This document shows, in pieces, positions 1-61,485 of a stretch of 61,485 nucleotides of DNA; positions within the stretch are counted from its first letter, which is position 1, and each line of letters begins with the position of its first letter. Location: the IMG/VR virus record IMGVR_UViG_3300037067_026753; one strand, given 5' to 3'. The position numbers were made by a program, and so were the translations under genes. This DNA is from a virus. The notes beneath the pieces were generated by a model. That model saw nothing but the letters and a program-made list of their open reading frames with translations, ran no database searches and was not told where the DNA came from.

Positions 1-80
1 GGAAAAACTTGATTAATTAATAGAACATTCATTTTTATCTCTTAGGTACTTGATTTTATAATTGAAAGCACCTATAAAAT

Positions 81-111
81 GCAAAAAGAGATAGAGGTTT
101 TTCTATCTCTT
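81..111 (-). terminator. Rho-independent terminator downstream of the 178..582 gene
   Basis: Perfect 9-bp inverted repeat agagataga/tctatctct (87-95, 103-111) with a 7-nt loop. On the minus strand it is followed by TTTTTGCATTTT. Confidence 0.55.
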
Positions 112-177
112 AGAATAATCATACTAGATTATATAACTCAATCTGTATAAAAATTGTAGAAAAGATTTGACGTAGAA

Positions 178-582
178 TTAGCTTTGTGGGACTATAGTAA
201 ATTTTGAAAACTTCGACCGGGACGGGTGTTGCTTTGTTATTCGTCTTTTTTGCATAAGCCATACAAGAGCATTTCTAACAGACCGTCGTTCTTGAATTTG
301 TTTTTCAAGATTTATCCAACTACGTCGAATCAACGTTTTAAAAATTTGATCTGAAGTCATTGAACCTTCTGTCTTGAGAACATATAAAATTTTCTCAGAC
401 CAATTTCTGGGTTTGAATTCTTTGACAGATAGAAAATCTTCAAGAGATTTTTCAAGAGCGTCAACGCTCTCTGTAATATCAGGGATAATCTGAGTTATAC
501 GCAAAAACGCATCATTGAATGCTTGTATAGATATTACAAGTTGTTCGAGTTCTGTTACAGTTTCTCTTAAACTTTTTGTCAT
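178..582 (-). CDS. Hypothetical protein (134 aa, helical)
   Basis: ORF from the supplied track. An AGGAGTGAG RBS lies 8 nt upstream of the ATG at 582 on the minus strand. Confidence 0.5.
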   Translation of the reverse strand: MTKSLRETVTELEQLVISIQAFNDAFLRITQIIPDITESVDALEKSLEDFLSVKEFKPRNWSEKILYVLKTEGSMTSDQIFKTLIRRSWINLEKQIQERRSVRNALVWLMQKRRITKQHPSRSKFSKFTIVPQS

Positions 583-590
583 AACTCACT

Positions 591-690
591 CCTATCTAAG
601 ATAGGAGGCAGGGGAAAAGAGTATCAATCTGTAAGAGGAGTCAAAGTTCTCCTCGAAAGGACTCTTAACATTCCCCTGCCCTCGCATACA
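591..690. promoter_or_regulatory. Structured intergenic element: a 15-bp palindrome overlapping the RBS plus a long nested hairpin
   Basis: cctatctaagatagg palindrome at 591-605. ggcaggggaa (604-613) pairs with ttcccctgcc (about 679-688), enclosing an inner gaggag..ctcctc hairpin. The element sits in the 315-nt gap between two minus-strand genes. Confidence 0.35.
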
Positions 691-897
691 TATCGTTTTT
701 GTTTTTTACAACAGCCATTAGATATTTTGACCAAAGGACATACCAATTAAATACCCACCCCCCAACCCTGTATTCCTGTCCATCCTACACTTCCTCTAAT
801 ATATTCATTACCTGTATTTATGTTTTCTTGTTTTTTCTTTTTTTCAGGAGGAATATCTAACGACTTACCTGTAGTAAGAAAAACAAATTTATTCTTT

Positions 898-1173
898 TTA
901 TTCGGTAAGGAATTTGATTTTTCTGTTGACATTAGCTTGACTTATCCTCAATTTTATTTTTTCAAGAATTTCGTTATAAACTTCTTCCATAAAATAAGCA
1001 TATTCTTTTTCGTCTAAATTCTTGGAAGTCTTCAAAGGCTCTAAAACTTGTATCCTTGAATTAATATCGTTCATCTGAGAAACTAATAAACCAGATAATG
1101 TTTTTGCTTGCACTTGTACTGTTTTCATTTTTGCCTTCAACGTATTAGATAACGTCCTTGCTGTCATCATCAT
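898..1173 (-). CDS. Hypothetical protein (91 aa)
   Basis: ORF from the supplied track; same strand as neighbours; charged helical composition. Confidence 0.4.
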   Translation of the reverse strand: MMMTARTLSNTLKAKMKTVQVQAKTLSGLLVSQMNDINSRIQVLEPLKTSKNLDEKEYAYFMEEVYNEILEKIKLRISQANVNRKIKFLTE

Positions 1174-1435
1174 GGAGCCACCTGAGTTTCCAGTTTACTT
1201 TCTCATTTTCTAAATTCTTTTTGATTTGTTCGTAACATTGTTTCATCCACTCAAACTCTTTAACCAAACGTTTTTCGGGTGGTAGCATTTTTAAAACTCT
1301 TGTCCAAAAAGCAAATTCATTATCAATAACTACTTTAAAATCAGCTTTATTTTTTACATATTTCCATTTTTGCTCTTGCACAAATTTATCAAATGCTTCA
1401 CATGTTTCGAAAAACTTCTTATACAATTCCTGCAT
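1145..1435 (-). CDS. Hypothetical protein (96 aa)
   Basis: ORF from the supplied track; short overlap with the downstream gene, as is typical in phage operons. Confidence 0.45.
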   Translation of the reverse strand: MQELYKKFFETCEAFDKFVQEQKWKYVKNKADFKVVIDNEFAFWTRVLKMLPPEKRLVKEFEWMKQCYEQIKKNLENEKVNWKLRWLHDDDSKDVI

Positions 1436-1472
1436 GTTATTTTTTATTACAAGTGCTTGTCAATTGGAAAAA

Positions 1473-1979
1473 TTAATTATCAATAAGGAAGGAAAATTTA
1501 CGTTTATCACGTCTTGTCTGTCTAAATTTCAATTCCTCTTGGATTTTATCCACAGCTTTGTTGTTCAGAACCTTCAAATCGTTAATTTCATTCTTTTTCA
1601 ATTCTGCTTGTGTATATAAACCACCTGCTCTACTTTTAATATTAAGCCATTGTTTGTTTAATGAAATCAATAGGTCTTGTAATCTCGAATCTTCATCAGA
1701 TATCTTTATTTCAACTCTATTTTTCCAAATACCCGTGTCTAAGAAAATTTGCAAACGTTGAGTAGCTTTCGAAGCAGTTCTTTTTAAAGCTTGTTTTTGT
1801 TGTTGTGTTTCTTTTTCGGCACTAATTTTAGCATTTTCTGCGTCAAATTCAATAGAATCATATGGTTCATAAGTGTTAGCCCAGTCTTCCCAAGAACCCT
1901 GTGAAAGTAAAGAAGAAATTTGTTTTATTTGTTTCCAAAAATCTTTTGTCATTGTATACTTTACATTAAACTGAGACAT
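1473..1979 (-). CDS. Hypothetical protein (168 aa)
   Basis: ORF from the supplied track. Confidence 0.5.
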   Translation of the reverse strand: MSQFNVKYTMTKDFWKQIKQISSLLSQGSWEDWANTYEPYDSIEFDAENAKISAEKETQQQKQALKRTASKATQRLQIFLDTGIWKNRVEIKISDEDSRLQDLLISLNKQWLNIKSRAGGLYTQAELKKNEINDLKVLNNKAVDKIQEELKFRQTRRDKRKFSFLIDN

Positions 1980-2509
1980 TTCTTTATTCTTTCATCTAAA
2001 TCTTTTTCTTTAATCTCTACTACATTTTGCTGTCCAAACATTTTAAAAATGCCCAATAAATCGGTATTAGATTTCTGTCTCCATTGTGCATCAAAATGTA
2101 AGTCTGGTCTAACACCGTCATCCTTAGGCTCAACACTTGGATCTAGATGAAATATTATATCATATCTACTATTAAGATTCAACAATCTCTTGAATAAATA
2201 ATTATATGCTATCAAATCTTTAGGATTCTCGAATAGGACAAGATCCATTGCAAACAAAAAACCAAGATATATAGGACTATCAGTTATCATAAAATCCGCC
2301 TGTTGTACGACACTGTCTTCCCATTCTATCTGTTTGCTAGTCACAATGATTTGTTCCCAAATGGTATCTATGGACCTATGCTTTGAAATATAACTACGGG
2401 CATACTCGCTGATTAGCTCGACATGTTTATCAATACATGCACTTGCTAAAGCTCTTGCTAATGTAGTTTTACCCGAACCAGGTATGCCCGAGATGCCAAT
2501 TCGCTTCAT
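1961..2509 (-). CDS. P-loop kinase, NadR-type nicotinamide riboside kinase-like
   Basis: Walker A GISGIPGSGKTTLA. The motifs SEYARSY, FMITDSP and DDGVRPD match my recollection of the E. coli NadR ribosylnicotinamide kinase domain. Confidence 0.55.
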   Translation of the reverse strand: MKRIGISGIPGSGKTTLARALASACIDKHVELISEYARSYISKHRSIDTIWEQIIVTSKQIEWEDSVVQQADFMITDSPIYLGFLFAMDLVLFENPKDLIAYNYLFKRLLNLNSRYDIIFHLDPSVEPKDDGVRPDLHFDAQWRQKSNTDLLGIFKMFGQQNVVEIKEKDLDERIKKCLSLM

Positions 2510-2853
2510 GGTAATTTAAAAACAAGGGTTTTACATTTAAATTCAGCTTGTACTTTTATATCTTTTGCAGGTTGTTTTAATCCAAAAAACTTGAAAAAAC
2601 CACGCACGTTTAAATAAGCATTCTTTTGATTTAACCCTCTTATAGACAATGGTGATTTATCAAAAGTAAGTCCAAAAGTAACACCTGCTTCTTTTGTTTC
2701 GGAATCGAACCACACTTGTGCTACATGATCATTTCGTAATTGAAGTTTTAAGATAATTGAGCGGCTTAAAAAGAGTTTTTCTTGTGGAGTCAGTCTGACT
2801 GTATAAATAGCAATTTTTCTACGATAAGGTTGGTCAAACAATTTCCATGTCAT
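2506..2853 (-). CDS. Hypothetical protein (115 aa)
   Basis: ORF from the supplied track; start/stop coupled to its neighbours. Confidence 0.45.
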   Translation of the reverse strand: MTWKLFDQPYRRKIAIYTVRLTPQEKLFLSRSIILKLQLRNDHVAQVWFDSETKEAGVTFGLTFDKSPLSIRGLNQKNAYLNVRGFFKFFGLKQPAKDIKVQAEFKCKTLVFKLP

Positions 2854-3323
2854 TTAGGATACACCACGACAGATTCATTTAAGAAAGTAACTTCTATCCC
2901 AGCTTGCTTAAATACATCTTCTGAAGCTGCTCCTTGATGGTATTTTTGCTTGCAAACAACACGTGCAATACCAACCTGAACTATACTCATAGCGCATCTC
3001 ATACAAGGCGTCATTGTACAATACAAAGTACCACCTTTGAGAGAAACACCAATATGTGCAGCTTGAAGTATTGCATTCATTTCAGCATGGATAGTCCTGT
3101 GACAATGTTCGGACTTTGTTCCATCCTGATGAACTACCGTTTCAAGTAAATGACCAACTTCAGAACAATCAGGAAACCCAGAAGGTGCCCCGACATAACC
3201 TGTCACCAAAATCCTGTTGTTTTTAGTAATGACACAACCAGATTTCCCTCGATCACACGTCGCTCGTAATCCAATCGTATCGACTGTCAACATGAAATAT
3301 TCATCCCAATTTGGCCGACTCAT
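2850..3323 (-). CDS. dCMP deaminase (cytidine/deoxycytidylate deaminase zinc-binding family)
   Basis: HAEMNAIL zinc-binding motif and the second motif CTMTPCMRCAMSIVQ(V)GI(A)RVV (PCxxC). Confidence 0.85.
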   Translation of the reverse strand: MSRPNWDEYFMLTVDTIGLRATCDRGKSGCVITKNNRILVTGYVGAPSGFPDCSEVGHLLETVVHQDGTKSEHCHRTIHAEMNAILQAAHIGVSLKGGTLYCTMTPCMRCAMSIVQVGIARVVCKQKYHQGAASEDVFKQAGIEVTFLNESVVVYPK

Positions 3324-6300
3324 ATACTCCTCTGCTTTCTAGAAATTAGTTTTGGTTTGCTTTCTTTGACTATTTCGTTAACAGTCTCAGAATCTGCCAC
3401 ACGTTTTTTTCTAGAAATCATTTTAATGGGTTCACCAAGTTCTAATCTAATAGCATTCGTCTCTGTTAAAGTAGCAGGTGTATCGTTCTTGAACAATTCT
3501 GTAAGTATCTCTTGCCTTGCTCCTTTCATTTTTCTCGAAATCAGCTTAGGTTTTTTAGGTTCTGTTTGTTCTGTTATTTCGGGTTGTTTTTCTGTTTGCA
3601 GATTGAATTTGCTCAAAGCATCATATCCTTCAGTGTTCTTTATTTTTGTGATATCTGACAAATAAAAAACATGATCAGAATATTTCTTGTTCTTTGCTTC
3701 TTCGAAATAAAGCTTACCTGAAACAAGATCGCCCTCTTCAATTTTCAAATCTTCTGCATCATTCAAAATACAATCATCTATTCTTGTAGTGCCATCATAA
3801 ATTGTTGCAAAATACATGATATACGGTTTTTGTGTTTTTTTGCCTATTCCAGCAAGTCTTCTAAACTTACTCACAAAAACAATCATTGGAATTGCATTAT
3901 TTCTACTCAAAGTCTTACCCTGAGCAGCAGCTTTTTCGACACCCTTTAAAGAATATTCTCTGTTTGTTGCTTCTTTCAAATCTTTTGAAACAATAAGACC
4001 TGTATGTTCAAATTGTTTTTGCAAGAAATTTGTCGTATCAATTTCTTCACCAATTTCTTTTTTGAACAACTCGACTGTATCATCAAATTTAATTGCTTCC
4101 GAATAAATAAGAGCTTTAATCACTCTTTTATTTACCACTCTTCTTGTTACTCTACTCAAAAAATCTTTAAAAGAAGTATAAGGTTGATTTTCTTGGATAT
4201 TTGTAGCAGCCTTAGACCCTACATCTTTTATATGCCCAAATGCATAACACAAAGAACCATCGGGTTTTATTCTAAACATATCAGCACCTGAATCGTTTAT
4301 GTCAGGTTTATTTATCTTTACATTAAAACTCTTTTGAATTTCTGTTACATAATTCTGAAAAAGATTTACTTTTTTGCCGTCTTGCATTGCTTCAGTATTT
4401 TCTGTGTTAGAAAGAAGAGAAGCAAAATACTCATTAGGATAATATGTTCTCAAATACATCATTATATAAGCCATCATAGCATAAGCGCAAGAATGGCTTC
4501 TATTAAACGAATATTTTGAAAAATTCTTCATTGTATCCATTATTTCTTCAATTCTTTTATCGTCATAATTTGTATTCTTATGACAACCTGCTCTAAACTT
4601 GTCCATCATATGATTAAACTCAGTATAATCTGTTTTGCCTTTAAATAGTAACTTGAAGACATGTCGAGACTCATCAGCTTCAGACAAAGTAAAGCCACCA
4701 AGTTCTTGGAATACTCTCATTGAAGATTCCTGGTACAGCATCATTCCATAAGAGTCAGCAAGAACACGTTCAAACGGATCCTGTTTTGCTTTCTCGTAAT
4801 CATAATTTTCTTTATTTTTGAGATACATTTCTAAACCGCCTGCTTGTATAACGGCAGGACGATACAAAGCGTTTATAGCAACAAGATCGACAAATTTTTC
4901 AGGTTTTGCTCTTTTGACGAACTTCGTAATGTTCTTTCCTTCAAACTGAAAAATGCTAAATGTTCTGGCTTGATTGAATTGTTCAAGTACTTTGGGATCA
5001 TCATCATTATCTATAATATCTTGTAATTTAACTTTGCCTTGTAATAATTTCAATGTGTCACTGATAATAGTGCAAGCATTTAAACCAAGAATATCAAATT
5101 TCATTAGACCAGCATCAGTCATTAATCGAGTATCACCACCTTCTGGGTACCCTGTTGCTATATTGTCACTAATCCGCATAATAGGGATGAATCGTTCTAG
5201 ATTATCAGGTGCAATAATAACACCACCTGCATGCATTGAATAATGACGGTTTTTCCCGACTAAAACTCTTGCAATATCAAATTGTTTTTTATGTTCTTCA
5301 ATAAAGTTCTTTGCCCAGTCACCTTCCAATGCAATCATTTTTTGAATTGCATCATCGAACACATCATCGTCATTTTCAAGGCATTTAGAAAGTCTATCGA
5401 CACTGTCTTTTTTTTCTGTCCCAAAATAAACTCTAAACGTATCCCTTATTGCATTCTTAATCCCGAATGTGCCAAATGAAATTACATGAGAAACAGAATT
5501 AATCCCATATTTACCCTTTAAATACTCTTCAATCTTGTATCTTGTTTTAGAATCAAAATCAAGATCAATATCAGGAGGATCTAATCTTTTTTCATTTAGA
5601 AAGCGTTCGAAATAGAGCCCATATTTTATAGGATCAATTTTTGTAATGCCAAGTAAATGAACCACTAAGCTACCGGCCCCGCTTCCACGGCCGCAGCCTA
5701 CAAGTACGTCATGTGTCTCGGCATAATTGACAATGTCAGCAACAATCAAGAAGTAATCTTCCATTCTTTTGAATTTGATTGTTTCAAGTTCTGATTTTAC
5801 TCTAGCCACATAATCAGGTCTATTGTCCCAACCTTTTTCTTTCAATGCTTCAAATGCTTTTCTCTCAAGAATTTCATATGAATTGTCAGCAAACTTAGGC
5901 ATAATAACTTCTGGCGCCCGAGTAAGCTTTACTTTTTCGATTTTGCTGTCTATTTCTAGTGTGCGATCTAAACATTGATTAATAAATTCTAGATCATATC
6001 CAAGAAATTGAGCTTCAGCAATGATATCCTCTCGTTTTTTGAGCCATAGATTTCTTGACTTATAAACTCTTTTTTGCCAACTATCGTCTTGAAATGAACC
6101 TTTAGAGTTTATAAGTTTCATTACATCATGTACTTCAGCATGTTCTGGTTTCAGATAATGTGTATCTGTTGTCCATATTAATTTTACGCCAAGACGTTTG
6201 TGATTATTTATAGCCCATTGATTAAATGCTGTCTGATCAGCCATTTGAATTTCCATAATTTCAATATAGAAATCCTCTCCAAAAGCTGACTTCATATAAT

Positions 6301-6781
6301 TGATAAATTCAATAGCTTCTGCTTCTTTGTTTTCTAAAACAAGTTTGGGTATTCTTCCACCCATACAAGCTGATGAAACAATTAAATTTTTATTGTATTG
6401 AACAAGATCTTCATAAAGGATAATTGGTTTGTAGTAGAATGTATTTCTCATAGCTTGACCAAGTAACCAGCAAAGATCTAAATATCCTTGATAATTTTTA
6501 GCAAGTAGGACTAAGTGATCACGCTCTCTTTTTTCTTCTTTGTCATCACTTTCAAATTCTTTTTTGAAAGCGCAATAAGCTTCAAGTCCAATAATAGATT
6601 TTATCCCAGCTTTATTAGCTACTTGATTGAAATAGAGAGAGGCGCATAGATTACCATGATCAGTTACACAAATAGAGGGATAATTATTTTCTTTTGCCCA
6701 TTTGACATATTCATCTACTCCGAGTAGAGCATCTCCATTTGAGAAGTCAGTATGTATATGCAGCGGTAAATAATGATTCAT
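3320..6781 (-). CDS. dnaE: DNA polymerase III alpha subunit (DnaE-type replicative polymerase with an N-terminal PHP domain)
   Basis: 1153 aa. The N-terminus LHIHTDFSNGDALLGVDEYVKWAKENNYPSICVTDHGNL is a PHP domain. The length and layout are typical of a PolIIIa catalytic core. Confidence 0.9.
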   Translation of the reverse strand: MNHYLPLHIHTDFSNGDALLGVDEYVKWAKENNYPSICVTDHGNLCASLYFNQVANKAGIKSIIGLEAYCAFKKEFESDDKEEKRERDHLVLLAKNYQGYLDLCWLLGQAMRNTFYYKPIILYEDLVQYNKNLIVSSACMGGRIPKLVLENKEAEAIEFINYMKSAFGEDFYIEIMEIQMADQTAFNQWAINNHKRLGVKLIWTTDTHYLKPEHAEVHDVMKLINSKGSFQDDSWQKRVYKSRNLWLKKREDIIAEAQFLGYDLEFINQCLDRTLEIDSKIEKVKLTRAPEVIMPKFADNSYEILERKAFEALKEKGWDNRPDYVARVKSELETIKFKRMEDYFLIVADIVNYAETHDVLVGCGRGSGAGSLVVHLLGITKIDPIKYGLYFERFLNEKRLDPPDIDLDFDSKTRYKIEEYLKGKYGINSVSHVISFGTFGIKNAIRDTFRVYFGTEKKDSVDRLSKCLENDDDVFDDAIQKMIALEGDWAKNFIEEHKKQFDIARVLVGKNRHYSMHAGGVIIAPDNLERFIPIMRISDNIATGYPEGGDTRLMTDAGLMKFDILGLNACTIISDTLKLLQGKVKLQDIIDNDDDPKVLEQFNQARTFSIFQFEGKNITKFVKRAKPEKFVDLVAINALYRPAVIQAGGLEMYLKNKENYDYEKAKQDPFERVLADSYGMMLYQESSMRVFQELGGFTLSEADESRHVFKLLFKGKTDYTEFNHMMDKFRAGCHKNTNYDDKRIEEIMDTMKNFSKYSFNRSHSCAYAMMAYIMMYLRTYYPNEYFASLLSNTENTEAMQDGKKVNLFQNYVTEIQKSFNVKINKPDINDSGADMFRIKPDGSLCYAFGHIKDVGSKAATNIQENQPYTSFKDFLSRVTRRVVNKRVIKALIYSEAIKFDDTVELFKKEIGEEIDTTNFLQKQFEHTGLIVSKDLKEATNREYSLKGVEKAAAQGKTLSRNNAIPMIVFVSKFRRLAGIGKKTQKPYIMYFATIYDGTTRIDDCILNDAEDLKIEEGDLVSGKLYFEEAKNKKYSDHVFYLSDITKIKNTEGYDALSKFNLQTEKQPEITEQTEPKKPKLISRKMKGARQEILTELFKNDTPATLTETNAIRLELGEPIKMISRKKRVADSETVNEIVKESKPKLISRKQRSI

Positions 6782-7156
6782 TTATACTCCAGCTATTGCT
6801 TTAAATTTTATATTGTCTTGTTTAATATCAGGTTTTGGTTGTTCTTCAGGTGAGAGTGGTGGCATAGGGAGTCGCGACATTCCCATAATTTGTCTTGCTC
6901 TTTCTATCTGTCTTGCTTTTGATTCTATAAAAGATTGTTGTCTTTGTCTTTCAGCTTCTAAAGCATCGTGTATTTGTATTGCTGAATCAATATAATCTAC
7001 ATATCGTTCTGGATCTCTCAAAACAGTATTCAAGCACGTCTGATGATAATATTGAAATGTAGTTGTATAACCAGGGTGTTCAACACGTGACAACGAATCG
7101 CCACCACATTTACAAAAAAAACATGTTCTGAAGATCCTAAATAAATCAACCGACAT
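6782..7156 (-). CDS. Small Zn-binding protein, paralog A of the FRIF-CxxC family
   Basis: N-terminal DLFRIFRTCFFCKC..YYHQTCL is shared with the next two genes. Confidence 0.5.
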   Translation of the reverse strand: MSVDLFRIFRTCFFCKCGGDSLSRVEHPGYTTTFQYYHQTCLNTVLRDPERYVDYIDSAIQIHDALEAERQRQQSFIESKARQIERARQIMGMSRLPMPPLSPEEQPKPDIKQDNIKFKAIAGV

Positions 7157-7489
7157 TCAAGTTCCATTGAATATTTGTTTAAATTTTACTAATTCTTCGC
7201 TTTTTAAAACTTCTTCAATTGCTTCTTGTTGAACATCTTTAATCCCTTGTAAAGATACAAATTGTTCGCACTGAAGTTGATGAGCATCACTTATTAATTG
7301 GTCATAAACCATTAATGCTTTTTTGATTTTTTTCAAATTATTTTGCGGATCATCAAGAACTCTTTGAAGACAGTCTTTATGGTAGTAAATATATTTGCCT
7401 GCAAAATTTATTCTAGACAAATTATCTTGACTATCGCATACAAAGCATGACTTAAATATTCTAAAAATATCAGGCATTATCATCTCCAA
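7157..7489 (-). CDS. Small Zn-binding protein, paralog B of the FRIF-CxxC family
   Basis: PDIFRIFKSCFVCDS..YYHKDCLQRVL. Confidence 0.5.
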   Translation of the reverse strand: MEMIMPDIFRIFKSCFVCDSQDNLSRINFAGKYIYYHKDCLQRVLDDPQNNLKKIKKALMVYDQLISDAHQLQCEQFVSLQGIKDVQQEAIEEVLKSEELVKFKQIFNGT

Positions 7490-8030
7490 ATATTTTCTTC
7501 ATCTTGTTTTGTTTATCAATTTTTTTGGGTAGTTCATTGTTTTCTTGTTGTTTACTATTTATAGGTGTTTTTTTAATATCTATTCTAAACGTAGGAGTCG
7601 TTCCAATTCCTACAGGCGATGTAGTTACTGTAGTCATATTCCATGTATAATCATCTGCATAATTTGTAAAATGAGCTAAATTTTGTGCTAATCTTGACTC
7701 GCCTGCTTCTTCTAAAGCTAATCGTATTTGATCATATCTTGTTTCAATTTCTTGTGTTGTTTGCATTTCTTGTTGGACATCAGATTGTCTTCGAAGTTCT
7801 TCTACATGTTGCAAATTTTGTTGTTGTTGCCCGAGAACTAATTGTGTAATTTCATGCGCAATAGTTCTTAAACCTTGAGGAATTTCTTGTGTCTGCATTG
7901 CTCTCAACAAACAAGAATGATGATAACTAATATAGGGTGGTCCTACGTGGCGTAATCTTTCTGATAATGAGATATGTGTTCTTCTATTACAAAAAACGCA
8001 TTTTCTGAATATTCTTAGAAAATCAGGCAT
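7470..8030 (-). CDS. Zn-binding protein, paralog C of the FRIF-CxxC family
   Basis: PDFLRIFRKCVFCN..ISYHHSCLLRAM. The tracked ORF starts at 8069, but by comparison with the paralogs the start is probably the internal Met at 8030. Confidence 0.5.
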   Translation of the reverse strand: MPDFLRIFRKCVFCNRRTHISLSERLRHVGPPYISYHHSCLLRAMQTQEIPQGLRTIAHEITQLVLGQQQQNLQHVEELRRQSDVQQEMQTTQEIETRYDQIRLALEEAGESRLAQNLAHFTNYADDYTWNMTTVTTSPVGIGTTPTFRIDIKKTPINSKQQENNELPKKIDKQNKMKKIFGDDNA

Positions 8031-8053
8031 TTTTCTTCTTCTTTTTAATCTAA

Positions 8054-8209
8054 TTAAAATTTTTTGCATTTGCTTTTGTCGACAGACTTAGAGCCACAAT
8101 TTGGACATTTACCATGCTCACCCCTACGAGCAGCATCGCAAGTGTCACACCAAAACTTATGTTTTGTCGCTTGCTTCGATTTGATTCTGTTCTGCTTTTT
8201 TAAGGACAT
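8054..8209 (-). CDS. Possible small zinc-ribbon protein (51 aa, not in the ORF track)
   Basis: My translation reads MSLKKQNRIKSKQATKHKFWCDTCDAARRGEHGKCPNCGSKSVDKSKCKKF (paired CxxC motifs). It overlaps the 3' end of the 8157..8549 ORF by 53 nt in another frame. Confidence 0.25.
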   Translation of the reverse strand: MSLKKQNRIKSKQATKHKFWCDTCDAARRGEHGKCPNCGSKSVDKSKCKKF

Positions 8210-8549
8210 TTACAACTCTTTCAAAATCAAAATTAACAATCTCTTCAGAAATTAAAATTTGTTTGTCTTTATTTACTAGAGCACAAACATCGCCTTCATT
8301 ATATGTCTCTATTGAAAGTTCTGCATCTTTCCATAAAAATTTTAAATAAACGCCACTTTCAATAGTACAAGTTACTGTTATGGGCTCCAAAGCATAATCT
8401 TGAAATAAATAAAAACATACGCCAAACGCATTAAATTTTGCTGTTCTATTAGGTGGTACAGCTCCTTGCTCTCTCCAATGTTCTGGTAGTTTAAGATTTT
8501 CTATTTTGGAATACAAAACTGAAAGAGTTTCAAAATCTGTTATATGCAT
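8157..8549 (-). CDS. Hypothetical protein (130 aa)
   Basis: ORF from the supplied track. Confidence 0.45.
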   Translation of the reverse strand: MHITDFETLSVLYSKIENLKLPEHWREQGAVPPNRTAKFNAFGVCFYLFQDYALEPITVTCTIESGVYLKFLWKDAELSIETYNEGDVCALVNKDKQILISEEIVNFDFERVVNVLKKAEQNQIEASDKT

Positions 8550-8555
8550 TTTCTC

Positions 8556-8810
8556 TCATTTCAAAAATAACATTGCAATCCAAGTAATAATAGTAACGGG
8601 CAAACTTAACTGTCCAAATGCCGGTACAAGTCCAATCAATGCGCCATGCCACCATAAAACAACTGGATCTTTGTCTGCAAACACAAGCCAAGTATTGATT
8701 GCATAGGGCCAGCAAAACGCACCAATAAAAGCGCTAATACCAAGTCCTATACTTATTGTTCCTCCACAACCTAAACCCATAGCTGCTAAAGTCGCTCTCA
8801 AACTAGACAT
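8556..8810 (-). CDS. Small membrane protein (84 aa, two or three TM helices)
   Basis: Hydrophobic, Gly-rich helices (GLGCGGTISIGLGISAFIGAF...). Confidence 0.5.
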   Translation of the reverse strand: MSSLRATLAAMGLGCGGTISIGLGISAFIGAFCWPYAINTWLVFADKDPVVLWWHGALIGLVPAFGQLSLPVTIITWIAMLFLK

Positions 8811-8821
8811 CTAAAACCTCC

Positions 8822-9331
8822 TCAAATATATTTGTGAAGTGAGAACACAAAAACTCTCATATAACCTTCTTCAATAAAATCTTCATATTTTTCTTTTAGT
8901 CTCTTGAACACTTCTTTATAACACAAATTGAACGTCTGACAATCAAAAACAAAGTTCCTGTCATAATCCATACTTCTGACATAAACATTCATGCAATATT
9001 TTCCATCTCTTACATAATGATGGAAATAAGCAATACAATGGTTGTCAGCATCATCATAATTATTGACAAATGCCCCTTGCCTCGAATTAAAATCAATATT
9101 TAAATACCCAAACATATCGATTGATCTACGTATTACAAATTGTCGCTCAATTTCTTCTTCGGGTACTGGTACAGGTGCTAATTCAAGACAATCTTCAGGT
9201 TGCAAACAAAATTCAAAATTAGTTATTTCACGAGTGTCTCTATTTCCCCCTATTCGAATTGATTCATAAAGCCCAGCTTCGAATTGTCTGTCAATTCTAC
9301 TTTTCCAATTCTCAATATTCATTTTCAACAT
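8822..9331 (-). CDS. Hypothetical protein (169 aa)
   Basis: ORF from the supplied track. Confidence 0.5.
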   Translation of the reverse strand: MLKMNIENWKSRIDRQFEAGLYESIRIGGNRDTREITNFEFCLQPEDCLELAPVPVPEEEIERQFVIRRSIDMFGYLNIDFNSRQGAFVNNYDDADNHCIAYFHHYVRDGKYCMNVYVRSMDYDRNFVFDCQTFNLCYKEVFKRLKEKYEDFIEEGYMRVFVFSLHKYI

Positions 9332-9397
9332 GATGTTTATTCCTTTTTCTATGTTTCTACGACCCAGTCTAGCCTATTTGTGTATATAACCTAATGG

Positions 9398-10327
9398 TTA
9401 CACCTTTTTAAGCATAAAAGCCCCTACAGCGGTATAGTCGCTGTGTACAAAGGGAGCGCAAATCATTTTAGCAAATTTTGGTGGCCAATTTTTATAAGCG
9501 TCTTGCAGAGCTTCTTCAATTACTATTGGGTACCCAAGTCTTTCTGTATTTGTAATTGCTTTTTCAAATGTAAGTAATGGAGAAAAATTTGCTATTTGAA
9601 AATAATCTTGTATCATATTTTCAAATTGAAATTTATCCCAGACATAATTATGGTCCCAATGATACAAATCTCTAAATTCATGCTCAAAAACTAACGTGAT
9701 ATAGAGATAACCACCCGGCTTCAAAACTCTTTGAATCTCAGAAACACATTGTTCTGCATAGAAAAACTTGTCTTTACAATGATCAAATGCTTCTTGGAAA
9801 TAAACAAGATCAAAAGAAGAATCTTTGAAATTAAGTAGTTTATTGAAATTACCTGAACAAAAATTGCTTACAAAAAGATTGTCTTCTTCTTTGAAAGCAT
9901 CTAAACCATCAACAATAAAAGAAAAATCAAAATCGACTCCCCAATATTCTTTGAATTTGAATCCATTACGTTGAAATAAACGAGAAACATGTCCATTGTT
10001 ACAACCTAATTCAAGAACGACTTTATCAGACTTTACTGGGATCAATCTATCAATCATTTTTAAGGCTGAGAAATTGTAGAGATAAAATGGAAGTGAATGT
10101 GAATTGTAAACATTCCCATAAGCTATTTTTTCGGCTGCTTCATTTGTAGAACAATTTCCTTTTTTTATCATTATAGTTTCAAAATTTTCAAGTTCTATCG
10201 AATTAAGAAACAATTTGTATTTTTCAAAATTACACATCTTAATTCTTGAAGGTTGTAAAAAAGGCGAGTTCTGTTGAACAGACACAAATCTATTTGTATT
10301 TATCAGATTACGTTCTCTATTTATCAT
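9398..10327 (-). CDS. Putative SAM-dependent methyltransferase
   Basis: VLELGCNNG resembles motif I of class I methyltransferases. The later LKPGGYLYI resembles the post-motif acidic/hydrophobic region. Confidence 0.45.
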   Translation of the reverse strand: MINRERNLINTNRFVSVQQNSPFLQPSRIKMCNFEKYKLFLNSIELENFETIMIKKGNCSTNEAAEKIAYGNVYNSHSLPFYLYNFSALKMIDRLIPVKSDKVVLELGCNNGHVSRLFQRNGFKFKEYWGVDFDFSFIVDGLDAFKEEDNLFVSNFCSGNFNKLLNFKDSSFDLVYFQEAFDHCKDKFFYAEQCVSEIQRVLKPGGYLYITLVFEHEFRDLYHWDHNYVWDKFQFENMIQDYFQIANFSPLLTFEKAITNTERLGYPIVIEEALQDAYKNWPPKFAKMICAPFVHSDYTAVGAFMLKKV

Positions 10328-10330
10328 ATG

Positions 10331-10819
10331 TCACCTGTTCGAAAAATGTTCGCTTGCATCTTCTAATGTTATCATATCTAAAACAGGGTCTACTTTTTCT
10401 TTAAGTTTTTGAGCAACAGTTTCAATAGAAGCTGAATTATCGATTTGAATAAATCTATCTGAATAATCTTTAAATTTTTTCTTGCATTCTTGGATGATTT
10501 GTTCGTAAATTTTTATGTGTTGTTTGAATGTCTGCAAACTTGATACATGTTTTTCGTTTCTAGCCAAAGCTCTTCCAAGCAAAACTTTAGAGTCGACTTT
10601 AATATAAACAAAACATGCGCCAAGATCCAAGAACTTTTCTATTAGTTTAAAATTTGTTTCTTTTCTTGATGTTTCTGTTCTATTATAGATTGTATCATAG
10701 ACTATATTGCAGATTGGCGATCTTGGACTCATATAATATTTATAATCATATAGTTTTGCAAGTTCATGCATCAGAGAGTCTTTGCCAGAACAGTCTGGAC
10801 CTAAAAATAAAACTATCAT
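10331..10819 (-). CDS. P-loop (d)NMP kinase-like protein (thymidylate kinase-like)
   Basis: Walker A LFLGPDCSGKDS at the N-terminus; the size is typical of small nucleotide kinases. Confidence 0.5.
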   Translation of the reverse strand: MIVLFLGPDCSGKDSLMHELAKLYDYKYYMSPRSPICNIVYDTIYNRTETSRKETNFKLIEKFLDLGACFVYIKVDSKVLLGRALARNEKHVSSLQTFKQHIKIYEQIIQECKKKFKDYSDRFIQIDNSASIETVAQKLKEKVDPVLDMITLEDASEHFSNR

Positions 10820-11865
10820 AACCAGTAAGGCTCCATTCCTATATTATTGATTATGCTTTCTATTGTCATTCTTATACCAGTTTCTAAAGGGATATACCCT
10901 TGATTACTTGCAAAATCTATCTTACAATAACGAAGTTTATCGTCAGACATGTTATGATAATGCAAGTAATCTCTTGTCCCATCAAAATCAATCCAATCAT
11001 CTATATGTCTATAAAAAACATCTGGGACGCAAATTCCTCGTACTGCAAATCTGTAAGCAACAAATTCAAAAAGCTCGAACCAAGTTTTTGAATTTGTATG
11101 ATTTTCGCCTATATTAAAAACAGGGCGATGTGAAGCACCACCAACGCAAGGAATTGTGTTGTCAAGCAATCTTTGTGCAAAACTCAAAATACATGTTGCT
11201 ATATTTTCGACTCTCGTATAAGATTTTGCAGTTCCTTTATTTAACAAAATTTTAAGTTTATGGTTTGCTGGTTGAGTGATATTCTTGTACATGATATAGA
11301 TAAATTTTGTTAGAGCACTATGCAAATCATCAGGATAATTTCCAAATCCAAAGACAGGACGTAGTACCAGATGTTTTGTGTGACATGTATTTTTTACTAT
11401 CAATTCTCCAGCATATTTGGTAATACCATAAAGAGTTTGGGGATTGATTTTTGTTTCTTCTGTCATTGGTTTCCTGGGCCCATAATCAGAAGGATCAAGT
11501 ATAGCTGTAGTCGACAAATAAATAAGCGGTATTTCATATTTATTACAAAGATCAACTATATTCTGCGTACCGACGACGTTCGTCCTTATAGCAAGACTAG
11601 GGTCCGAAGAACAATAATCAGTTCCAACAAATGCGCCTGAATGAATTACTAGATCTAAATTGCCCCAGGGCGCTCTTATCAGGTGAGACGTATCAAGGAA
11701 ATCAAGTTCAGGTTTCCTTACTTTAAAACTTTGGTGCGTTTTGAATGAGTCTAATAGTGTGTGTTCTAGTTGTGTATTGACAACTTCAAAACCAAAATTC
11801 TTTGCTATCCTTTGCATTTGCATTGGAATTGTGCCCGATTCTCCAGTTATTAAAATCTTTTTCAT
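10816..11865 (-). CDS. NAD-dependent epimerase/dehydratase (extended SDR)
   Basis: N-terminal Rossmann ILITGESG and the catalytic YGITKYAGE (YxxxK). Confidence 0.55.
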   Translation of the reverse strand: MKKILITGESGTIPMQMQRIAKNFGFEVVNTQLEHTLLDSFKTHQSFKVRKPELDFLDTSHLIRAPWGNLDLVIHSGAFVGTDYCSSDPSLAIRTNVVGTQNIVDLCNKYEIPLIYLSTTAILDPSDYGPRKPMTEETKINPQTLYGITKYAGELIVKNTCHTKHLVLRPVFGFGNYPDDLHSALTKFIYIMYKNITQPANHKLKILLNKGTAKSYTRVENIATCILSFAQRLLDNTIPCVGGASHRPVFNIGENHTNSKTWFELFEFVAYRFAVRGICVPDVFYRHIDDWIDFDGTRDYLHYHNMSDDKLRYCKIDFASNQGYIPLETGIRMTIESIINNIGMEPYWL

Positions 11866-12446
11866 TTTTGCTCCTTGCAGGCTTGTATTATAAAAGCTTT
11901 ATATTCCTCTGGTGTGCTTCTCTGATAAGAAAACACATAGCTTGGATGCCATATAGATCTAATAGGTATTTTTATATTGTTCTCTAGACATAGATCTAAT
12001 AGTATTTCAAAAACTTGTCTGCCCATAGCAATAATGATATGAGGTTTCAAGACATTAATTTCTTCTAATAAAAAAGAGAAGCAAGCTCGAGCACAAGAAT
12101 TATTTATCGCATTAGTAGATGTAGAGCAGTGAATTACATTGTCGCAAAATATCTCGTCAAACATACCTGTTTCTTTTAAGAGGTTGTTAAATTTTTCACC
12201 AGGCCCAGGGCTACCATTTACTCCTCCAAATGCGTATTCATGTCCAGCAAATCGGTTGTATGAAGGATTCATCCCGATAAACATAAAGCGGCACTTTTTA
12301 GTGCCGCCTCTCCAACCATAAAGTTTTCCAAAACCTTTAGAAATATCTTTTTTGTTTTCTTCTAGATTACATAACTCACACTTAGTACAGACTTGAATTT
12401 TTTCATTAATCTTTTTTAAGCCGTTTTCTACTTTTGGACTGAACAT
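11862..12446 (-). CDS. Uracil-DNA glycosylase superfamily protein (family 4/5-like, Cys cluster)
   Basis: FMFIGMNPS resembles the GE(A/G)PG motif A. WHPSYV resembles the HPSP motif B. N-terminal cysteines CTKCELC. Confidence 0.5.
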   Translation of the reverse strand: MFSPKVENGLKKINEKIQVCTKCELCNLEENKKDISKGFGKLYGWRGGTKKCRFMFIGMNPSYNRFAGHEYAFGGVNGSPGPGEKFNNLLKETGMFDEIFCDNVIHCSTSTNAINNSCARACFSFLLEEINVLKPHIIIAMGRQVFEILLDLCLENNIKIPIRSIWHPSYVFSYQRSTPEEYKAFIIQACKEQK

Positions 12447-13368
12447 ATGTTAAAAGCTCCATTGGAGTTTTGATTCTTATAAGTTTGTCATTCGCATAAA
12501 TACCATCTTGATTGTAAAGTTTCTCAAGTAAAAATACCAAGTGCCCTTCATGATTGAAATTTTTTGCATTATCTAAATTGTCTTCAACAATGTATTTGAT
12601 CTTAAACCTGAGTTTATAGATGTCTTCTTTTCTTTGAAAATCGGACCAGTAAATAGCATCAAAAGGTATATTATTTTTGTGTAACCAATAAAGCGTGTCT
12701 GTATAGATCACTTTGAACTTCGACACTGGTCTGTTTGTGAAGAGAATTATCGTTTCGCCCTGTGATTTAAGTAGATTCATCAATTTCAAAGTTTCTTTAT
12801 TGACAGGCTGATGCCTTTTTTCTCCTGAAAGTCTATATTCGACTTTCAACTCTTGATATGTTTTAAGATCTAACAAATCTTTCATTTGTTCGACAGATTC
12901 AAACTTATTTCCTTTTTTATTTACCCAATCTAAAAAACAATCAGGGAAATTGTTAATCACGCCGTCAACATCAAAAATGACTACTTTTTTATGAAGAAGA
13001 GATTGAAACTTCTTGTTTTGCTCATATTTTTGTTTTACTACTTCAGTTTTGTCGTTGTAACCTTTAATTACATCTTCGTAAGAAATCCCAAGCAATTGCC
13101 CAAGGCCCATAAAATATTTCAAAACATCTATATATTCTTCAACTAAATTGCTTGTGACAATAGTATCTTCTTTCTCGCTCACTTTATAATGCATTTTCCA
13201 GTGAGGGAGACAGTTTATAAGATCGGCTAATTCTTTATTAACATGAAAACAAAATTCTTTTGCCCAACGAATTTTTTCTTGTAAAGACAGATTATGAATA
13301 TCAAGTTTCTGATCTTTAAAAAACTCTTCATTGAATTCAAATTGATTGTCCCAGATTTTTTTATTCAT
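12406..13368 (-). CDS. HAD-superfamily phosphatase (5'-nucleotidase/Pnk-phosphatase-like)
   Basis: VVIFDVDGVINN is a DxDG motif I, and there is a downstream Lys/Asp motif. No kinase domain is present. Confidence 0.6.
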   Translation of the reverse strand: MNKKIWDNQFEFNEEFFKDQKLDIHNLSLQEKIRWAKEFCFHVNKELADLINCLPHWKMHYKVSEKEDTIVTSNLVEEYIDVLKYFMGLGQLLGISYEDVIKGYNDKTEVVKQKYEQNKKFQSLLHKKVVIFDVDGVINNFPDCFLDWVNKKGNKFESVEQMKDLLDLKTYQELKVEYRLSGEKRHQPVNKETLKLMNLLKSQGETIILFTNRPVSKFKVIYTDTLYWLHKNNIPFDAIYWSDFQRKEDIYKLRFKIKYIVEDNLDNAKNFNHEGHLVFLLEKLYNQDGIYANDKLIRIKTPMELLTYVQSKSRKRLKKD

Positions 13369-13628
13369 AATAATTTCTTTTTCTCTACTCTGTCGAAATC
13401 ATTGCAGGTAAAAAAATGCAAGTAAAAATTCTTAAAAACATTTAATCTTGATTTGCACTTTATGATTGTATAATTTAAAAACTTGTTATTATCAAAATAA
13501 GAAGCAATCATTATGCCAAACATCATCAAAATAGGATTTAAAAAAACTTTACGAATACTTCGATGATTTACTACTTGATCATGGTAATACAAAATGCCCA
13601 AGGGTTTAAACGTGTTTTTAATTTTCAT
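13365..13628 (-). CDS. Hypothetical protein (87 aa)
   Basis: ORF from the supplied track; weak. Confidence 0.3.
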   Translation of the reverse strand: MKIKNTFKPLGILYYHDQVVNHRSIRKVFLNPILMMFGIMIASYFDNNKFLNYTIIKCKSRLNVFKNFYLHFFTCNDFDRVEKKKLL

Positions 13629-14325
13629 TTATTATAAACTTCATTTTAGCTGCTTTATCTAACACAATTTCAGTTTTCGCTTCATCGCTAGCATTAGATA
13701 CCCAAGATGCTTCAAAAAAATTTGTTGCTTGCGAAAGTGTTGATGCAAGTCTTCTTGGAGACTGCATATGTCTTGAAACTATTATTTGAGAGCTTGGATC
13801 GTCATGTAAGATTCTAGCAATTGTAGGAAGCTCATGTTCAAGAGGTGTATAAACAGCAGGTGTATAAACAGCAGGTGTATAAACAGCAGGTCTATGATAA
13901 GCAGATCTACTATCTATAGAATAGAACCCGGCTACAAAATGGACTGTAGGAGAATCTCTAAACATTTCCATTATATTTTCAGCATCAGGAACTTCATCGG
14001 CATAAACATAAAAATCTTCAGATCTACCTCTCACTATTTGAGATAGTTCAAGTTCATATCTGCTTCTATTTCTCATATTATCAGTTGGAAATACAAAAGG
14101 TCGTACTTCAACACCTGCATAGTCTTGTAAAAGATTTCTATTTGGGACTAGAACAACATTATTTCTTTGACTATTTCCACGTATCAGTTCTTTTATACAA
14201 GTTGTCTTTCCAATTCTTCTCAAAGTACCACAATTAATATTGAGCGAATAGCCTTGATCCACGCACAAATTATACATAAACATTAATTCGCTAACAGACA
14301 TATTATTTCTTTGCTTTAAATGCAA
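13618..14325 (-). CDS. Hypothetical protein containing an in-frame PAVYT tandem repeat
   Basis: ORF contains GKTT and three copies of the PAVYT pentapeptide encoded by a 15-bp tandem repeat. Confidence 0.5.
   Translation of the reverse strand: MHLKQRNNMSVSELMFMYNLCVDQGYSLNINCGTLRRIGKTTCIKELIRGNSQRNNVVLVPNRNLLQDYAGVEVRPFVFPTDNMRNRSRYELELSQIVRGRSEDFYVYADEVPDAENIMEMFRDSPTVHFVAGFYSIDSRSAYHRPAVYTPAVYTPAVYTPLEHELPTIARILHDDPSSQIIVSRHMQSPRRLASTLSQATNFFEASWVSNASDEAKTEIVLDKAAKMKFIINEN
13844..13903. repeat. 15-bp tandem repeat, three copies plus a degenerate fourth
   Basis: ggtgtataaacagca repeated three times, followed by the degenerate copy ggtctatgataagca. Confidence 0.8.
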
Positions 14326-14430
14326 TTTTCAATACAACACAAGGGATAAGACAAACATAAAGCGTTCTTGATTTCCTGTCCCAAAAAAATCCAACCCAAA
14401 AATCATACCATGCAAAAAATAAAGAAATTT

Positions 14431-14616
14431 TCATATTTGAGGCTCAGTAGTCTGAGTAAGATTTTTTAGTCTTGCAATTTTTTCTCGACATTTCACTCCT
14501 GCTTCATAATTTGAAGTTTTCCATCCATGAACTGCAGCAAAAGAAACAATTGAATTTAATTCTTCAGTCAATAACTTTATATATTCATCATAGGCTTCAA
14601 TAAGTTGTGCAACCAT
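14431..14616 (-). CDS. Hypothetical small protein (61 aa)
   Basis: ORF from the supplied track. Confidence 0.3.
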   Translation of the reverse strand: MVAQLIEAYDEYIKLLTEELNSIVSFAAVHGWKTSNYEAGVKCREKIARLKNLTQTTEPQI

Positions 14617-14625
14617 TATAATCTC

Positions 14626-15555
14626 CTATGCTTGTGCTTCTTCTATTACTGTCTCAGTTTTCCAACGACGATTCCAAGTACCATACCGTCCCACAAATTT
14701 TACTGGCTTATCTTTCAATTCAAAATCATTTTCTAAAGAAATAATCTGATTGTTCTTTACAAGCCTAACAGCTTGATCAATAGGAATCGTAAAATATTTA
14801 GGATCTATATATTTCTTAAAATCAATAATTCTTGTTCCAACAACATCGCACACAACGCCCATCTTGCATTTAGTCATTCTATGAAATGGGGTGTCTGTTC
14901 TTGCATCATACACATAATCAAACTCTTTCAAGTCGAAAAAATCTTTTGACAATAAACAATAGGCCATATCAAAAGATTGTAATGCGATACTCAAGCCAGC
15001 AACACGGGCAAAAATGTTTAGTGGTATTGTAGATACTAGCTTACTGAACTTGAGTACCATATTACTATCTGTTGAAATCATTTGTTTTTCAAGATTTATA
15101 TGAGTTATACTTCCCATATAAATACGCTCTTCTAACTGATCAAACAATTTGGAAATCAATAATTTAAAGTCAACATCGCATACTTGAAACTCTTTAATAT
15201 TTGTGTTAAGGACAGTTGGATCAAAACCTTTCAAATCATTCTGCCCTCTTGACTTCATGAAATATTTTTGTCTGAACTCTGGTCCTGGATTATCTATCCA
15301 ACCTGTATCATCTAGATAACCAATTCTTATTGTTGAAAGTTTTAATGGAACTTCTAAATCTTCTAAGAACTTCTCGACATATTTTGATTTATTGTGAAGA
15401 TATCTCGGACCCAAGTCGAAATAAGAAATCATCTGACCACCTACTTGATCTGTCAAAATAAAGTGGTCAGTATGATACTTAGCCCATATTAAGCCTGCAA
15501 TTCCCCCACCTACTATAACATTCATAGGCAGTCTCTTACTTTTTCCGTAAAACAT
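14626..15555 (-). CDS. FAD/NAD(P)-binding oxidoreductase (UDP-galactopyranose mutase/amine-oxidase-like)
   Basis: N-terminal dinucleotide-binding motif VIVGGGIAGLIWA, then GGQM...GPRYLH. Confidence 0.45.
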   Translation of the reverse strand: MFYGKSKRLPMNVIVGGGIAGLIWAKYHTDHFILTDQVGGQMISYFDLGPRYLHNKSKYVEKFLEDLEVPLKLSTIRIGYLDDTGWIDNPGPEFRQKYFMKSRGQNDLKGFDPTVLNTNIKEFQVCDVDFKLLISKLFDQLEERIYMGSITHINLEKQMISTDSNMVLKFSKLVSTIPLNIFARVAGLSIALQSFDMAYCLLSKDFFDLKEFDYVYDARTDTPFHRMTKCKMGVVCDVVGTRIIDFKKYIDPKYFTIPIDQAVRLVKNNQIISLENDFELKDKPVKFVGRYGTWNRRWKTETVIEEAQA

Positions 15556-16106
15556 AAAGTTGCGAATTCTAACATTAATTTTTCAATTTCTTCTTTATTT
15601 TTCTTGATATTATAGTTAATATCTTGAATTATGCCATTTTTATGCGCATCGATTTCAGATTTACACACACCCGACGGACCCATGTGAAACACACCACCTT
15701 TTTGACAAGGAATAAGTTTATTTATTTTATCTGAGTAATATTCATTTTGTCCAATATTCTTGAGAAAGTCCCGCAAATTTTTAACAGCATTTACACTTAT
15801 ATCATAATCATCTACAATGCTGTAGATAAAAGAAAATTTGTCATATAAAATTTTAAATTGAGGGGATAGTACTATTTTATTTTTGTGTTTTCTCAATAAA
15901 AAGATAATACCCGAATCATAACTATGGTTCCTATGATAATTTTGGTGACATGTTGGACATATCGGTATCAAGTTTAATTCGTCATTATTGTCTCTATTTC
16001 CATCAATGTGGTGAATATCATTTGCAGTTATATTCCCGCAACAAATAGGGCATTTATAATCAAACAATTTAAGTAACGTGTCTCTTGTTGTATCTGTGTT
16101 TTTCAT
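15522..16106 (-). CDS. HNH homing endonuclease
   Basis: CPICCGN...IHHIDGNRDNN...IPICPTCHQNYH is an HNH motif with a zinc knuckle. Confidence 0.7.
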   Translation of the reverse strand: MKNTDTTRDTLLKLFDYKCPICCGNITANDIHHIDGNRDNNDELNLIPICPTCHQNYHRNHSYDSGIIFLLRKHKNKIVLSPQFKILYDKFSFIYSIVDDYDISVNAVKNLRDFLKNIGQNEYYSDKINKLIPCQKGGVFHMGPSGVCKSEIDAHKNGIIQDINYNIKKNKEEIEKLMLEFATLCFTEKVRDCL

Positions 16107-16152
16107 AATGTGCTCCTGAGTTTTCGATTATTGTTTGCAAATTAATTTAATA

Positions 16153-17151
16153 TCATTTGCTCTCGAAAAGGCTTTTGTCTTTTGGATCAAGTTTATCGTA
16201 ATCATTTTCTGTATACTTTACCCAACCGTCTCTTGGAACTATTTCGACATATTTTGCTAACTCATTATAATCTGAACAACTTCTATTGAATTCAGAATAT
16301 TCAACTTCGTCTGGCCAACGACCACAACCAGCAAACAGATTACTAAAATACTTTGTCAATCCTTCTGCACCACCATGATAAATACATTTCTTTGCTCCAT
16401 CGCATGCAGGTCGTAAATAATTTGCAATCAAAGGAGTCTGTTTTTTGATTTCTTCTCTCAATTTCCAATACATAAAAACTATTGGAGATTCTTCACAAGC
16501 CATAAGCCTTCTTGCCATTTGACCTTTTAAAGAAAGCAAATCAATAGAAGTAGTAAACGAATGATTATATGACATAGGAAGAACAGCTCTTGCTGTTTGA
16601 TACGAACCACAACCAAGATTCAAAATTTCACTATATAGATCCTTTGTTGCTTTCAACCAGCTTTCAAATCTTGATTTTAAATCTGGCTTATTTTGAATTT
16701 CTTCATATAGTTCTGGGTACAAAATTAAAGGAGCTTCAGTTTTCGCGTTGTCTCTACAGCCAATACTCTGGTGTGCGGCAAGTCTGACCCTCGCGTGTTG
16801 GTCAAACATGTGCCTTGGGCCACCATTGACACCGAATTGATATTTTACATTTTCCATTGCTAAAGGTAATGTTTCACCTTGCAATGAACTTAAAACCACA
16901 ATGAATCTATTTATTGGAGACAATTTTTCCCATTTATGACAAGATCCTTCGTTAGCTCCTATTTTTGCTGAGCCCCACGTAGAACAAGCTGCATTCACAA
17001 TATTTTTATACGGGTTGCAAGGCGAATCAAAAACTTCGACAGTCAAAGCATCATAAACGCTTAAATAATCATAGGTAACATTAGGAGTTCTATCTGGTAG
17101 AGTGTCAAGTGCTTCTCTTATGTTGTCGATTTGTTCTTTAGACATTGACAT
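16153..17151 (-). CDS. Flavin-dependent thymidylate synthase ThyX-like (long form)
   Basis: RHMFDQHARVRLAAHQS resembles the RHR..S motif. ARAVLPMSYNHSFTTSIDLLSLKGQMARRLMACEE is close to the ThyX C-terminal ARxVLP...R......E segment (T. maritima ThyX, from memory). Confidence 0.5.
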   Translation of the reverse strand: MSMSKEQIDNIREALDTLPDRTPNVTYDYLSVYDALTVEVFDSPCNPYKNIVNAACSTWGSAKIGANEGSCHKWEKLSPINRFIVVLSSLQGETLPLAMENVKYQFGVNGGPRHMFDQHARVRLAAHQSIGCRDNAKTEAPLILYPELYEEIQNKPDLKSRFESWLKATKDLYSEILNLGCGSYQTARAVLPMSYNHSFTTSIDLLSLKGQMARRLMACEESPIVFMYWKLREEIKKQTPLIANYLRPACDGAKKCIYHGGAEGLTKYFSNLFAGCGRWPDEVEYSEFNRSCSDYNELAKYVEIVPRDGWVKYTENDYDKLDPKDKSLFESK

Positions 17152-17885
17152 ATTTGCTCCTTTAACTTTTTTAAAGTATAAATGTTGACATTCTGAACTA
17201 CAAATAAATTATAATTTTTGGGAATTTTTTGTTTTCGACATTTAAAATATTCATCAAGCGTCCTGTATTCATATCTATATTTTTTACCTCTCCAAATTTC
17301 AATTCTTTTTGACAAACTTAAATTCTTGGGATTTGAATAACATTGATGATATTCGATTACGATATTGTTAATTAAAAAATCTACTTCTATACTATTAACT
17401 CTAACGTGACAATTTTCGCCTTCTTTTAAGATAAGACAAAATTCTTTTTCAAGAAAAATCGCGCATTGTTTTTCAGATTCACTCGAAAACTTTATACCGG
17501 CATGCTCAAATTTAGTTTTCGATCTAAAAGACTTTATCGAAACATGACCAGCAAAACAGCGTTGTGCTTTATAACGATTTGGGTGAGATTTATAGAATTT
17601 TAAATAACATTCTTTATTGCAAAACTTTTTCAAAGAAACTACATGTATTCTTTTGTTTTTTTCAGATAAAAGTCGTCTAATTGGTTTCTTGCAATGACCG
17701 CATTTATACGCTTTAGTTTTTTGTTCGTGCTTTCTAATAGCTTTGCAAGCACTGCAAAAATAACGTTTCTTATTTAATGTTTTAAGTATTTTTTTCTTTC
17801 TATTTACTGTAATAACTTTCTTAGTTTTGCATCTAAAACAAACAATTTCTGATAAAGGATTTCTTTTCCTATTTGTTTCAGACAT
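17118..17885 (-). CDS. Cys-rich zinc-finger protein (255 aa)
   Basis: Multiple CxxC pairs (CFRCKTKK, CSACKAIRKH, CGHCKKP). Confidence 0.5.
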   Translation of the reverse strand: MSETNRKRNPLSEIVCFRCKTKKVITVNRKKKILKTLNKKRYFCSACKAIRKHEQKTKAYKCGHCKKPIRRLLSEKNKRIHVVSLKKFCNKECYLKFYKSHPNRYKAQRCFAGHVSIKSFRSKTKFEHAGIKFSSESEKQCAIFLEKEFCLILKEGENCHVRVNSIEVDFLINNIVIEYHQCYSNPKNLSLSKRIEIWRGKKYRYEYRTLDEYFKCRKQKIPKNYNLFVVQNVNIYTLKKLKEQICQCLKNKSTT

Positions 17886-17929
17886 CTTTTTCCTTGTCTC
17901 TTGTGCTCTTTCAACTCCTTGTATCTCTT

Positions 17930-18361
17930 CTAGACTTTTACCCTTGTTAAAACTAAATTCCTCACAATGTTCTTTTTTATATTGCTTAAAACACGAATTG
18001 CTACAAAAAACCCTCTGTTCGTTTTTTCTAATTTCAAGAGTTTTTTTTGCAATGTTTGCATATCTTTAAACTTCTTTTCATTTAACAAAATTAAGCGTTT
18101 CTTGCGTCTTTCTTTAAGTTGTTCTTTAGAGAACTTTTTATTCCAGATTTGTTGAACATATGAAGGTCCAACATTATATTTTGCACCAACTTCTACAGAG
18201 CTATGCGCAAATTTTTCAAAATCATGTCCTATTAAACTTTTTAATTCTTCTAAATACTTTTTGTGCTCTAGACAATTTATTGCTGACATTTTGATATGAT
18301 GACTGACAGCAAGTTTGTTTTTTAATAATTTGTCACAAGAAGAAACATAACATTTAATCAT
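17930..18361 (-). CDS. Hypothetical protein (143 aa)
   Basis: ORF from the supplied track. Confidence 0.45.
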   Translation of the reverse strand: MIKCYVSSCDKLLKNKLAVSHHIKMSAINCLEHKKYLEELKSLIGHDFEKFAHSSVEVGAKYNVGPSYVQQIWNKKFSKEQLKERRKKRLILLNEKKFKDMQTLQKKLLKLEKTNRGFFVAIRVLSNIKKNIVRNLVLTRVKV

Positions 18362-18714
18362 TTTCTGTTATACATTGCTGTGTTAGAAAGGAAACTGTTT
18401 TTCCAGTCCCATTCGTCAAGGAAAAACTTGTCAAAGTCATGACTTGAGATTTCTACTTCATCTCTGACTTCGTACTCTACCATTTTTATAGCTTTTTGAT
18501 ACTCTTTTGCGTAAGAAACTGGTTTAGGTAACCTGACATCAATTACAGTTTCACGTGCTTTGTCAGAATTAAGCTCATCAAGAATATTATGGAGAGCTAC
18601 TTTGCATTTTTCAATCCAGCCAAGTAAAGCTTCTTCATAATCTTTTTCATGTTGGGCGAGATTTTTGTTAAGGACTTCAAGAACAGTTACTTTTTTAACT
18701 TTAATCATTTCCAT
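18358..18714 (-). CDS. Hypothetical protein (118 aa)
   Basis: ORF from the supplied track; start codon coupled to the upstream gene. Confidence 0.45.
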   Translation of the reverse strand: MEMIKVKKVTVLEVLNKNLAQHEKDYEEALLGWIEKCKVALHNILDELNSDKARETVIDVRLPKPVSYAKEYQKAIKMVEYEVRDEVEISSHDFDKFFLDEWDWKNSFLSNTAMYNRK

Positions 18715-18819
18715 AGTTTCCTCCTTTGATGTTCTAAATTATATCAAGTGAGGAAAATAAATTCACAAGTTTGTATTGGATTTATTTTTAAATATAAAAA
18801 ACTTAAAAGAGGAGAAAAA

Positions 18820-19374
18820 ATGCTTAAAATCGACAATATTGATGTATTAACTCGTTGGACAATGGTAATTGATGCTGCAAAAACTACTATTGGCAAGATA
18901 GCATCTAAGAAAGAACCTACATCGCATTGGAAGAAAATGATACTTCTTGCAGAGCATTCACCCATAAGAATTCTTTTAGTGAAGTGGAAATGGGTTGAAA
19001 TAAAATATTGGGTGAGCGTCCATTTTGTAAGACATAAAATTGGGATAGAACATTTTGTCAAATCGCAAAGATCAGACCGTACAGGCAATAATCGAGAAAA
19101 TTCTCCCCAGAATTCTCTAGTCGATCATGAGTGTGTTGCGAATGCTCAATCTATTATTAATATTTCAAGAAAAAGGCTTTGCAACAAAGCATCTAAAGAA
19201 ACACGCGAAGCTTGGCAAATATTCTTGGATAATCTAAAATTAACAGAACCAGAACTTGTAAGCGTGTGTGTGAAAGAATGTTTATATAGAGGGCACTGTT
19301 ACGAATTTGATTCGTGTGGTTATGTGAACACAGAAGATTATGCAATAGAACTTAATAATTATAGGTCGTTATAG
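18820..19374 (+). CDS. ThyX-like protein (short divergent paralog)
   Basis: Strong RBS AAGAGGAG 7 nt before the ATG at 18820. MLKIDNIDVL is like ThyX MKIDIL. EHSPIR and HFVRHKIGIEHFVKSQRS approximate HETPFEH and RHR..S..RY. Confidence 0.45.
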   Translation: MLKIDNIDVLTRWTMVIDAAKTTIGKIASKKEPTSHWKKMILLAEHSPIRILLVKWKWVEIKYWVSVHFVRHKIGIEHFVKSQRSDRTGNNRENSPQNSLVDHECVANAQSIINISRKRLCNKASKETREAWQIFLDNLKLTEPELVSVCVKECLYRGHCYEFDSCGYVNTEDYAIELNNYRSL

Positions 19375-19385
19375 AAATAAATTTT

Positions 19386-20165
19386 ATGAGTATATACAAA
19401 ATAACAAATTTATTAAACAACAAGATTTACGTTGGAAAATTAAAAGACACTTCTGTTTTTGAAACTTATTGGGGTTCGGGAATTCTTATACAACGAACTA
19501 TTACAAGATATGGTATAGAAAATTTTAAAAAAGAAATATTAGAAGAAGTTGCCGATGCAAACATAAATGACAGAGAAAGATATTGGATCAAACTATTTAA
19601 CGCTTATGATATTAAAATCGGATACAACTTAACTGAGGGTGGAGAAGGTGGTGATGTTTTTTCTAAAAAACCAGATTATTTAAAAAATATCACTAGAAAG
19701 AACATGTCAAAAGCACGTAAAGGTATGAAACAAACTCCAGAATGGATAAAAAATAGAATAGGTATGATTACAGGACCAAGAAATGGAATGTTTGGGAAAA
19801 AACTATCTGAAGTCACTAGAAAAAAGATAAGTTTGAAATTAAAAGGCAGAAAATTTACAGAAACACATAAGAAGAACATGTCCAACAGTAAAATTGGTAA
19901 TAAAAACCCAATATACAAGATTTTAGCAGATCCCAAAAAATATAGAAATTTTGTGAACAAAATGTCAGCAGTGACATCTGGTAGTAACAACCCAAGAGCA
20001 TTGAAAATAATTAGATCGGACATGCATGGAAATGAAACATTAAAAGAAGCTACTTTATCAATTGCATCGACAGATAAAAATATTTATTATCAATCAAGAA
20101 AAATAAAAGAAGCAATTGCTAATAATATGCTCCATAAAGAACACAAGTGGAAATTTGCGGAATAG
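19386..20165 (+). CDS. GIY-YIG homing endonuclease with NUMOD-type DNA-binding repeats
   Basis: IYKITNLLNNKIYVGK...YWGSG...REKYWI...NLTEGGEGG GIY-YIG domain. The C-terminus is lysine-rich with repeats (NMSKARKG, NMSNSKIGNKNP). Confidence 0.8.
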   Translation: MSIYKITNLLNNKIYVGKLKDTSVFETYWGSGILIQRTITRYGIENFKKEILEEVADANINDRERYWIKLFNAYDIKIGYNLTEGGEGGDVFSKKPDYLKNITRKNMSKARKGMKQTPEWIKNRIGMITGPRNGMFGKKLSEVTRKKISLKLKGRKFTETHKKNMSNSKIGNKNPIYKILADPKKYRNFVNKMSAVTSGSNNPRALKIIRSDMHGNETLKEATLSIASTDKNIYYQSRKIKEAIANNMLHKEHKWKFAE

Positions 20166-20217
20166 TAGGGACCTTTCGGTCCTTACCAATTCCGCTGCAA
20201 CTCCTGGGTAGGAAAGA

Positions 20218-20997
20218 TCAGTTGAAGAAGGAGTTATTCGCTCCGCCGACGGTTGTCTGACTGGTTCTTATGACGGATTTGCTCACCAGATCGACAGTCC
20301 TGCGTATTTCGCTCTCGGTAGCGTCAACTGTCATTTTGTTGATGAACCCGACGGAATCAGCAATTGCACCAAGATCATCATTGGGATCCTGCTTATAACC
20401 GATATAAACAGGGTAGAATCCCTCTTTTTTCAGTGATGCATCGACGACTGTTTTGCAATCGTCAGCTGAATGCTTGCGCGAATCATTATCGTCACCATCT
20501 GAAAAAACTGCAATGATGATTTTTGACCGTACACCACTACTCTTCAGATCCTTGGCGTAAGCTTGCGCTCCGGTCAATGCATCCATAAGAGCATCATACA
20601 GCGCCGTTGAACCACCTTTTGCAGCATACTGTTTTTCGATGGGACCGATATCTGTGGATTTTTTGAACCCATGGAGGATGGTTGCCCGTGTCGAAAAAAC
20701 AACCGTACTCACGAGAATCGAGCCACCCTGTTTTGAGCCTTTGAAGGAATTGATGAATTTGTCGTAGCATTCCCTGACGGTATTCTCATGCATGTTCATC
20801 GACAATGAACCGTCAAGGAGCACCTTAACCAGGGTGACATCGTCCGTTTCGATATCATCTACCGAAGCGCCCAAGCACCCGGTGAGATTTGTTCCGTTCA
20901 AACTGTTGATCATCAATGCTGATGCGGCCGGATCCATTGTCTGATCGTTCTGAAACAAGGATTGAATATCACCAACAGTTGGTTGACTTCCTGCCAT
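20218..20997 (-). CDS. von Willebrand factor A domain protein (TerY-like)
   Basis: MIDAS motif LLDGSLSM (DxSxS) and a downstream AVFSDGDDND. The region has elevated GC. The tracked ORF starts at 21108; an internal Met with a GGAAGG RBS at 20997 is the likelier start. Confidence 0.55.
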   Translation of the reverse strand: MAGSQPTVGDIQSLFQNDQTMDPAASALMINSLNGTNLTGCLGASVDDIETDDVTLVKVLLDGSLSMNMHENTVRECYDKFINSFKGSKQGGSILVSTVVFSTRATILHGFKKSTDIGPIEKQYAAKGGSTALYDALMDALTGAQAYAKDLKSSGVRSKIIIAVFSDGDDNDSRKHSADDCKTVVDASLKKEGFYPVYIGYKQDPNDDLGAIADSVGFINKMTVDATESEIRRTVDLVSKSVIRTSQTTVGGANNSFFN

Positions 20998-21016
20998 ATT
21001 AAACCGCCTTCCTATT

Positions 21017-21958
21017 TTAAAAGATTTTGTCTGTGCTATTGACGATGTGTACGCCTTCTTTGATGAAGCCGTCGAACTGTGCTTCAGCAATAGCATCGAA
21101 ATCGACATCCGGATTCTTGACCGAGCTCATGCAGTTTCTCAGGATCCATATCTTCTCGAGAATTGCAGTCTGTCCCTTGAAGAAAGCGATCAGCTGCCTG
21201 AGGGATTCAAGCACGCAGTGCGACTTTGCTTCGCCGACGACTATGATTTTGTCGTATTTCCCGAGTACATTGCAGAATCCCGTATTGATACCGGATGCCC
21301 TGGGGTTTTTGGGTACCAGGACTTCGGGCCGGAAAATACCATACATTTCGGTTTCCGGTACGTCGCCTTTGATTTGGAAACTGATTTGCGACCGGCGAAT
21401 CAATGCGTGGTAGTAAAGGATTTCATAGAGCGCCGGTACGAGAGCATGTCCCGGTGTACCGAGCATGGTGTGTTCCGGCCAGATAATCAGGGGCTGTTTG
21501 GTTTGTGCTTCGAGTGTTTTGATGTAATCAAGCGACCATACAGGGTCGATGACCGGTTTGAATTTGCCTTTTTCCACGTCTGCGGCCGTGATGAACGTGA
21601 ACGGCGCCGGATGCTGACCTTTTTCATCGAGCCACCAGTTCCCGTAGAAAATTTGGAAAACCAGGTGGGTATCGAGAGTTGGATAGATTGTTGTGATTCT
21701 ATCCATGTGCTCGAGAATGAAATCGATAATGTTGAACATATCCATTTCAGCATTATCAACGTACAGTTGACCGGTAGGCCGTGGGCAACAGAAATCCACC
21801 TGACAGTCAATTGCGAGTAATGCCGTTCTCTGTCCAGGTTTATCCATTACCGATGGTATTGGAGTAAGGCGAGCGGCCTCTTCCTTTACCCTGGTGATGT
21901 CTGGGACATATAGAGCCCCAATCTTCGACTGATCAAAGAAACTTGGTTTGGACGCCAT
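21017..21958 (-). CDS. Isochorismatase-family cysteine hydrolase (nicotinamidase PncA-like)
   Basis: ALLAIDCQVDF (compare ALLVIDMQNDF) and IVVGEAKSHCV (catalytic Cys region). Confidence 0.55.
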   Translation of the reverse strand: MASKPSFFDQSKIGALYVPDITRVKEEAARLTPIPSVMDKPGQRTALLAIDCQVDFCCPRPTGQLYVDNAEMDMFNIIDFILEHMDRITTIYPTLDTHLVFQIFYGNWWLDEKGQHPAPFTFITAADVEKGKFKPVIDPVWSLDYIKTLEAQTKQPLIIWPEHTMLGTPGHALVPALYEILYYHALIRRSQISFQIKGDVPETEMYGIFRPEVLVPKNPRASGINTGFCNVLGKYDKIIVVGEAKSHCVLESLRQLIAFFKGQTAILEKIWILRNCMSSVKNPDVDFDAIAEAQFDGFIKEGVHIVNSTDKIF

Positions 21959-21971
21959 ATCTGAACTCCTT

Positions 21972-23846
21972 CTATTTAATAAGTCTTAAAAATTTGGCAT
22001 CATGTTCCGAAACAGCTAATATTCCATCTTTATATATTGACAAAGAACAACCTGAGTCAACAAATTGTTCAGTTTCTTTCTTGAGAGTAAATTGTCCTTT
22101 TCGCTCGATTACTATCCCGGCATCCGTAGGATGTACTATAGAAGAACCGAGTAGAATTTTCCCTTCGATAGTTTTCAAGAATGGAGAACTTATTGATTCT
22201 TCTTTTTTAGAATCGAGAATTTTTCCTTCATCATCAATCAAATAATAATAGGAATAAGTTCGACCTTTGTCCAAAGTTTTAAATAAAAACAAGACAGTAC
22301 CTCTTGAAATTTCAGCACAATACTCAATAAGTTGTCCTTGAATCGAAGGAATTGCAGTTTCGTATCTACCTTTACCTGAAAAAACTACAAAATAGTATTG
22401 TTGGAATATCCTGTAAAACAAGATACCAAGACCGGATGGACCTACTGCAAACCATGTTTGATTTTGAAGCGTTTGCATTACGACAGTATCAGTCAGATTG
22501 CCTTGTACGACTTCTGTCGCAATCAAAGCTTGATCCGTCAAACGGTATAATTTTGAACCGCTACAACCAATCATAGTCTTATGGTCAAATTGTAATGTTG
22601 TTGTCTTTGCTACAGGTTTGAGTTGATTACCAGCAAGTTCGACGACCATGAGGTAGTTTGTTCCCACGACAAGGTAATTTTTGAAGAAATCAAAAACCGT
22701 ATCACGTTTATGGCCATCCCAAATTTTGTGGGTGTATCGAGCTTTTTCTGTTATTTCATGCACTTTGGTTTGACTACCAGCATATTCAACGATAATTACT
22801 CTATTGTCCTCAAGAACTTTAGAATAGAGTATTGAACCCTCGGTTTTAAATATTGTTTCAGACAAACATTTACCTGCATCTACGGTATGAGTAACCACTA
22901 TATGGGTTATGAGTGGTGCTGGTTGAACTGTTGTAACAAAGCACACAGGACATTTCGCTCTTCCTTTATAATACCAACCGTTACATTGATTGCATTTTTC
23001 AAATTGGTTTTTATGTGCTGTTAAAAGAGCAGCCGGTATATCAACCCTTTCGCCAAGCCTGAATATTTTGTCAAAGATGTCAAGCAATTCTGGGCTTATA
23101 GTTTCAGGTTTATTCGAAATCCTTGGATATGTTACTGAAGAATCCATGATATAGATTTTTCTTCTTGCTCTTTCGACAATAGAATCGTAGGTTGCATGAG
23201 TGCCGCCATAAGGGTGTGCTAAAAGTAGACATTTGAAAAGCATGACGGCAAAACTATACCAATCTGTTTCTTTTGTGAAATACGGTTTATCAGCAAGATT
23301 GAGCCCGTAAAGATTTGGATCAAGATAAGTATCTGTTCCTACAGCACATGGCCAATCACCAACCTGGAACGAATCGACATCTATGTAAATAGAACCAAAT
23401 TTCGGGGTAAACATTACATTCAAATCGTTATTGTCTCCGATAAATAATCTTGGTGCAACATGTATTGCATCCATTGTCAGTTTTGAGTCTACAAAAAAAT
23501 CAATAATATCATTAGGAGTGATTTGTTCTGTTTTCCTGAATTGTTTATTGGAAAGATTGATTACTTCTTTACCTTTTGCTAAAGGCATGGAAAATCCCAC
23601 GATGTCATTACCTCTTGCGTCCAAGATGACATCAATGGGATAAGCTATATTTGTTGGGAGTTTAAGACTTGAACCCACTTTTATAAATGCTAAAAGTTTC
23701 TCAGCCCTCGTTTTTGATGGTTGATGATAAACTTTTAGAGCTACTCCTTTATGAAGGACTACAGTAGCTTCACCACCGACACCTAATGCACTGGTATCAT
23801 CTACTAAGATCTTGTCATTCTTGTAGATTACTGTTTTGGTCGCCAT
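21972..23846 (-). CDS. Ser/Thr protein kinase-like protein with central zinc ribbon and C-terminal beta-rich domain
   Basis: Gly-loop LGVGGEATVV, VALKVY (VAIK-like) and DVDSFQVGDW (DFG-like). CNQCNGW...CPVCF zinc ribbon. Confidence 0.5.
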   Translation of the reverse strand: MATKTVIYKNDKILVDDTSALGVGGEATVVLHKGVALKVYHQPSKTRAEKLLAFIKVGSSLKLPTNIAYPIDVILDARGNDIVGFSMPLAKGKEVINLSNKQFRKTEQITPNDIIDFFVDSKLTMDAIHVAPRLFIGDNNDLNVMFTPKFGSIYIDVDSFQVGDWPCAVGTDTYLDPNLYGLNLADKPYFTKETDWYSFAVMLFKCLLLAHPYGGTHATYDSIVERARRKIYIMDSSVTYPRISNKPETISPELLDIFDKIFRLGERVDIPAALLTAHKNQFEKCNQCNGWYYKGRAKCPVCFVTTVQPAPLITHIVVTHTVDAGKCLSETIFKTEGSILYSKVLEDNRVIIVEYAGSQTKVHEITEKARYTHKIWDGHKRDTVFDFFKNYLVVGTNYLMVVELAGNQLKPVAKTTTLQFDHKTMIGCSGSKLYRLTDQALIATEVVQGNLTDTVVMQTLQNQTWFAVGPSGLGILFYRIFQQYYFVVFSGKGRYETAIPSIQGQLIEYCAEISRGTVLFLFKTLDKGRTYSYYYLIDDEGKILDSKKEESISSPFLKTIEGKILLGSSIVHPTDAGIVIERKGQFTLKKETEQFVDSGCSLSIYKDGILAVSEHDAKFLRLIK

Positions 23847-24579
23847 TTTGTTTCTCGATTACTATGCAAGTTGCGTCATCCCCAAAGAGTTTTTGATCAT
23901 GCCACAAATTGAACTTTCTTTGAAGTTGACGTTTGTGCGTTCCATATAATTGCGAATCTAATCCATTATCAATAAGAGGCTGAATTCCATCTGTCCCTAT
24001 GATAATGGAATCAATTTCGTTTTGATCAAAAACTTTTATTGTAAAAAAACTAAGTTCAGTTGGCCGTTTTTCAAGGGCTTCTTTGGGTATGGCCTTGTAT
24101 GCAATATATTCAGGTGTTCCTGCTTGATGAATTTCGTGTATTTGTTTATTTAAAATGATGATTCCATCACCACAATTTCCGACAATTACTTTGTCGTTTA
24201 CCAAGATAGTAAACAGACATGTACTCAAAAGCATTTCCTTGACAAAGGAAATGCGTTCTGGTACCCAAACGTCATCAAAGAACAGAACCCCGAGAAGACG
24301 TTTTACAAAAAGATCTAATTCATATTCGATTAAATCTTTTAAACGTTCGGAGTCAATGACTTTGAATTTAGCATCTTGTAAAGTTCGCACAAAATTTACA
24401 ATATATGTGCCTATGAGAGTAGCACCCACTTCCGAATATTTACTTTCCCCACACCCATCGCACACTGTCGCTACTAAAAGCTCTGGTGTTTGATGGGAAT
24501 GAGCAAAGTCCTGCCTATTCTTAAATGAGAGCTGATGGTCTCGACCGACAATAGAAGCAGTGTTAATAAACCAATTCAA
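23815..24579 (-). CDS. PP2C-family Ser/Thr phosphatase
   Basis: VCDGCGES resembles the DGxGG metal site; IIIGTDGIQ resembles the C-terminal SDG motif. Confidence 0.55.
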   Translation of the reverse strand: MNWFINTASIVGRDHQLSFKNRQDFAHSHQTPELLVATVCDGCGESKYSEVGATLIGTYIVNFVRTLQDAKFKVIDSERLKDLIEYELDLFVKRLLGVLFFDDVWVPERISFVKEMLLSTCLFTILVNDKVIVGNCGDGIIILNKQIHEIHQAGTPEYIAYKAIPKEALEKRPTELSFFTIKVFDQNEIDSIIIGTDGIQPLIDNGLDSQLYGTHKRQLQRKFNLWHDQKLFGDDATCIVIEKQNGDQNSNLQE

Positions 24580-24591
24580 TGCTTTTCTCCT

Positions 24592-24987
24592 TTAATAATT
24601 GAGAAGCAGTTTGGCGCCCTTGGAATTTGACAGATCAATGACCAACGGTCCCAAAAGAGTTTTGAGAGCTGTCTGGTCAGAAACCGTTTTCCACCTGCGA
24701 TTGATATGCGTATGTGCTGCCTGAATAGAAATCAGATCGCTTGCACGCCTGCCGTAACAACGCCGGATGAAACCGACATCATCATTCTTTGTCGCAAATT
24801 CAGCAAGGACATAACCCTTTTTGGTAGGCAAAACGCCGATACCGTTGAGGCGCATGTTCCTGATGATTCGGAATATCGAGCACGGTCTCAAATGACACCG
24901 TTCTGCTAACTGTTTTGCTGTCTGGTACTCATTTTCGATAAGTGCCTGATGCACCTTCTCTACCATTTCAATTGACCTGGGTTTCAT
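24592..24987 (-). CDS. Winged-HTH transcriptional regulator
   Basis: Helix-turn-helix (QTAKQLAERCHLRPCSIFRIIRNM) followed by a wing. Confidence 0.45.
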   Translation of the reverse strand: MKPRSIEMVEKVHQALIENEYQTAKQLAERCHLRPCSIFRIIRNMRLNGIGVLPTKKGYVLAEFATKNDDVGFIRRCYGRRASDLISIQAAHTHINRRWKTVSDQTALKTLLGPLVIDLSNSKGAKLLLNY

Positions 24988-25415
24988 AGTCCTCCTTGCA
25001 TCGTTAAAGATTCACGGAAAATTGCGGCTGCTTCGCTTGCTTCGATTAAAGCGGTCGCGCTTTTTTGATAGAAAAGAGATTTCTTGAGCATATCAGCGAG
25101 ATTTGCAACATCTTCAGAAGATAAATTTTTGATTTTCTTTGAAAAACCTTGAGGTAACGAAAACCCTGCAGGAAAGGCCGGAGGTTCATGCTGATCGACA
25201 ACAGCAAGAAGATTCGATTTCCTCGTTCCTATAATCTTATACTTAAAATCGATACTTTTGATTTTTTGCCCAGTTTTCTTTTCGTTGAAAGCAAAAACTG
25301 CACTATATAAAGACTGCTTTGTTATATTGAGAGCAGTTAAAATTTCAGGTGCTGTCATACCGTCCGGATTTGCTTCTAACAATCGGGCTATTTTAATTTG
25401 AACTGTTTCTTTCAT
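24984..25415 (-). CDS. HTH DNA-binding protein
   Basis: N-terminal HTH (MTAPEILTALNITKQSLYSAV). Confidence 0.4.
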   Translation of the reverse strand: MKETVQIKIARLLEANPDGMTAPEILTALNITKQSLYSAVFAFNEKKTGQKIKSIDFKYKIIGTRKSNLLAVVDQHEPPAFPAGFSLPQGFSKKIKNLSSEDVANLADMLKKSLFYQKSATALIEASEAAAIFRESLTMQGGL

Positions 25416-25639
25416 TTTTCACTGTTCCTTTTTTGAAGGCCAAGTTTTAATAGATATCTTATTTCATTTTGAATAGTACGGTCGTCTTCTGCAGCAGCTT
25501 CAATGATTTCTCGATATGTTTGTTCTGTTACACGTAAGCTCGTCATGCCCAGTGTAGCTATCAATCTCTCTCCACTACTTTTCTCAACAGTTTGTTTTTT
25601 CATATTAGCATTACGTATATTTCTATGTCGCATTTGCAT
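25412..25639 (-). CDS. Ribbon-helix-helix (Arc/CopG-like) protein
   Basis: 75 aa. TSLRVTEQTYREIIEAAAEDDRTIQNEIRYLL follows a beta-strand plus two-helix pattern. Confidence 0.45.
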   Translation of the reverse strand: MQMRHRNIRNANMKKQTVEKSSGERLIATLGMTSLRVTEQTYREIIEAAAEDDRTIQNEIRYLLKLGLQKRNSEK

Positions 25640-25739
25640 GCGTGGATTGAAACATATGAACTATAATCTATAACATTTGCACAAACAAGGGTTAACAAAA
25701 ATTCACATTTTTTTACCTTGTTCGAACAAACAAAATAGT

Positions 25740-26102
25740 CTAAAGTTTTCGGTGAGCTTCGTCAATGTCAGTTTTGTACATCTCAGACATTTGATTCAAA
25801 AACTTAAGAGTTTCTTGATCATTCATCTGAGGCATGAAAGAAAGGTTTGTAGGTCCTAATTTGACAAGTGGCTTTGCAGTGCCAAACGGTTCGCCAGTAT
25901 CCCAATGAAATTCTTTTGTAAGATATGTTGGTCCATCTAGAACCCAGCAACCATTTTTTATAACATAGGTAGGTCTTGAATTTTCTCTACTAATTTTAAA
26001 AGAGTTGTCTTCTCTGCAAAAAATACCCAATTTGGCATTTCTTGCAGAGATGATATACAGAAAACCATCCTGACATTGTTCTAATGGAATATATTCCATC
26101 AA
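25740..26102 (-). CDS. Hypothetical protein (120 aa)
   Basis: ORF from the supplied track. Confidence 0.45.
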   Translation of the reverse strand: MMEYIPLEQCQDGFLYIISARNAKLGIFCREDNSFKISRENSRPTYVIKNGCWVLDGPTYLTKEFHWDTGEPFGTAKPLVKLGPTNLSFMPQMNDQETLKFLNQMSEMYKTDIDEAHRKL

Positions 26103-26479
26103 TAACCTGTAGCCTGACGCTCGAAATTGATTTCTTGCTTTTTACGAACTTCTTCTAAAAGTTCTGCAGCAGTCATGTTATGTGTAAGAGCCATATCCAT
26201 TACGAAAATAAACATATCAACAATTTCCACTTTGATTTCTTTTTCATCTTTGCCATCTTCTTGAGTTTTATGCGATTTGTAATTACCAACAGCTCCCATA
26301 AACTCAGCTACTTCTAAGAACAACAAAAAAGCAAGTTCCTTTGAAAACTTTGTTTTTTGTTTTTTATCAAATTCATGCAATAATCTGTTTGACCAATCAC
26401 CTTTTGAAATCAACAAGTTCTCAAACTCTTCTTGTCTCTTATAAAGTCGCTCAAATATGCTGTCCACAATCTCCTCCAT
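26099..26479 (-). CDS. MazG-like nucleotide pyrophosphohydrolase
   Basis: All-alpha protein. EVAEF...VDMFIFVMDMALTHNMTAAELLEEVRKKQEIN resembles the MazG/dimeric dUTPase-like EExxE/D motifs. Confidence 0.5.
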   Translation of the reverse strand: MEEIVDSIFERLYKRQEEFENLLISKGDWSNRLLHEFDKKQKTKFSKELAFLLFLEVAEFMGAVGNYKSHKTQEDGKDEKEIKVEIVDMFIFVMDMALTHNMTAAELLEEVRKKQEINFERQATGY

Positions 26480-27125
26480 CTTTTTTTATAAGAACTGCTG
26501 TTATGTGTCTTTCATCATTTTTCATATCATGTATTCTACATCTAAAACATTCAGAATTAATTTTTTCTTTTTGCTCATCATTCAAATATACGCTTTCGAT
26601 TTTTCCCGTATTCTGCAAACTTTGTAATGCTTTTAAAGAACTATTACTGAAATCAGGTAAACATTTTCCACCAGCCCATTCGTGGGGATTGTGCGGCAAA
26701 CTCGTATGCAAATCTTCTACAATATAAATTCCTCCAGGCGCAAGTGTCGGCCATAATAAAGCCAACGAAAGTTGTTGACCCATCATCGTATGGCTACCAT
26801 CATCAATAATCAAATCGAATTTTACTTCATGCCCTCCCATAAAATCTATTGCTTGAACGATAGAAATTCTATCTTCTTGATTCACATGAAAAGTATTTAT
26901 CTTAAGCCCAAAAGCATCAAGTGCATAATTTTTTATATCCCACCCAAACACCTTTGCATTTGGAAAATATTCACTCCACATTTTTAAACTATCACCTTCA
27001 TAAACGCCAATTTCAAGCATTGTCTTCACATTTTTTTGCGCCAAATAAATATCATAAATATCTATGAACCCGTGATCTAATTTATCCGTCTTATATTTTC
27101 TTGCTAACTGTTCTAAGAAAATCAT
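26451..27125 (-). CDS. Class I SAM-dependent methyltransferase
   Basis: MLEIGVYEGDS (motif I), FGWDI, LIIDDGSH. Confidence 0.55.
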   Translation of the reverse strand: MIFLEQLARKYKTDKLDHGFIDIYDIYLAQKNVKTMLEIGVYEGDSLKMWSEYFPNAKVFGWDIKNYALDAFGLKINTFHVNQEDRISIVQAIDFMGGHEVKFDLIIDDGSHTMMGQQLSLALLWPTLAPGGIYIVEDLHTSLPHNPHEWAGGKCLPDFSNSSLKALQSLQNTGKIESVYLNDEQKEKINSECFRCRIHDMKNDERHITAVLIKKDGGDCGQHI

Positions 27126-27847
27126 GTATTTCCTTCCATATCATTGAACACACCTGCTTCACCGTGATTATTGTCGAAGTCGTAAAGATCTATTCCTTTG
27201 ACTTTTGGAAAAGAACAAAGTGAATAGAACTTGCTATTTCGATTTGTCCCTATCCAACCTTCAGCTTCATTTCGTGTTCCAGCTGGTGTCCTCAATGTCT
27301 TTATATGACTCGATTTAGACCACCAAAAATTACCTGCAAAATAATGTTGACCTTCAACATAAAGAGCCCCGACAGCATCATATTCCTTTAGAAGTTCTAC
27401 ACACCCTTTGTGTCTTTCCATTATGTGATATGACATAACGCCACGCCAAGAACGGATGTTATGTTGAATTCGATCGGGAACATCTGGTCTACAATTGCTT
27501 ACACCCTTTGTATGCACATACCAGACATTATGATTTGAAATTTGAGCATCTTTATAAATACACTCAAAAGTTGGCCACTCAAAAAGAGCAATATTAGGAT
27601 CTATTAGACGAACAACATATTTTTTATGTCTTGAAAAAATATAATCATTTAAGACTTGAGCATGTTGAGCATCACCAAGAATTACGACGTTGATTGTATC
27701 AGTTGCATTGTAGAGACCCGATTGTAAAATCCTACCATGCATTTCTGATGCAACAATGATACCGCTTAAACCATGCATTAAAGCAACATGAAAATAACCG
27801 ATAGTTGGTGTTTTTGGTTCCACAAGCTTATTTATAACTTGTGGCAA
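27122..27847 (-). CDS. Hypothetical protein (241 aa)
   Basis: ORF from the supplied track; no motif I recognise with confidence. Confidence 0.5.
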   Translation of the reverse strand: MPQVINKLVEPKTPTIGYFHVALMHGLSGIIVASEMHGRILQSGLYNATDTINVVILGDAQHAQVLNDYIFSRHKKYVVRLIDPNIALFEWPTFECIYKDAQISNHNVWYVHTKGVSNCRPDVPDRIQHNIRSWRGVMSYHIMERHKGCVELLKEYDAVGALYVEGQHYFAGNFWWSKSSHIKTLRTPAGTRNEAEGWIGTNRNSKFYSLCSFPKVKGIDLYDFDNNHGEAGVFNDMEGNT

Positions 27848-27862
27848 ATAGAAAAGAAAAAA

Positions 27863-28231
27863 TTAGAGAGGTTTATTCATTTTTTCGAAAGCTCGACCAA
27901 GAGCTTCGCTAAAAGAACACGAGCCATTATAATACTTGATAGTGAAATCAATCATGCCATTTTCTGCTTTTTGTGCATCGAATATATCATCATCTTCTAA
28001 ATCTTTCATTTCAAGGATTTCATAGATAATATCATTTACAAATGCACCTACCTCTTTATAGAAGACATCATAAAACATTAAATCAGCTTCATCTTCAGCA
28101 CATCCTGCATAATAAGAAGGAACTTCGCGCCCTTTTGATTCTATGAATCGTGTTACATATTGTACTAATGTTTCGCCTGGTTCTCGTGGAAATTCTTTAA
28201 GTTTGCCCTTAAAGGCTTCTGTTTCACTCAT
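27863..28231 (-). CDS. Hypothetical acidic protein (122 aa)
   Basis: ORF from the supplied track. Confidence 0.45.
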   Translation of the reverse strand: MSETEAFKGKLKEFPREPGETLVQYVTRFIESKGREVPSYYAGCAEDEADLMFYDVFYKEVGAFVNDIIYEILEMKDLEDDDIFDAQKAENGMIDFTIKYYNGSCSFSEALGRAFEKMNKPL

Positions 28232-28292
28232 TACAACTCCATATAGTTATTTATGACATAAATCCAATTATACTCTACAAGGTCGAGCACCA

Positions 28293-29975
28293 TTAGAATT
28301 TTGAAAGTTTCCATGACTGAGCAATTGGTATTCTTCGTCCAAAACCAAATGCTTTCCTATGTAATTTAATACCTAAAGGAGCCTGCCTGCGTTTGAATTC
28401 GGCGTTCTTGATTAGCTGACAGACTCTTTTTACTGCTTCAGGATGTTGATCAGCAATAATTTTGTATTTTTCGTATTCTGCAGGATCTAACCAGTCGCCT
28501 TCAATAAAGAGCTCGAGCAAAGCATCAAGAACAGGATATGGTGGCAAACTGTCGACGTCCTTTTGTCCGGGAGCCAATTCAGCGGAAGGCGCCTTATCAA
28601 TGATCGCTTGTGATATTGCTCCCGGGTATAATGTGTTATAATAAGCAGCCAGTTCATAAACTTTCATTTTGGGTAGATCGGAAATTGGAGAGAGACCGCC
28701 GCACATATCCCCATACATAGTACAATATCCGACAGACAATTCGCTCTTATTTCCTGTCGAAAGGACTAAGTATCCAAAACGATTCGAGTAAGTCATAAGG
28801 ATCATGCCACGAATACGAGCTTGCAAATTTTCTTCAGCAATTCCCGTTTTTTCAGGTGTTCCAAAGCATTTGTTAAATTCTTTGAGAATTGTTTCATAGA
28901 TTCCCTTAATGGGAAGAGTATGAAAATCTATGCCAAGATTTTTGCAAAGAGCCTCTGAATCTTCATAACTTCCGGTCGATGAATATTCCGAGGGCATTGT
29001 ACAACCCATGACTCTTTTAGAGCCAAGAGCTTCTTTTGCAACAGCAGAAACAACAGCGCTGTCTATACCACCAGATTCTCCTATAGCCACTCCTTTGAAA
29101 CCACACTTTGTAACATAAGAACGAACACCGCATACTATTTGCTTGAAATAAAATTCGGCATTCGAAGCATACGGTATATGTTCAATACCACCAGGTGACA
29201 TGCCATGAGTGTGATAAGCAAGCATTAAAGAATCAATTTCAGATCGTTCCTGAACAAAATCCCCCGACTTGAGGATTATAGCACCACGTTTGTTTGTGAC
29301 AAAGCTGTTACCGTCAAAAACAATGTCATCATTACCACCAACCTGATTGACGTAAACAATGGGCATTGCATATTGCTTGCTGATCCGCTTTATCATTTCG
29401 ACTCTTTCTTGATGTTTTCCGACAACAGAAGGAGAGCCGTTGATTGAGATAATGAATTCGACATTTGCATTGAAAAGATCTTCAACAGGATTTATTGTAT
29501 AAATTGAATTGTTGTACCACAGATCCTCACAGATAACAATTCCAATACGTATGCCGCGAAATTGAAAAATGCCCGGTTTTTCTCCCGGTTGAAAATAACG
29601 AGACTCATCGAAAATATCATAGGTAGGTAGTAACCTTTTCCTGTAGTTGTATATGACTTCACCTTTATAGCAAACTGCAGCCGAATTATAGAGCTTTTTC
29701 CCATGGCCTGTATTTTTTTCTACATAGCCGATTATAATTGGAGAATTGATTTCTTTTGTTTGTTCGAGAAACCATTTTAATGCTTCGTCTTGATCTGCAA
29801 GAAAAGCTGAATAATCGACTAAATCAAGAAGAGGATAGCCAGGGATAGTGAGTTCTGGGAAAACATACATGAAAACGCCATTGTCAGTTTTTTGCTTTAT
29901 AAAGTCGATAACTTTTTGAGCATTCCCCATAAAATCACCAACAATCGTGTCGATCTGACATAAGACAATATTCAT
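28293..29975 (-). CDS. nadE: Glutamine-dependent NAD+ synthetase (NadE, CN-hydrolase plus PP-loop synthetase)
   Basis: The N-terminal nitrilase-like domain has the catalytic Glu in VFPELTIPGY and a Cys in VICEDLW. The C-terminal SGGIDSAVV is a PP-loop ATP pyrophosphatase motif. Confidence 0.85.
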   Translation of the reverse strand: MNIVLCQIDTIVGDFMGNAQKVIDFIKQKTDNGVFMYVFPELTIPGYPLLDLVDYSAFLADQDEALKWFLEQTKEINSPIIIGYVEKNTGHGKKLYNSAAVCYKGEVIYNYRKRLLPTYDIFDESRYFQPGEKPGIFQFRGIRIGIVICEDLWYNNSIYTINPVEDLFNANVEFIISINGSPSVVGKHQERVEMIKRISKQYAMPIVYVNQVGGNDDIVFDGNSFVTNKRGAIILKSGDFVQERSEIDSLMLAYHTHGMSPGGIEHIPYASNAEFYFKQIVCGVRSYVTKCGFKGVAIGESGGIDSAVVSAVAKEALGSKRVMGCTMPSEYSSTGSYEDSEALCKNLGIDFHTLPIKGIYETILKEFNKCFGTPEKTGIAEENLQARIRGMILMTYSNRFGYLVLSTGNKSELSVGYCTMYGDMCGGLSPISDLPKMKVYELAAYYNTLYPGAISQAIIDKAPSAELAPGQKDVDSLPPYPVLDALLELFIEGDWLDPAEYEKYKIIADQHPEAVKRVCQLIKNAEFKRRQAPLGIKLHRKAFGFGRRIPIAQSWKLSKF

Positions 29976-29983
29976 AACTCTCC

Positions 29984-30292
29984 TTATTCTATGACTTCAA
30001 ACAAACCGTAGAGAAAGTGCTTGTGATCTTTATATCGGAATGCAACAAATCCATCATATCGAACTACTCTTGCGCAGGAATCATAGACTTGAACAACAGA
30101 ACCATCGCAAGCATACCGAAGTATCTGATATGTTCTTGGTTTTTCTTCAGTTTTACTACAACTTATAATCAAAGTGACTATAAAGAGCAAATTACAACTT
30201 ATAATCAAGGTGACTATAAAGAATAATTTAACGGATGATTTGCATTTTGTTTGCTGTAACAAAATCTCCCCCAATAGAAAATTGATAGACAT
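29984..30292 (-). CDS. Hypothetical hydrophobic small protein with an internal duplication
   Basis: LFFIVTLIISC is duplicated by a 36-bp tandem repeat. It overlaps the 3' end of the upstream gene by 65 nt. Confidence 0.3.
   Translation of the reverse strand: MSINFLLGEILLQQTKCKSSVKLFFIVTLIISCNLLFIVTLIISCSKTEEKPRTYQILRYACDGSVVQVYDSCARVVRYDGFVAFRYKDHKHFLYGLFEVIE
30158..30229. repeat. Two tandem copies of a 36-bp direct repeat
   Basis: acaacttataatcaaagtgactataaagagcaaatt followed by acaacttataatcaaggtgactataaagaataattt. Confidence 0.8.
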
Positions 30293-33014
30293 AAGAACCA
30301 GAAGTTAGGTTTATGTTTGAACTATAAGTTCCGGCATTGGTCGTATGATTAAATTTATATACTGTGCTTCCATTCATTGAAAAAATTATCAGTTTGACAT
30401 TGTTTTGTTTTGCAACCGAGTATTTGACCATTCCATTAGAAATAGAAAAAGAATTAGTTAATTTTTGAGTTGCTGTTATTATAGATGTCGGAATTTCCGC
30501 AAGGACGATAACATGATAAACAACCTGGGATTTGCCATCAGAAATTATGAAAGTCAACGTGTCCGAAATTGCTTTTTTCAAAGACACCTTATAAGTTGAA
30601 TCTTCGATTTCTACGACAAGGCTAGACACATTGAAGGTGGAGGTATCAATGGAATATATTAACTCATCTCCATCAGGGTCTATGACCTTCGCGTTAATTG
30701 CTATAGGCGTGTTCAACTTTTTAAAAGTTATTGTAGTGTCATTTGGCACAACAGGTATTCTATTCTTATCTGAGACCGTTAGAGTAACAGTCCTTTCTAC
30801 AGCAAGTTCGCCATCAGAAACAACAACCTTAAAAGTCTGTGTCCCAGCTGACGTATAATTGGTAGTAATTTTATAAGTATTTGCCTGTGCCAGTAATGTA
30901 GTTCCGGAATACCATTTTACTATAGGTGTTGTTCCTTCAGGGTCGCTTGCTGTAACTGAAAGAGTTATGCTATCGGTTTCATTTATAGACGTGTCATTGG
31001 TAATTGCAACAATTACTGGTGCTCCGTTTATATGTTTGACTATTAGATTATAAGTTTGCTTTGTAAAAGCGCCATACGTATCTGTTGCAGTTATTGAAAT
31101 AACAAGATTACTCCCAGTATCCTGCAACGTGGGCAGCCAAGAGATTAACCCGGAAGATGTCATTGTCATTGTTGCAGGATGAACAATTAATGTATAGGTA
31201 ATAGGTTGATCGTCAACAGCTTGAACTTGATAACTATATTGTTGTCCTTCATTTACTGTAGTAATAGGAGTTGACGTAAATACTGGAGGGACATTGGTTG
31301 TTGAAACTGCAATGTTGTAAGTCAGCGTGTCAAATGTTGGTGTTACATTCTGTTTTTGAATTACATCATAGTGATTCGAACTGTCGGTCAAGATTATTTT
31401 GACTGTCGTGTCAACTGATGTATGAAGTGGTTCGCCTGAGATTGCAAATTGGTTTTTTGATATTCTTGTCATTGACAACCAAGAAGGAAGTTTCGAATAC
31501 GAAAGATATGATGAATCATCATCAGGATCTGAAGTTATAATTGCCTGTGTATATTGTGTTCCTTCGGAGGCTGTAGTAAGTACCGATTTTGACATTGAAA
31601 TATTTCTTGAATAGATTTTCAAATTCCAGGTTATTGTATCATAAATAGGAATAGAGAAATTATCTCTTACCTGAAACTTGATTGTGTATGTTCCTGTCGA
31701 TAAACTTGTGTCTATTGAAAAAATCGTATCGACGAGATTTATTCCTATCGGATTTTGAATTATGGAATAGGTTAGTTGCGAATTTGAAGAATGATCAAAA
31801 GCATGCAACGTATCGACGTAATTTATTTGTTTTGCTTCATTAAGCAACCCAAGAGAATCTGTAAAATGAGTGTTGTAGAAAAACGGAGCATAGTTTAAAT
31901 CGTATTTTACTAAACCATTTGTCCCTGCATCTGCAACCTGATATGTAATTTGTTGTGTTGCATAATCTACTATCAAGTCTCTTATTGTGCCCGATATAGA
32001 TCTTGGGAGATAACAAAGAAAATCGCCTTTTGTAGAAAGGATTTTTGTATTGTCGGTTATGAACCCGGATTGAAAGGATGTTGTCAGAGACGCTATTGGG
32101 CAATAGTCAACATCGACACCCGTACTTGAAATTTTACGTGAATCGTAGAAAAATGTCGTGTCGACTGGATTGACCGCAAAAATCTTATGTACGTAACCTG
32201 AAGTTTTTACAGTAATACGTATTCCATTATAATATGAAAGTTGTCCTGAAGGATTTGTCAACCAGATACCATTGTTATCAACAAAATATCCAAGTACGTT
32301 TGGAATGATTGTGGTAGTATTGCAATTATCCGTTAATTCATAAAGTGTATCATTTGAAACAAAACGGATTGTATTGTCTTTGCAAGTAAGAGTAAGCAAC
32401 GTAGCATCGGATGATGTCGTTATCGTCGAATTCAATCTCCAGATTCCAAGATGATTTTTATAGATTTTTATTGTTCTCGATTTGGGTATTGCAATTGCAG
32501 TATAAATAGAATCAAGTTTGAAAATTTGAATATATGTATTGATTGTATCTCTCCGCGAGTCGGCAGCTCCGACCATAAACAAACCATCAGAAGCAGACCC
32601 TCGTATATCAGGATGTGCTTTCCATTCTGTGTTGAGATATCTTTTAACTGAATCAATGTCAACTTGAAAATTCGGATCGCCTGCCTTTGCTATACCGAAA
32701 AAAGGGCTTTGTTGGTAGACACCAATTCCTAAAGTGTCGATTGTGTCGGCAGGTGTACTAACTGTTATTCTACCTTTCTTTGCATAAAGACCCCAGTATG
32801 TGTCATCGATTTCAGCAGCCAAATACCAACTCTTACTCAGATTTGAAAACTCTGTTATGGGAGAAGACGTGTAAGTTGCATTCTGTTGTTTCGGCATTGC
32901 CGCCATAACTTCCAGCATTAAAACAACGATCATGATGATAGATTTGTGAAGCATATAGAACCTCCTGCTTTGGGTGTAGTGTTTATATCGTGAGATATAT
33001 TTTAACACAGCCAA
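30228..33014 (-). CDS. Large secreted Ig/cadherin-like repeat protein with a T9SS C-terminal sorting domain
   Basis: N-terminal signal peptide (MLHKSIIMIVVLMLEVMAA), Thr/Ser-rich beta repeats, and a C-terminal segment of about 80 aa (VKYSVAKQNNVKLIIFSMNGSTVYKF...SGSYVYQFSIGGDFVTANKMQIIR). The C-terminal segment matches the Por-secretion (T9SS) CTD pattern. Confidence 0.65.
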   Translation of the reverse strand: MAVLKYISRYKHYTQSRRFYMLHKSIIMIVVLMLEVMAAMPKQQNATYTSSPITEFSNLSKSWYLAAEIDDTYWGLYAKKGRITVSTPADTIDTLGIGVYQQSPFFGIAKAGDPNFQVDIDSVKRYLNTEWKAHPDIRGSASDGLFMVGAADSRRDTINTYIQIFKLDSIYTAIAIPKSRTIKIYKNHLGIWRLNSTITTSSDATLLTLTCKDNTIRFVSNDTLYELTDNCNTTTIIPNVLGYFVDNNGIWLTNPSGQLSYYNGIRITVKTSGYVHKIFAVNPVDTTFFYDSRKISSTGVDVDYCPIASLTTSFQSGFITDNTKILSTKGDFLCYLPRSISGTIRDLIVDYATQQITYQVADAGTNGLVKYDLNYAPFFYNTHFTDSLGLLNEAKQINYVDTLHAFDHSSNSQLTYSIIQNPIGINLVDTIFSIDTSLSTGTYTIKFQVRDNFSIPIYDTITWNLKIYSRNISMSKSVLTTASEGTQYTQAIITSDPDDDSSYLSYSKLPSWLSMTRISKNQFAISGEPLHTSVDTTVKIILTDSSNHYDVIQKQNVTPTFDTLTYNIAVSTTNVPPVFTSTPITTVNEGQQYSYQVQAVDDQPITYTLIVHPATMTMTSSGLISWLPTLQDTGSNLVISITATDTYGAFTKQTYNLIVKHINGAPVIVAITNDTSINETDSITLSVTASDPEGTTPIVKWYSGTTLLAQANTYKITTNYTSAGTQTFKVVVSDGELAVERTVTLTVSDKNRIPVVPNDTTITFKKLNTPIAINAKVIDPDGDELIYSIDTSTFNVSSLVVEIEDSTYKVSLKKAISDTLTFIISDGKSQVVYHVIVLAEIPTSIITATQKLTNSFSISNGMVKYSVAKQNNVKLIIFSMNGSTVYKFNHTTNAGTYSSNINLTSGSYVYQFSIGGDFVTANKMQIIR

Positions 33015-33058
33015 TGAGGGCCTATATTAAGGATATAACAAATCGGGTGGGTTTTAAA

Positions 33059-33709
33059 CTACAAAATTATCTTTTTTTCATGGCCGACATGTAATTGAGG
33101 ATCTACGAAGATTTGATAGCCTTTTTCTTTAATCAAACGACAAAAAGAAACATCTTCTGAACAAAAATCTTTTATTCCGTTAAAATCATAAAATAAAGGA
33201 CGAAACCATGGATATGATAAAGATTCAAATACACCTTTTTTAATAAGCATAAAACCCATACCAGTATATGCTACATCAAGTAACCCTTTGTCTTTTATAT
33301 CATTATGGGTTAAGAAATCAAAACACCCTTGTTTTTTAAATTTTTCTTCATCCCATTCTTTAACCGTGGCAAAATGCATTTGATCCGACATAAGATATAT
33401 GCCAGAAATAATATTTTTGTCGTAATCAAGTAGTTTTTGAAATTGAGCAGGTTTAAAAATTATGTCGTTGTCTATCCACATCAAATGTGTATAATCAATT
33501 TTCCCATCAAAAGGTTTTTGGTTTTCTCCCCGCAGAACATCACCACCCAAGCACATATTTCTAGCATAATAAACTACTGGAGATTCGCCTCGGGTAAAAA
33601 CAAATCTTATTTTTTGCCTGACGCAATACACTACTAGTTCTAAGAAACAATCAAAAAATCTACCAGAAAACGAGGTCCCAGTCAAACAGAAGACGATTTT
33701 ACTTTCCAT
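33059..33709 (-). CDS. Hypothetical protein, possibly a glycosyltransferase-like fold
   Basis: WIDNDIIF (DxD-like) and GMGFMLIKKGVFE. Weak. Confidence 0.35.
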   Translation of the reverse strand: MESKIVFCLTGTSFSGRFFDCFLELVVYCVRQKIRFVFTRGESPVVYYARNMCLGGDVLRGENQKPFDGKIDYTHLMWIDNDIIFKPAQFQKLLDYDKNIISGIYLMSDQMHFATVKEWDEEKFKKQGCFDFLTHNDIKDKGLLDVAYTGMGFMLIKKGVFESLSYPWFRPLFYDFNGIKDFCSEDVSFCRLIKEKGYQIFVDPQLHVGHEKKIIL

Positions 33710-34574
33710 GACCTATTTCGTCTCTAAAAAATTCACATTGGGCATAGACGTTTTGTGAATCTTTTTTGCAGGTCTTGCATGTGGTATCTTTTTCTTCTAA
33801 TCTTCCGAATGTTTCGCATGTCCTTGCCGATTCAATTAACTGTTTAATTTCATCAGCAAGCCAGATCCCTTTGCTTAATCTTTCAACTTTATCTACATTT
33901 TTAATTGTTTCACAAATATTTTCAAGTTGAAATTGATAATGTTTTATTTCTTCTTTTAGTTCTTCAATAACCATTGATTCCGAGTCAAGTTTCTCAGTTT
34001 CATCGAGCATTGTTTTTATGCTCATCTTTCTGTCAGGTATATCGCCTTCAACTTCTCTCTTCAATTCTCTATATTTTAAAATACATGATTTTCGTGTTTT
34101 TTCTTTTAAAAGTTGTGGGTATTCTTCAACAGCTTGGAGCCCTTCTAATAAACTCCAAATTTTCTGTTTGCTTACTTTTTGTTGTTTTTCAAGAAATTCA
34201 AAATCAACTTCATGCCCTAAAGATTGCAAACGTTTAAGCGCTTTCAATTCTTCTTGCCAAGTAAGTTGTTTTCGTCCAAGATTCTCATTGAACATCAATT
34301 GAGTTCTTTGCAGATCAGTTAAATTGTCATAAATAATGACAAGAGCATTAGGGATACCTGTTGATTTTAATCCTAAAAGACGTCTTTCACCTGAAACTAG
34401 ATCGTATCGATCGCCTTTTCTACAAACAATGATTGGTTGAATGTTGCCATTTGTAGACTTTAAACTTTCTTCAAGATCTCGAGTTTCTTCAGTTCCGAAT
34501 TCTTCTCTTATATTAAATGCTGGTATAATATCGATTGAATCAACAGGGATTTCGTCTAGTGTCATGTTTTTCAT
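33699..34574 (-). CDS. ParB/Srx-like nuclease domain protein
   Basis: LVSGERRLLGLK (GERR motif box) in the N-terminal domain. Coiled-coil C-terminus with Cys pairs. Confidence 0.6.
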   Translation of the reverse strand: MKNMTLDEIPVDSIDIIPAFNIREEFGTEETRDLEESLKSTNGNIQPIIVCRKGDRYDLVSGERRLLGLKSTGIPNALVIIYDNLTDLQRTQLMFNENLGRKQLTWQEELKALKRLQSLGHEVDFEFLEKQQKVSKQKIWSLLEGLQAVEEYPQLLKEKTRKSCILKYRELKREVEGDIPDRKMSIKTMLDETEKLDSESMVIEELKEEIKHYQFQLENICETIKNVDKVERLSKGIWLADEIKQLIESARTCETFGRLEEKDTTCKTCKKDSQNVYAQCEFFRDEIGHGK

Positions 34575-34876
34575 AATTGCTCTTCTGTATAATAGATAAT
34601 GTAATTTTCATCGCAAAGAGAACACTTAAAGCTTTTATCAGGTATTTCAGAGCTATTTTTAAATGCTATATAATTGCCACAGGGGCAAGAAAGAGCTAAA
34701 TAAACTGGGCCCAGAATCTCATTGGATTCTGAGCTCAGTAAGAAATCACCTTTTACTATCTCAATGCTTTTATGTCCTGTTTGATTCTTCATATGAATCA
34801 AACCATCTATGAAACCAATAAGATAATCTCTATTTTTTGCTTTTATAATCGCTGTTATTTCATTGCTCTGCACCAT
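34571..34876 (-). CDS. Hypothetical small protein with Cys pairs (101 aa)
   Basis: CPCGN...CSLC. Confidence 0.4.
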   Translation of the reverse strand: MVQSNEITAIIKAKNRDYLIGFIDGLIHMKNQTGHKSIEIVKGDFLLSSESNEILGPVYLALSCPCGNYIAFKNSSEIPDKSFKCSLCDENYIIYYTEEQL

Positions 34877-35291
34877 GTTCTTCTTTCGTTTCTACATGCT
34901 CAAGTTGTTCTTCATGTTCTTCATCTATTACAACCTTTTTAGGCGTTAAAATTTGAATTCTATCAGCAAGAATTTCTACAACAGACATCTCACTACCGCT
35001 TATTTGTCTTGTTTGTAAAGATCCTTCGATATAGACTTTATCACCTTTTTCAAGGTTTTGTTCGCAGAGTTCGGCAAGTTGGAGCCAAGCTGTAACACTT
35101 ACATAACATGAATCTTCTTTCAATTCACCAGCTTTTGTTCTAAATTTTCTTGAACATGCAATTCTAAAATTAGCGACTTTCTTTTTATTTCCGTGCGTGA
35201 GATTCACCCTTGGTTCGCAAACAACATTCCCTGCAATCATGACTTTATTGATCATAGGAGCACTGAAATAATTAGCCATTATAAACTCCAA
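34860..35291 (-). CDS. ssb: Single-stranded DNA-binding protein (OB fold)
   Basis: NKVMIAGNVV..R.T..G..VANFRIA......E..SCYVSVTAWLQLAE.....LEKGDKVYIEGSLQTR with an acidic C-terminal tail. Confidence 0.75.
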   Translation of the reverse strand: MEFIMANYFSAPMINKVMIAGNVVCEPRVNLTHGNKKKVANFRIACSRKFRTKAGELKEDSCYVSVTAWLQLAELCEQNLEKGDKVYIEGSLQTRQISGSEMSVVEILADRIQILTPKKVVIDEEHEEQLEHVETKEEHGAEQ

Positions 35292-35292
35292 G

Positions 35293-35532
35293 TTATTCAG
35301 CAGCTTTTGGTTCTTTTTCTGTTTTTGAAATTGTCGGGATAATTTCTTGAATATCTTTTCTGATAAAACGAGTCAGTTTTGCTATTGAAAGCAAAGCTTT
35401 CCTAGCTCTATGGCCAGACACCTTTTTCTGTTTCTCAGTCAAAAGACTGTATTCAAGCTTAAATTCAGCAAAAAGTTTGTCAAAATCAGAAATTCTTTCT
35501 GCTGGTGTTGCCGGTACCTTGTAACTTGCCAT
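35293..35532 (-). CDS. Hypothetical small basic protein (79 aa)
   Basis: ORF from the supplied track. Confidence 0.4.
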   Translation of the reverse strand: MASYKVPATPAERISDFDKLFAEFKLEYSLLTEKQKKVSGHRARKALLSIAKLTRFIRKDIQEIIPTISKTEKEPKAAE

Positions 35533-36292
35533 AGTTCCTCCTAAAAGATAAAAGTGTTTTCAAGCCAATTTCTAAATTGACAAGTGGCTCCCATTTATAA
35601 AATTTGAAATTATCACAATTGAAAGCAATCTCAAGTTTTTTTCTTCTCCATTGAATATTGATATTATTAAATTGTCTTGTCTTTTTTATTAGTTCTACTA
35701 ATTTTCTTAATTCAATTGACTGTCCACTCGCAATATCAAATACACCAGAAACTTCTTTTCTCAATGCAATTTCGATTGCGCTTATTACATCGCCATCATA
35801 AATAAAATCTCGAATAGAATTTTCAAATTCTCCAGAATTGACAAACAACAATTGCTCTATAAGACTCCCTGGCATAGACAAACCATAAACTTCAGAAACT
35901 CTAAAAATCACATATTGTTTTCTAGAATCTATGATTTTTTTCTCAATTGCAAGATATTTTTCGCATATTTCGTTCTTGGGGATAACTTTAGAATAAACAC
36001 TAAATGGAAGAGCATTTTTGCTATTCAAATAAAGATCTAATGCGTTTTCTATCAAAATGATTTTTCTTGTCCTGCTTTCTAAAACATCGTTAATTATTGT
36101 TTCTGTTTGTTCATCAAATTCATAAAGATCGACTATGACAATTGTAGGGTCATGTTTTGTAGGCAGAACAGAACCATATTCAGAATCAAGTGAGTCTTCT
36201 ACAAGACATGAATTTATATGCCTTGTCAGATAGCTGTTCTTGTTAGATGCAATAAAAATCTTATTTTCACTTGGTAGCATTTTTTTGCTCAA
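35486..36292 (-). CDS. Hypothetical protein (268 aa)
   Basis: ORF from the supplied track. Confidence 0.5.
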   Translation of the reverse strand: MSKKMLPSENKIFIASNKNSYLTRHINSCLVEDSLDSEYGSVLPTKHDPTIVIVDLYEFDEQTETIINDVLESRTRKIILIENALDLYLNSKNALPFSVYSKVIPKNEICEKYLAIEKKIIDSRKQYVIFRVSEVYGLSMPGSLIEQLLFVNSGEFENSIRDFIYDGDVISAIEIALRKEVSGVFDIASGQSIELRKLVELIKKTRQFNNINIQWRRKKLEIAFNCDNFKFYKWEPLVNLEIGLKTLLSFRRNYGKLQGTGNTSRKNF

Positions 36293-36548
36293 AATATTCT
36301 AATATTGCTTTGCACACATTTATCACTTTATCTTTATCATAACCCAATATATAATCAATCAATTTCATGCCATTGTGAATAGCAAGAATTTCTAGAAATA
36401 CGTAATCTGTTTTTGGATCAAAACGAAAATTGATTGCATTTCTTGTATGCAAATCGTTAGACTCAAAAGTCGACAACAAAGAAATGATCAAATCTAACTT
36501 TGAAGGATCTAATTCAGGGATTTCTCCCTTAGGCGATTTGAAAATCAT
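36267..36548 (-). CDS. Hypothetical protein (93 aa)
   Basis: ORF from the supplied track. Confidence 0.4.
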   Translation of the reverse strand: MIFKSPKGEIPELDPSKLDLIISLLSTFESNDLHTRNAINFRFDPKTDYVFLEILAIHNGMKLIDYILGYDKDKVINVCKAILEYFEQKNATK

Positions 36549-37441
36549 TCTTTCACCCTCACATCTTTCAAATCTTTTACCTTAGCCTCAAAAGACTTAT
36601 TGATTTCTTCTTCAATCCCGACCAGTTCTCTTTGAAACTCTTTATAGAATTGTGCTTTTTCATGTTGATCTACAGATAACGAAGTATCGACAGAAGATTT
36701 AATCCTCTTGATCAAGCATTCGATAACCGTTCTTAAATAAAGTCGTTCTGCTTCTTTATACAAAGCAGGATTGATTGATTCAGCTTTTAAACCAAGAAAA
36801 TCTGCTGTTTTAGGATCAAGGAATTGAAGTTGTCTATCAAGGTACTCAGCTTGCTTGCTTTGAAGCATAGCTTTTGACCACATTTTTAATTTTGATATGA
36901 CATTCATTTGGAGGTTGTTCATGATAGTCTCTTGTTTCATGATCAAATTTTCCAAGTTAAATGTCCTACCCTCTTTTATCCTGTCATTTTTTATCGTGTC
37001 TAATTCTTGGAGACGCTTGATCTGTTCTTTCATAGAGAGTTCTAATAGTTCTAAGTCATTGACTCTTCTACTAGCAAGAACAGAAAACACGTCTTTCATT
37101 TCTTTTTGTTCAACGGCAGGGAGATTACCAAATCCCATTTTCCTGTTGAATTCAGCAATTGCTGCACCTGTACACTCGAAATGTTTCGAAAAATGCTCTG
37201 AAACTGTTGCAAGTTCTAAATTTTTACCTGTAGCGAGTAGAACTTCTTCTGAAAATTCTTCAACAATAGATTTGTATGTTGAACCTGCAAGATAAGCTCT
37301 ATTTATTCTGATAGCAATGGAAGGTAGATTACAACAGGGACAATGAGGATCTGGTTGAATATATTTCGAGACAATAGAATCTTTATCTTCTTCAATCAAC
37401 GTATCAATCGGACGTATTTCAAGTTGTCTTTCATCTGGCAT
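36545..37441 (-). CDS. Hypothetical protein (298 aa) with an N-terminal Cys motif
   Basis: HCPCCN near the N-terminus; helical. Confidence 0.5.
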   Translation of the reverse strand: MPDERQLEIRPIDTLIEEDKDSIVSKYIQPDPHCPCCNLPSIAIRINRAYLAGSTYKSIVEEFSEEVLLATGKNLELATVSEHFSKHFECTGAAIAEFNRKMGFGNLPAVEQKEMKDVFSVLASRRVNDLELLELSMKEQIKRLQELDTIKNDRIKEGRTFNLENLIMKQETIMNNLQMNVISKLKMWSKAMLQSKQAEYLDRQLQFLDPKTADFLGLKAESINPALYKEAERLYLRTVIECLIKRIKSSVDTSLSVDQHEKAQFYKEFQRELVGIEEEINKSFEAKVKDLKDVRVKE

Positions 37442-37444
37442 TTT

Positions 37445-37663
37445 CTATCCCTTAGCTTCTAGAGCTTCTATAAACCGACTGATTTCATTTAATTCTCTAG
37501 CATTAATTTGTACATATCTTATAGGAGAAAATAAAGTAGATCCACCTAAACGCTGAATAACTCCTATACATTTGCTTCTCTTATAGACATCATGCAACCA
37601 ATAAGTGCGTGCTTTTTTCTTGAATGTTAAAGTTTTTGTTTTATGTACAATTACTTCATTCAT
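37445..37663 (-). CDS. Hypothetical small protein (72 aa)
   Basis: ORF from the supplied track. Confidence 0.4.
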   Translation of the reverse strand: MNEVIVHKTKTLTFKKKARTYWLHDVYKRSKCIGVIQRLGGSTLFSPIRYVQINARELNEISRFIEALEAKG

Positions 37664-38541
37664 AAATTTTTAAACCATGTACGGCTAAATGATGTGTTGT
37701 CTTTTTCCGACCAACCGTTTGTATATTTAAGCAAGTCAAGATGATTCAATGTTGAACTTATTTCATCAGCTCTATGAAGAATATAGGATTCTTTTGTCTT
37801 GCAAACTATAGGACTACCACAGTTTAATTCTCCATGGTGACTAAGAATAAGGTGATAAAGAAGCATGATTTTTGTCTGATCTACATCATTGGGTGCAATT
37901 TTTGATACAAACAAAGCTGAAATAGAAAGATGTCCCAACAATGCTTCCCAATTTGTTTTTGAAATTTTACCTTCATCATCAAGATCATAAGCTTTTAATT
38001 TTCCAATATCATGCAACAATCCTGCTGTTATCAACAATTCTCTATCGACGTCGCTAAAATATTGTCCAATCAATAAACTTATATCGACAACTTCAATGCT
38101 ATGCTGGACTAAACCATGTATGTAATTGTGATGATTGCCTTGAGCGGCTGGGTATTCAAAATATAACTCTTTGACATCTTCATTAAAACAATTATCAAGT
38201 ACTTTTTTATAATCTACATCTGTGACACTTGCAATAAGCTCGTAAAATCTGTCTATATACTTTTGAACATCAAATTTTTTATCTATCTGTGTATCTAGCA
38301 TATGTTTTGACAAATAAATAATATCAAGACAAAAATATTTCCTTCTTTTTCTAACACGTCCCTTACAAATAATTTTTTCACCAACACTATACGTTTTAGA
38401 AAACAGATCTATATTGTCTTTCAAAAGCCCAATTATTTTAGTTGTTCCATCATTAAGCTCTATCTCGACAACATGATCTCTAAACGTAATTCTTTCAATT
38501 GTGAAAGAACCTGTAATTATTTTGCCCGATTCAAATTCCAT
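37660..38541 (-). CDS. HD-domain phosphohydrolase with an N-terminal OB fold (YhaM-like 3'-5' exonuclease architecture)
   Basis: HHNYIHGLVQHSIEV......LLHDIGK HD motif, with a beta-rich domain N-terminal to it. Confidence 0.55.
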   Translation of the reverse strand: MEFESGKIITGSFTIERITFRDHVVEIELNDGTTKIIGLLKDNIDLFSKTYSVGEKIICKGRVRKRRKYFCLDIIYLSKHMLDTQIDKKFDVQKYIDRFYELIASVTDVDYKKVLDNCFNEDVKELYFEYPAAQGNHHNYIHGLVQHSIEVVDISLLIGQYFSDVDRELLITAGLLHDIGKLKAYDLDDEGKISKTNWEALLGHLSISALFVSKIAPNDVDQTKIMLLYHLILSHHGELNCGSPIVCKTKESYILHRADEISSTLNHLDLLKYTNGWSEKDNTSFSRTWFKNL

Positions 38542-38573
38542 AATATTCTAACTCTTGATATGTGAAAAGTAAA

Positions 38574-39146
38574 CTAGTTTTTAAGTTGCTTCAAAGCTTC
38601 AAGCCTTGCTAATGATTTATCGATCACTTTTTCGTTCACTAACCAACGTCTTCTCATTCTTGAAAGAGCAGCCTGACTTGCAGCATTAGCAGCAGGAAGA
38701 TTATTTTTTTCAACCATTTTGAAAACTTTTTTCAATCTTTCATACCCGTCTTTACGAAGATCCTCACGTTTTCTACTCATAACTTCAAGAACGCTAAGTA
38801 ACTCCGTCTTGAAATTAGCAGCTTTCTCGATAGTAAGTTCCTCGACAGTCATTCTTGACATTGAAACAACTGTCTCATGAAATACACTCATCAACTTGCC
38901 AATTTCTTCATTTTCCTTTTGCTCGTCCTTTTGTTGATCAATAATATGTTGTTGCTGACGTATACCTGCATCAAGATCGGGTACGTGAGCCATATTATCG
39001 CCAAAAAAACAAACATCTAACGAACCATCATCATTTACTTGAATTCCACGACGTTTGCAAGCTTCAACTACCCATTCATTGTAAGCCATTTTGAACCTCA
39101 TGTTGTCTTGATTTTGTATAGCAATTTTGACATAGACCTTTTGCAA
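38574..39146 (-). CDS. Hypothetical protein (190 aa)
   Basis: ORF from the supplied track. Confidence 0.45.
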   Translation of the reverse strand: MQKVYVKIAIQNQDNMRFKMAYNEWVVEACKRRGIQVNDDGSLDVCFFGDNMAHVPDLDAGIRQQQHIIDQQKDEQKENEEIGKLMSVFHETVVSMSRMTVEELTIEKAANFKTELLSVLEVMSRKREDLRKDGYERLKKVFKMVEKNNLPAANAASQAALSRMRRRWLVNEKVIDKSLARLEALKQLKN

Positions 39147-39330
39147 ATACCGGTTTGCTACAACCTAAATTTTTACAAAATTTATCTATGTATAGCTCCT
39201 TTTTTTCTACCACTTTGCCATGAAACTTGATCTGTTGATAATGCTTAGAACAATATCCTTTGCAAAAAGCATTGTTCTTACATCCAGTTATTGAACAAGT
39301 TTTCCCTTTATTCCTAATCACATTCTTCAA
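39076..39330 (-). CDS. Cys-rich small protein (84 aa)
   Basis: CSITGCKNNAFCKGYCSKHY...CKNLGCSKPVFAKGLCQNCY. It overlaps the downstream gene by 71 nt, so its boundaries are uncertain. Confidence 0.35.
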   Translation of the reverse strand: MKNVIRNKGKTCSITGCKNNAFCKGYCSKHYQQIKFHGKVVEKKELYIDKFCKNLGCSKPVFAKGLCQNCYTKSRQHEVQNGLQ

Positions 39331-39535
39331 GATATATTATGATTGAGTCACAATAAATATTTACTATTTTTGTCATTATCATTTTAAATTCAACTTCACG
39401 AACAACATACCTAACAGTCCTTGCTATCTTATTATTCAAAAGTTCTATTTTTGTTCCCTTAGAAGGTATAGGACAGTCACTAGACGTTGACGAAACCTGT
39501 TCGTCTAATCCTGGGATATCAAAAAGTACATTCAT
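39314..39535 (-). CDS. Hypothetical small protein (73 aa)
   Basis: ORF from the supplied track. Confidence 0.35.
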   Translation of the reverse strand: MNVLFDIPGLDEQVSSTSSDCPIPSKGTKIELLNNKIARTVRYVVREVEFKMIMTKIVNIYCDSIIIYLEECD

Positions 39536-41163
39536 CTTTTCTTCAACACACTTGGTTTTGATAAAATTTCATTGAACAGAGCATCAATATCGTCTTCTCT
39601 ATCACTAGCGTAATTTGCTCTTATCCCATCCTTTTTCTCGTCATCCCATCCAACCCACTGTACAAGATAATCGAGATCTTCTTGCATAGTTTTCTGCACA
39701 GAAATTTTTGATTGAAGAGCCTTAAGTATATGATCCTGTCGTAATGGAACATCTTTGTGAGTCGTATTTCTTTCATGCCACATTTCGACAAGTGAAGCTT
39801 TAACAACCTGATCGATTTCACGTCCTGTAAGCAACGGGCTATTCAAACCAAGATGTTGAACATCAATATTCAATTTTTTAGGATCACGTCCAGTCTTCCT
39901 GAGATGAATATCAAAAATCGAAGCTCTATCAGATGCTGAGGGCAGCGGCACAAAGAACTTATCATCAAACCTTGAAATAAGTTCTGGTGGCAAATATTGA
40001 ATACTGTTGCATGTTGCAACTATAAAAATTGGTGCAGTACAATCTTGGTACCATGTTAAAAATGAACCAATGACTCTGGCTGTTGTTCCTGCATCACTGA
40101 ATGTCGAACTTTGAGAACCAGCAAATTGTTTTTCAATTTCATCAATCAGAACTGCACATGGTGCTACACTCTCAATTATTTTGAGAGCTTTCATGAGCCG
40201 CATTTCGCTTTCACCAACTCTTGATGAAAATATTTTGCTTGGCGTAAAAGCAATCAAAGGTAGCCCCCAATAATTACCAATTGCCTTTGCAAGCAATGAT
40301 TTCCCGCAACCTGTAACGCCGAGCATTAAAACACCCTTTGCTGGTGGAATCTTTAACCGAACAGCTTCCTCTGACCATACTCCTTTTCGTTTTTCAAACC
40401 AATGCTTGATTCTACCAAGACCACCGATCTCGTCAAATGTAACATTGGTTTCTAAGACATCCAACAGATCAGTCTTTCTCAAGATAGTCTTTTTGTAAGC
40501 ATTGATTTCTTCAATGTCAAGTTTTTTCTTTTTCTTGAGAGAAGCCATTACGATCTGCTCTACTTCAAAAAGAGTCAAACCACGAAATCCCATCTTCACG
40601 GTTTCATCGATTTCAGTAGAAAGGCGCTGATTCCCGGGGGAAACTGAATTGAATTCTCCCAACAAGTATTGCACTTTTTTAGTGATTGCTTCATCATCAG
40701 GAAGATCATAAAAAACAACTTCGAAATAACGTTGCAACTTTGTGGGAATTGAAAGCGTCGATGAAACAATAATCAGAGACTTGAGATGAGTATAATCATG
40801 GTATATATTGAGCACCATGTCTTTGAGTTTGCGAATATTTTGAAAATTTGCAGGTTGCGTTTCATACAAATGATGATCAATATCCAAAAGAATATAGATC
40901 AAACGCTTGTCTGTTGACTGATTTTGTTGAATTGCTGTCAGAGCTGCATGAATAGGCATTGTTTTAGAGTCAATAATATCTTCTTTCTTGTCAGCTTCTT
41001 TTGCATATTCATTGTAGGGAACAATACCTGTCGTTGTTCTATAAACAAAAATTTGAGAATTGTTTTTTGTCTGTTCATAAATATCTTGAATCAGACAATC
41101 TTCTTCCTCAGTAACGACGTGTATTAGAGGGCGCAGAATATCTAGATTAGATTTTAAATCCAT
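39532..41163 (-). CDS. AAA+ ATPase
   Basis: Walker A GVTGCGKSLLAKAIG, Walker B AVLIDEIEK, and an arginine-finger region. Confidence 0.75.
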   Translation of the reverse strand: MDLKSNLDILRPLIHVVTEEEDCLIQDIYEQTKNNSQIFVYRTTTGIVPYNEYAKEADKKEDIIDSKTMPIHAALTAIQQNQSTDKRLIYILLDIDHHLYETQPANFQNIRKLKDMVLNIYHDYTHLKSLIIVSSTLSIPTKLQRYFEVVFYDLPDDEAITKKVQYLLGEFNSVSPGNQRLSTEIDETVKMGFRGLTLFEVEQIVMASLKKKKKLDIEEINAYKKTILRKTDLLDVLETNVTFDEIGGLGRIKHWFEKRKGVWSEEAVRLKIPPAKGVLMLGVTGCGKSLLAKAIGNYWGLPLIAFTPSKIFSSRVGESEMRLMKALKIIESVAPCAVLIDEIEKQFAGSQSSTFSDAGTTARVIGSFLTWYQDCTAPIFIVATCNSIQYLPPELISRFDDKFFVPLPSASDRASIFDIHLRKTGRDPKKLNIDVQHLGLNSPLLTGREIDQVVKASLVEMWHERNTTHKDVPLRQDHILKALQSKISVQKTMQEDLDYLVQWVGWDDEKKDGIRANYASDREDDIDALFNEILSKPSVLKKR

Positions 41164-41190
41164 AATACAACCTGTCTATAAAGTCTTCAG

Positions 41191-41487
41191 TTATTGAACG
41201 ACTATGACAATCTCGTCCTTGGTTTCTGTCACTTCATATGTTTCGCCGCGAATTGCTCTTTCATGCAGCTGATAGTCTCTCTGATACTCAGCTTTGATAT
41301 TTTCGATCAAAGAACGATCAACTGAATCCCCTGAAATTTCATTCTGAGAGATAAGCAACGGCATATAGTTTCTGCTGATCGAAAGACCATTCTTAGTCTT
41401 CTTGTAAGAAAGACCAAGTTTTTTGAGCGTGTCTTCCATGATCAACATATTTGTAACCTGAAATGAGCAAGCAATTTTTCCTGACAT
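41191..41487 (-). CDS. Hypothetical protein (98 aa)
   Basis: ORF from the supplied track. Confidence 0.4.
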   Translation of the reverse strand: MSGKIACSFQVTNMLIMEDTLKKLGLSYKKTKNGLSISRNYMPLLISQNEISGDSVDRSLIENIKAEYQRDYQLHERAIRGETYEVTETKDEIVIVVQ

Positions 41488-41497
41488 GTTTTTCTCC

Positions 41498-41683
41498 TTA
41501 TTCTACAATGTGAACTTGATCGTGGACTGGGACATCATCGCCATGGTTGACTGGCACGGAGCTTATGATTTTGAGGTGCTGAGTGACGTCATGCACTGCT
41601 GCACAACTGGTTGAATCCAATGTTTCAACCGTAACTTCACCTGCATGTGCTCCCCTTCTGGGAATTGTAATTTTGTAAGCCAT
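41498..41683 (-). CDS. Hypothetical small protein (61 aa)
   Basis: ORF from the supplied track. Confidence 0.3.
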   Translation of the reverse strand: MAYKITIPRRGAHAGEVTVETLDSTSCAAVHDVTQHLKIISSVPVNHGDDVPVHDQVHIVE

Positions 41684-41695
41684 GAAATTTCCTCC

Positions 41696-42001
41696 TCATA
41701 AATGTGAACGTATTATCTTTTCTACAAGGTCTTTATTTCTAAATCCCTCTACTCTATCTATTTCAGCACAATTTCTGAAAAGAACAAATGTTGGGAGTTT
41801 AGTTACGTGATATATTTCTATCAAGTGCACTTCTTCAAGTATATTTATTTTAACAATATTACATCGTCCTTGATAAGCTTTTTGCAAAATTTCTAAATAC
41901 GGTTCTGCTTGAATGCAAGGCGCACATGATGTGTCCCAAAACTCTACAAGAGTTAATGATGCAATAATAGTTCTAAATTCTTGAAAACTAGAACTTTTCA
42001 T
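41696..42001 (-). CDS. Thioredoxin-fold protein
   Basis: FWDTSCAPCIQ resembles the thioredoxin WCxPC active site. Confidence 0.55.
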   Translation of the reverse strand: MKSSSFQEFRTIIASLTLVEFWDTSCAPCIQAEPYLEILQKAYQGRCNIVKINILEEVHLIEIYHVTKLPTFVLFRNCAEIDRVEGFRNKDLVEKIIRSHL

Positions 42002-42309
42002 GAAAAATAAATTTGTAAAATTCTTTTGAGTTCGTCATCGCTTGCGTATTTAACGGAACACTTGATTTTTCCCATATGACGCTTTTTTATTTCCTCGGGC
42101 GTGTAGACTTTAACGCTCATACCAGTAAATTCATTGGCTTTAGATGCGTCTTCTAATTGTACACGTTTTTTCATGATCAAAGCCTTTTTCAAACTTGGAT
42201 CATATACCATTGTATAGTTCTTGACTATCCTTACTTCGCCAAATTTTGAAAGTTCAGACTTCTCCACTTGAGCCTCCTTTGTTATAGATACTATTCTATA
42301 TCTTAACAA
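41998..42309 (-). CDS. Hypothetical protein (103 aa)
   Basis: ORF from the supplied track. Confidence 0.4.
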   Translation of the reverse strand: MLRYRIVSITKEAQVEKSELSKFGEVRIVKNYTMVYDPSLKKALIMKKRVQLEDASKANEFTGMSVKVYTPEEIKKRHMGKIKCSVKYASDDELKRILQIYFS

Positions 42310-42321
42310 GGGAACTATGCA

Positions 42322-42921
42322 TTAATAAATAAAATCATAATCTTTTGTGCCAGAACGCTGGCTCCAAATTAAAGCATCATACACAGCCACACTAACACCC
42401 TGGTTTATTGCCCGAGCCCGTACTTCATCCTCTATCGAAAAATAATCAAATTTCTTGCCCGTGACACAAAGATGTTGCAAAATATGCGTATCCACAATAG
42501 CCAAATCCTCTATCCCTAAATTCCTTAGAAAATGACTAGCCGCTTTCAAACCTATGCCTTTAATTTCCCTTACAACAAAAGTCCTTATTGCTCGTGTGTC
42601 ACGCTCTGATTCAAGCATTGGGCTCAATTTTTTATAAAATTCATCGAATTTGTATTTTGCAGCTAAAAGATAATCAACTTTGCGGTTCTTAAATCTTATT
42701 ATAGAAATAATCTTGAGTAACTCTTCTCGGTATATTGGCCTTGCATAAAACCTCTCGTCCTTGAGCATATTTATAACACTCAAAACTGTTTTAAATTTTG
42801 TCTGGGGAACTAGAACACAAAAACAAAGATTATAAAAAACATCTAATTTTGTTTTAGGTTTTTTAAAGCGTTGTACTATTTCTTTTGCTTGCGCAATTTG
42901 GTCTTTTGTAAAATAAATCAT
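42322..42921 (-). CDS. HhH-GPD family N-glycosylase/DNA lyase (Ogg/EndoIII-like)
   Basis: IKGIGLKAASHFLRNLG helix-hairpin-helix and the catalytic Asp in IVDTH. Confidence 0.6.
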   Translation of the reverse strand: MIYFTKDQIAQAKEIVQRFKKPKTKLDVFYNLCFCVLVPQTKFKTVLSVINMLKDERFYARPIYREELLKIISIIRFKNRKVDYLLAAKYKFDEFYKKLSPMLESERDTRAIRTFVVREIKGIGLKAASHFLRNLGIEDLAIVDTHILQHLCVTGKKFDYFSIEDEVRARAINQGVSVAVYDALIWSQRSGTKDYDFIY

Positions 42922-42971
42922 AATACTCCCTTGCTATTTTTTATATAATAAAACTACATGGAGGGAGTAAC

Positions 42972-43175
42972 ATGATGGAAGAAAAAACAATTTTCAGCAT
43001 TACGTTGAATAATAAAAACGAAATTCGTTCAAATATGGATCTTTCGAGTATCTTGGGAGAAGAAGATGCTCTACGATTTATTCATTCCTTGCTTGATGAA
43101 TTTAAACAAGATGTGCTGAGGAAAATCAGAGAAATTAAAGCACCTGTAAAAGAAGATGATGAATTTGATTTTTAA
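42972..43175 (+). CDS. Hypothetical small acidic protein (67 aa)
   Basis: GGAGGGAG RBS upstream; one of the few plus-strand genes. Confidence 0.4.
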   Translation: MMEEKTIFSITLNNKNEIRSNMDLSSILGEEDALRFIHSLLDEFKQDVLRKIREIKAPVKEDDEFDF

Positions 43176-43633
43176 AGATAAAACCCGGACATTCTTTCGT
43201 TTTTAGCAATATCTTCTAAAACAAAAAAATCATTCACTTCAGAAAGTTTTTCACAATATAGTCTACAAAATTCAAAAATTTGACGCGTACTTGTTTTAAC
43301 ATAAACTTTTATCGACCTACAAAAATTTTGAATATCTTTATTTTTTTGAAATTCAAAAGCTAATCTTGTTAGCCTGTGGTTTCCATCTGAAAAAACAAAC
43401 TCATCATTTTTAAAATGGCCACACATCGGTAAATTCGTAATTCTTTCATAATCTACATCTCCAACAATCATATTATCATTATTAAAATCTTGCTCTCTAA
43501 AAGTTCTCAAATTCCAACTTGAATTGAAATTAATCGCATTAATAATTGGAATGTCACTTAAACAATAAAAACCAGGTTCGACTTGTCTTGCCTTGCATAA
43601 TACATAAACCTGATTACTTGAATAGATTAACAT
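43172..43633 (-). CDS. Hypothetical protein (153 aa)
   Basis: ORF from the supplied track. Confidence 0.45.
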   Translation of the reverse strand: MLIYSSNQVYVLCKARQVEPGFYCLSDIPIINAINFNSSWNLRTFREQDFNNDNMIVGDVDYERITNLPMCGHFKNDEFVFSDGNHRLTRLAFEFQKNKDIQNFCRSIKVYVKTSTRQIFEFCRLYCEKLSEVNDFFVLEDIAKNERMSGFYL

Positions 43634-43652
43634 ATTTAAAGCATCTTGATAG

Positions 43653-44495
43653 TCAATTTTTTGTCTTTTTTTTGCATCTTGTTATATAAAAATCTAACAT
43701 ATAAGTTTTTATCCATTTGTTGACTTTTTGAGTTTTTATTTTTAAAAGCTTTGAAACCTCACTTACCCAACCATTTTTTGAAAAATCTATAGAACTATTC
43801 TCAATTATCTTTATTTTCTCAAATTGCTTAAGTAATTGTAATAAAGATCTTATCTTAGATTTCTGCTGTAATTTAAGTTTTTTAGAATTATCTCTAGCTA
43901 TTCTTAAAGTTTTGTTTTTAAGCATATGATTTTCAAGAGATTTCTGAACATACTCATATTTATCCAAACTACTTAACAAATCTAAGAATGAATTGATTTT
44001 TTCTTGATTTATTTCGTTATAAGCAATTCTTACGACTTTCCAACCTTTCAATAACAAATGCTTATCTTTCTCTAAGTCATGTTCAAATCTAGTATTCCCA
44101 TGCGAAAAATGTGCTGGTCCATCAAGTTCAATAGCAAGTTTTATATTGACAAATGCAAAATCAATAAAATATGGAAATTCAGCATATTCACTTACAATGT
44201 CATATTTTTCGTTTAAGTTAAATTTCAAAATAACTTTGTCTATAAACCATTGCTCTAAAGAACTTGGGATCTGTTTACTTCTTTTTTCCCAAGCTGTTTT
44301 ACCTGTCCGCTTTTTAAGATATTCAAATCTTGCTTTTCTAATCTTATTTTTTGTTACAGTTGTGTGTTTAAAAATTTCTGGATGTTTCAAGTGCAACAAC
44401 TTAAAGGCTTCAGATAGAGATCTACATTTATCTCTTAGAGCTATTGTTACTAGATCTTTGGGATAACCTATTTTTATAATTTCACCAGAAGACAT
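43653..44495 (-). CDS. Vsr/DUF559-like (restriction-endonuclease fold) homing-endonuclease-like protein
   Basis: C-terminal IELDGPAHFSHGNTRFEHDLEKDKHLLLKGWKVVRI. It is a paralog of 54168..55100 and sits next to the tRNA array. Confidence 0.45.
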   Translation of the reverse strand: MSSGEIIKIGYPKDLVTIALRDKCRSLSEAFKLLHLKHPEIFKHTTVTKNKIRKARFEYLKKRTGKTAWEKRSKQIPSSLEQWFIDKVILKFNLNEKYDIVSEYAEFPYFIDFAFVNIKLAIELDGPAHFSHGNTRFEHDLEKDKHLLLKGWKVVRIAYNEINQEKINSFLDLLSSLDKYEYVQKSLENHMLKNKTLRIARDNSKKLKLQQKSKIRSLLQLLKQFEKIKIIENSSIDFSKNGWVSEVSKLLKIKTQKVNKWIKTYMLDFYITRCKKKTKN

Positions 44496-44848
44496 ACCAG
44501 AAGAATATAAATTTCTAACTTCGTCAACTTAAAAAATCTTTTACATTTGACGCACTGATATTTTTCAATACCAAAAGTATTTGATGTTATTTTTTTTCTA
44601 GTACCTATTAAATAAGATTTCTTTAAATTTTTACTTGCATTATGTTTTCTTTTTATATCTTTAATATAAAACACAATATTTTTCTTAGAATATCCTTTTT
44701 TTATGATTTCTGTCAACAGCAAACCAGACAAATACAAGCTTTTAATTTCTTGTATTTTATTTTTTGACAAAACGCAAAATTTTTTGTGTTGTTTAAAACC
44801 AGTTAAATTCTTTAGGATTTTACCACATTTATTGCATACAAAACTCAT
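44474..44848 (-). CDS. C2H2-like zinc-finger small protein
   Basis: CNKCGKILKNLTGFKQHKKFC. Confidence 0.4.
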   Translation of the reverse strand: MSFVCNKCGKILKNLTGFKQHKKFCVLSKNKIQEIKSLYLSGLLLTEIIKKGYSKKNIVFYIKDIKRKHNASKNLKKSYLIGTRKKITSNTFGIEKYQCVKCKRFFKLTKLEIYILLVCLLVKL

Positions 44849-44868
44849 ATTTTTACTCGTTAAAAAAC

Positions 44869-44940
44869 TGGGGTAGAAGGATTTGCACCTCCGACACCCG
44901 GCTCCAAGGGCCAGCGTTCTTCTACTGAACTATACCCCAA
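44869..44940 (-). tRNA. tRNA-Gln (anticodon TTG) with a non-canonical anticodon loop CCUUGGA
   Basis: Cloverleaf folds by hand, with a U1-A72 pair and G73 as expected for Gln. Anticodon stem CTGGC/GCCGG. Position 33 is C. Confidence 0.6.
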
Positions 44941-44953
44941 TAAATTTCAAACT

Positions 44954-45026
44954 AGCCACAAAGAGACTTGAACTCTTAACCTACAGTTTAGGAAACTGTG
45001 ACTCTATCCAATTGAGCTATGTGGCT
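44954..45026 (-). tRNA. tRNA-Arg (anticodon CCT)
   Basis: Acceptor AGCCACA/TGTGGCT, anticodon loop TTCCTAA, T-loop TTCAAGT. Confidence 0.8.
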
Positions 45027-45031
45027 AAAAA

Positions 45032-45108
45032 TGGTCGGAACGAGCAGAGTTGAACTGCTGACCCCCTGCACCCCATGCAGGTGCGCTACCAGGCTGCGCC
45101 ACGTTCCG
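45032..45108 (-). tRNA. tRNA-Pro (anticodon GGG), CCA encoded
   Basis: Acceptor CGGAACG/CGTTCCG, anticodon loop ATGGGGT (as I remember E. coli proL), T-loop TTCAACT, 3'-terminal CCA. Confidence 0.8.
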
Positions 45109-45126
45109 TTGTTCAAAGAACTTAAA

Positions 45127-45201
45127 TCGGAGTGAGTGGATTTGAACCACCGGCCTTGTGATCCCGGATCACACGTTCTAACCAGGCTGAACTACACTCC
45201 G
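45127..45201 (-). tRNA. tRNA-Pro (anticodon CGG) with C33
   Basis: Acceptor CGGAGTG/CACTCCG, anticodon stem TGTGA/TCACA, loop TCCGGGA (C at position 33). Confidence 0.65.
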
Positions 45202-45205
45202 TATT

Positions 45206-45280
45206 CTGGGGTGAGAAGACTTGAACTTCTAACTTCTGGTTTCAGAGACCAGCGTTCTAAACCAATTGAACTACACCCCA
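45206..45280 (-). tRNA. tRNA-Gln (anticodon CTG)
   Basis: Acceptor TGGGGTG/CACCCCA (U1-A72, G73), anticodon loop CTCTGAA. Confidence 0.8.
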
Positions 45281-45286
45281 ATAAAA

Positions 45287-45364
45287 TGGTCGGGATGAGA
45301 GGATTTGAACCTCCGACACCTGCGTCCCAGGCGCAGTGCTCTAACCAGACTGAGCTACATCCCG
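45287..45364 (-). tRNA. tRNA-Pro (anticodon TGG) with C33, CCA encoded
   Basis: Acceptor CGGGATG/CATCCCG, anticodon stem CTGCG/CGCAG, loop CCTGGGA. Confidence 0.65.
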
Positions 45365-45388
45365 TAATTCAAAGAACTCTAAACAAAA

Positions 45389-45415
45389 CGGCCCCTCTTT
45401 TTTGGAGAGGAGCCG
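45389..45415. terminator. Bidirectional rho-independent terminator
   Basis: cggcccctc/gaggagccg stem with a T-rich loop. It is flanked by aaaacaaaa on one side and tttgaaattt on the other, so there is a T-tract on both strands. Confidence 0.55.
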
Positions 45416-45561
45416 TTTGAAATTTCGTTTTTGTCTTTCAGTTATTTCAACAGCAGCCCTCTCCAGGTTATGTTCCTGGGTTGTTGTGGTTGCGGCTGTT
45501 GAAAAAATATTTTCATAGTTTAAATATAACATAAATTATTGCAAGTGTAAATATTTTTATG

Positions 45562-46041
45562 TCATAATACAAAAAATTCTGCATAATTGTTTTCATAAAG
45601 TCTCATATTGTCTAGAATATTTGGCTCTACTTCTAACATATTGTCTTTTCTAAGAGGATATAAAAAACAATTATCCTCTGGGCTCGGATCCATTACGAGA
45701 ATTTTGTTGTTGTTCTTTTTTATTCGTACTGCATGATTAAACCAAGGCAAAGGACTTCCATTACTTTTATGAAAAATGATGACAATAACGTCTTGATTGG
45801 GATACTTTGAGAATATTTCAAAAGTTTTGATACCTGAATCTTTGTAAATATAGAACCCGTTAAATGTTTCATTTAGAAAATCATAAGTATTAAGGAGATT
45901 AGTTGTGCCAGTTTGTTCAGCAAGCTGAATATTAATATGATATTGATATTCTAAATTTTTTATATAATAAGTGTTATATGAAATTCTTATATTTATTTTG
46001 TTTGTTTTGTTTGTGTTCAAGTTCAGCACCATGGTTGTCAT
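45562..46041 (-). CDS. Hypothetical protein (159 aa)
   Basis: ORF from the supplied track. Confidence 0.45.
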   Translation of the reverse strand: MTTMVLNLNTNKTNKINIRISYNTYYIKNLEYQYHINIQLAEQTGTTNLLNTYDFLNETFNGFYIYKDSGIKTFEIFSKYPNQDVIVIIFHKSNGSPLPWFNHAVRIKKNNNKILVMDPSPEDNCFLYPLRKDNMLEVEPNILDNMRLYENNYAEFFVL

Positions 46042-46182
46042 ATAGCGTCATATATGTAGGTTCTGAAAAAGAATGTGACATGCTTTTGAAGGAATTAGAA
46101 AAGAAAAATCAAGAATGTAGAGTGATTTGTCATGATAGTGGTGCTGTTTACGAAATCAATTATAGACCAATCAAATAGTTTT

Positions 46183-47052
46183 TTAGACTCCTTTAGCAAG
46201 ATAATCCCAAACTTTTTGTTCGTTTATAGCAACCAGAACATAATCACCATTTTCATCAAGTCTCGATCCCCATTCACCTTTTTCACTGTAAGGTTTTGCT
46301 CTGACCCATGTCCCAATTTCTGGATGCAAATGACATACCGCAGCAGTAGGATCATGAAATTTTTTCCCATCACTACCAAGTTTAAATCTCCACGTCATAC
46401 CTTCGCGGAATAATTCAGCAGCTCGATCTTTTGGGGGAACACTTGTTATGTATTTATGAGTATCAAGATTATACATCATATAATGACAAACATTTTTACC
46501 AACAAAATGTCTTTCTTTGATATCCATTTTTAAGAAGTTAAAAGCACCCTTTTTGTCACCATTTAAATTGAAAGTTGGGACTGTTTGTTTTCCTTTGAAT
46601 TTATCAAGCATTTTCACAGTAATACCATGTGTCATATAACCAATAAAACCACCTTGCATAGTTGCACAATTTAATTGTACGGGCAAATTATAATGGCCTA
46701 AATTTTGAAGAGGTCCACATCCGAAAAAATCAACATCATCATCAACAAGAACACGTCTGATAACTTCATTTGCAAGAATTGCGTTTGAAGAATAATATGG
46801 AAATTTATATTGATCAAGCATTGCTTTATGAATGTTTGTTGGATGTTCTTTTCTTCTTCCAAGTAAGGGGACACCTATGAGAACATCTTTCTTTCCCAGA
46901 ATTTGAAGTAAAAAATCCACAATAGCGATTTGCATCTCATCACCCGGGCTAATAAGAATACCTTTAATATTCACCCCAGCTGAAAATAAATAACATAAAG
47001 CAAAAAAATCATCTGGGTCATGACCTATATCTGTTTCGACTAATAGATTCAT
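46183..47052 (-). CDS. Nucleoside hydrolase (IU-NH family)
   Basis: N-terminal ETDIGHDPDDFFAL matches the DxDxxxDD Ca2+/ribose-binding motif. Confidence 0.6.
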   Translation of the reverse strand: MNLLVETDIGHDPDDFFALCYLFSAGVNIKGILISPGDEMQIAIVDFLLQILGKKDVLIGVPLLGRRKEHPTNIHKAMLDQYKFPYYSSNAILANEVIRRVLVDDDVDFFGCGPLQNLGHYNLPVQLNCATMQGGFIGYMTHGITVKMLDKFKGKQTVPTFNLNGDKKGAFNFLKMDIKERHFVGKNVCHYMMYNLDTHKYITSVPPKDRAAELFREGMTWRFKLGSDGKKFHDPTAAVCHLHPEIGTWVRAKPYSEKGEWGSRLDENGDYVLVAINEQKVWDYLAKGV

Positions 47053-47160
47053 ATTTACTCGACTTTATACGTAATTTTCAACACAATGTTTATGTTAATT
47101 ACTTGCAAAAGTTACAGATACTTCATTGTCGTTTTCAGTGAGACTAAACGCGAACATTTA

Positions 47161-47385
47161 TTACTTCCTGTTATATTGCCAGGGTTTTAAACACCATTTA
47201 CTCATTGTTTGTTTTGTTTCAAGCCATCTATAATCAGAAATGTCCCAAGATTCATAAAACTTTTTATAAGTTTTACCATTGGGTACATCTTCAGCTTTCC
47301 TTATCGTATGGTTAGCATATCTTTTTTCTTTACTTCGGCCTCTTGATCGATCTGTTACCCACGAAGTACAATATGATCGGGACAA
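47161..47385 (-). CDS. Hypothetical small basic protein (74 aa)
   Basis: ORF from the supplied track. Confidence 0.35.
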   Translation of the reverse strand: MSRSYCTSWVTDRSRGRSKEKRYANHTIRKAEDVPNGKTYKKFYESWDISDYRWLETKQTMSKWCLKPWQYNRK

Positions 47386-47398
47386 AATAAACTCCTTT

Positions 47399-48068
47399 TT
47401 AAAGTATTACATTTTTTCTCTCCTTTTTTGTTTTAGAAATTTTCTCCCTTACTTCTTTTCTCTTGGAAACATTGTTTTCACCACTTATTAAAATTTTTCT
47501 TTGTGGATTATTTTTCCAAAAATTTAAGACTGCTTTTGAAATATTTTGTTTTTGTTCTATTGTTCTTTTTCTTCCTCTTAAAATAAATTTAGGTTTGCCT
47601 TTTTGTTTTTTAGACGCATGCGACATTTTTTGTCTAGTAATTTCTGTCGGTTTTCTACCAGACATTGCAAGACTCACTTTTTTCTTGCGCTGTTCTGTCC
47701 AAGGAGATTTTATAAAACAATCTTTTTTCCCATTCGCAGTATCTTCTTTATACTTACTTCTAATTTCTTCTCTTCGCGGATTATTTGAAAAACAATCGCC
47801 CCCATCACCACCTTTTGTTATATCCAACAGGTGCTCTTGAATTAAGAAACTCTATCCAATATTTTTCTCTTTCATTTAGCTGATCTACTTGACATTCTTC
47901 TATAATATCTTTTCGAAAATTTTCTTGGCCATATTTTATTATTGCTTTTCGTATAAGTATACCTGATCCATAATATTGAATATTATACTTTAATTCTTTC
48001 CCGATATAAATTTTGCCATTCAAAAGATTTGTAATTTTATAAATTACGCTTAAACTTGCCATAATCAT
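47399..48068 (-). pseudogene. GIY-YIG homing endonuclease interrupted by a frameshift
   Basis: ORF 47805..48068 encodes the GIY-YIG domain (IYKITNLLNGKIYIGK...YYGSG...REKYWIE...N). ORF 47399..47827 encodes the lysine-rich NUMOD-like C-terminal half. The two ORFs overlap by 23 nt in different frames. Confidence 0.55.
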
Positions 48069-49084
48069 CTTTTTCTAAGTGTTCGTTCATAATCTTCAAA
48101 ACGTATTTTTGCGATTTTTGAACGCTGTTCTGTTCGAACTACAACTCCTTCAGGTTTTCCCAATGCATCATTTTCAAGCAAAGCGTTTGACATGCCCGGG
48201 AGCAGATTTTTCAACCAATCATAAGTCCCTTGAATGGTTTGTGGTGGACATGCTCCAATAATAGAAGGCACTATTAGACATCTTATATCTGCTGCTACAC
48301 TTGCAATTGTTCTGACTCCAACAAAATTTTGTCCCCCATTATCTCTCCAAGCAGCTATTTTTTCTATGGGCAAATCAAGTAAATCTTCAAACTCTTTTGC
48401 TTCCATCATTATGACATCAAACAACCTGAAACCAAGTTTCCCTGTTTTTGTATAATTTTTTGCCGTTCCTGCTTTACCCCCATAAACTTCCCCAAATAAT
48501 ACAAAAACAGATTGTTCAAGTTGGTCCCAGTAAATTCTTCTTGCATTGTCAGCCACAGTTTGAATTGTATCAACAATATCTAATGTAGGATTATGAATCC
48601 AATCTCCAAAACCATAAAGAAGTTCTTCACGAGAACCAATTAGATATGTCCCTTTAGGAAACAAAATAATACGAGCATTTGTACCATCAATTTTCTCAGA
48701 AAGAAAAATTTCGTCATCTGCTGAAAAAGATACAAGAACTTCTTCTTTCAAAGAACCTCTATCCCCAAGAGCATGATATGTAAGAATACTTGGGTATTTT
48801 GTAGCCGAATTGATTTTTTTCAAATCAAAAGCTCGCATATTCACACAATATTTACCATAATCAGGATTATGTTTCTTCATAATGTCGTATGTTGCCGGTC
48901 TTACTTTCCAGCCTACATTGTCGCAATTACCACAAGCTATACTCATGCTCATAGCAGCTACATCACCTGGCATAATTTCTTCGCTATTACAATTAGAACA
49001 AGTCATTACTACAAATGCTGACGGTGGACAAATCTTACCCTCATGCTTTATACCACAAAAAATACAATGCTTAGCTTCACTCAT
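48065..49084 (-). CDS. ATP-dependent RNA ligase (Rnl2-like nucleotidyltransferase) with an N-terminal zinc finger
   Basis: Motif I EKIDGTNARI (compare Rnl2 KIHGTN). N-terminal Cys clusters CIFCG...CP, CSNCNS and CGNCDN. Confidence 0.55.
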   Translation of the reverse strand: MSEAKHCIFCGIKHEGKICPPSAFVVMTCSNCNSEEIMPGDVAAMSMSIACGNCDNVGWKVRPATYDIMKKHNPDYGKYCVNMRAFDLKKINSATKYPSILTYHALGDRGSLKEEVLVSFSADDEIFLSEKIDGTNARIILFPKGTYLIGSREELLYGFGDWIHNPTLDIVDTIQTVADNARRIYWDQLEQSVFVLFGEVYGGKAGTAKNYTKTGKLGFRLFDVIMMEAKEFEDLLDLPIEKIAAWRDNGGQNFVGVRTIASVAADIRCLIVPSIIGACPPQTIQGTYDWLKNLLPGMSNALLENDALGKPEGVVVRTEQRSKIAKIRFEDYERTLRKR

Positions 49085-49850
49085 TCTCTTTATCCCCTGC
49101 AGCCATAGCCTTTATGACTTCATTCAACACCGGTGCTTGACATTCTCCTGGTTTTGTAGCAGTAAGCTCTACTCCTGCATTTTCTGCAAAAAACATATCA
49201 CCCTGATTGAAACGTAGAGCATCAGCTTGCTTGCACTTCTCTATCCATTCTTTAAAACCATTTTCATAATCATCGGTTAGACTGGAAAGCCATTTGAAAA
49301 ATTCTTCCAAAGTCGAAGGAAGTACGCCCACCCAATCAGAACCATAGTCATAAGGGCCCTGTGTTTGCTCATCCCAATAATCTATATGTTCTGATTCTCC
49401 ATTTTCAAGATAACGATCTATATAATGTTTTCCTGTATGATCACTACCAGAAAACCAAACTTCGTCATCTTTGGGCTCGCGTCCAAGTGATTTAAGAACT
49501 TCAGTCACTTTATCTTTATAGCCTGCACAACCTATGCCAGCAAAACGATGATAAACAGGTTTTTCAGGTTCTTTTTTATAATCAGTACAACTTGCATAAA
49601 TAAAAATGCCGTTTTGAGGACCTCTGATTGATACAATATCAAATCCTGCAAGTTGTACATCTCCTGAATTTATTGCTGCAATTGTTGGCTTTGTAAAATC
49701 ATGTTCTTCATGCCACATTTCTTCGCTCGAAACATAAGCCCAATTTTTATAAATTGAAATTGAAGATTTTAATTTGTAATGATTGAACGTGCCATTACAA
49801 GCTTGAGCGTCAGAATTAAAAGCTAAACAATCCCAATTTGAGAGTGCCAT
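49077..49850 (-). CDS. Hypothetical protein (257 aa)
   Basis: ORF from the supplied track. Confidence 0.5.
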   Translation of the reverse strand: MALSNWDCLAFNSDAQACNGTFNHYKLKSSISIYKNWAYVSSEEMWHEEHDFTKPTIAAINSGDVQLAGFDIVSIRGPQNGIFIYASCTDYKKEPEKPVYHRFAGIGCAGYKDKVTEVLKSLGREPKDDEVWFSGSDHTGKHYIDRYLENGESEHIDYWDEQTQGPYDYGSDWVGVLPSTLEEFFKWLSSLTDDYENGFKEWIEKCKQADALRFNQGDMFFAENAGVELTATKPGECQAPVLNEVIKAMAAGDKENE

Positions 49851-49871
49851 TAGAACATACTCCTTAAGCCA

Positions 49872-50696
49872 TCAATCCACGAATTTTACATTTGCCCTTG
49901 CACGTGCTTTGGATTCAGTATTGACAAGTACTTTATGCCATACGCTTCCAAGATTCACAGTAGCATGTTCTTCATGCGAAATTTTGCCCTTGGCATACAC
50001 ATTGGGATCAGCCATCATAGAACGGTAACGCTTTGCACTATCAGGTTGCTCTTTTAAGAGCTTTTGATAATCTTTCACTTCAATAACGTTACTCCCAAGA
50101 ACATAAACTTGTCTTCCACCTACTCTGTACAAAAATTCAGCATAGTGAAAGTGAGAACCTCCACCTCTCATCGGTTCGTTCTTCCAGACTTTTGTCAAGT
50201 TCCCTTTGGGCGGCTCAAAATTCGGTTGAGGAACAAACATGAATTCGCCTTGACGGTGAATTTTCTTTCCCGACTTCAAAAGACGGTGTCTCTTATGCGC
50301 ATTCTTTTTGTTGACACCCTCTTTCGATTCAATGTCAATAAGTTCTTTGGGTTTTAAAGCTTGTTTGGCACCAATTACCGTAGTAACTCTTGAAGATTCA
50401 GGGATAGCACAAGTGAACCAGTGACGTTCATCATGTCCACAAAGAAATTTCGACTTGATTTCGCTTGTCTTATCGCCTTTTCTGTTGATAACAGGTACTT
50501 TTGTCATCAAAAGCAAATGTCTGTCAGCTTTTTGAGCATCAAGAATCAACATTTCTATTTCTTTTGTGACTTGAAGCTCAAAATACTCGCCTTCACTGTC
50601 TCTTCTGACATCAATAGAAAAACCATCTCTACGTGGCTCAATGACTTTTACTCGAGCCCCGATTGCTTCGAATTTCTTTTCGATTGTTGTTGTCAT
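49872..50696 (-). CDS. Hypothetical protein (274 aa)
   Basis: ORF from the supplied track. Confidence 0.5.
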   Translation of the reverse strand: MTTTIEKKFEAIGARVKVIEPRRDGFSIDVRRDSEGEYFELQVTKEIEMLILDAQKADRHLLLMTKVPVINRKGDKTSEIKSKFLCGHDERHWFTCAIPESSRVTTVIGAKQALKPKELIDIESKEGVNKKNAHKRHRLLKSGKKIHRQGEFMFVPQPNFEPPKGNLTKVWKNEPMRGGGSHFHYAEFLYRVGGRQVYVLGSNVIEVKDYQKLLKEQPDSAKRYRSMMADPNVYAKGKISHEEHATVNLGSVWHKVLVNTESKARARANVKFVD

Positions 50697-51142
50697 ATAA
50701 CCTCTAAATAAAGCGTGCTTCCAATAAATTTTTCAAGAACTTTACCATGATCAAAAGCAAGATCAGGTAAATTATTTATATCAAAAAATTCAAGTTTCCT
50801 TGCATCATCTTTAGCTTTAGGCTCACCAGTGCATCTATGTACATAATAAACATGATCTATCACATGTCCTCTTGGATCTCTTTTGGGATCAGAATTGACC
50901 ATGAATAATTCAAGATGTCTGGGCTCCACAACTAAATTTGTTTCTTCATAAAACTCCCTTGCTCCTGCAACCTCCAAACTTTCTTGATCACAGTTCAAAA
51001 ATCCACCCGGTAATGCCCACATACCAACAAAGGGTTCATGATCTCTCTGAATCAACAAAATTTTATTTGTTTTGTTTGTAGTCATGTAAATCAAACTAGC
51101 AGTCGAAGCTGCATTTTTAAAATCATGAATATCAGTTGGCAT
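50693..51142 (-). CDS. Nudix hydrolase
   Basis: Nudix box GGFLNCDQESLEVAGAREFYEETNLVV (Gx5Ex7REUxEExGU). Confidence 0.8.
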   Translation of the reverse strand: MPTDIHDFKNAASTASLIYMTTNKTNKILLIQRDHEPFVGMWALPGGFLNCDQESLEVAGAREFYEETNLVVEPRHLELFMVNSDPKRDPRGHVIDHVYYVHRCTGEPKAKDDARKLEFFDINNLPDLAFDHGKVLEKFIGSTLYLEVI

Positions 51143-51443
51143 TTAATGCTCCTTGAACAATTTCCTTATAATGATTCGTATTACCTTTGACAGACAAATA
51201 GCATTCCTTAACTAATTCAAGAATACTTTTCGGAGCAAAGAAAGTTGAATTTTTCATATGCGCATGGCTCGAATAAACAAAGCCTTTTCCATTCAGATTG
51301 AGAGCTACACCACCAGACTTATCAATATTATCTATACAAAGAGAGCCACCTACATAATAAATAGGCCCCTCTCGCGTAATTATACGTTTTGCAATATGCC
51401 GCCAGCAAACAGGAAATGTATTGTAGTTTGTTTCAACCATCAA
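51132..51443 (-). CDS. Hypothetical protein (103 aa)
   Basis: ORF from the supplied track. Confidence 0.4.
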   Translation of the reverse strand: MMVETNYNTFPVCWRHIAKRIITREGPIYYVGGSLCIDNIDKSGGVALNLNGKGFVYSSHAHMKNSTFFAPKSILELVKECYLSVKGNTNHYKEIVQGALNAN

Positions 51444-51649
51444 TGTCTCCTTGAAAAATCAAATGGTATACGTCGTATAGCCATTATTAGACTTACCGGT
51501 GCAAAAACAAAATTCAAGGCTACAGCAAACTTTTGTTCCAAGAATCGTGTCTCATGCATTGCAAACTCAGCTCTTACACAAAAAATTGTCCATAAAGCGC
51601 ACATCATTATATAAAGAACAATAAACAATATCAAGAAAAACATTGTCAT
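51440..51649 (-). CDS. Small membrane protein (69 aa)
   Basis: Two hydrophobic helices. Confidence 0.4.
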   Translation of the reverse strand: MTMFFLILFIVLYIMMCALWTIFCVRAEFAMHETRFLEQKFAVALNFVFAPVSLIMAIRRIPFDFSRRH

Positions 51650-51705
51650 ATTAAATTTCCTTCTTGTGATATTATATTAAAAAACATTTTAAAAGGAAAA
51701 TTTCT

Positions 51706-51990
51706 ATGCAAATCTCAAAAGCATCAGATGATCTTTATCGTATTGTTATTACCTTCGACGCAAAAGAAGACACAGATGTTGCACGACAAACATGTTTCTT
51801 CCAATTAAGAGATTTGAATAATATTTACAAAATCAAACCAAGAGGAAAACAAAGAGTCAAATCAATAACTATTGAGCCGTTCAATAAAAAGAAACTAGAG
51901 CCCAAAGGCCCTAGTCCCGATCGAGACACACGTTCCAATAGATGTAGTCAACCCAAGTCTCGTGCGGTATCTCAGCATCGAGCCTCCTGA
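51706..51990 (+). CDS. Possible small plus-strand protein
   Basis: AAGGAAA RBS before the ATG at 51706. The 3' end runs antisense into the HNH gene, so the true extent is uncertain. Confidence 0.3.
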   Translation: MQISKASDDLYRIVITFDAKEDTDVARQTCFFQLRDLNNIYKIKPRGKQRVKSITIEPFNKKKLEPKGPSPDRDTRSNRCSQPKSRAVSQHRAS

Positions 51991-52465
51991 CAACCTGAAT
52001 TGGTGCGGATTTGCTAAGACGAGGAATATAAGGTTTCCTTATCAAATCCCTTTTATAGTTCTTAACATGCTTGCAACCTTTTTGCCCATTGCATCTTATG
52101 CAGCTCACTACAATGTTGTCCCACCAAGTCTTACCGCCGTCTTGCCGTGGAATTACATGGTCAAACGTGAAATTTGAAAGAGTAACCTTCTTACCGCAAT
52201 ACATGCAACATCCAGCATCTCTGAGATAAACATTTTTCCTTGTAAAAGGAAGCACGTTTGTAAAATGCTTTGGTACATAGTCAGAGTCAATGCACTTGAT
52301 CACTGAAGGTATCGGCATTACAAAATTTACTCCACAGAATTTCTGCTCATAGTTTTCTAAAGCAATAGCTCTCTGTGTTGAGACTAATGCAATAGCCCTA
52401 CGAGTTGAGACAATTGAAACTGGGATCATACCGATATTGAGCATTAAAGTTTGCATAATGGACAC
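51911..52465 (-). CDS. HNH endonuclease
   Basis: CMYCGKKVTLSNFTFDHVIPRQDGGKTWWDNIVVSCIRCNGQKG. Confidence 0.7.
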   Translation of the reverse strand: MSIMQTLMLNIGMIPVSIVSTRRAIALVSTQRAIALENYEQKFCGVNFVMPIPSVIKCIDSDYVPKHFTNVLPFTRKNVYLRDAGCCMYCGKKVTLSNFTFDHVIPRQDGGKTWWDNIVVSCIRCNGQKGCKHVKNYKRDLIRKPYIPRLSKSAPIQVVRRLDAEIPHETWVDYIYWNVCLDRD

Positions 52466-52534
52466 CTGACTATATATTAAATATAAATTCTTGCTATTTC
52501 AAAGCAAACACGTTAAAGATTTAGATCCATAAGA

Positions 52535-53410
52535 TTAAATGCCCAAGGCCGGGGTCGAACCGACATGAGACTCAGTCTCGGCAGGTCTTAAGCCTGCAGT
52601 GTCTCCCAATTTCACCACTTGGGCTCGAAAATTATCTGAATCAAAAGTAAAATATTGCTTTAAATTATGGCCTTCTGTAATTAATTTTATATAGTTGTCA
52701 ATTGGAATATTTCTTCTTCTAAAAAACTTAATAATCTCAAGCAATGTTTCATAAAAAATTACTCTAATCACATAACCATTATTTTTAAAAGCTTCTACAA
52801 CTTTATCAACATGAGACCCTCGAAAACCTTTTATTTCATATAGCTTGCCTTCAATATCAAAATCATTTATTCTTGTCGATCCATTATACTGCACTCTTAT
52901 ATTCTCATAATCAAATTTAATGTGTTTATAAACTAGATAAAGAGCAAAAATAAACTCAAAAGTGCTTCTCAAAAGAACTTTTTTGTTATTAAAGATAAAA
53001 TAAGAATATTTTCCTCTACCAATTCCTTTTGCAGGTGTCAACAAACCTTGAGCATATAATTTTTTTCTAGTTTCTGATTGTTTTATATGTGCAGGATGAT
53101 TTTTAGTTTTTGATCTTTCTATGCTTGCTTTGACAAAAGGGTTATTAAAACCTATTTTTTTTAATCTTATTGAATTCGCTTCACTTATACGTCGTATCGC
53201 TTCTGATGTTTGCTTTGTTAACCCTTTTGCCCATGCTCTTTTTTTGTCCAATTGTTTTGTCGGAATTCTTCCTTCTTTATGTGCTTTCTTAATTGCTTCA
53301 GAATTTTTCTTCCTTATTTTTGGACAAGAGTTCCACGAGTTTGAACAACACCATTTCTTATTACTTAACTGAAACTTTGCTTCTTGTTCGCATCCATATT
53401 CGCACTGCAT
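52535..53410 (-). CDS. Putative homing-endonuclease-like protein (N-terminal zinc finger, basic repeats, C-terminal D..E.K motif)
   Basis: N-terminal CEYGCE...CCSNSWNSCP, a lysine-rich middle, and DFDIEGKLYEIKG (PD-(D/E)xK-like). The 3' end reads through the tRNA-Leu gene, so the true stop is uncertain. Confidence 0.4.
   Translation of the reverse strand: MQCEYGCEQEAKFQLSNKKWCCSNSWNSCPKIRKKNSEAIKKAHKEGRIPTKQLDKKRAWAKGLTKQTSEAIRRISEANSIRLKKIGFNNPFVKASIERSKTKNHPAHIKQSETRKKLYAQGLLTPAKGIGRGKYSYFIFNNKKVLLRSTFEFIFALYLVYKHIKFDYENIRVQYNGSTRINDFDIEGKLYEIKGFRGSHVDKVVEAFKNNGYVIRVIFYETLLEIIKFFRRRNIPIDNYIKLITEGHNLKQYFTFDSDNFRAQVVKLGDTAGLRPAETESHVGSTPALGI
52540..52624 (-). tRNA. tRNA-Leu (anticodon TAA), type II
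   Basis: Acceptor GCCCAAG/CTTGGGC, anticodon loop CTTAAGA, long variable arm, T-loop TTCGACC. Confidence 0.8.
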
Positions 53411-53490
53411 GCTTACTCCTTTTATTAGAAGTAAGCATATAAAAACTTTAATAATTAAGACTGTTGTGTATGCCTTACATAAGCTTAAAA

Positions 53491-54114
53491 TTACCCTTTG
53501 CGTTGGTGTGCTAATTTCCTAAAACTAAATTTGTCGTACCCGTGCGATTCAGCTTTCAACTTGTCTGAAATCGGCCATGGCTCTTTTTCTTTATTTGTCA
53601 AAACTCCACTTATAAACTGCTGTACCTTTTGAAACATAGTAAATGGGTCAATGATTTTTTCAAAATTAAAGTTTTTAAGACAAGAGTCTTTTTCGTTAAA
53701 CATTTGTCTATTGCATTTTTCTTGTTGCGTAATAATCGGCGTTCTATACTTTATATGCTCATTAAACAACTTTTCAGAAATTTCAATTTTAAAATCTGTC
53801 TCAATGTACTTGTTCCGTTTAATCAATTCTTCATAATATTTTGCGTTAGCAGTTCTAATAGCTTGTATAAATGATTCTACTTCATAGTAATACTTATCTT
53901 CATAATACAAACCTTTATAAACAGTCCCACAAACAGAAACTTTAAACTTTCTTACAAGTTCACGATCATAATAAAAAAATCGTTCAAATGCAGATTTATC
54001 ATTAAAAATGTCTTCTTTAATTTCTTCTGTTTTACGTTTATAAACAATGGACTTATCTATACCAAATGTCTTGATGGTATCATAATAATCATGAAATTTC
54101 GAAACAATCAACAT
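53491..54114 (-). CDS. Hypothetical protein
   Basis: The likely start is MLIVSK at 54114, with an AAGGAAAT RBS. The tracked ORF extends to 54159. Confidence 0.5.
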   Translation of the reverse strand: MLIVSKFHDYYDTIKTFGIDKSIVYKRKTEEIKEDIFNDKSAFERFFYYDRELVRKFKVSVCGTVYKGLYYEDKYYYEVESFIQAIRTANAKYYEELIKRNKYIETDFKIEISEKLFNEHIKYRTPIITQQEKCNRQMFNEKDSCLKNFNFEKIIDPFTMFQKVQQFISGVLTNKEKEPWPISDKLKAESHGYDKFSFRKLAHQRKG

Positions 54115-54132
54115 GATGATTTCCTTAACAAA

Positions 54133-54204
54133 TAGCGGGGGAGAGAATCGAACTCCCACTCTTTGGGTTATGAGCCCAATATCTTGCCATTAGAAGACCC
54201 CGCA
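54133..54204 (-). tRNA. Initiator-type tRNA-fMet (anticodon CAT)
   Basis: Positions 2-7 are GCGGGG, pairing with CCCCGC. Positions 1 and 72 are unpaired (U and U). The anticodon arm is TTGGG-CTCATAA-CCCAA with three G-C pairs next to the loop. It is near-identical to E. coli tRNA-fMet as I recall it. Confidence 0.7.
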
Positions 54205-55100
54205 AATTTCAAAGTATCTGACAATTTCAATAAGCACTTATCAATGTCTTTTTTTACTTCTGAAGCAGTAAAACGTAACACTTCCCAACCATTTGATTTA
54301 GACCAGTTATCTCGCTTCTGATCTTTTTGTTTTACTACATCAAGTTCATGACTCTTTCCATCAATCTCTACATCAACTTTTATATCAACAAAAGCAATGT
54401 CATATTCATAAATTCCAATTTGATATCTTGCTGTCCATCCAGATATATTATTTTTAATTAAAGCTTGTTTAAATAATTCTTCGACATAAGAAAGTTTTGA
54501 ACTGTGATATAAACGATAAGGTAATCTATCAGGGTGTTCGCTAAAAAACTTAATTGCATGTTTTGAAATTTTTTGTTTTGCTTGTTCTGACAAATGTACT
54601 TTCTTTTTACAATTTTTCAAAGCGATTCTAATAAGTTCGACACCAAATAACTTTCTAAGCTCTTCTTTTGATTCTCCAAGTTCCCATCTGTTTTTGATAT
54701 TCTGTATAATATTTGGATAATTTTTGATTAAATATGCTGCACATTTTTTCTTGTGCTTTGAAAAATTCCCTTTATTGAAATCTCTACCACAAACACACTG
54801 TACTTGCTCTCTAAATCCATAAAAACCTATTTTTGTCGATTTCTTTCTTTTGCAACTTGCATGAGAACATTTTTGACTTTCACTTATTGTTCTTTTTGGA
54901 GTGTTCCTTAGAGCATAAACTATAATTTTTTTAGAAATTAGTCCTTCTTGTCGAATTTCATTTATAGACATACCAGAATTGTATTTTTTAACAATCTCAT
55001 CATAACTATCAATTGACAAATTACATCTTGAATTATGTTGAGTACAACCTGATTTTGTATTGAAACTCCTATTACATTTTTTGCAAAAATACATATTCAA
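54168..55100 (-). CDS. Vsr/DUF559-like homing-endonuclease-like protein with N-terminal zinc fingers
   Basis: N-terminal CKKCNRSF...CTQHNSRC. C-terminal DVEIDGKSHELDVVKQKDQKRDNWSKSNGWEVLRF. Paralog of 43653..44495. The 3' end overlaps tRNA-fMet. Confidence 0.5.
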   Translation of the reverse strand: MNMYFCKKCNRSFNTKSGCTQHNSRCNLSIDSYDEIVKKYNSGMSINEIRQEGLISKKIIVYALRNTPKRTISESQKCSHASCKRKKSTKIGFYGFREQVQCVCGRDFNKGNFSKHKKKCAAYLIKNYPNIIQNIKNRWELGESKEELRKLFGVELIRIALKNCKKKVHLSEQAKQKISKHAIKFFSEHPDRLPYRLYHSSKLSYVEELFKQALIKNNISGWTARYQIGIYEYDIAFVDIKVDVEIDGKSHELDVVKQKDQKRDNWSKSNGWEVLRFTASEVKKDIDKCLLKLSDTLKFAGSSNGKILGS

Positions 55101-55102
55101 AA

Positions 55103-55432
55103 TTACTCAAAACGGTCACTGACATTCTTCCAGTCCTTACCATCCGTTCTTACTTTTCTTCTGCCCCACTTTTCAGCTTCCTTTGCTTGCAATCTAACAA
55201 GCAGCTTAGCTTCAGGCATTACTTGTATCATTCTTCGAGCCTCAGAAAATGAAACGCACAAATTTGCTTCAACCAATCTCTTAGGCTCTATTTTTTCCAT
55301 TTGACACCAACCATAAGATTTTCTTTCAAAAGCTATTCCACATTTTTCACACACTCTTATTTTATCGTCCTCGGCAATTTGATCACATGCCCACCCGCAC
55401 CGACATGTACAAGCATCACCTAACCAACTCAT
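55103..55432 (-). CDS. Cys-rich small protein (109 aa)
   Basis: CTCRCGWACD...CEKCG...C. Confidence 0.4.
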   Translation of the reverse strand: MSWLGDACTCRCGWACDQIAEDDKIRVCEKCGIAFERKSYGWCQMEKIEPKRLVEANLCVSFSEARRMIQVMPEAKLLVRLQAKEAEKWGRRKVRTDGKDWKNVSDRFE

Positions 55433-55671
55433 TTTTTACATTTCTGACATAAGTTATCAATATGATTTGTCATTTGCACGCATTTTTCACAAAACTCAAG
55501 TTCCATTTCTTTAATCTCGAGCACCCAACGCCATGCATATCTACATGTGCAATCAATACAATATAACCCGTTAGGGTCATTTGGCCACACAGGGCACAAC
55601 TTTGCGTCATCTTTTTCCTGAGCAACATCGCATTGCGCTATTGCTTGTTCTATTTGCTCTTTTGTTTTCAT
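55429..55671 (-). CDS. Cys-rich small protein (80 aa)
   Basis: CPVWPN...CIDCTCRYAW...CEKCVQMTNHIDNLCQKCKK. Confidence 0.4.
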   Translation of the reverse strand: MKTKEQIEQAIAQCDVAQEKDDAKLCPVWPNDPNGLYCIDCTCRYAWRWVLEIKEMELEFCEKCVQMTNHIDNLCQKCKK

Positions 55672-56366
55672 TTTTTCACGCCAAAAACACTATAATTGCC
55701 AAATGTTGGACGTTTAAAATATACGGTCATATCGGGTTCTAAACCCGTTTTCCTTACATATATTTCAAATTTACTGTCAAGCAAACTATGCAGCTCTTTT
55801 TCAGTATAATGCTTGACATGATATTTTACTATTTTATGATCAGGGTATCTTTCACCATTTGGAGTAGTAAAGCACCAGATACCATTGGGCTTCAAAACTC
55901 TATAAACTTCGCTAATTACTTTTTCAACCTCTTCAACATGTTCAAATGTTTCTACCGAAACAACAGTATCAAAAAGACTGTCAATTTCAGGGATTTGCTT
56001 GATATCCCCTACATCATATTTTATATTTAAAGCATTGTAATGTTCTTTTGCAAAATCAATACTTTCTTTATCGATGTCGTAACCATGTACTCTTAATGCT
56101 CTACTGGCAAGCATTTTTGTGCCCATGCCACAACCACAAGCAATATCGAGCACTAATTTGTTTTCAACTGCAACTAGAAATTCACGATACATTAAATCAT
56201 GGATGTCTATATTGCCCTGGCCAGCTTTACCTGCGTGTTCTGGGATTATTCGTTCGCCGGTATATTGCATTGTTCCCTCGGATCTATAACAATTCCACGT
56301 AGCGCATTTGCACAAATCGTACAAACTCCTGGAACAAGTGCAGAAGCTATACCTTGTTGATTGCAT
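55668..56366 (-). CDS. Class I SAM-dependent methyltransferase
   Basis: VLDIACGCGMGT (motif I), HGYDID, VVSVETFEHV, LKPNG. Confidence 0.65.
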   Translation of the reverse strand: MQSTRYSFCTCSRSLYDLCKCATWNCYRSEGTMQYTGERIIPEHAGKAGQGNIDIHDLMYREFLVAVENKLVLDIACGCGMGTKMLASRALRVHGYDIDKESIDFAKEHYNALNIKYDVGDIKQIPEIDSLFDTVVSVETFEHVEEVEKVISEVYRVLKPNGIWCFTTPNGERYPDHKIVKYHVKHYTEKELHSLLDSKFEIYVRKTGLEPDMTVYFKRPTFGNYSVFGVKK

Positions 56367-56570
56367 TGAGAACAGAGAATTTCCATATTACCATTCCTTA
56401 AATTTGGGATCGGAACGTATTTCTTCTACAAATTCTTTAAGATGTTCACAAGGCGGTTCTTCTTTTCCAATTCTCCAAGCAGCACCACAACTGGAACATA
56501 TAATTACGTTTGGAACAAGATCCCATTTTCTTATTGTTTTTTCAGCATTCAAAATAAAAGGCTCCAAAAA

Positions 56571-56654
56571 CGGAGGTACCAGGAATTGAACCTGGGGAGC
56601 TTTTCAGCTTTGCTTGTTTTCGAAACAAGGCCCTCGACCAACCGGACTACCTCC
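56571..56654 (-). tRNA. tRNA-Ser (anticodon CGA), type II, with an atypical acceptor/D-arm junction
   Basis: Acceptor GGAGGTA/TACCTCC, G73, anticodon stem CTTGT/ACAAG with loop TTCGAAA, long variable arm, T-loop TTCAATT. No U8 is identifiable by hand. Confidence 0.6.
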
Positions 56655-56676
56655 ATATATAGTTTCATTAACCTTA

Positions 56677-57003
56677 TTATTCGTCTATGCTAGACTGTGT
56701 CGTAGTTAACATTAGTTTGCATATATCCTGTATTAAAAGTTCTTCTTTTTCTCTAGCCTTTTCATAATGCTCATGTTTAAAACTATAAATCACTTGTGCC
56801 ATTGCTATATGGAGCACTTCGTGTACAAGATAATCTTCTGGTTCTTTTTCGTCAGAATACCACGTATAAACTGTTGCTTTCTTTGTTTTTACGTTCTTGC
56901 AACAGTGACCCTTATATTGACTATCAGAATCATACTCGATTTTCCAATCAGATAAAATTCTGATCTTCTTTACTATATTTGCTAATCTGTCTTCAGCTTT
57001 CAT
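56677..57003 (-). CDS. Hypothetical protein (108 aa)
   Basis: ORF from the supplied track. Confidence 0.4.
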   Translation of the reverse strand: MKAEDRLANIVKKIRILSDWKIEYDSDSQYKGHCCKNVKTKKATVYTWYSDEKEPEDYLVHEVLHIAMAQVIYSFKHEHYEKAREKEELLIQDICKLMLTTTQSSIDE

Positions 57004-57425
57004 TTCGTCAAGACCACTCTAACAACTTTATCAATTACGCCATTGGACACAAGTTTAAATTGCGGCATCCCCATTTCTTCTGCAAAAGGGTTACTATAAA
57101 AATTCATAAAGGAATTCTCATTAAAGAAATGGCAATGCTCTATGCACTCAACAGCTGATTCACTATGCCAATAAGGCACTTCTATTAAAAACACGCCTTT
57201 ATTTTCAAGTAAGTCATAGATATCTTTGATAATCTGTTTCAAAACTTTTGATGATTCGATATGTTCGAATACATGGCTCGCTTCAATATAACTAAATTTT
57301 CCTTCCAATTTAGGGAGCCCGTCATTCAAGTCCCACACTACATCAGCCCATTTGGGAACTATATCGACTCTAATTTTATCAGGTTCTGGTTTGCTATATG
57401 GTCCTTCACCCAACATTAAGCGCAT
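57000..57425 (-). CDS. Methyltransferase-domain-like protein, possibly truncated
   Basis: ASHVFEHIE and LLENKGVFLIEVPY resemble methyltransferase motifs II and III. No clear motif I. Confidence 0.4.
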   Translation of the reverse strand: MRLMLGEGPYSKPEPDKIRVDIVPKWADVVWDLNDGLPKLEGKFSYIEASHVFEHIESSKVLKQIIKDIYDLLENKGVFLIEVPYWHSESAVECIEHCHFFNENSFMNFYSNPFAEEMGMPQFKLVSNGVIDKVVRVVLTK

Positions 57426-57445
57426 ATTTTTACTCCAAATTTAAG

Positions 57446-57519
57446 AGACCCAGGGCGGATTTGAACCGACCGTAATGCTAGTTTTGCAGACTAGTGCCTT
57501 ACCGCTTGGCTACTGGGTC
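57446..57519 (-). tRNA. tRNA-Cys (anticodon GCA)
   Basis: Acceptor GACCCAG/CTGGGTC, discriminator U73 as expected for Cys, anticodon loop CTGCAAA, T-loop TTCAAAT. Confidence 0.75.
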
Positions 57520-57675
57520 ATGATATATTGTGTAATTCTTCAGCACATTCATAATAAACAGCTCGTTCGACATCAGTAATACAGCTAGACTGTGCTTTCT
57601 CAGTCCACTTCCTCACCAAATCATGGCAAGCATTTTTCAAAATTTGCAATTTATCTTTATCTGTCGACAAGTCTA

Positions 57676-58032
57676 TCATATTCGTTCATATACAAATTTG
57701 AATTTGTTTTGCTTATCTAATTTTTCTTCAGCTAATAAATAATCTTCTGGAAGAGACGCATTATTTATTGTCCCGTGTTTGCCAATAAACAAAATTTCTT
57801 TTAAAGTCGAATTAAGGTAAACATGAGCACCAAATAATGTTCCTATCAACTCACCATATCCAAGCTTAGAAAAAGTATCACTATCTGTATACGGATCAAA
57901 ACAATCAAGTAGATGATAGAGCAATTCTTGATGAATCTCTGCATTTATGCAAATAGATTCTACACGCTCATCTCCTATCTCGATTCGTGCAATGCCATCA
58001 ACAATTAATTTTCGTAATTTTTCTTTTTTCAT
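57676..58032 (-). CDS. Hypothetical protein (118 aa)
   Basis: ORF from the supplied track. Confidence 0.45.
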   Translation of the reverse strand: MKKEKLRKLIVDGIARIEIGDERVESICINAEIHQELLYHLLDCFDPYTDSDTFSKLGYGELIGTLFGAHVYLNSTLKEILFIGKHGTINNASLPEDYLLAEEKLDKQNKFKFVYERI

Positions 58033-58040
58033 AATTCAAA

Positions 58041-58113
58041 AGCCGATGAAGGGATTCGAACCCCCGACCTGCACATTACGAATGTATTGCTCTACCAACT
58101 GAGCTACATCGGC
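58041..58113 (-). tRNA. tRNA-Thr (anticodon CGT)
   Basis: Acceptor GCCGATG/CATCGGC, D-arm GCTC/GAGC, anticodon loop TTCGTAA (the stem has an A-C mismatch at 27-43), T-loop TTCGAAT. Confidence 0.6.
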
Positions 58114-58119
58114 AAAAAA

Positions 58120-58204
58120 TGGCGGAGGAAGAGGGACTCGAACCCCCAAGCCCTTTCGGGCGGCAGTTTTCAAGACTGCTCGTCTACCATTGACGTATTC
58201 CTCC
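58120..58204 (-). tRNA. tRNA-Ser (anticodon TGA), type II, CCA encoded
   Basis: Acceptor GGAGGAA/TTCCTCC, G73, anticodon stem GCAGT/ACTGC with loop CTTGAAA, variable arm CGCCCGAAAGGGCTT. Confidence 0.8.
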
Positions 58205-58209
58205 AAAAT

Positions 58210-58377
58210 TTACTTCTTTGCATACCTTTCGCTTTTTTCAGCATAAGGTAAACTATTTAATTCTACATCTAAATCAAACAAATGCCAGTTTTTACAACAA
58301 AAACATTCCTTTGATTTTGCCTTTGTGCAATCTAAACAGGTAAAAAGGCCGTTCCGTCTCTTATCTAATTCAGTCAT
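58210..58377 (-). CDS. Possible Cys-rich mini-protein (55 aa, not in the ORF track)
   Basis: My translation reads MTELDKRRNGLFTCLDCTKAKSKECFCCKNWHLFDLDVELNSLPYAEKSERYAKK. It lies between two tRNA genes. Confidence 0.3.
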   Translation of the reverse strand: MTELDKRRNGLFTCLDCTKAKSKECFCCKNWHLFDLDVELNSLPYAEKSERYAKK

Positions 58378-58425
58378 AAGAACCTCCCGTTTACCAGTAG
58401 ATTCTTATATACTTTTTAGAAAAAT

Positions 58426-58498
58426 TGTTAGCGAAAGGACTTGAACCTTCAACCGACAGATTATGATTCTGTTGCTCTACCAATTAAGCTACGCTAAC
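58426..58498 (-). tRNA. tRNA with CAT anticodon (elongator Met or Ile2/lysidine type)
   Basis: Acceptor GTTAGCG/CGCTAAC, A73, anticodon stem ACAGA/TCTGT with loop ATCATAA, T-loop TTCAAGT. Confidence 0.7.
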
Positions 58499-58784
58499 AT
58501 GACACTAAAAAACGCATTTTTGCGTGTTTATCCTCACTCTCAAGTTTTTTATTCTCGACAATCATAAACATATCTAACAAGGGTTCATATTGAACTTTCA
58601 ATTGTATTCTATCATTACAATCTATATAAACAGGTTTCTTAAAACTTTCTTGATAATGTCGTAAATTCACGGGGTCTCCTCCCCAATCTAATTTAAGTCT
58701 ATAGGGAGAATAATTAAACTGATGAGGATCGCCTTGGAGAACCTTTTTTACTTCATCAGATGACATATAACATCGAAAACTCAT
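58494..58784 (-). CDS. Hypothetical protein
   Basis: The tracked ORF starts at 58817, inside the tRNA-like locus. Internal Met 58784 is the likelier start. Confidence 0.4.
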   Translation of the reverse strand: MSFRCYMSSDEVKKVLQGDPHQFNYSPYRLKLDWGGDPVNLRHYQESFKKPVYIDCNDRIQLKVQYEPLLDMFMIVENKKLESEDKHAKMRFLVSC

Positions 58785-58790
58785 AAATTT

Positions 58791-59023
58791 TGCCCTTGGT
58801 GGGATTTGAACCCACATAACATTGATTAGAGTTCCTCTTTGGAAACGCGATTCCTGCCGCTGTTTACAAACCCTCCAAAGCTGTCGCCAGATCTTTGGCA
58901 GCGTATCAGTTCTGCCGCAACCATGGAACTCGCCTAAGAACAGTTTCCCGTTCGGTCAATGCCCTCCGTTAAGAGTCACGGTCCGTTTTTCCGAGTGCAC
59001 TTTCCATTTTATGCTACAAGGGC
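58791..59023 (-). ncRNA. tRNA-like gene whose perfectly matching acceptor halves are separated by an insert of about 160 nt (intron-containing tRNA or tmRNA-like RNA)
   Basis: The 5' part, GCCCTTG-TA-GCAT-AAAATGGAAA-GTGC, at 58996-59023 forms an acceptor 5' strand and a full D-arm. The 3' part, GTGGG-TTCAAAT-CCCAC-CAAGGGC-A, at 58791-58815 forms the T-arm and a 3' acceptor strand with 7/7 complementarity to the 5' strand. The interval between them is GC-richer than its surroundings. Confidence 0.5.
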
Positions 59024-59076
59024 CTAAAATTTAAAAATTGGTTGCATCTGAGTTATCAATGCTGTTTTTCTTTTTG

Positions 59077-59185
59077 ACAGTTCTTGAGACTGTTGCCTGA
59101 ACCAGTTCGGCTAACCCGGCACCCAATTGACATAAGCTCAGCCACAATCAACTGAGTGCCGGGTCTTGGATTTGAACCAAGATAA
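59077..59185 (-). ncRNA. Candidate circularly permuted tRNA-Leu(CAA)-like gene
   Basis: Reading the minus strand, the order is: T-arm CTTGG-TTCAAAT-CCAAG, then 3' acceptor strand ACCCGGC plus A, then a 33-nt linker, then 5' acceptor strand GCCGGGT, TA, D-arm GCC-GAACTGGTTCA-GGC, and the anticodon arm ACAGT-CTCAAGA-ACTGT. The acceptor halves are exactly complementary, and there are flanking A5/T5 tracts. Confidence 0.45.
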
Positions 59186-59240
59186 AAATGTAAGCACTAA
59201 TTGTTAAAAGATACAACCAATTAATTTCAAAGATCAAATT

Positions 59241-59326
59241 TGGCCAGAAAGGGACTTGAACCCTTACGGACCTCACGGTCCCTCGGATTTTGAGTCCGAG
59301 TTGTCTCCCGATTCCAGCATCTGGCC
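59241..59326 (-). tRNA. tRNA-Leu (anticodon CAA), type II
   Basis: Acceptor GGCCAGA/TCTGGCC, A73, D-loop GAATCGGGAGA, anticodon loop CTCAAAA, variable arm GGGACCGTGAGGTCCGT, T-loop TTCAAGT. Confidence 0.75.
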
Positions 59327-59644
59327 TATATCTGTATGTTCACCAACTCTTCTAAGCAAAGGTGGTGATTTCATTTCGACATATCTTTCATTACCTGTCT
59401 TTTTATCTTTAAATTTTTTATAATCCTGTCGCCAATTTCTAGGAATTATAGGTTCAAGTTTAGAATTAACTTGATTTATTTTTTCGATTTCATTTTCCGT
59501 TAAATTAACTTTACCATCTCGCAAAAAAGCAAATTTATTTTTAGTAGTTTTTTTCTTGATTTCTTCTAACTCTTTAAGTTCTACCTGTGTAGGTTCATGT
59601 TTTCGTAACCTGAAAATTGCTTCTAAATCTTCAACTTCAGCCAT
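59273..59644 (-). CDS. Hypothetical charged protein (123 aa)
   Basis: ORF from the supplied track. Its last 18 codons overlap tRNA-Leu(CAA). Confidence 0.4.
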   Translation of the reverse strand: MAEVEDLEAIFRLRKHEPTQVELKELEEIKKKTTKNKFAFLRDGKVNLTENEIEKINQVNSKLEPIIPRNWRQDYKKFKDKKTGNERYVEMKSPPLLRRVGEHTDIGQMLESGDNSDSKSEGP

Positions 59645-59787
59645 TTTATCTCCTGGCCAAAACAGCGACTTTTAAATATTGAATTAGCAATTTCATGAAT
59701 CAGACCTAATCTTTTTATTACAAAAGAATGACAATTGGAACATAAAAACCAAACATTGTCTCTTAAAAACTGAATTAGCAATTTATA

Positions 59788-59872
59788 TGGTGCCCAGGGG
59801 GAGACTTCAACTCCCACGCCTTTCGGCGCCAGGTCCTAAGCCTGGTGCGTCTAGCGATTCCGCCACCCGGGC
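59788..59872 (-). tRNA. tRNA-Leu (anticodon TAG), type II, CCA encoded, with a C19/G56 swap
   Basis: Acceptor GCCCGGG/CCTGGGC, anticodon stem CCAGG/CCTGG with loop CTTAGGA, variable arm CGCCGAAAGGCGT. The D-loop is GAATCGCTAGA (no GG), and the T-loop is TTGAAGT (G where C56 is expected). Confidence 0.7.
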
Positions 59873-59873
59873 A

Positions 59874-60083
59874 TTAATCTTGACATTCAATATCAATATG
59901 CTCAAAACTTTCTTCTTCACTTATAAAGAATGGACATCGCTCTTTTTCTTGTCCATAAGTTGTATCAGGCAATGTCCCTTTATGAAAAGAAATACAAAGA
60001 TCTAGATTTCTCGGACATTCAAAAGGTCTATATACTAAAACATCTAAAACAGTCCAATCCATCCGAGCATTTGTTTTATGCAT
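59874..60083 (-). CDS. Hypothetical small protein (69 aa)
   Basis: ORF from the supplied track. Confidence 0.3.
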   Translation of the reverse strand: MHKTNARMDWTVLDVLVYRPFECPRNLDLCISFHKGTLPDTTYGQEKERCPFFISEEESFEHIDIECQD

Positions 60084-60110
60084 ATCTTGTTCAATATCTC
60101 CATTTGTTCA

Positions 60111-60365
60111 TTAATTGTGAACAACATCAAAAGTTATATGCTCATAAACTTTTATTCGAATTGGATTATCTTTAAAAATTCTATCTGCTAAAATCTGGTA
60201 TCCCATCAACCTTCTGTATTTTTTTGGTTGCACCCACCAGTCTTTAGAAATAGTCGATTGTCTCCTAATTTCTTTATATACTTGTTTTATTTCCTTTTCA
60301 TATCCTTTTACATCATATTTGTTCATAAAAGACTTGAAGTTACCAAAACCTGCAGCCAAGTACAT
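60111..60365 (-). CDS. Hypothetical protein
   Basis: The tracked ORF runs to 60479, but its first 25 codons are the antisense of tRNA-Ser(GCT). An internal Met is the likelier start. Confidence 0.35.
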   Translation of the reverse strand: MYLAAGFGNFKSFMNKYDVKGYEKEIKQVYKEIRRQSTISKDWWVQPKKYRRLMGYQILADRIFKDNPIRIKVYEHITFDVVHN

Positions 60366-60405
60366 CAACAAAGCTTTAAACCAATCGCCTTGTTTTATTA
60401 AAATA

Positions 60406-60487
60406 CGGAGAGACGGGGATTCGAACCCCGAAGTCCTTTCGGACGCAAGTTTAGCAAACTTGTTGCTTCCCGTTAGCATATCTCTCC
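60406..60487 (-). tRNA. tRNA-Ser (anticodon GCT), type II
   Basis: Acceptor GGAGAGA/TCTCTCC, G73, anticodon stem CAAGT/ACTTG with loop TTGCTAA, variable arm CGTCCGAAAGGACTT, T-loop TTCGAAT. Confidence 0.8.
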
Positions 60488-60496
60488 AAATCTCTT

Positions 60497-61192
60497 TTAT
60501 TCTTTCCTTACGCCTTCAATCTGCAAATTCGGGAACTGAGTTCGAACATCATTCAACAAATCATCCAAATCCTTGCCGAGAGCTTTCTTTGTAAGTGTCG
60601 CTTTGGCTCTACGGAGCAGACGATCTGTCTGTTCGAGTCTTCTCTCAAGTTCGGAAATCTGTTTATTGACTTCATATTTTTGTTTTGTCAAGTCTTCTCT
60701 GTCCTGCACAAGTTTTACTAAATGCTCATCGAAAGGAGCCTCAACAAAAAATGTTACGGCATTATTAAGAGTATTTCGATCCATTTCTTTATTCGTAATG
60801 GTAAGTGAAACCACTACTATATTGTCGCGATTTTCATGAGTTGGATCATATACAAGTCGTGGACGTCTTTTCTTTGGGAGTATATTGCCGTCGGTTATTT
60901 CTGTACTGATCACAGCTGCAGGCGTCAATAGCTTCAATGTATCGGTCAAAGTTCGAATTTGTGAATCAAATTTCTCTTGGACAAATTTTTCCATGTAGCT
61001 GTCAGCATCTTTATCTGCTTGCTCGACTCGTTTTGTCAGTTGTTCGCTCTGTTGTTTGAGCGTAGTAATTTGATTCTCGATAAGTTGTTCTTGCTCGGTC
61101 ACGAGCACGTCAAAAATGTCTTTGATATCGAGGCTCATGTCGACCTTGAGTTTTGAATCAGTAGCTTTAAAGACACTTGGTAACTCATTCAT
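60497..61192 (-). CDS. Hypothetical coiled-coil protein (231 aa)
   Basis: ORF from the supplied track; heptad-rich and charged. Confidence 0.5.
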   Translation of the reverse strand: MNELPSVFKATDSKLKVDMSLDIKDIFDVLVTEQEQLIENQITTLKQQSEQLTKRVEQADKDADSYMEKFVQEKFDSQIRTLTDTLKLLTPAAVISTEITDGNILPKKRRPRLVYDPTHENRDNIVVVSLTITNKEMDRNTLNNAVTFFVEAPFDEHLVKLVQDREDLTKQKYEVNKQISELERRLEQTDRLLRRAKATLTKKALGKDLDDLLNDVRTQFPNLQIEGVRKE

Positions 61193-61268
61193 AAATACTC
61201 CTTTTTAAAGTAATACAAGAGAATCATTAGAGTATTTATAACAAGTGTTTTGTGTAATATTTAAAAAA

Positions 61269-61340
61269 CATGGATGGAGGGACTTGAACCCCCAACCGTC
61301 GGTTTTGGAGACCGGTGCTCTACCATTGAGCTACATCCAT
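61269..61340 (-). tRNA. tRNA-Trp (anticodon CCA)
   Basis: Acceptor ATGGATG/CATCCAT, G73, D-arm GCTC-AATGGTA-GAGC, anticodon loop CTCCAAA, T-loop TTCAAGT. Confidence 0.75.
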
Positions 61341-61379
61341 ATAAAATTGCCATTAGCTGCTTTTTATAATTCAAAAGAA

Positions 61380-61485
61380 TAGCGCGCCCATTTCTGGTTC
61401 ATGGCCAAGCCGCCAATGGCGCCTCTTAGATTCTCAGGGTATCATCCGGCTTCCCCGGCTACTTTCCCAGTCAAACCTACCAGAT
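61380..61485. other. GC-rich non-coding segment at the window edge (possible partial structured RNA)
   Basis: Locally high GC in an AT-rich genome. There is no ORF in the track across this interval. The minus-sense strand contains GGGAAAGTAGCCGGGGAAGCCGG, which only loosely resembles an RNase P P4-like motif. Truncated by the window. Confidence 0.2.

Follow-up and report, generated by a model that had tools for sequence, protein, structure and literature searches.

A tRNA-gene island of a huge phage, with candidate homing endonucleases, conserved small genes and a Y-RNA-like tRNA mimic between its tRNA genes

How does a phage come to carry a long run of tRNA genes in which almost every gap is filled by something else? 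Phage tRNA clusters are known to gain and lose selfish DNA-cutting genes and small cassettes between their tRNA genes, and the end of the virus sequence analysed here (61,485 nt in all, hereafter the window) poses that question. The genome encodes a DnaE-type polymerase, an identical copy of which is found on contigs as long as 424 kb, and the region is best explained as a hyperplastic island of tRNA genes in a huge phage. ARAGORN places 11 tRNA genes within 52540-61341, all on the minus strand and exactly the set listed in a preliminary description made from the sequence. Rfam concurs for all of them, the sole match for tRNA-Ser(CGA) being a sub-threshold tRNA-Sec. Six further tRNAs form a second cluster at 44867-45364. 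The island set is:

52540-52624, minus strand: tRNA-Leu(UAA), 46 bits in Rfam, conserved in relatives L001 and L021
54132-54205, minus strand: tRNA-Met(CAU), initiator-like (1:72 mismatch, GGG/CCC in the anticodon stem), joined to the 3' end of nuclease gene 54168-55100
56570-56655, minus strand: tRNA-Ser(CGA)
57445-57519, minus strand: tRNA-Cys
58041-58113, minus strand: tRNA-Thr(CGU)
58120-58204, minus strand: tRNA-Ser(UGA)
58425-58499, minus strand: tRNA-Met/Ile(CAU)
59241-59326, minus strand: tRNA-Leu(CAA)
59788-59872, minus strand: tRNA-Leu(UAG)
60405-60488, minus strand: tRNA-Ser(GCU), the allele that is broken in relative L019 by a DUF559-plus-tRNA cassette
61268-61341, minus strand: tRNA-Trp

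That nearly all of these are parted by one or two ORFs, as first described, is borne out: only the 6-nt spacer between Ser-tga and Thr is without an ORF or non-coding RNA, and the others hold one to six ORFs or an ncRNA. The overlaps between ORFs and tRNA genes, which had cast doubt on gene boundaries, are real; besides those of the nuclease genes discussed below, ORFs 59273-59644, 60111-60479, 58494-58817 and 53491-54159 overlap tRNA or tRNA-like ends. It had been considered that the small ORFs might lack coding signal. Their protein sequences are preserved in relatives at dN/dS values of 0.05-0.34, a sign of coding selection, and they are therefore real genes. The spacers hold the following:

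53491-54159, minus strand: ORF matching phrog_4243 (E 8e-20), likely start 54114 (207 aa); also a gene call in L025, with no copy found in any compared relative
55103-55432, minus strand: 109-aa Cys-rich protein, 70% identical in L020, with C-terminal remnants in L001 and L021
55429-55671, minus strand: 80-aa Cys-rich protein, 85% identical in L019 and 76% in L020 (dN/dS 0.055)
55668-56366, minus strand: SAM-dependent methyltransferase (Pfam Methyltransf_11, E 8e-23), the island's conserved anchor gene, 94% identical in L019 and 72% in L001 and L021
56388-56567, minus strand: 59-aa CxxC protein, 93% identical in L019 (dN/dS 0.08)
56677-57003, minus strand: 108-aa ORF, 68% identical in L021
57000-57425, minus strand: 141-aa methyltransferase-like ORF (Methyltransf_23, phrog_6636), without a homologue in the relatives
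57518-57679, minus strand: 53-aa conserved ORF, found in syntenic position in L001 and L021 with 77-82% identity (dN/dS 0.12)
57676-58032, minus strand: 118-aa ORF, in the window and in none of the relatives
58210-58377, minus strand: 55-aa Cys-rich protein, found in syntenic position in L001 and L021 with 60-62% identity (dN/dS 0.12)
58494-58817, minus strand: ORF of ~96 aa from its likely start at 58784, upstream of which lies the T arm of a tRNA-like RNA; 86% identical in L019 (dN/dS 0.34)
59273-59644, minus strand: 123-aa ORF whose 3' end enters tRNA-Leu(CAA); 59-63% identity to L019 across residues 1-81, missing from L001 and L021 (dN/dS 0.20)
59874-60083, minus strand: 69-aa ORF, 81% identical in L019 (dN/dS 0.11)
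60111-60479, minus strand: ORF of 84-122 aa, start uncertain, 93% identical in L019 (dN/dS 0.20)
60497-61192, minus strand: 231-aa coiled-coil ORF that has a ribosome-binding site of its own and forms a clean cassette

Seven homing-endonuclease-like genes lie in the window, among them the two HNH and two GIY-YIG genes that had been noted before:

15522-16106: HNH gene, a weak match
19386-20165: GIY-YIG gene, intact, with NUMOD3; paralogue of 47399-48068
43653-44848, minus strand: zinc-finger plus DUF559 gene (Pfam), frameshifted, beginning 19 nt after tRNA-Gln
47399-48068, minus strand: GIY-YIG homing-endonuclease-like gene (SegE_GIY-YIG), split into two ORFs; no copy in L001 or L021
51911-52465, minus strand: HNH endonuclease (Pfam HNH_5, E 4e-14), kept in all relatives spanning the site, 71-72% identical in L001 and L021
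52535-53410, minus strand: homing-endonuclease-like gene (PHROG 'endonuclease', E 1.6e-4; structure model); no copy in L001, L021 or L019
54168-55100, minus strand: free-standing homing-endonuclease-like gene (Pfam DUF559, E 2.9e-12)

Two of these, and possibly a third, had been proposed as paralogous DUF559-like proteins, and for two the proposal stands: the nuclease domain is directly recognised by Pfam (threshold 20.6 bits) in 43653-44495 at 37.6 bits and in 54168-55100 at 46.8 bits, the two sharing 30% identity confined to a ~70-aa nuclease core. The first of the pair is not complete as described, being one frameshifted gene together with ORF 44474-44848 (dN/dS 0.14 for the whole) that is a single 430-aa ORF in L003. 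We read the second as two C2H2-like zinc fingers, each probably followed by a helical segment, and then the DUF559 domain (Vsr-like PD-(D/E)XK), in which the D..ExDG..H motif is intact. Its dN/dS is 0.24 against relatives, its phage homologues carry the annotation 'homing endonuclease protein', and its 3' end reaches 38 nt into tRNA-fMet. No copy lies beside tRNA-fMet in L001 or L021; a 61%-identical copy occupies another array position in L001 (2823-3719), again fused to a tRNA-Met that has only its acceptor ends in common with that of the window. The third protein, 52535-53410, is ruled out as a DUF559 paralogue and belongs to a different nuclease family of the restriction-endonuclease fold: the Foldseek matches of its AlphaFold (AF2) model (pLDDT 82.9) are exclusively PD-(D/E)XK nucleases (best XisH, Bax1, I-Bth0305I, TnsA and 3hrl), and its E..D..ExK columns are invariant across 16 homologues. 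The protein has an N-terminal Cys4 finger and a C-terminal nuclease domain with helical repeats between them, which to our eye resemble NUMOD3 motifs and have no Pfam match. The frame reads through the entire tRNA-Leu-taa as its last 30 codons; homologues end at about residue 263-279, ahead of the window's tRNA start.

Comparison was made with four related metagenomic phage contigs, three of which are 60-80% identical, so that presence and absence can be read from it but not the direction, gain or loss, of each change. All four retain the tRNA order, and nearly every spacer differs. The window, L001 and L021 share the order Trp, Ser-gct, Leu-tag, Leu-caa, Met, Ser-tga, Cys, Ser-cga, methyltransferase, Leu-taa. 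On the 7.3-kb contig L019, the closest relative, the stretch from Ser-gct to the methyltransferase is retained in this order, but without an intact Ser-tga or Thr, the latter truncated to its 5' 33 nt. In L001 the Val, Trp, Ser, Leu and Leu genes are spaced by 5-75 nt, and the window has an ORF in each equivalent gap. ORFs 59874-60083 and 60111-60479 are missing from L001 and L021, where the Ser-gct/Leu-tag gap is 6 nt. Junction polymorphism is also seen directly for the nuclease genes: each DUF559 gene with a site comparable between genomes is found in some of them and missing from the rest, as at the tRNA-Gln/Ogg junction (intact in L001 and L003, frameshifted in the window, missing in L021). 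Thus these are not universal genes, an option previously entertained, but occur sporadically at the Gln/Ogg, tRNA-fMet and L019 tRNA-Ser(GCU) sites. The last holds an endonuclease-plus-tRNA cassette within a tRNA gene. There, a tRNA-Ser(GCU) of the window type is broken within the anticodon, and its 5' 35 nt are followed by a different, complete tRNA-Ser(GCU), a 247-aa DUF559 gene with its catalytic motif intact and the old gene's 3' end, so that both stubs of the resident gene persist.

We therefore favour, with a probability of about 0.72 for the reading as a whole, an island driven by homing endonucleases in which tRNA genes form the conserved backbone, spacers carry cargo and one tRNA mimic is a YrlA-type Y RNA. 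The cargo would be of three kinds: free-standing homing-endonuclease genes of four classes (zinc-finger plus DUF559, zinc-finger plus other PD-(D/E)XK, GIY-YIG and HNH), small protein genes under purifying selection, and RNA-related genes together with tRNA-mimic RNAs. During co-infection, an endonuclease would cut within or at the edge of a tRNA gene of a relative without the endonuclease gene, repair would copy that gene with the adjacent tRNA and cassette, and the co-converted tRNA, different in sequence, would take the place of the one that was cut. Experiments on T4 SegB have established that a homing endonuclease targets tRNA genes and then spreads the tRNA genes beside them: the enzyme recognises the T-arm motif, cleaves within tRNA genes and brings about co-conversion of 1.25 kb, tRNA genes included (PMC2330249). 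The island fits this mechanism by sequence comparison, as SegB does by experiment. By this analogy we infer cleavage specificity and homing itself; the earlier suggestion that tRNA genes are both targets and shuttles is supported by the L019 insertion, the junction polymorphism and the likeness to SegB.

Ordinary recombination between co-infecting relatives, anchored by homology at conserved tRNA genes and regulatory motifs, would liken the island to the hyperplastic regions of T4-type phages, the nucleases then being passengers or decaying relics without a further part in driving exchange. We consider it unlikely as the full account. It draws on the nuclease-free clean cassettes that differ between the window and L019: the insert 61223-60494, carrying ORF 60497-61192, is missing in L019, where its flanks are 90-98% identical, and in L001 too. 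Since such cassettes vary without an adjoining nuclease, part of the flux may indeed be endonuclease-independent. Two of the seven window nuclease genes are frameshifted or split, and no tRNA remnants were found beside the window's own endonuclease genes. Against it, the L019 breakpoints fall within tRNA genes and immediately border a DUF559 gene whose catalytic motif is intact, endonuclease genes repeatedly abut or overlap tRNA 5' ends (54168-55100, 52535-53410 and L001 2682-3743), and SegB is a precedent for enzymes of this kind driving exchange (PMC2330249).

Two RNAs of the island resemble tRNAs:

58791-59023, minus strand: conserved tRNA-like RNA, predicted to fold with a ~175-nt structured insert instead of the anticodon arm
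59052-59203, minus strand: Y-RNA-like tRNA mimic (fold z-score -5.7; model score 139.5 bits)

The first shows ~96% identity to its L019 counterpart and has a core of >100 nt that does not vary; it matched neither Rfam nor a tmRNA model, and no intron model fitted it credibly. The second had been recognised as tRNA-like at 59077-59185, bounds that prove too narrow. Between the 5' and 3' strands of a closing helix it has, from 5' to 3', a T arm, a hairpin formed by an acceptor-like stem (7+10 bp), a D arm and a complete anticodon arm (loop CUCAAGA); 23 of 38 pairs covary in the alignment, with 97.5% of cells paired. The order of T arm, closed acceptor and D arm is that of YrlA Y RNAs, from which the mimic differs by its complete anticodon arm. 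Its homologues lie directly upstream of a Ro60 gene in all eight phage loci examined (8/8); the window has no Ro60 gene. It is best read as a YrlA-type Y RNA that has retained the anticodon arm. A circularly permuted tRNA gene, from which RNase P cleavage and 3' trimming would yield a two-piece or ligated chargeable tRNA, would likewise place the 3' half upstream of the 5' half and account for the covariation seen in the 7-bp acceptor stem. Some homologues encode CCA straight after the discriminator base, Mycobacterium smegmatis YrlA is cleaved by RNase P and gains CCA in vivo, and an RNA ligase gene lies at 48065-49084. We nevertheless give this reading little credence: window-type copies extend the acceptor as a 17-bp closed hairpin without CCA, the Ro60-adjacent copies L035, L036 and L032 copy 1 close it with a 4-nt loop and lack CCA, two others (L033 and L021b) have 6-nt loops, and the discriminator is independent of the anticodon (G73 with both UGA and UUU).

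That the DUF559, PD-(D/E)XK and HNH proteins are domesticated enzymes for host DNA degradation, repair or packaging, placed in a tRNA operon for expression timing, seems very improbable as a general account, since DUF559, GIY-YIG and 52535-type genes are variably present at syntenic junctions, the window holds frameshifted copies, and the DNA-binding modules, of the zinc-finger and NUMOD3 types, are such as homing endonucleases typically carry. Some endonucleases may nonetheless be domesticated, given the DUF559 dN/dS of 0.14-0.24 and the presence of HNH gene 51911-52465 in every relative covering its site. The density of such genes, initially called unusually high, is not unprecedented, because seven per 61 kb is similar to that of phage T4, which has about 15 homing-endonuclease genes in 169 kb.

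All 11 of the minus-strand tRNA genes listed in the preliminary description were found by ARAGORN and Rfam, at 52540-61341, and a second tRNA block, of six tRNAs, lies at 44867-45364. The spacers of the main array are indeed filled, each holding ORFs or non-coding RNA except for the 6-nt gap between Ser-tga and Thr. Related metagenomic contigs were found by scans with the island methyltransferase and the nearby RNA ligase, four of them useful; a locus search with the DUF559 protein as query returned no relatives.

Contigs related to the window
IMGVR_UViG_3300048599_000816: loci L001, L003 and L016
Ga0116157_10001003: locus L021
Ga0105098_10001993: locus L019, 87-94% identical to the window
L020: a 1.2-kb fragment

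The tRNA order of the window is kept in L001 and L021, and L019, the closest relative, keeps the stretch from Ser-gct to the methyltransferase, with intact Ser-tga and Thr genes missing. The spacers between the tRNA genes differ almost everywhere between the window and these relatives. The Val, Trp, Ser-gct, Leu-tag and Leu-caa genes of L001, for example, lie 5-75 nt apart, and the window has an ORF in every corresponding gap. Likewise, the stretch from the methyltransferase to tRNA-Leu(UAA) occupies ~200 nt in L021 versus ~3 kb in the window, where it holds two Cys-rich genes, a DUF559 gene, tRNA-fMet, a 207-aa ORF and a second nuclease gene. A clean cassette of 730 nt carries the 231-aa ORF at 60497-61192 together with a ribosome-binding site for it; L019 is without this cassette, and the flanks there are 90-98% identical.

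Genes of the DUF559 type proved to be sporadic at syntenic sites rather than universally conserved. At the tRNA-Gln/Ogg junction, L001/L003 carry an intact zinc-finger plus DUF559 gene, the window has a frameshifted version of it, and L021 lacks the gene and shows a spacer of 77 nt instead; the site upstream of Leu-taa holds a nuclease gene in the window and none in L001 or L021. In L001, a gene 61% identical to the DUF559 gene that is fused to tRNA-fMet in the window is likewise fused to a tRNA-Met; it sits between tRNA-His and tRNA-Tyr, and the two fused tRNA-Mets have only their acceptor ends in common.

The decisive case for regarding these endonuclease genes as putative mobile elements comes from the sequence of L019. 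The series begins there with the first 35 nt of a window-type tRNA-Ser(GCU), cut within the anticodon, and continues with a different, complete tRNA-Ser(GCU) and a 247-aa gene whose product combines a DUF559 domain (E 7e-9) with a Cys4 finger, after which come the last nucleotides of the old tRNA-Ser(GCU) and the conserved downstream ORF. Only L019 has a DUF559 gene inside tRNA-Ser-gct. The tRNA-Thr of this locus is represented by its 5' 33 nt only. The L019 breakpoints, which are indirect evidence for the predicted cleavage at or near the insertion site, fall within tRNA-Ser(GCU) and tRNA-Thr. Comparison of the cassette with known phages returned matches only to tRNA-Ser. Units made up of an endonuclease gene and a tRNA occur at three places, and the pattern appears consistent with preferential inheritance of the gene and co-conversion of its flanks.

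Units of endonuclease gene plus tRNA
Window: 54132-55100
L001: 2682-3779
L019: 98-944

A precedent is provided by SegB of phage T4, a GIY-YIG endonuclease that is encoded between tRNA genes, recognises a conserved T-arm motif, has its cleavage sites within tRNA genes of T2L and passes to about 100% of progeny, along with a co-inherited stretch of 1.25 kb in which small ORFs and tRNA genes lie (PMC2330249). By analogy, the conserved tRNA genes of the island would double as cleavage targets and as homology for repair, and an endonuclease-linked tRNA would be a sequence variant that replaces the cut allele. We infer that the island most likely fits the SegB mechanism, with different classes of nuclease. 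As with SegB, a free-standing endonuclease gene sits among phage tRNA genes and is missing from close relatives, tRNA genes are what the enzyme cuts (here a prediction), and co-conversion would take in the small ORFs and tRNA genes nearby. Unlike the GIY-YIG enzyme SegB, the main nucleases here are of the zinc-finger plus DUF559 type (Vsr-like PD-(D/E)XK) and of a second PD-(D/E)XK type; several of the island nuclease genes overlap the 5' end of a tRNA gene, and the L019 cassette brings a replacement isoacceptor for the gene it disrupts. The restriction-endonuclease fold is shared with I-Bth0305I and I-Ssp6803I, homing endonucleases of the PD-(D/E)XK or Vsr-like kind, of which I-Ssp6803I is associated with a tRNA-fMet gene. 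These two are intron-encoded, whereas the island genes are free-standing and intron-less and carry zinc-finger or NUMOD-like DNA-binding modules.

Part of the spacer flux clearly has no adjacent nuclease gene, and ordinary recombination at tRNA anchors therefore also contributes. The proposal that tRNA genes are both targets and shuttles of the endonuclease genes draws support from the comparative evidence, namely the sporadic genes and the L019 cassette in tRNA-Ser(GCU). The observation of the interleaved tRNA island is confirmed, and its interpretation as SegB-like homing in a phage tRNA cluster, a phenomenon of known kind, is supported. The island offers a putative natural example of a SegB-type process in uncultured huge phages and, with an endonuclease gene that brings its own replacement tRNA into the displaced tRNA gene, would extend the process to zinc-finger plus DUF559 nucleases. 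Such a process would account for mosaic phage tRNA arrays and for ORFs that gene callers place across tRNA genes.

Two endonuclease ORFs of the window overlap tRNA genes in this way. The 3' end of 54168-55100 reaches 38 nt into the initiator-like tRNA-Met at 54132-54205, and 52535-53410 reads through tRNA-Leu(UAA) at 52540-52624, both without a stop codon before the downstream tRNA; homologues of 52535-53410 stop at 263-279 residues, short of where the tRNA starts in the window. Because both ORFs run into a tRNA, RNase P processing of the 5' end would give mRNAs without a stop codon, and this loss might limit expression of both endonucleases.

The nuclease genes of the window are as follows.

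Nuclease genes of the window
15522-16106: HNH gene, with weaker support
19386-20165: GIY-YIG gene, intact, with NUMOD3
43653-44495: DUF559 gene
47399-48068: GIY-YIG gene, split in two ORFs
51911-52465: HNH gene
52535-53410: PD-(D/E)XK-type nuclease gene
54168-55100: DUF559 gene

The two HNH and two GIY-YIG genes had been recognised correctly, and the suggested set of paralogous DUF559 genes holds for 43653-44495 and 54168-55100, which pass the Pfam threshold and contain the D..ExDG..H motif, and fails for 52535-53410. The gathering score for DUF559 (PF04480) is also reached by L019 201-944 and L001 5756-6703; 52535-53410 falls below it and is therefore not filed under DUF559. The AlphaFold model of 52535-53410, built from 16 homologues (pLDDT 82.9), matches only PD-(D/E)XK nucleases, namely XisH, Bax1, I-Bth0305I (among the best matches), TnsA and the DUF559-like 3hrl, with weak E-values of 0.02-0.1, and the homologue alignment contains invariant acidic and lysine columns. 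A PDB sequence search with the same ORF gave kinase matches attributable to chance only. The finger of 52535-53410 has a 58%-identical counterpart in the L019 enzyme, so modules for DNA binding and for nuclease activity have been shuffled. ORFs 44474-44848 and 43653-44495 are a single gene broken by a frameshift, and one relative has a single 430-aa ORF in their place. In Rhizobium and Leptolyngbya phages, homologues of the DUF559 domain bear the annotation 'homing endonuclease protein'; further homologues are present in T4-like phages and in 735-kb phages. The density of such genes had been called unusually high; at seven in 61 kb it is comparable with that of T4, which has about 15 homing-endonuclease-like genes in 169 kb.

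The small ORFs between the tRNA genes behave as genes. Ten of them, Cys-rich ones included, align as proteins with relatives at 59-93% identity, and the nine tested have dN/dS values of 0.05-0.34, close to the 0.08 of the neighbouring methyltransferase. Scans against described families in Pfam, PHROG and PADLOC gave no match and nothing informative. Scans of the island for sigma-70 promoters and terminators returned nothing above chance, and the motif TTTGAAA-N18-TTTAAC, which was scanned with the wrong spacing, was not enriched there. The L020 fragment (723-1226) has a counterpart of the 109-aa Cys-rich ORF (window 55103-55432) that is split by an in-frame stretch of 246 nt, which in another frame encodes a homologue of the 80-aa ORF (window 55429-55671); the two ORFs stand side by side in the window.

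While SegB-like homing is already known, the newest element of the region is the Y-RNA-like tRNA mimic at 59052-59203 on the minus strand. Read 5' to 3', it opens with a leader strand, followed by a T arm (CTTGG-TTCAAAT-CCAAG) and then the 3' strand of the acceptor; a linker leads to the complementary 5' strand of the acceptor, after which come U8, A9, a D arm, an anticodon arm with a 5-bp stem and a 7-nt loop (CUCAAGA), and a trailer that pairs with the leader. RNAfold gives the same structure (z-score -5.7). Copies are found at the same place in the relatives, one in L019 and two in tandem in both L001 and L021, and their acceptor stems differ with complementarity retained. Searching IMG/VR for the anticodon arm as a pattern added only two further contigs with the family, which there lies directly upstream of a gene for a TROVE plus Ro60-vWA protein, and a covariance model placed one or two copies on the same strand, 100-400 nt upstream of a Ro60 gene, in all eight of eight distinct loci (~85-kb phages).

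Copies of the mimic in relatives and in other loci with homologues
L001: 7643-7782 and 7838-7977
L019: 2558-2699
L021: 3268-3407 and 3533-3671
L029: 2774-2893
L031: 2779-2901
L032-L037: about 1100-1400

Among 15 distinct copies, 97.5% of cells are paired and compensatory changes occur in 23 of the 38 pairs, among them every one of the five in the anticodon stem and six of eight in the terminal helix; the alignment was fitted to the model, and a MAFFT-based count agreed. Every copy, that of the window included, contains an invariant TTACAT, which may be where the RNA is processed or bound, or else a relic of a first tRNA. At L017 8200-8450 (minus strand), in Ro60 phages, TTGTGTAG-N8-9-T(T)ACATCAT precedes each tRNA gene and Y-RNA-like element. 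The anticodon-like loops vary among close relatives, with CAA in the window, CAU in L019, and UAG, UGA, UUU and ACG elsewhere, and the CAU arm of L019 is identical to that of the adjoining tRNA-Met. The window yielded no Ro60 gene, either as a TROVE match among ORFs of at least 400 aa or by tblastn, and the VWA protein at 20218-21108 with its neighbour at 21017-21958 was ruled out as a split Ro60 on checking. The mimics stand within tRNA arrays without a nearby Ro60 gene in the window lineage and are Ro60-linked in the ~85-kb phages.

The order T arm, closed acceptor and D arm and the enclosing end helix of a YrlA-type Y RNA are present in 59052-59203, and the arm order together with the Ro60 linkage of the homologues constitutes the signature of this RNA type. 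As in YrlA (Chen et al. 2014, PMC4201824; Wang et al. 2018, bioRxiv 10.1101/312249), the three elements follow in that order, the 5' and 3' ends pair, and homologues lie <0.4 kb upstream of a same-strand Ro60 (TROVE) gene; a dimeric-tRNA origin, as for YrlA, is plausible. YrlA is without an anticodon loop and has its terminal helix in place of the anticodon stem, whereas the mimic family retains the whole anticodon arm and has its terminal helix at the position of the variable arm. In place of the YrlA motif GNCGAAN0-1G stands the invariant TTACAT, and no Ro60 gene lies close to the window copy. Given the retained anticodon arm, the absent motif and an Rfam search with 59052-59203 that gave no match, we treat the element as a functionally YrlA-like variant rather than as a member of YrlA.

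On a bolder reading, to which we give roughly one chance in four, the mimics may be an undescribed class of Y RNA that imitates a whole tRNA, anticodon arm included, and that takes in the window copy, those of its relatives and the Ro60-linked ones of the ~85-kb phages. Such RNAs would serve as tethers, sensors or decoys for factors that recognise tRNA anticodon loops and, in the extreme case, as two-piece tRNAs. Candidate factors would be host anticodon nucleases and tRNA repair enzymes. Even phages that are nearly identical differ by exchanged acceptor stems and anticodon-like loops (CAA in the window versus CAU in L019). A second possibility is that the mimic is a split tRNA that can be charged, and some copies do encode CCA (L029, L031, copy 2 of L032 and copy 2 of L037). 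However, the acceptor hairpin is closed and without CCA in the window type, L035, L036 and copy 1 of L032, two copies have 6-nt loops, and the discriminator base is not correlated with the anticodon, which together make charging unlikely in general. Permuted tRNA genes of Cyanidioschyzon merolae, other algae and Thermofilum similarly encode the 3' half upstream, with a short linker between the acceptor strands, and are converted to contiguous tRNAs by the splicing endonuclease acting via a bulge-helix-bulge motif; unlike them, the mimics belong to bacteriophages, have the break in the variable region and include many copies unable to yield a CCA end. A Ro60-linked family of mimics with a retained anticodon arm could help to identify what such Y RNAs bind, and it connects phage tRNA islands with tRNA damage and repair; it is perhaps weightier than the homing result.

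The relatives' island also encodes a Thg1-like enzyme of the tRNA 5'-end repair or guanylyltransferase family (L001 9309-10010, L021 5160-5858), at a site occupied by a 59-aa ORF in the window. Together with the RNA ligase at 48065-49084 and the NUDIX protein at 50693-51142, this enzyme suggests tRNA repair as a theme of the island.

The other aberrant locus, 58791-59023 on the minus strand, combines an acceptor stem, D arm and T arm of canonical form with ~175 nt of structured RNA, including two hairpins capped by GNRA loops, in place of the anticodon arm. Its copy in L019 (about 2700-2935) is ~96% identical, with an invariant core of >100 nt and 87%-identical flanks, and lacks one GAAA-capped hairpin. 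The locus stands at the position of the second Y-RNA-like copy of L001 and L021. A group I intron gave no Rfam match at E up to 10; a simple anticodon-loop intron has a poor ARAGORN model and is contradicted by the L019 substitutions; and against a tmRNA, the tmRNA mode of ARAGORN returned no hit and the acceptor pair is C3-G70 rather than G3:U70. A 20-mer of the locus is absent from IMG/VR, and two matching GTDB genomes share just that 20-mer, roughly as many matches as chance would give in 596 Gb. The RNA thus matches no known family and, all readings tried having failed, stands unexplained.

As a whole, the window has a G+C content of ~33%, carries nearly all genes on the minus strand, and encodes a DnaE-type DNA polymerase III alpha subunit, NAD synthase, ThyX and an AAA ATPase, among others. 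Searches of INPHARED by megablast and tblastn returned no close phage relative, and the best relatives in a DnaE search have only ~30% identity. A protein identical to ORF 52535-53410 is found on metagenomic contigs of up to 424 kb, and a 60.8-kb ENA contig matches the island region; we read the window as part of a huge phage genome. Positions 20001-22000, which encode the VWA-domain protein and, at 21017-21958, an isochorismatase-like protein, stand out at 45% G+C. The sole plus-strand block, 18748-20165, consists of a 208-aa ORF followed by the intact GIY-YIG plus NUMOD3 gene; the 208-aa ORF weakly matches the C-terminus of ThyX, whose minus-strand gene (16153-17151) lies 1.6 kb away, and this endonuclease gene may be travelling with a copy of its own target.

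Follow-up and report, generated by a model that had tools for sequence, protein, structure and literature searches.

A tRNA look-alike without an anticodon, bearing a conserved rod-shaped domain, in the tRNA cluster of a large uncultivated phage

The minus strand of the window carries, between positions 59023 and 58791, a single 233-nt RNA gene within a phage tRNA cluster; by the window we mean the whole 61,485-nt stretch of viral DNA analysed here (IMG/VR record IMGVR_UViG_3300037067_026753). The RNA, hereafter element B, is a tRNA look-alike without an anticodon, which bears a conserved rod-shaped extra domain. Non-coding RNAs that mimic tRNA are already known as a kind; the layout of element B and its conserved core appear to be new, and our literature search found no published description of either.

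The window represents part of the genome of a large phage that lacks a close cultured relative (the best match of its DnaE among GenBank phages is 32-34% identical), and near-identical copies of the contig were present in four samples. Its ORFs, 48 of which were scanned against Pfam, include DnaE, NAD synthase, ThyX, an RNA ligase and several DUF559/HNH endonucleases. The 17 tRNAs that ARAGORN called in the window are all minus-strand genes within 44.8-61.3 kb, and the parts of the RNAs described below are on the same strand.

Architecture of element B

Both ends of the gene read as the original prediction described them. The 5' half (59023-58997) is GCCCTTG-TA-GCAT-AAAATGGAAA-GTGC, the 3' half (58815-58791) is GTGGG-TTCAAAT-CCCAC-CAAGGGC-A, and the acceptor 7-mers of the two halves are paired at 7/7 positions. 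The RNA extends from G1 to the discriminator A (58791-59023), as delimited by homologs and covariation. Its acceptor 5' strand GCCCUUG (59017-59023) pairs with CAAGGGC (58792-58798), which together with the discriminator A (58791) forms the acceptor 3' strand (58791-58798); CCA is not encoded. The D-arm GCAU-AAAAUGGAAA-GUGC (58997-59014), identified from the sequence and the alignment, contains U8, A14, G18G19 and A21. The T-arm GUGGG-UUCAAAU-CCCAC (58799-58815) was identified in the same way and by a T-arm scan, and the elbow nucleotides of the RNA are canonical, including G53-C61 and the T-loop. All parts of a tRNA 'top half' are thus present in element B: the free-ended acceptor stem of 7 bp, the D-arm containing G18G19, and the T-arm. 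According to the scan, this T-arm is one of just two perfect T-arms on the tRNA strand outside the ARAGORN tRNAs, the other being located at 59181-59165. The scan, taken together with the pairing kept in six homologous lineages (see below), indicates that the arrangement of the locus exceeds chance.

From the D-arm to the T-arm the insert measures 181 nt (58996-58816). The earlier estimate of about 160 nt is true only if an anticodon arm is subtracted; that the two halves are separated by an insert was correct, and both halves, in our view, belong to a single tRNA-like gene that contains a structured insert. The G+C content of the 181 nt is about 50%, compared to roughly 32% in the background. 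No anticodon arm had been found by hand in this region, and indeed the hairpin at its position, CUCGG-AAAAACGGA-CCGUG (58977-58995), has the A-rich loop AAAAACG and no anticodon; its assignment is supported by the covarying stems of the homologs. It is followed by a linker or small hairpin, CUC-UUAACG-GAG (58963-58976), which was drawn by eye and is weakly supported. The linker holds an anticodon-loop-like heptamer, CUCUUAA, and a G to A change in the closest homolog (L010) falls in its loop.

The remainder of the insert forms a long arm (110-200 nt in the family, mostly unbranched), located at the variable-arm site of type II tRNAs. The base of the arm is the helix Pv1, in which the 5' strand GCAUUGA (58956-58962) pairs with UCAAUGU (58819-58825), and whose 3' strand ends 3 nt ahead of the T-arm. 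An optional GAAA-capped hairpin, GAACGG-GAAA-CUGUUC (58938-58953), is deleted in L010. The conserved core of the arm (58828-58932), defined by the alignment A3 and the covariance model R1, comprises the helix Pv2 (58925-58931 with 58829-58835), the helix Pc1 (58914-58922 with 58849-58860), an internal loop made of AGAACUGAU (58905-58913) and UUGUAAACA (58861-58869), the helix Pc2 (58897-58904 with 58870-58876), and a GNRA-capped tip (58877-58896). These inner 105 nt are the most conserved section of element B, and the invariant segments, ...ACUGAUACGCUGCC / GGAGGGUUUGUAAACAGCG.CAGGAA..., lie inside covarying helices.

The protein-coding ORF that overlaps the 3' end of the gene was suspected of being mis-started, which our analysis bears out. 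The annotated 107-aa ORF (58494-58817, minus) begins inside the T-arm, and the ATG at 58784, which we take as the true start, gives a protein of 96 aa (58494-58784) that is not part of the RNA. This protein has the same length as a database cluster (P0001), and its homolog P0002, of 90 aa, is 85% identical.

Element B was not called by ARAGORN in the default mode or by the Rfam tRNA model (RF00005): its acceptor stem, D-arm and T-arm are present, and the anticodon arm is replaced. Among the software checks proposed with the original prediction, the intron option of ARAGORN joined the two halves, whereas the default and tmRNA modes called nothing; Rfam scans with the tRNA, tmRNA and intron models returned only the bare T-arm at the window locus, up to E<=10.

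Homologs and covariation

The architecture of element B was also found in six other lineages from metagenomic phage tRNA arrays (L010, L011, L014, L015, L022 and L031/L032), and a further homolog, L024, is 5'-truncated. The JGI locus L010 was found via an 85%-identical homolog of the downstream 96-aa protein, and it carries a syntenic copy of element B, which is about 90% identical to that of the window. A block of 93 nt is identical in the two, whereas the flanking protein is only 85% identical. Compared to the window, L010 has lost the GAAA-capped hairpin, and several of its substitutions break two pairings that had been drawn by eye. To find divergent relatives, we searched with an 18-nt word taken from the identical block (GGAGGGTTTGTAAACAGC). 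In the JGI metagenomes the search with this word returned L011, L014, L015, L022 (on a 442-kb contig), L024 and L031, along with 14 other matches that were due to chance; in IMG/VR it returned one homolog, L032, which is equal to L031. Searches of IMG/VR with the neighbour protein and with several exact DNA words gave no result. Of two other queries, the word TACATTTTTATCTTGGTTC produced only chance AT-rich matches, and a word covering the T-arm and acceptor led first to ordinary tRNA-Leu and tRNA-Thr genes. There was no match to two patterns holding most of the GGAGGGTTTGTAAACAGC word in GTDB with one genome per species (185,579 genomes), no blastn match to element B in 50,697 GenBank phage records, and no matching family in Rfam 15. 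The family has 7-8 sequences in about 4 clades, with lengths of 216-284 nt. Each of the loci lies inside a tRNA array, on the tRNA strand, and the family is so far confined to tRNA arrays of large uncultivated phages.

The tRNA-like part of the RNA is well supported by covariation. In the alignment A1, which includes the acceptor, D, T and core helices, 95.9% of the cells are paired, as compared to 37-46% when the partners are slid. The acceptor stem closes across 180-240 nt and, in 7 sequences, all 7 of its pairs show changes on both sides. Its 5' strand occurs as GCCCUUG, GCCCCUA, AUCCCUA, GCCCUCG, GUGGCCG and GUGGUCG, each perfectly paired with its 3' partner. Loss of conserved pairing in homologous genomes had been named as an observation against the original prediction; what we observe is that acceptor stems of different sequence are kept in the six homologous lineages, with compensatory changes in 7/7 pairs. 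The D and T stems covary too, and the elbow nucleotides are kept in both arms.

The hairpin at the anticodon-arm position starts 0-1 nt after the D-arm, and its stems covary (CCAG/CUGG, CCGU/ACGG, UCAU/AUGG and CCGC/GUGG). The loop, of 7-11 nt, reads AAAAACG.. or ACAAACA and contains neither U33 nor an anticodon; tentatively, its AAAAC may touch a GUUU segment. Across the family it is followed by a linker of 13-16 nt or by a mini-hairpin.

At the base of the long arm, Pv1 is replaced at one site by complementary variants: GCAUUGA/UCAAUGU, ACGUCAA/UUGACGU, GCAGUA/UACUGC and GGCAUGA/UCAUGCC, including those of L014, L011 and L031. A partner of at least 6 bp exists in 5/7 sequences, while shuffled sequences gave a mean of 1.55, with 2/500 reaching 5. 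The site of the GAAA-capped hairpin is occupied by other, lineage-specific branches in L011, L022 and L014. In Pv2, 6/8 pairs show compensatory changes, e.g. AGAUUC/GAAUCU in L011 versus AGACUC/GAGUCU in L024.

For the core as a whole (A3), 94.7% of the cells are paired and compensatory changes occur in 13/29 pairs. The helix Pc1 is formed by GGUUGCGGC with GCGGCAGGAAUC; one of its pairs changes from C-G to U.G (L024) and to U-A (L011), and an extra C-G is inserted in L015/L031. The internal loop that follows, of 9x9 nt, is invariant, with A(A)GAACUGAU opposite UUGUAAACA. Pc2, formed by ACGCUGCC with GGAGGGU, is invariant as well and is therefore uninformative. With only 7-8 sequences in about 4 clades, informative changes in Pc1 and Pc2 are few or absent. 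The tip has the form NNNN-AU-CYG-GNRA-CRG-NNNN and shows many compensatory changes. The covariance model R1, which describes the core of element B and not its full length, scored 115 bits in the window and 102-115 bits across the homologs, with exactly one match per locus; it had no match elsewhere in 195 kb, the T4 tRNA cluster included.

Several other foldings and motifs were considered for the insert and rejected. A helix of CUCGGAAA with UUUCC-AAA-GAG, drawn as an extended anticodon stem, is broken by the changes in L010. A hairpin GGCAG/CUGCC, or its variant with the second GGCAG repeat, is contradicted by L011 and L015; the pairing of the two GGCAG repeats in Pc1 was preferred because the changes in L011 and L024 fit it better. 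The segments UAAGG/CCUAAG are suggestive of an 11-nt receptor for a GAAA tetraloop, but the window deviates from it and L010 has no GAAA hairpin. Finally, a hammerhead or C/D-box reading of CUGAUA lacked the required partners and had no Rfam match.

The permuted neighbour, element A

Element B is directly abutted by element A (59030-59231), a circularly permuted tRNA mimic with a closed acceptor stem, which is supported by the fold (z = -6.7) and by a score of 131 bits with a second covariance model, R2. In transcription order, the RNA consists of the 5' strand of a stalk, the T-arm (59181-59165), the acceptor 3' strand (59164-59158), a closing hairpin (59157-59121), the acceptor 5' strand (59120-59114) followed by UA, the D-arm (59111-59095), an anticodon-type arm ACAGU-CUCAAGA-ACUGU with the loop CUCAAGA (59093-59077), and the 3' strand of the stalk. 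All four tRNA arms are thus present, with the 3' half upstream of the 5' half. The permutation opens in the variable region, and the stalk is about 35 bp long.

Copies of element A are found beside element B in the window (one), L010 (one), L011 (two) and L024 (two). The linkage of the two elements is observed in the window/L010 pair and in the L011/L024 pair, i.e. in two clades. In the alignment of the six copies, 95.7% of the cells are paired and 24/42 pairs show compensatory changes. The T-arm, D-arm and stalk motifs are conserved, the acceptor stem is variable, and the closing loop has 3-36 nt. Between the orthologs in L011 and L024, the acceptor is kept and the anticodon loop differs (CUGAAGA vs CUUGAAA; CAGUAAA vs AUAUGGA), and this variation between orthologous copies argues against decoding. 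R2 detected only the six copies (97-132 bits), its lower matches being junctions of adjacent normal tRNAs, and neither R1 nor R2 had a specific match in the T4 region.

With regard to known systems, element A resembles the permuted tRNA genes of Cyanidioschyzon, some green algae and archaea, in which the 3' half is also upstream and the acceptor is closed by an intervening sequence. It differs from them in its bacterial host, its phage context and the break in the variable region, and no bulge-helix-bulge motif was seen in it by eye. The order of its arms (T-arm, closed acceptor stem, D-arm) is that of the bacterial Y RNA YrlA (RF02553). However, a closed arm of the anticodon type is retained in element A, unlike in YrlA, and the stalk of element A emerges at the variable-arm site and not from the anticodon stem.

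Possible nature of element B

In the explanation towards which we lean, one gene, element B, encodes a tRNA mimic that does not decode, and the conserved rod at the variable-arm site is the putative effector. The same strand and tRNA-like spacing suggest that element B would be transcribed as part of the tRNA array around it. It may then be excised by RNase P and the enzymes that process tRNA 3' ends, since it presents the acceptor/T-arm stack and the elbow that they recognise. A stable RNA of about 230 nt would accumulate, unspliced and untranslated. Its tRNA body could act as a handle for processing and stability, and possibly as a dock for a tRNA-binding factor, while the invariant internal loop of the arm would bind the actual target, which may be a protein or a different RNA. 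Such an RNA would be a two-module adaptor in the style of YrlA, and it probably cooperates with the element A mimics that adjoin it in four loci (two lineage pairs). Several points count against the proposed mimic. Next to element B no conserved partner protein is encoded (see below), the hairpin that replaces the anticodon arm contains a U-U in the window and has almost disappeared in L010, and element B occurs without element A in L014, L015, L022 and L031.

YrlA is like both elements in that a D-arm, a T-arm and an acceptor-like stem are joined to a long helical module, and in that two adjacent non-coding RNAs are often encoded. Element B differs from it by the normal order of its arms and by the free acceptor ends. 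The acceptor stem of the M. smegmatis YrlA has 7 bp, and in vivo this RNA is cleaved by RNase P and acquires CCA (PMC4201824). We found no match to RF02553 on either element; the only match, a weak one, spans two adjacent normal tRNAs in L015. The Ro60-binding motif GNCGAAN0-1G was absent from element B (regular-expression search), and in element A it was confined to the D-arms of the two copies in L024. No Ro60/TROVE protein was detected among the 48 window ORFs (Pfam) or the few scanned ORFs that related loci share.

Another likeness is to the T4 stable RNAs C and D (species 1 and 2, rnaC/rnaD), which are also small stable RNAs inside a phage tRNA cluster and reportedly are excised by RNase P and 3'-processing enzymes. 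RNA C of T4 ends with a T-arm and an acceptor-like strand, and both genes are annotated as being of unknown function. Unlike element B, they are 119-139 nt long, have no D-arm evident by eye, and share no sequence or model similarity with it.

The surroundings of element B were also searched for hints to its target. No conserved partner protein was encoded beside it when the neighbour ORFs of related loci were compared; what its loci have in common is a distant AAA ATPase, copies of TnpB and, at a variable distance, an uncharacterised protein of 149-163 aa. The complementarity of the invariant segments to E. coli 16S, 23S and 5S rRNA was no better than that of shuffles, which argues against an rRNA-directed antisense function. 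A promoter and terminator scan gave nothing above chance.

The alternative that fares best, weighed separately from the mimic proposed above, gives the acceptor end itself a function: element B would be an aminoacylatable tRNA-like RNA, perhaps Leu-like, or a decoy for host enzymes or toxins that act on the end or elbow of tRNAs. In the aminoacylatable version, the free acceptor end would be used on EF-Tu or the ribosome, and the arm would modulate this activity and not be an independent effector. LeuRS, SerRS and AlaRS do not read the anticodon. Every member has an intact 7-bp acceptor stem whose ends are free, and 4 lineages have A73 as the discriminator. In the window copy, the acceptor, the T-arm and the first 12 nt coincide exactly with those of a tRNA-Leu(UAA) found in unrelated viral contigs. 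On the other hand, conservation is strongest in the arm, not at the acceptor end, and no single synthetase identity set is conserved, because the acceptor sequences and discriminators (A, U, C) differ among the members. We regard charged or decoy versions as unlikely, if still deserving attention.

The original prediction also offered a tRNA with a self-splicing intron, either of group I or of a new small class, or with another removable element, whose removal would yield a decoding tRNA. The intron option of ARAGORN does join the halves, reporting a 'tRNA-Gly(tcc)' that would contain an intron of 146 nt. The insert is rich in G+C and has a structure that includes GNRA loops, and the phage encodes an RNA ligase. 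[quoted passage not shown] Those tRNA genes (in cyanobacteria, Patescibacteria and others) resemble element B, as their halves are split by a structured, G+C-richer insert and default finders miss them; in element B, however, the insert lies outside the anticodon loop, matches no catalytic core, and is flanked by exons that form no anticodon arm. Neither the group I nor the group II intron model (Intron_gpI/gpII) gave a match at E<=10 in the window region, and RF00028 gave none at E<=5 in L010, L011, L014 and L015. The smallest known group I introns have roughly 200 nt, and the insert is below this minimum. The anticodon stem proposed by ARAGORN has only 3/5 standard pairs and the nucleotide at -1 is G, not U; the changes of L010 in this stem are uncompensated, and the other homologs do not back the pairing. 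No homolog has flanks that restore an anticodon arm of 5 bp and a 7-nt loop, and the site after the D-arm is already taken by the hairpin, whose loop is not that of an anticodon arm. Moreover, the insert is kept in six bodies with differing acceptor stems and discriminators, which would be unexpected of an intron belonging to a single tRNA species. We therefore consider splicing of element B highly unlikely.

Still less can be said for a small atypical tmRNA, which, once aminoacylated, would move into stalled ribosomes and there encode a short tag (AAKDLATALEGL). This option had already been called weak. Huge phages have been reported to encode tmRNAs. Like element B, tmRNA (RF00023) has tRNA-like acceptor/T-arm ends that enclose a large structured insert, and some large phages encode both. 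The frame A-A-K-D-L-A-T-A-L-E-G-L-stop noticed earlier exists at RNA positions 122-160; from GCU GCC to the invariant UAA it is open in 5/7 sequences, and the L014 peptide equals that of L015 if UGA is read as Trp. However, element B differs from tmRNA by its full D-arm and the hairpin at the anticodon-arm position, which the tRNA-like domain of tmRNA does not have, by the lack of a conserved tag ORF and of a pseudoknot series, and by its length of only 216-284 nt. The absence of the alanine identity pair, pointed out before, extends to the family: position 3:70 is C-G in 5 sequences and G-C in 2, and never G3:U70. RF00023 matched only the 17-nt T-arm (14 bits, compared to a gathering score of 47), and ARAGORN -m returned nothing. 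In L014 the tag frame meets a UGA stop at its third codon, in L022 an insertion of 5 nt shifts it, and the putative tag does not have the usual Ala-Ala end. The last 4 codons, GAG GGU UUG UAA, are invariant at 3/3 positions, and the variable codons differ by stem-compensating, not synonymous, substitutions; both features point to selection on the RNA and not on the peptide. Judging from this pattern, element B appears not to be translated as a tag, and its identity as a tmRNA is not supported and seems extremely unlikely.

The last alternative, a chance juxtaposition or decaying pseudogene made of unrelated tRNA fragments and junk, has virtually no prospects: although a 7-nt complement within 250 nt is not rare by itself, the covariation in 7 sequences, the invariant core and R1 scores of >100 bits in every homolog already refute it.

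A more daring extension of the non-decoding mimic, which we think quite unlikely, is that element B and the adjacent permuted mimics constitute a phage RNA device handling tRNAs or tRNA-binding machines directly. The internal loop of element B contains two U-G-N-N-A pentamers on opposite strands (UGAUA and UGUAA). Speculatively, these pentamers could be an elbow-docking module, as in RNase P, the ribosomal L1 stalk and T-box leaders, and by this analogy element B would clamp the elbow of another tRNA or of element A. The published core of the elbow-docking module is, however, AG..A plus UG..A, unlike the two UGNNA of element B (PMC3664808, PMC4810234). Separately from this, element A, if opened by RNase P and CCA-tailed like the YrlA of M. 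smegmatis, would be the first two-piece (split) tRNA-like molecule of a bacterial virus.

tRNA mimicry recurs in cells and viruses that use translation or RNA processing, as exemplified by tmRNA, Y RNAs and the tRNA-like structures of plant viruses. To these, element B adds a layout with a normal top half with free ends, no anticodon, and a conserved rod in the place of the variable arm. It also indicates that the 'tRNA arrays' of phages contain non-tRNA genes overlooked by default annotation. The family is a concrete candidate for a phage RNA acting on host tRNA biology or on tRNA-targeting defences, and the models R1 and R2, together with the compensatory pairs, open this question to experiment.

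A tag-like reading frame and the flanks of element B

In the insert of element B, the tRNA-shaped RNA gene on the minus strand at 58791-59023, a short reading frame could be taken for a tmRNA tag, and we compared its counterparts in the homologs from two metagenomic phage loci, L014 and L015. The third codon of this frame in L014 is UGA; were it read as Trp, the resulting peptide would be the same as that of L015, AAWDLVTAQEGL. The hairpin stem located at the frame covaries between the two loci (CCUGAG/CUCAGG versus CCUGGG/CCCAGG). We attribute the agreement of the peptides to this covarying stem and not to coding.

The motif TTCTTTGA(A/C)A was repeatedly found shortly upstream of element B, of its neighbor element A, or of the tRNA preceding element B: at 59225-59235 in the window, at about 2528-2538 in L010 and about 12232-12242 in L022, and 13-30 nt upstream of element B in L014, L015 and L031. 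It resembles a -35 element; scanning for consensus promoters gave nothing better than expected by chance. On the other side, at 58784-58798, 6 nt separate the discriminator of element B from the start of a 96-aa ORF, which places AAGGG of the acceptor 3ʹ strand at the Shine-Dalgarno position, and the same arrangement is kept in L010.

Element A and other non-canonical tRNA-like genes

Element A (59030-59231, minus strand), which immediately abuts element B, mimics a tRNA in circularly permuted order. Its acceptor stem is closed, its anticodon-type arm (loop CUCAAGA) is intact, and a stalk of ~35 bp occupies the variable-arm position. Its family comprises six strongly covarying copies, spread over the window and the loci L010, L011 and L024. 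The topology is like that of YrlA, but the Ro60 motif is missing.

The related loci contain additional canonical T-arms that are not part of any called tRNA: L015 1100-1185 (minus) and 191-207, L022 12718-12800 (plus), L011 1660-1740 (minus) and L024 3221-3237. One of those in L015 sits directly after element B, and the one in L022 belongs to a tRNA-like gene that combines a 7-bp acceptor stem, GGGCUGG/CCAGCCC, with an aberrant D/anticodon region. Several non-canonical tRNA-like genes are present in these arrays.

Protein genes of the window and the related loci

The tRNA-array region of the window includes an RNA ligase gene (PF09414; 48065-49084, minus), which could form a tRNA-repair module with the proteins of two adjoining unannotated ORFs (49077-49850 and 49872-50696), neither of which had a match in Pfam. 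DUF559- and HNH-type endonuclease genes (43653-44495, 51911-52465 and 54168-55100, all minus), scattered among the tRNA genes, look like homing endonucleases. TnpB/Cas12f-like (OrfB_IS605) genes occur in L011 (6185-7315) and L022 (640-1716 and 6900-8207), at varying spacing from element B. In a minus-strand cluster of the window (20218-24579), genes for a vWA-domain protein and a PP2C phosphatase accompany one for a protein-kinase-like protein of 624 aa.

Element B and tRNA-Leu(UAA)

Ordinary tRNA-Leu(UAA) genes of unrelated viral contigs (L001-L004; e.g. L001 10080-10165) share with element B of the window 27 identical nt, covering the acceptor stem, T-arm and discriminator, as well as the first 12 nt. 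The variable arm of these tRNA genes (AGAGGACUCU..) is also similar to AGAGGAACUCU of element B. The body of element B may have originated from a type II tRNA-Leu.

What the first reader, a model, noticed from the sequence alone, without database searches (positions are those of the whole stretch)
59077..59185. Candidate circularly permuted tRNA-Leu(CAA)-like gene
On the minus strand, a textbook T-arm and 3' acceptor strand (CTTGG-TTCAAAT-CCAAG-ACCCGGC-A) comes first. Only 33 nt later comes a textbook 5' acceptor strand, D-arm and anticodon arm (GCCGGGT-TA-GCC-GAACTGGTTCA-GGC-A-ACAGT-CTCAAGA-ACTGT). The two acceptor strands are perfectly complementary over 7 bp, and over 9 bp counting AC/GT. 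So the precursor would fold into a complete cloverleaf whose chain break lies in the variable region. An A5 tract after the anticodon stem and a T5 tract before the T-stem could form the split variable-arm stem expected for a type II Leu tRNA. Permuted tRNA genes are, as far as I know, established only in the red alga Cyanidioschyzon merolae and a few other algae and archaea. A phage or bacterial example would be new. A canonical tRNA-Leu(CAA) lies about 55 nt away. The alternative is that this locus is a rearranged, non-functional duplicate.
Basis: partly seen in the sequence, partly recalled or inferred. Interest (0 to 1): 0.85.

Follow-up and report, generated by a model that had tools for sequence, protein, structure and literature searches.

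The report
Permuted, capped tRNA look-alike in phages
A giant phage carries a conserved gene for a tRNA-shaped RNA whose two halves are encoded in swapped order and whose amino-acid-accepting end is sealed by a hairpin, and it belongs to an apparently undescribed family found in the tRNA clusters of many huge phages.

Summary
On the minus strand, a T arm and 3' acceptor strand (59158-59181) come first. A 36-nt hairpin follows. Then come the perfectly complementary 5' acceptor strand, D arm and anticodon arm (59077-59120). The rotated sequence is called tRNA-Leu(CAA); 0 of 1000 shuffles are.

It is not a decayed duplicate. Two related phage contigs keep the same order at 86-93% identity, while the adjacent ORF is 76-84% identical and the neighbouring canonical tRNA-Leu(CAA) 63%. 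The flanks form a 28-bp closing helix at the variable-arm position. The acceptor stem extends into a 17-bp capped hairpin.

A covariance model built only from seven similar elements in other huge phages recovers the window element at 58 bits (E about 1e-12). It finds 21 further elements in 16 viral loci. Of 20 modelled pairs, 17 show compensatory changes, including all 7 acceptor pairs.

Most members have tetraloop-capped acceptor stems. A few encode CCA. The anticodon loop is the fastest-evolving part (CAA here, UGA in sister phages).

Best reading: a capped, permuted tRNA mimic. It has the T arm / acceptor hairpin / D arm order of YrlA Y RNAs but is not a YrlA. Maturation into a working (two-piece or religated) tRNA is not excluded. 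Function is unknown; I infer a decoy for anticodon-reading factors.

The parts
59209..59222 (-). Closing helix, distal segment, 5' strand (AAUUGGUUGUAUCU). Pairs with 59036-59049.
   Evidence: 14 bp. Two one-sided changes in L033/L034 keep pairing (U.G to C-G; G-C to G.U).
59193..59201 (-). Closing helix, middle segment, 5' strand (AUUAGUGCU). Pairs with 59055-59063.
   Evidence: 9 bp including 2 G.U pairs, which points to RNA on the minus strand.
59189..59194 (-). Family motif CUUACA. CU closes the helix; UACA is unpaired. It lies 7 nt before the T stem.
   Evidence: Invariant in window, L033 and L034. Shared (as CUUACA, CUCACA or CAUACA) by 24 of the 25 permuted elements and by the non-permuted long-variable-arm genes. 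The closing duplex abuts it in 21 of 24 cases, within 1 nt in 23.
59184..59188 (-). U5, innermost closing-helix segment. Pairs with A5 at 59071-59075.
   Evidence: Shortened to U4/A4 on both sides in L033.
59165..59181 (-). T arm (CUUGG UUCAAAU CCAAG).
59158..59164 (-). 3' acceptor strand (ACCCGGC). The A at 59157 occupies the discriminator position.
   Evidence: All 7 pairs covary across the family.
59121..59157 (-). Cap: a 10-bp extension of the acceptor helix (59148-59157 pairs with 59121-59130) closed by a 17-nt loop. No CCA.
   Evidence: The stem is kept in L033 and L034 through U.G/U-A changes, while the loop varies (17, 21 and 5 nt).
59114..59120 (-). 5' acceptor strand (GCCGGGU).
59095..59113 (-). 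U8 A9 and the D arm (GCC GAACUGGUUCA GGC). Type II-like 3-bp stem, with A14, A15 and G18G19.
59077..59094 (-). A26 and the anticodon arm ACAGU-CUCAAGA-ACUGU. Anticodon CAA at 59084-59086; G at position 37.
   Evidence: The loop is AUUGAAA (UGA) in L033 and L034. The stem shows a compensatory U-A to A-U change in L034. Substitutions are enriched in the loop.
59036..59076 (-). 3' strand of the closing helix: C44, A5, internal loop GAAAAAC, AGCAUUGAU, internal loop AACUC, AGAUGCAACCAAUU.
59241..59326 (-). Upstream neighbour: canonical tRNA-Leu(CAA). Its 3' processing would define the 5' end of the element's RNA (inferred).
58791..59023 (-). Downstream neighbour ('element 2'): a tRNA-like gene with an open acceptor stem, D arm and T arm, and a structured insertion of about 150 nt where the anticodon arm should be. 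RNase P cleavage at its 5' end would define the 3' end of the permuted RNA (inferred).

Best explanation
The locus encodes a non-coding RNA of about 190-210 nt. It folds into a complete tRNA-shaped body, but the gene order is circularly permuted relative to a tRNA.

Architecture (shown):
- The RNA's own 5' and 3' ends pair as a 28-bp helix that takes the place of the variable arm.
- The acceptor stem is sealed by a hairpin.
- The elbow determinants and a 5-bp/7-nt anticodon arm are canonical: U8:A14, A15:U48, G18G19 and the T loop UUCAAAU.
- It belongs to a family found in the tRNA islands of many huge phages. Family members share this order: closing-helix 5' strand, CUUACA junction, T arm, 3' acceptor strand, cap, 5' acceptor strand, D arm, anticodon arm, 'CA', closing-helix 3' strand.

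Mechanism (inferred):
- It is transcribed with the tRNA cluster. Ordinary RNase P and 3'-end processing of the flanking tRNA-like genes sets it free.
- As made, it cannot be aminoacylated because its acceptor end is capped.
- It offers tRNA-binding factors a genuine elbow and a specific anticodon stem-loop on a nuclease-resistant scaffold.
- The anticodon loop is the element that changes between near-identical relatives, so it is probably the specificity determinant.
- Most plausibly the RNA imitates one particular tRNA and so engages, titrates or blocks a factor that reads anticodon loops. A host tRNA-targeting defence nuclease is my leading guess. That last step is the weakest.
For: Structure in the window:
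-.

Conservation in two relatives:
- L034 and L033 were found through neighbouring ORF homologues.
- The element with its flanks is 92.9% and 85.6% identical to the window. The adjacent ORF DNA is 76-84% identical and the adjacent canonical tRNA-Leu(CAA) 63%.
- Of 58 pairs, 99.4% of cells are paired. Four one-sided changes preserve pairing, one change is doubly compensatory, U5/A5 becomes U4/A4 on both sides, and one pair is broken.

Family membership:
- Model R1 was built from 7 elements of other IMG/VR phages only. It scores the window element at 58.0 bits, E about 1e-12, over its full length. Tandem-tRNA junctions score 32 bits or less in the window and 40 or less in L005.
- R1 finds 25 permuted elements in all: the window, L033, L034 and 22 in 16 IMG/VR loci (21 distinct).
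- 97.4% of cells are paired. 17 of 20 pairs have changes on both sides, including all 7 acceptor pairs. Covariation score is 0.859 against 0.205 in shuffles, reached by 0 of 500.
- The flank duplex has z < -3 in 17 of 24 elements and ends at the CU of CUUACA in 21 of 24 (within 1 nt in 23).

Capping:
- 14 of 25 caps are loops of 3-6 nt (UUCG, GAAA, AUUA and others) with no discriminator or CCA. The window lineage has a 10-bp helix extension instead.
- Pairing that extends the acceptor stem inhibits bacterial RNase P (PMC9433436, abstract).

Anticodon loop as the variable element:
- Window vs L034: 4 of 7 loop positions differ against 5 of 180 elsewhere (p = 8e-5).
- L049 vs L071: 2 of 7 against 3 of 126.
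- Pooled p = 5e-6.

Redundancy and context:
- A canonical tRNA with the same anticodon lies nearby in each phage.
- tRNA-targeting defences, including cleavage of the variable loop of a type II tRNA, and phage tRNA counter-measures are documented (PMC13096335).
Against: - No expression or end-mapping data exist, so the capped state in vivo is inferred.
- Five family members carry N73-CCA followed by a short trailer inside the cap. These look designed to be opened, as happens to M. smegmatis YrlA (PMC4201824). The family may therefore not be uniformly 'closed'.
- 13 of the 17 canonical tRNAs in the window also lack an encoded CCA. Its absence here is not evidence against maturation.
- The body carries a full tRNA-Leu identity set: A73, A15:U48 and a type II D arm.
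- The decoy function rests only on the pattern of variation. No partner protein was identified.
- Alignment A5 was fitted to the model, which favours the structure. Even so, complementarity between a 3' strand and a downstream 5' strand is not expected for tandem tRNAs.
Confidence: 0.52

Rival explanations
1. It is a true permuted tRNA gene that matures into a working tRNA-Leu(CAA). RNase P, together with RNase Z or exonucleases and the CCA-adding enzyme, opens the cap. The result is one of two things. Either it is a two-piece tRNA held together by the acceptor stem and the 28-bp variable-arm helix, analogous to two-piece tmRNA. Or, after the closing helix is cut and sealed by the phage RNA ligase, it is a contiguous type II tRNA.
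For: - The rotated sequence is a textbook tRNA-Leu(CAA), with U at position -1 and A73.
- Five family members encode N73-CCA plus a short trailer in the cap.
- Most canonical tRNAs of this phage also lack CCA.
- An RNA ligase (PF09414) lies at 48065-49084 and a YhaM-like 3'-5' exonuclease at 37660-38541.
- M. smegmatis YrlA is cleaved by RNase P and receives CCA in vivo (PMC4201824).
- tRNAs with aptamer-extended variable arms can be translationally active (PMC7590224, abstract).
- Non-permuted long-variable-arm relatives often encode CCA.
Against: - The conserved 10-bp extension buries the cleavage site in a continuous 17-bp helix. Such pairing inhibits RNase P (PMC9433436).
- Most family members are tetraloop-capped with no discriminator.
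- Sister phages combine the same Leu-type body with a Ser anticodon.
- Position 33 is not U in 7 of 25 members.
- A canonical tRNA with the same anticodon sits next door.
- There is no BHB motif and no known bacterial enzyme for the cut.
- A 28-bp arm is far longer than any known functional variable arm.
Confidence: 0.22
2. It is a Y RNA of the YrlA type: the RNA partner of a Ro60/Rsr protein, with the closing helix as the Ro-binding stem.
For: - It has the same T arm / closed acceptor hairpin / D arm order as YrlA (PMC4201824; 10.1101/312249).
- Rfam YrlA (RF02553) gives weak partial hits on two family members: 20.5 and 22.1 bits, model positions 30-81.
- YrlA occurs in phages.
Against: - There is no YrlA hit on the window element even at E <= 10.
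- The family hits are far below the gathering score of 69.
- There is no GNCGAA motif in the 5' strand (sequence).
- Pfam finds no TROVE protein among the window ORFs scanned or the L047 ORFs.
- The closing helix sits at the variable-arm position, not the anticodon-stem position, and a full anticodon arm is present.
Confidence: 0.07
3. It is mainly a processing or structural signal within the polycistronic tRNA transcript, for example an RNase III-type site built from the long helices. The tRNA-like core would be an evolutionary left-over of a tandem tRNA pair.
For: - Long helices interrupted by asymmetric internal loops, reminiscent of phage RNase III sites (my own knowledge).
- Location between tRNA genes.
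Against: - The tRNA core determinants and the anticodon arm are conserved, with covariation, across 25 elements. A mere processing hairpin would not need them.
Confidence: 0.05
4. It is a non-functional remnant of two tandem copies of a tRNA-Leu gene: the 3' part of the first copy, the spacer, and the 5' part of the second.
For: - Duplication followed by truncation is the standard route to circular permutation, and the locus lies in a tRNA array.
- L033 has one broken T-stem pair, G53.A61.
Against: - It is 86-93% conserved, more than the flanking ORF and far more than neighbouring canonical tRNAs.
- The flanks and the spacer have acquired conserved pairing.
- The same architecture recurs in 16 other IMG/VR loci with full covariation.
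Confidence: 0.02

Closest known systems
YrlA Y RNAs (Rfam RF02553) of bacteria and mycobacteriophages
   Same: - tRNA-like L-shape with a canonical T arm and D arm.
- The acceptor stem is a closed stem-loop placed between T and D. The RNA therefore resembles a circularly permuted tRNA, with its 5'/3' ends forming a long stem.
- Thought to derive from dimeric tRNA transcripts.
- One member (M. smegmatis) is opened by RNase P and receives CCA (PMC4201824; 10.1101/312249).
   Different: - In YrlA the terminal stem replaces the anticodon arm and carries the Ro60-binding motif GNCGAAN0-1G. There is no anticodon loop, and the gene lies within about 4 kb of rsr.
- Here the terminal helix replaces the variable arm and a full anticodon arm is kept.
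- The conserved junction motif is CUUACA(AGC).
- No TROVE gene was found.
- Rfam YrlA scores are nil (window) or 20-22 bits against a threshold of 69.
Circularly permuted tRNA genes of Cyanidioschyzon merolae, other algae and Thermofilum pendens
   Same: - The 3' half is encoded upstream of the 5' half.
- The acceptor strands are joined by an intervening sequence.
- Leader and trailer pair with each other.
   Different: - Those precursors present a bulge-helix-bulge motif. They are cut by the splicing endonuclease, circularised, and then opened by RNase P and tRNase Z. Their break points lie in the anticodon, D or T loops (my own knowledge; summarised in 10.1101/312249).
- Here there is no BHB, the host is bacterial, the break point is the variable arm, and the acceptor cap is a stable helix or tetraloop.
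Two-piece (circularly permuted) tmRNA genes of alpha-proteobacteria, cyanobacteria and others
   Same: A bacterial precedent for a permuted tRNA-like gene. Its acceptor-side intervening segment is excised, and the two RNA pieces stay together by base pairing (my own knowledge).
   Different: - tmRNA has a G3:U70 alanine identity pair, a tag reading frame and pseudoknots, and no anticodon arm.
- None of these features is present here: the third acceptor pair is C3-G70 and ARAGORN makes no tmRNA call.
Allo-tRNAs and (8/4) tRNAs with long variable arms in bacteria and phages (PMC5389517)
   Same: - Non-standard tRNAs found in gene clusters.
- Long variable arm and many different anticodons on one scaffold.
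- Proposed to act as missense or nonsense suppressors and/or regulatory RNAs.
- The non-permuted long-variable-arm relatives found here often fold as 8/4 with Sec-like D arms.
   Different: - Allo-tRNAs are contiguous, have open acceptor ends and are about 90-100 nt long.
- The window element is permuted, capped, 7/5, and has a 28-bp 'variable arm' made from its termini.

Membership tests
Canonical tRNA gene (Rfam RF00005 / ARAGORN) | A contiguous cloverleaf, detected by standard tRNA finders. | tested here: not met
   ARAGORN and Rfam do not call the locus at gathering or at E <= 10. It is called only after in-silico rotation.
Canonical tRNA gene (Rfam RF00005 / ARAGORN) | Conserved core nucleotides and tertiary pairs: U8:A14, 15:48, G18G19, T54-A58, U33, R37. 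| tested here: met
   Read directly from the sequence and from the ARAGORN cloverleaf of the rotated sequence.
Permuted tRNA genes (Cyanidioschyzon / Thermofilum type) | The 3' half lies upstream of the 5' half, with complementary acceptor strands. | tested here: met
Permuted tRNA genes (Cyanidioschyzon / Thermofilum type) | A bulge-helix-bulge motif (3-nt bulge, 4 bp, 3-nt bulge) formed by leader and trailer at the junction. | tested here: not met
   The leader/trailer helix has internal loops of 4x7 and 7x5 nt. No register gives 3-4-3 (manual inspection).
Permuted tRNA genes (Cyanidioschyzon / Thermofilum type) | The host has an archaeal/eukaryal tRNA splicing endonuclease. | tested here: not met
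   The phage encodes bacterial-type DnaE and a type II (85-nt) tRNA-Tyr, which indicates a bacterial host. One contig is binned in GenBank as Nanoarchaeia, but this looks like a binning artefact. This evidence is indirect.
Permuted tRNA genes (Cyanidioschyzon / Thermofilum type) | A circular intermediate and a mature contiguous tRNA. | not testable with these tools
   Needs RNA data.
YrlA Y RNA (RF02553) | Reaches the Rfam gathering score (69 bits). | tested here: not met
   No hit on the window element at E <= 10. Family members L047 and L073 score 20.5 and 22.1 bits, over model positions 30-81 only.
YrlA Y RNA (RF02553) | T arm, closed acceptor stem-loop and D arm, in that order. | tested here: met
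YrlA Y RNA (RF02553) | GNCGAAN0-1G (Ro60-binding) motif near the 5' end, with the terminal stem at the anticodon-stem position. | tested here: not met
   There is no CGAA in the 5' strand 59186-59240. The terminal helix emerges at the variable-arm position and a complete anticodon arm is present.
YrlA Y RNA (RF02553) | Encoded within about 4 kb of a Ro60/Rsr (TROVE) gene. | tested here: not met
   Pfam finds no TROVE domain in the 50 window ORFs scanned, which include every ORF of at least 450 aa and all those within 4 kb (five ORFs of at least 150 aa, all more than 40 kb away, were not scanned), or in the 8 L047 ORFs scanned. The rest of the roughly 400-kb genome was not visible.
Two-piece tmRNA | G3:U70 pair, tag reading frame, pseudoknots. 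| tested here: not met
   The third acceptor pair is C3-G70. ARAGORN makes no tmRNA call.
Huge-phage permuted, capped tRNA-like RNAs (family defined here) | Matches a covariance model built from members in other phages. | tested here: met
   R1 (trained without the window lineage): 58.0 bits, E about 1e-12, full length, top hit in the window.
Huge-phage permuted, capped tRNA-like RNAs (family defined here) | CUUACA junction motif a few nt (2-12; 7 here) before the T stem, with a closing helix from the two flanks ending at its CU. | tested here: met
   Motif at 59189-59194. Duplex z = -6.1 and ends at the motif.
Huge-phage permuted, capped tRNA-like RNAs (family defined here) | The acceptor stem is closed by a short stable loop. 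| tested here: inconclusive
   The window lineage has a 25-41-nt linker that forms a 10-bp helix extension rather than a tetraloop. Five other members have CCA-containing linkers.

The most novel reading that the evidence does not exclude
These are genuine circularly permuted tRNA genes of bacteriophages. In at least some members the cap is opened by RNase P and 3' processing. This applies to the CCA-encoding members and possibly to the window element. The product would act in translation in one of two forms. It could be a two-piece tRNA held together by its giant variable-arm helix. Or it could be a contiguous tRNA after a phage-encoded RNA ligase reseals the cut helix. Either way it would be the first permuted or split tRNA system outside archaea and eukaryotes, and it would work without a BHB endonuclease. 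Because the anticodon is rapidly re-targeted on a fixed Leu/Ser-type body, such tRNAs could recode specific codons during infection.
Probability: 0.2. Interest if true: 0.92.

Novelty: new variant of a known kind. Interest (0 to 1): 0.72.

Why it matters
Huge phages carry large tRNA sets. These are increasingly seen as weapons in a conflict with host defences that cut tRNAs.

This family has four notable features:
- a tRNA-shaped RNA with swapped halves;
- a sealed acceptor end;
- a rapidly changing anticodon loop;
- presence in the tRNA islands of many unrelated huge phages (18 of the 27 contigs that carry the junction motif exceed 100 kb).

It would be a new class of tRNA mimic, invisible to standard tRNA and Rfam annotation.

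If the RNAs are decoys, they point to anticodon-specific host factors that have not yet been identified. If some are opened and charged, they would be the first permuted or two-piece tRNAs in the bacterial world. They would also be a natural example of anticodon re-targeting on a fixed scaffold.

Either outcome is directly testable with simple RNA end-mapping. The covariance model built here gives a handle for finding a cultivable phage that carries one.

Tried and rejected
1. Group I intron or natural permuted intron-exon arrangement. Rfam gives no intron hit at E <= 10. The flanks total only about 105 nt.
2. Bulge-helix-bulge (archaeal) splicing. No BHB register fits. tRNA-Tyr is the bacterial type II form. 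The Nanoarchaeia label on one GenBank contig is probably a binning artefact.
3. Hairpin, hammerhead or twister-type ribozyme in the two internal loops. There are no Rfam hits, and the loop sequences do not fit the hairpin-ribozyme loops A and B (manual check).
4. Intrinsic terminator or promoter. The consensus scan is no better than shuffles.
5. Ro60 partner. No TROVE domain was found. A VWA-domain ORF in the window and a 624-aa VWA protein in L047 are not homologous to each other and have no Ro60 match in the PDB.
6. Finding relatives by DNA pattern. The first viral-contig scans, the single metagenome scan and the single genome scan returned only tandem tRNAs or chance matches. The 231-aa neighbour gave only identical copies or contigs too short to help. 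Relatives came from homologues of the adjacent 123-aa ORF and from a relaxed T-loop/D-loop pattern.
7. MAFFT alignment of the natural sequences mis-aligned the variable linkers. I trimmed the linkers to 4 nt or less before building the model.
8. BLAST of two family members against GenBank phages. One gave nothing. The other gave only a tandem tRNA-Leu junction in Aeromonas phage Aeh1.
9. Literature. No paper in the held library describes permuted tRNA-like genes with anticodon arms in phages.
Full report
**Context**

The window is part of a huge phage genome.
- It encodes a bacterial-type DNA polymerase III alpha subunit, NAD synthase, ThyX, an RNA ligase and HNH and DUF559 endonucleases.
- It carries 17 canonical tRNA genes, all on the minus strand between 44.8 and 61.3 kb.
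- Exact-protein look-ups place it on ENA and JGI metagenome contigs. A GenBank contig extends past the window end and adds ten more tRNAs.
- One of those tRNAs is an 85-nt tRNA-Tyr with a long variable arm. That is the bacterial form, so the host is bacterial. The GenBank contig is labelled as a Nanoarchaeia bin; this is probably a binning artefact.
- The standard genetic code is used in the window.

**The observation**

- T arm 59165-59181, 3' acceptor strand 59158-59164, A at the discriminator position 59157.
- After 36 nt: 5' acceptor strand 59114-59120, U8 A9, D arm 59095-59111, A26, anticodon arm 59077-59093 (anticodon CAA).

Neither ARAGORN nor Rfam recognises the locus as it stands.
- The rotated sequence is called tRNA-Leu(CAA) for most junction lengths tried, 55 of 65 rotated constructs.
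- None of 1000 shuffles is called, and the minimum-free-energy fold of the rotated sequence is a cloverleaf.

- The acceptor helix continues through the 'spacer' for ten more pairs. This gives a 17-bp hairpin closed by a 17-nt loop.
- The flanks pair with each other over 28 bp (5 + 9 + 14 bp, with two internal loops).

The statistics support both.
- The whole 216-nt region folds with z = -6.3.
- The flank-flank duplex has z = -4.6; 0 of 2000 shuffles do as well.
- At least five G.U pairs place the RNA on the minus strand, like all neighbouring genes.

**Conservation**

Homologues of the adjacent 123-aa ORF led to two related contigs, L034 and L033. Both keep the same permuted order, the cap and the closing helix.

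Identity to the window:

| Region | L034 | L033 |
|---|---|---|
| Element with flanks | 92.9% | 85.6% |
| Neighbouring ORF DNA | 76% | 84% |
| Adjacent canonical tRNA-Leu(CAA) | 63% | 63% |

The substitutions respect the structure.
- 99.4% of cells in 58 pairs are paired.
- Four one-sided changes keep pairing.
- The anticodon stem has one double compensatory change.
- U5/A5 shrinks to U4/A4 on both sides.
- The cap loop varies (17, 21 and 5 nt) while its stem is kept.
- One T-stem pair is broken in L033.

Three sequences are too few for significance in the shuffle control (153 of 500). The pattern nonetheless rules out a decaying remnant.

The anticodon loop differs: CUCAAGA (CAA, Leu) in the window and AUUGAAA (UGA, Ser) in both relatives, on an otherwise identical Leu-type body.

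**A wider family**

A relaxed pattern (T loop, gap, type II D-loop) found a second, divergent permuted gene in a 372-kb IMG/VR phage contig, L047. It is a permuted tRNA-Leu(UAG) with an encoded CCA and a GNRA hairpin in the linker.

That contig also holds:
- another permuted gene;
- at least five non-permuted tRNA-like genes of about 111-144 nt. These have open acceptor stems and a conserved insertion of roughly 65-75 nt at the variable-arm position.

All of them share the motif CUUACA (or CUCACA) a few nucleotides before the T stem. So do the window element and its two relatives. The rotated L047 permuted gene aligns with both halves of the variable-arm insertion of the non-permuted genes. 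The permuted genes are therefore circular permutations of long-variable-arm tRNA-like genes, opened at the tip of that arm.

Scanning IMG/VR for CTTACAAGC followed by a T arm returned 29 loci from 27 contigs. Eighteen of these contigs are longer than 100 kb. All loci examined with ARAGORN or Rfam are tRNA islands.

**Independent test of membership**

I built covariance model R1 from seven permuted elements of other phages only, with linkers trimmed to 4 nt or less. Results:

| Target | Score |
|---|---|
| Window element, 59075-59194(-), full length, best hit in the window | 58.0 bits, E about 1e-12 |
| L034 | 57.2 bits |
| L033 | 49.2 bits |
| Tandem-tRNA junctions in the window | at most 32 bits |
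| Tandem-tRNA junctions in L005 | at most 40 bits |

Tandem-tRNA junctions are the expected false positives for a model of this shape (noted for YrlA in PMC4201824).

Across 36 sources R1 finds 25 permuted elements: the window, L033, L034 and 22 in 16 IMG/VR loci, two of them identical.

On the resulting alignment:
- 97.4% of cells are paired.
- 17 of 20 pairs show changes on both sides. These include all seven pairs between the upstream 3' acceptor strand and the downstream 5' acceptor strand.
- The covariation score is 0.859, against 0.205 in shuffles; 0 of 500 shuffles reach it.
- With partners slid by 1-3 columns, only 35-46% of cells pair.
- The alignment was fitted to the model, which favours the structure. 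But acceptor complementarity across a gene junction is not expected for tandem tRNAs.

The closing duplex has z < -3 in 17 of 24 elements. It ends at the CU of CUUACA in 21 of 24, and within 1 nt in 23.

**Anatomy of the family**

The order is: closing-helix 5' strand; CUUACA(AGCA) junction; canonical T arm; 3' acceptor strand; cap; 5' acceptor strand; a two-nucleotide linker (UA, UG or similar); type II-like 3-bp D stem with G18G19; A26; 5-bp anticodon stem with a 7-nt loop (U33 in 18 of 25); 'CA'; A-rich junction; closing-helix 3' strand.

The caps fall into groups.
- 14 of 25 are loops of 3-6 nt (UUCG, GAAA, AUUA, GAAU and others) with no discriminator or CCA.
- 5 of 25 have N73-CCA followed by a short trailer.
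- The window lineage has the long helix extension.
- The remaining three have 7-11-nt linkers with no CCA after the discriminator.

Anticodon-position triplets cover many amino acids: ACG, GAU, GAA, UAG, CGU, GUU, UGA, GGA, UGG, UUC, AAG, CAA and others.

In two independent pairs of close relatives, substitutions concentrate in the 7-nt loop.
- Window vs L034: 4 of 7 loop positions differ, against 5 of 180 elsewhere (p = 8e-5).
- L049 vs L071: 2 of 7, against 3 of 126.
- Pooled p = 5e-6.

**Interpretation**

Shown by the analysis:
- a conserved RNA gene;
- a permuted tRNA fold with the termini in a long helix at the variable-arm position;
- a sealed acceptor end;
- an authentic elbow and anticodon arm;
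- a fast-evolving anticodon loop;
- family membership.

Inferred:
- The RNA is released from the tRNA polycistron by normal processing of its neighbours.
- In the capped majority, and probably here, it is never aminoacylated.
- It acts as a mimic of a particular tRNA towards some anticodon-reading factor.

Three points argue for a capped mimic in this lineage.
- The conserved 10-bp extension places the would-be RNase P site inside a continuous 17-bp helix. Pairing that extends the acceptor stem inhibits bacterial RNase P (PMC9433436, abstract).
- Sister phages pair the Leu-type body with a Ser anticodon.
- Each phage already has a canonical tRNA with the same anticodon nearby.

The decoy idea fits current knowledge. 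Host defences cleave specific tRNAs, including the variable loop of type II tRNA-Tyr, and phage tRNAs counter this (PMC13096335). It remains a hypothesis.

**The main rival**

The main rival is that the element is a real permuted tRNA precursor.
- For: five relatives encode CCA in the cap; 13 of the 17 canonical tRNAs in the window lack an encoded CCA; the body has the Leu identity set; the window encodes an RNA ligase and a YhaM-like exonuclease; M. smegmatis YrlA is opened by RNase P and CCA-tailed in vivo (PMC4201824).
- I give this 0.22 for the window element.

Other rivals:
- A YrlA/Ro60 relationship is unlikely (0.07). Rfam YrlA gives no hit here and only 20-22 bits on two relatives, against a threshold of 69. 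There is no GNCGAA motif. No TROVE protein was found. The permutation point is also different.
- A pure processing signal (0.05) and a dead remnant (0.02) are disfavoured by the covariation in the tRNA core.

**Comparison with known systems**

- The element works most like YrlA, a closed-acceptor permuted tRNA mimic, but fails every YrlA-specific membership test.
- It resembles algal and archaeal permuted tRNA genes in gene order only.
- It resembles two-piece tmRNA only as a bacterial precedent for a permuted tRNA-like gene.
- Its non-permuted relatives resemble allo-tRNAs (PMC5389517) in having long variable arms, 8/4 folds and many anticodons on one scaffold.
- No Rfam 15 family reaches its threshold on any member other than tRNA itself.
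- No paper in the held library describes the family.
- I therefore rate it a new variant of a known kind (tRNA mimics with permuted topology).

**Limits**

- There are no expression data.
- Only three sequences represent the window lineage.
- The family survey is restricted to loci fetched through one motif.
- The model's E-values are rough because calibration was short.
- The function is inferred from the pattern of variation alone.

Noticed in passing
window 58791-59023 (-): 'Element 2' lies 12 nt downstream of the permuted element. It is a tRNA-like gene with an open 7-bp acceptor stem (GCCCUUG/CAAGGGC, A73), a 3-bp D stem and a canonical T arm. About 150 nt of structured sequence, with GNRA-capped hairpins, sits where the anticodon arm should be. 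It is 92% conserved in L034, which lacks one GAAA-capped hairpin. Its acceptor and T arm are identical to canonical tRNA-Leu(UAA) genes of IMG/VR phages. There is no Rfam hit. ARAGORN's intron-mode solution (tRNA-Gly with a 146-nt intron) is unconvincing. The internal domain has no relatives outside this lineage.
   Followed up: partly
L047 4748-6142 (-), and L050-L076: A family of non-permuted tRNA-like genes of 111-156 nt in huge-phage tRNA islands. They have a conserved insertion of roughly 65-75 nt at the variable-arm position that ends in CUUACAAGC just before the T stem. Many fold as 8/4 (8-bp acceptor, 4-bp T stem) with Sec-like or allo-tRNA-like D arms, carry diverse anticodon loops and often encode CCA. 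ARAGORN misses them and Rfam mostly does. They appear to be the unpermuted counterparts of the finding.
   Followed up: partly
window 57445-60488 vs L034 136-4872: tRNA gene turnover between closely related phages. tRNA-Thr(CGU) and tRNA-Cys(GCA) are 99-100% identical. The syntenic tRNAs with the same anticodon for Leu(CAA), Leu(UAG), Ser(UGA), Ser(GCU) and Met(CAU) are only 56-67% identical, so they have been replaced by different genes.
   Followed up: no
window 48065-49084 (-), 37660-38541 (-), 28293-29975 (-): An RNA-repair-like gene set: an RNA ligase (PF09414 / phrog_548), a YhaM-like HD 3'-5' exoribonuclease and a glutamine-dependent NAD synthase. The two ORFs upstream of the ligase (49077-49850 and 49872-50696) have no family match.
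   Followed up: partly
window 16153-20165: There are ThyX (Thy1) matches in a minus-strand ORF (16153-17151) and, weakly, in a plus-strand ORF (18748-19374). The plus-strand ORF lies next to a plus-strand NUMOD3 homing-endonuclease-like ORF (19386-20165). GC content and GC skew change in this stretch. It may be a mobile-element insertion or a rearranged thyX region.
   Followed up: no
L005 (GenBank JAQUND010000028.1): This contig continues the phage beyond the window end. It carries ten tRNAs, a bacterial-type tRNA-Tyr and a prepilin-type N-terminal methylation domain (PF07963) protein. GenBank lists it as part of a 'Candidatus Nanoarchaeia archaeon' MAG, which is probably a phage contig mis-binned into an archaeal genome.
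   Followed up: partly
L047 605-1771 (-), 6251-7770 (-): The 372-kb IMG/VR phage encodes a full-length EF-Tu, and a ThiF-family ORF adjacent to a LAGLIDADG endonuclease ORF, inside its tRNA island.
   Followed up: no
window 59273-59644 (-): The 123-aa ORF upstream runs about 54 nt into the canonical tRNA-Leu(CAA) gene (59241-59326). In L033 the homologous ORF ends earlier and is followed by an extra 84-aa CxxC-type ORF that the window lacks.
   Followed up: no
L077 147-251 (Aeromonas phage Aeh1, AY266303.2 114904-115008): The GenBank record annotates a 105-nt 'tRNA-Glu (UUC)' in a cultured T4-like phage. That is unusually long for tRNA-Glu. It might be an intron-containing or long-arm tRNA worth checking.
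   Followed up: no
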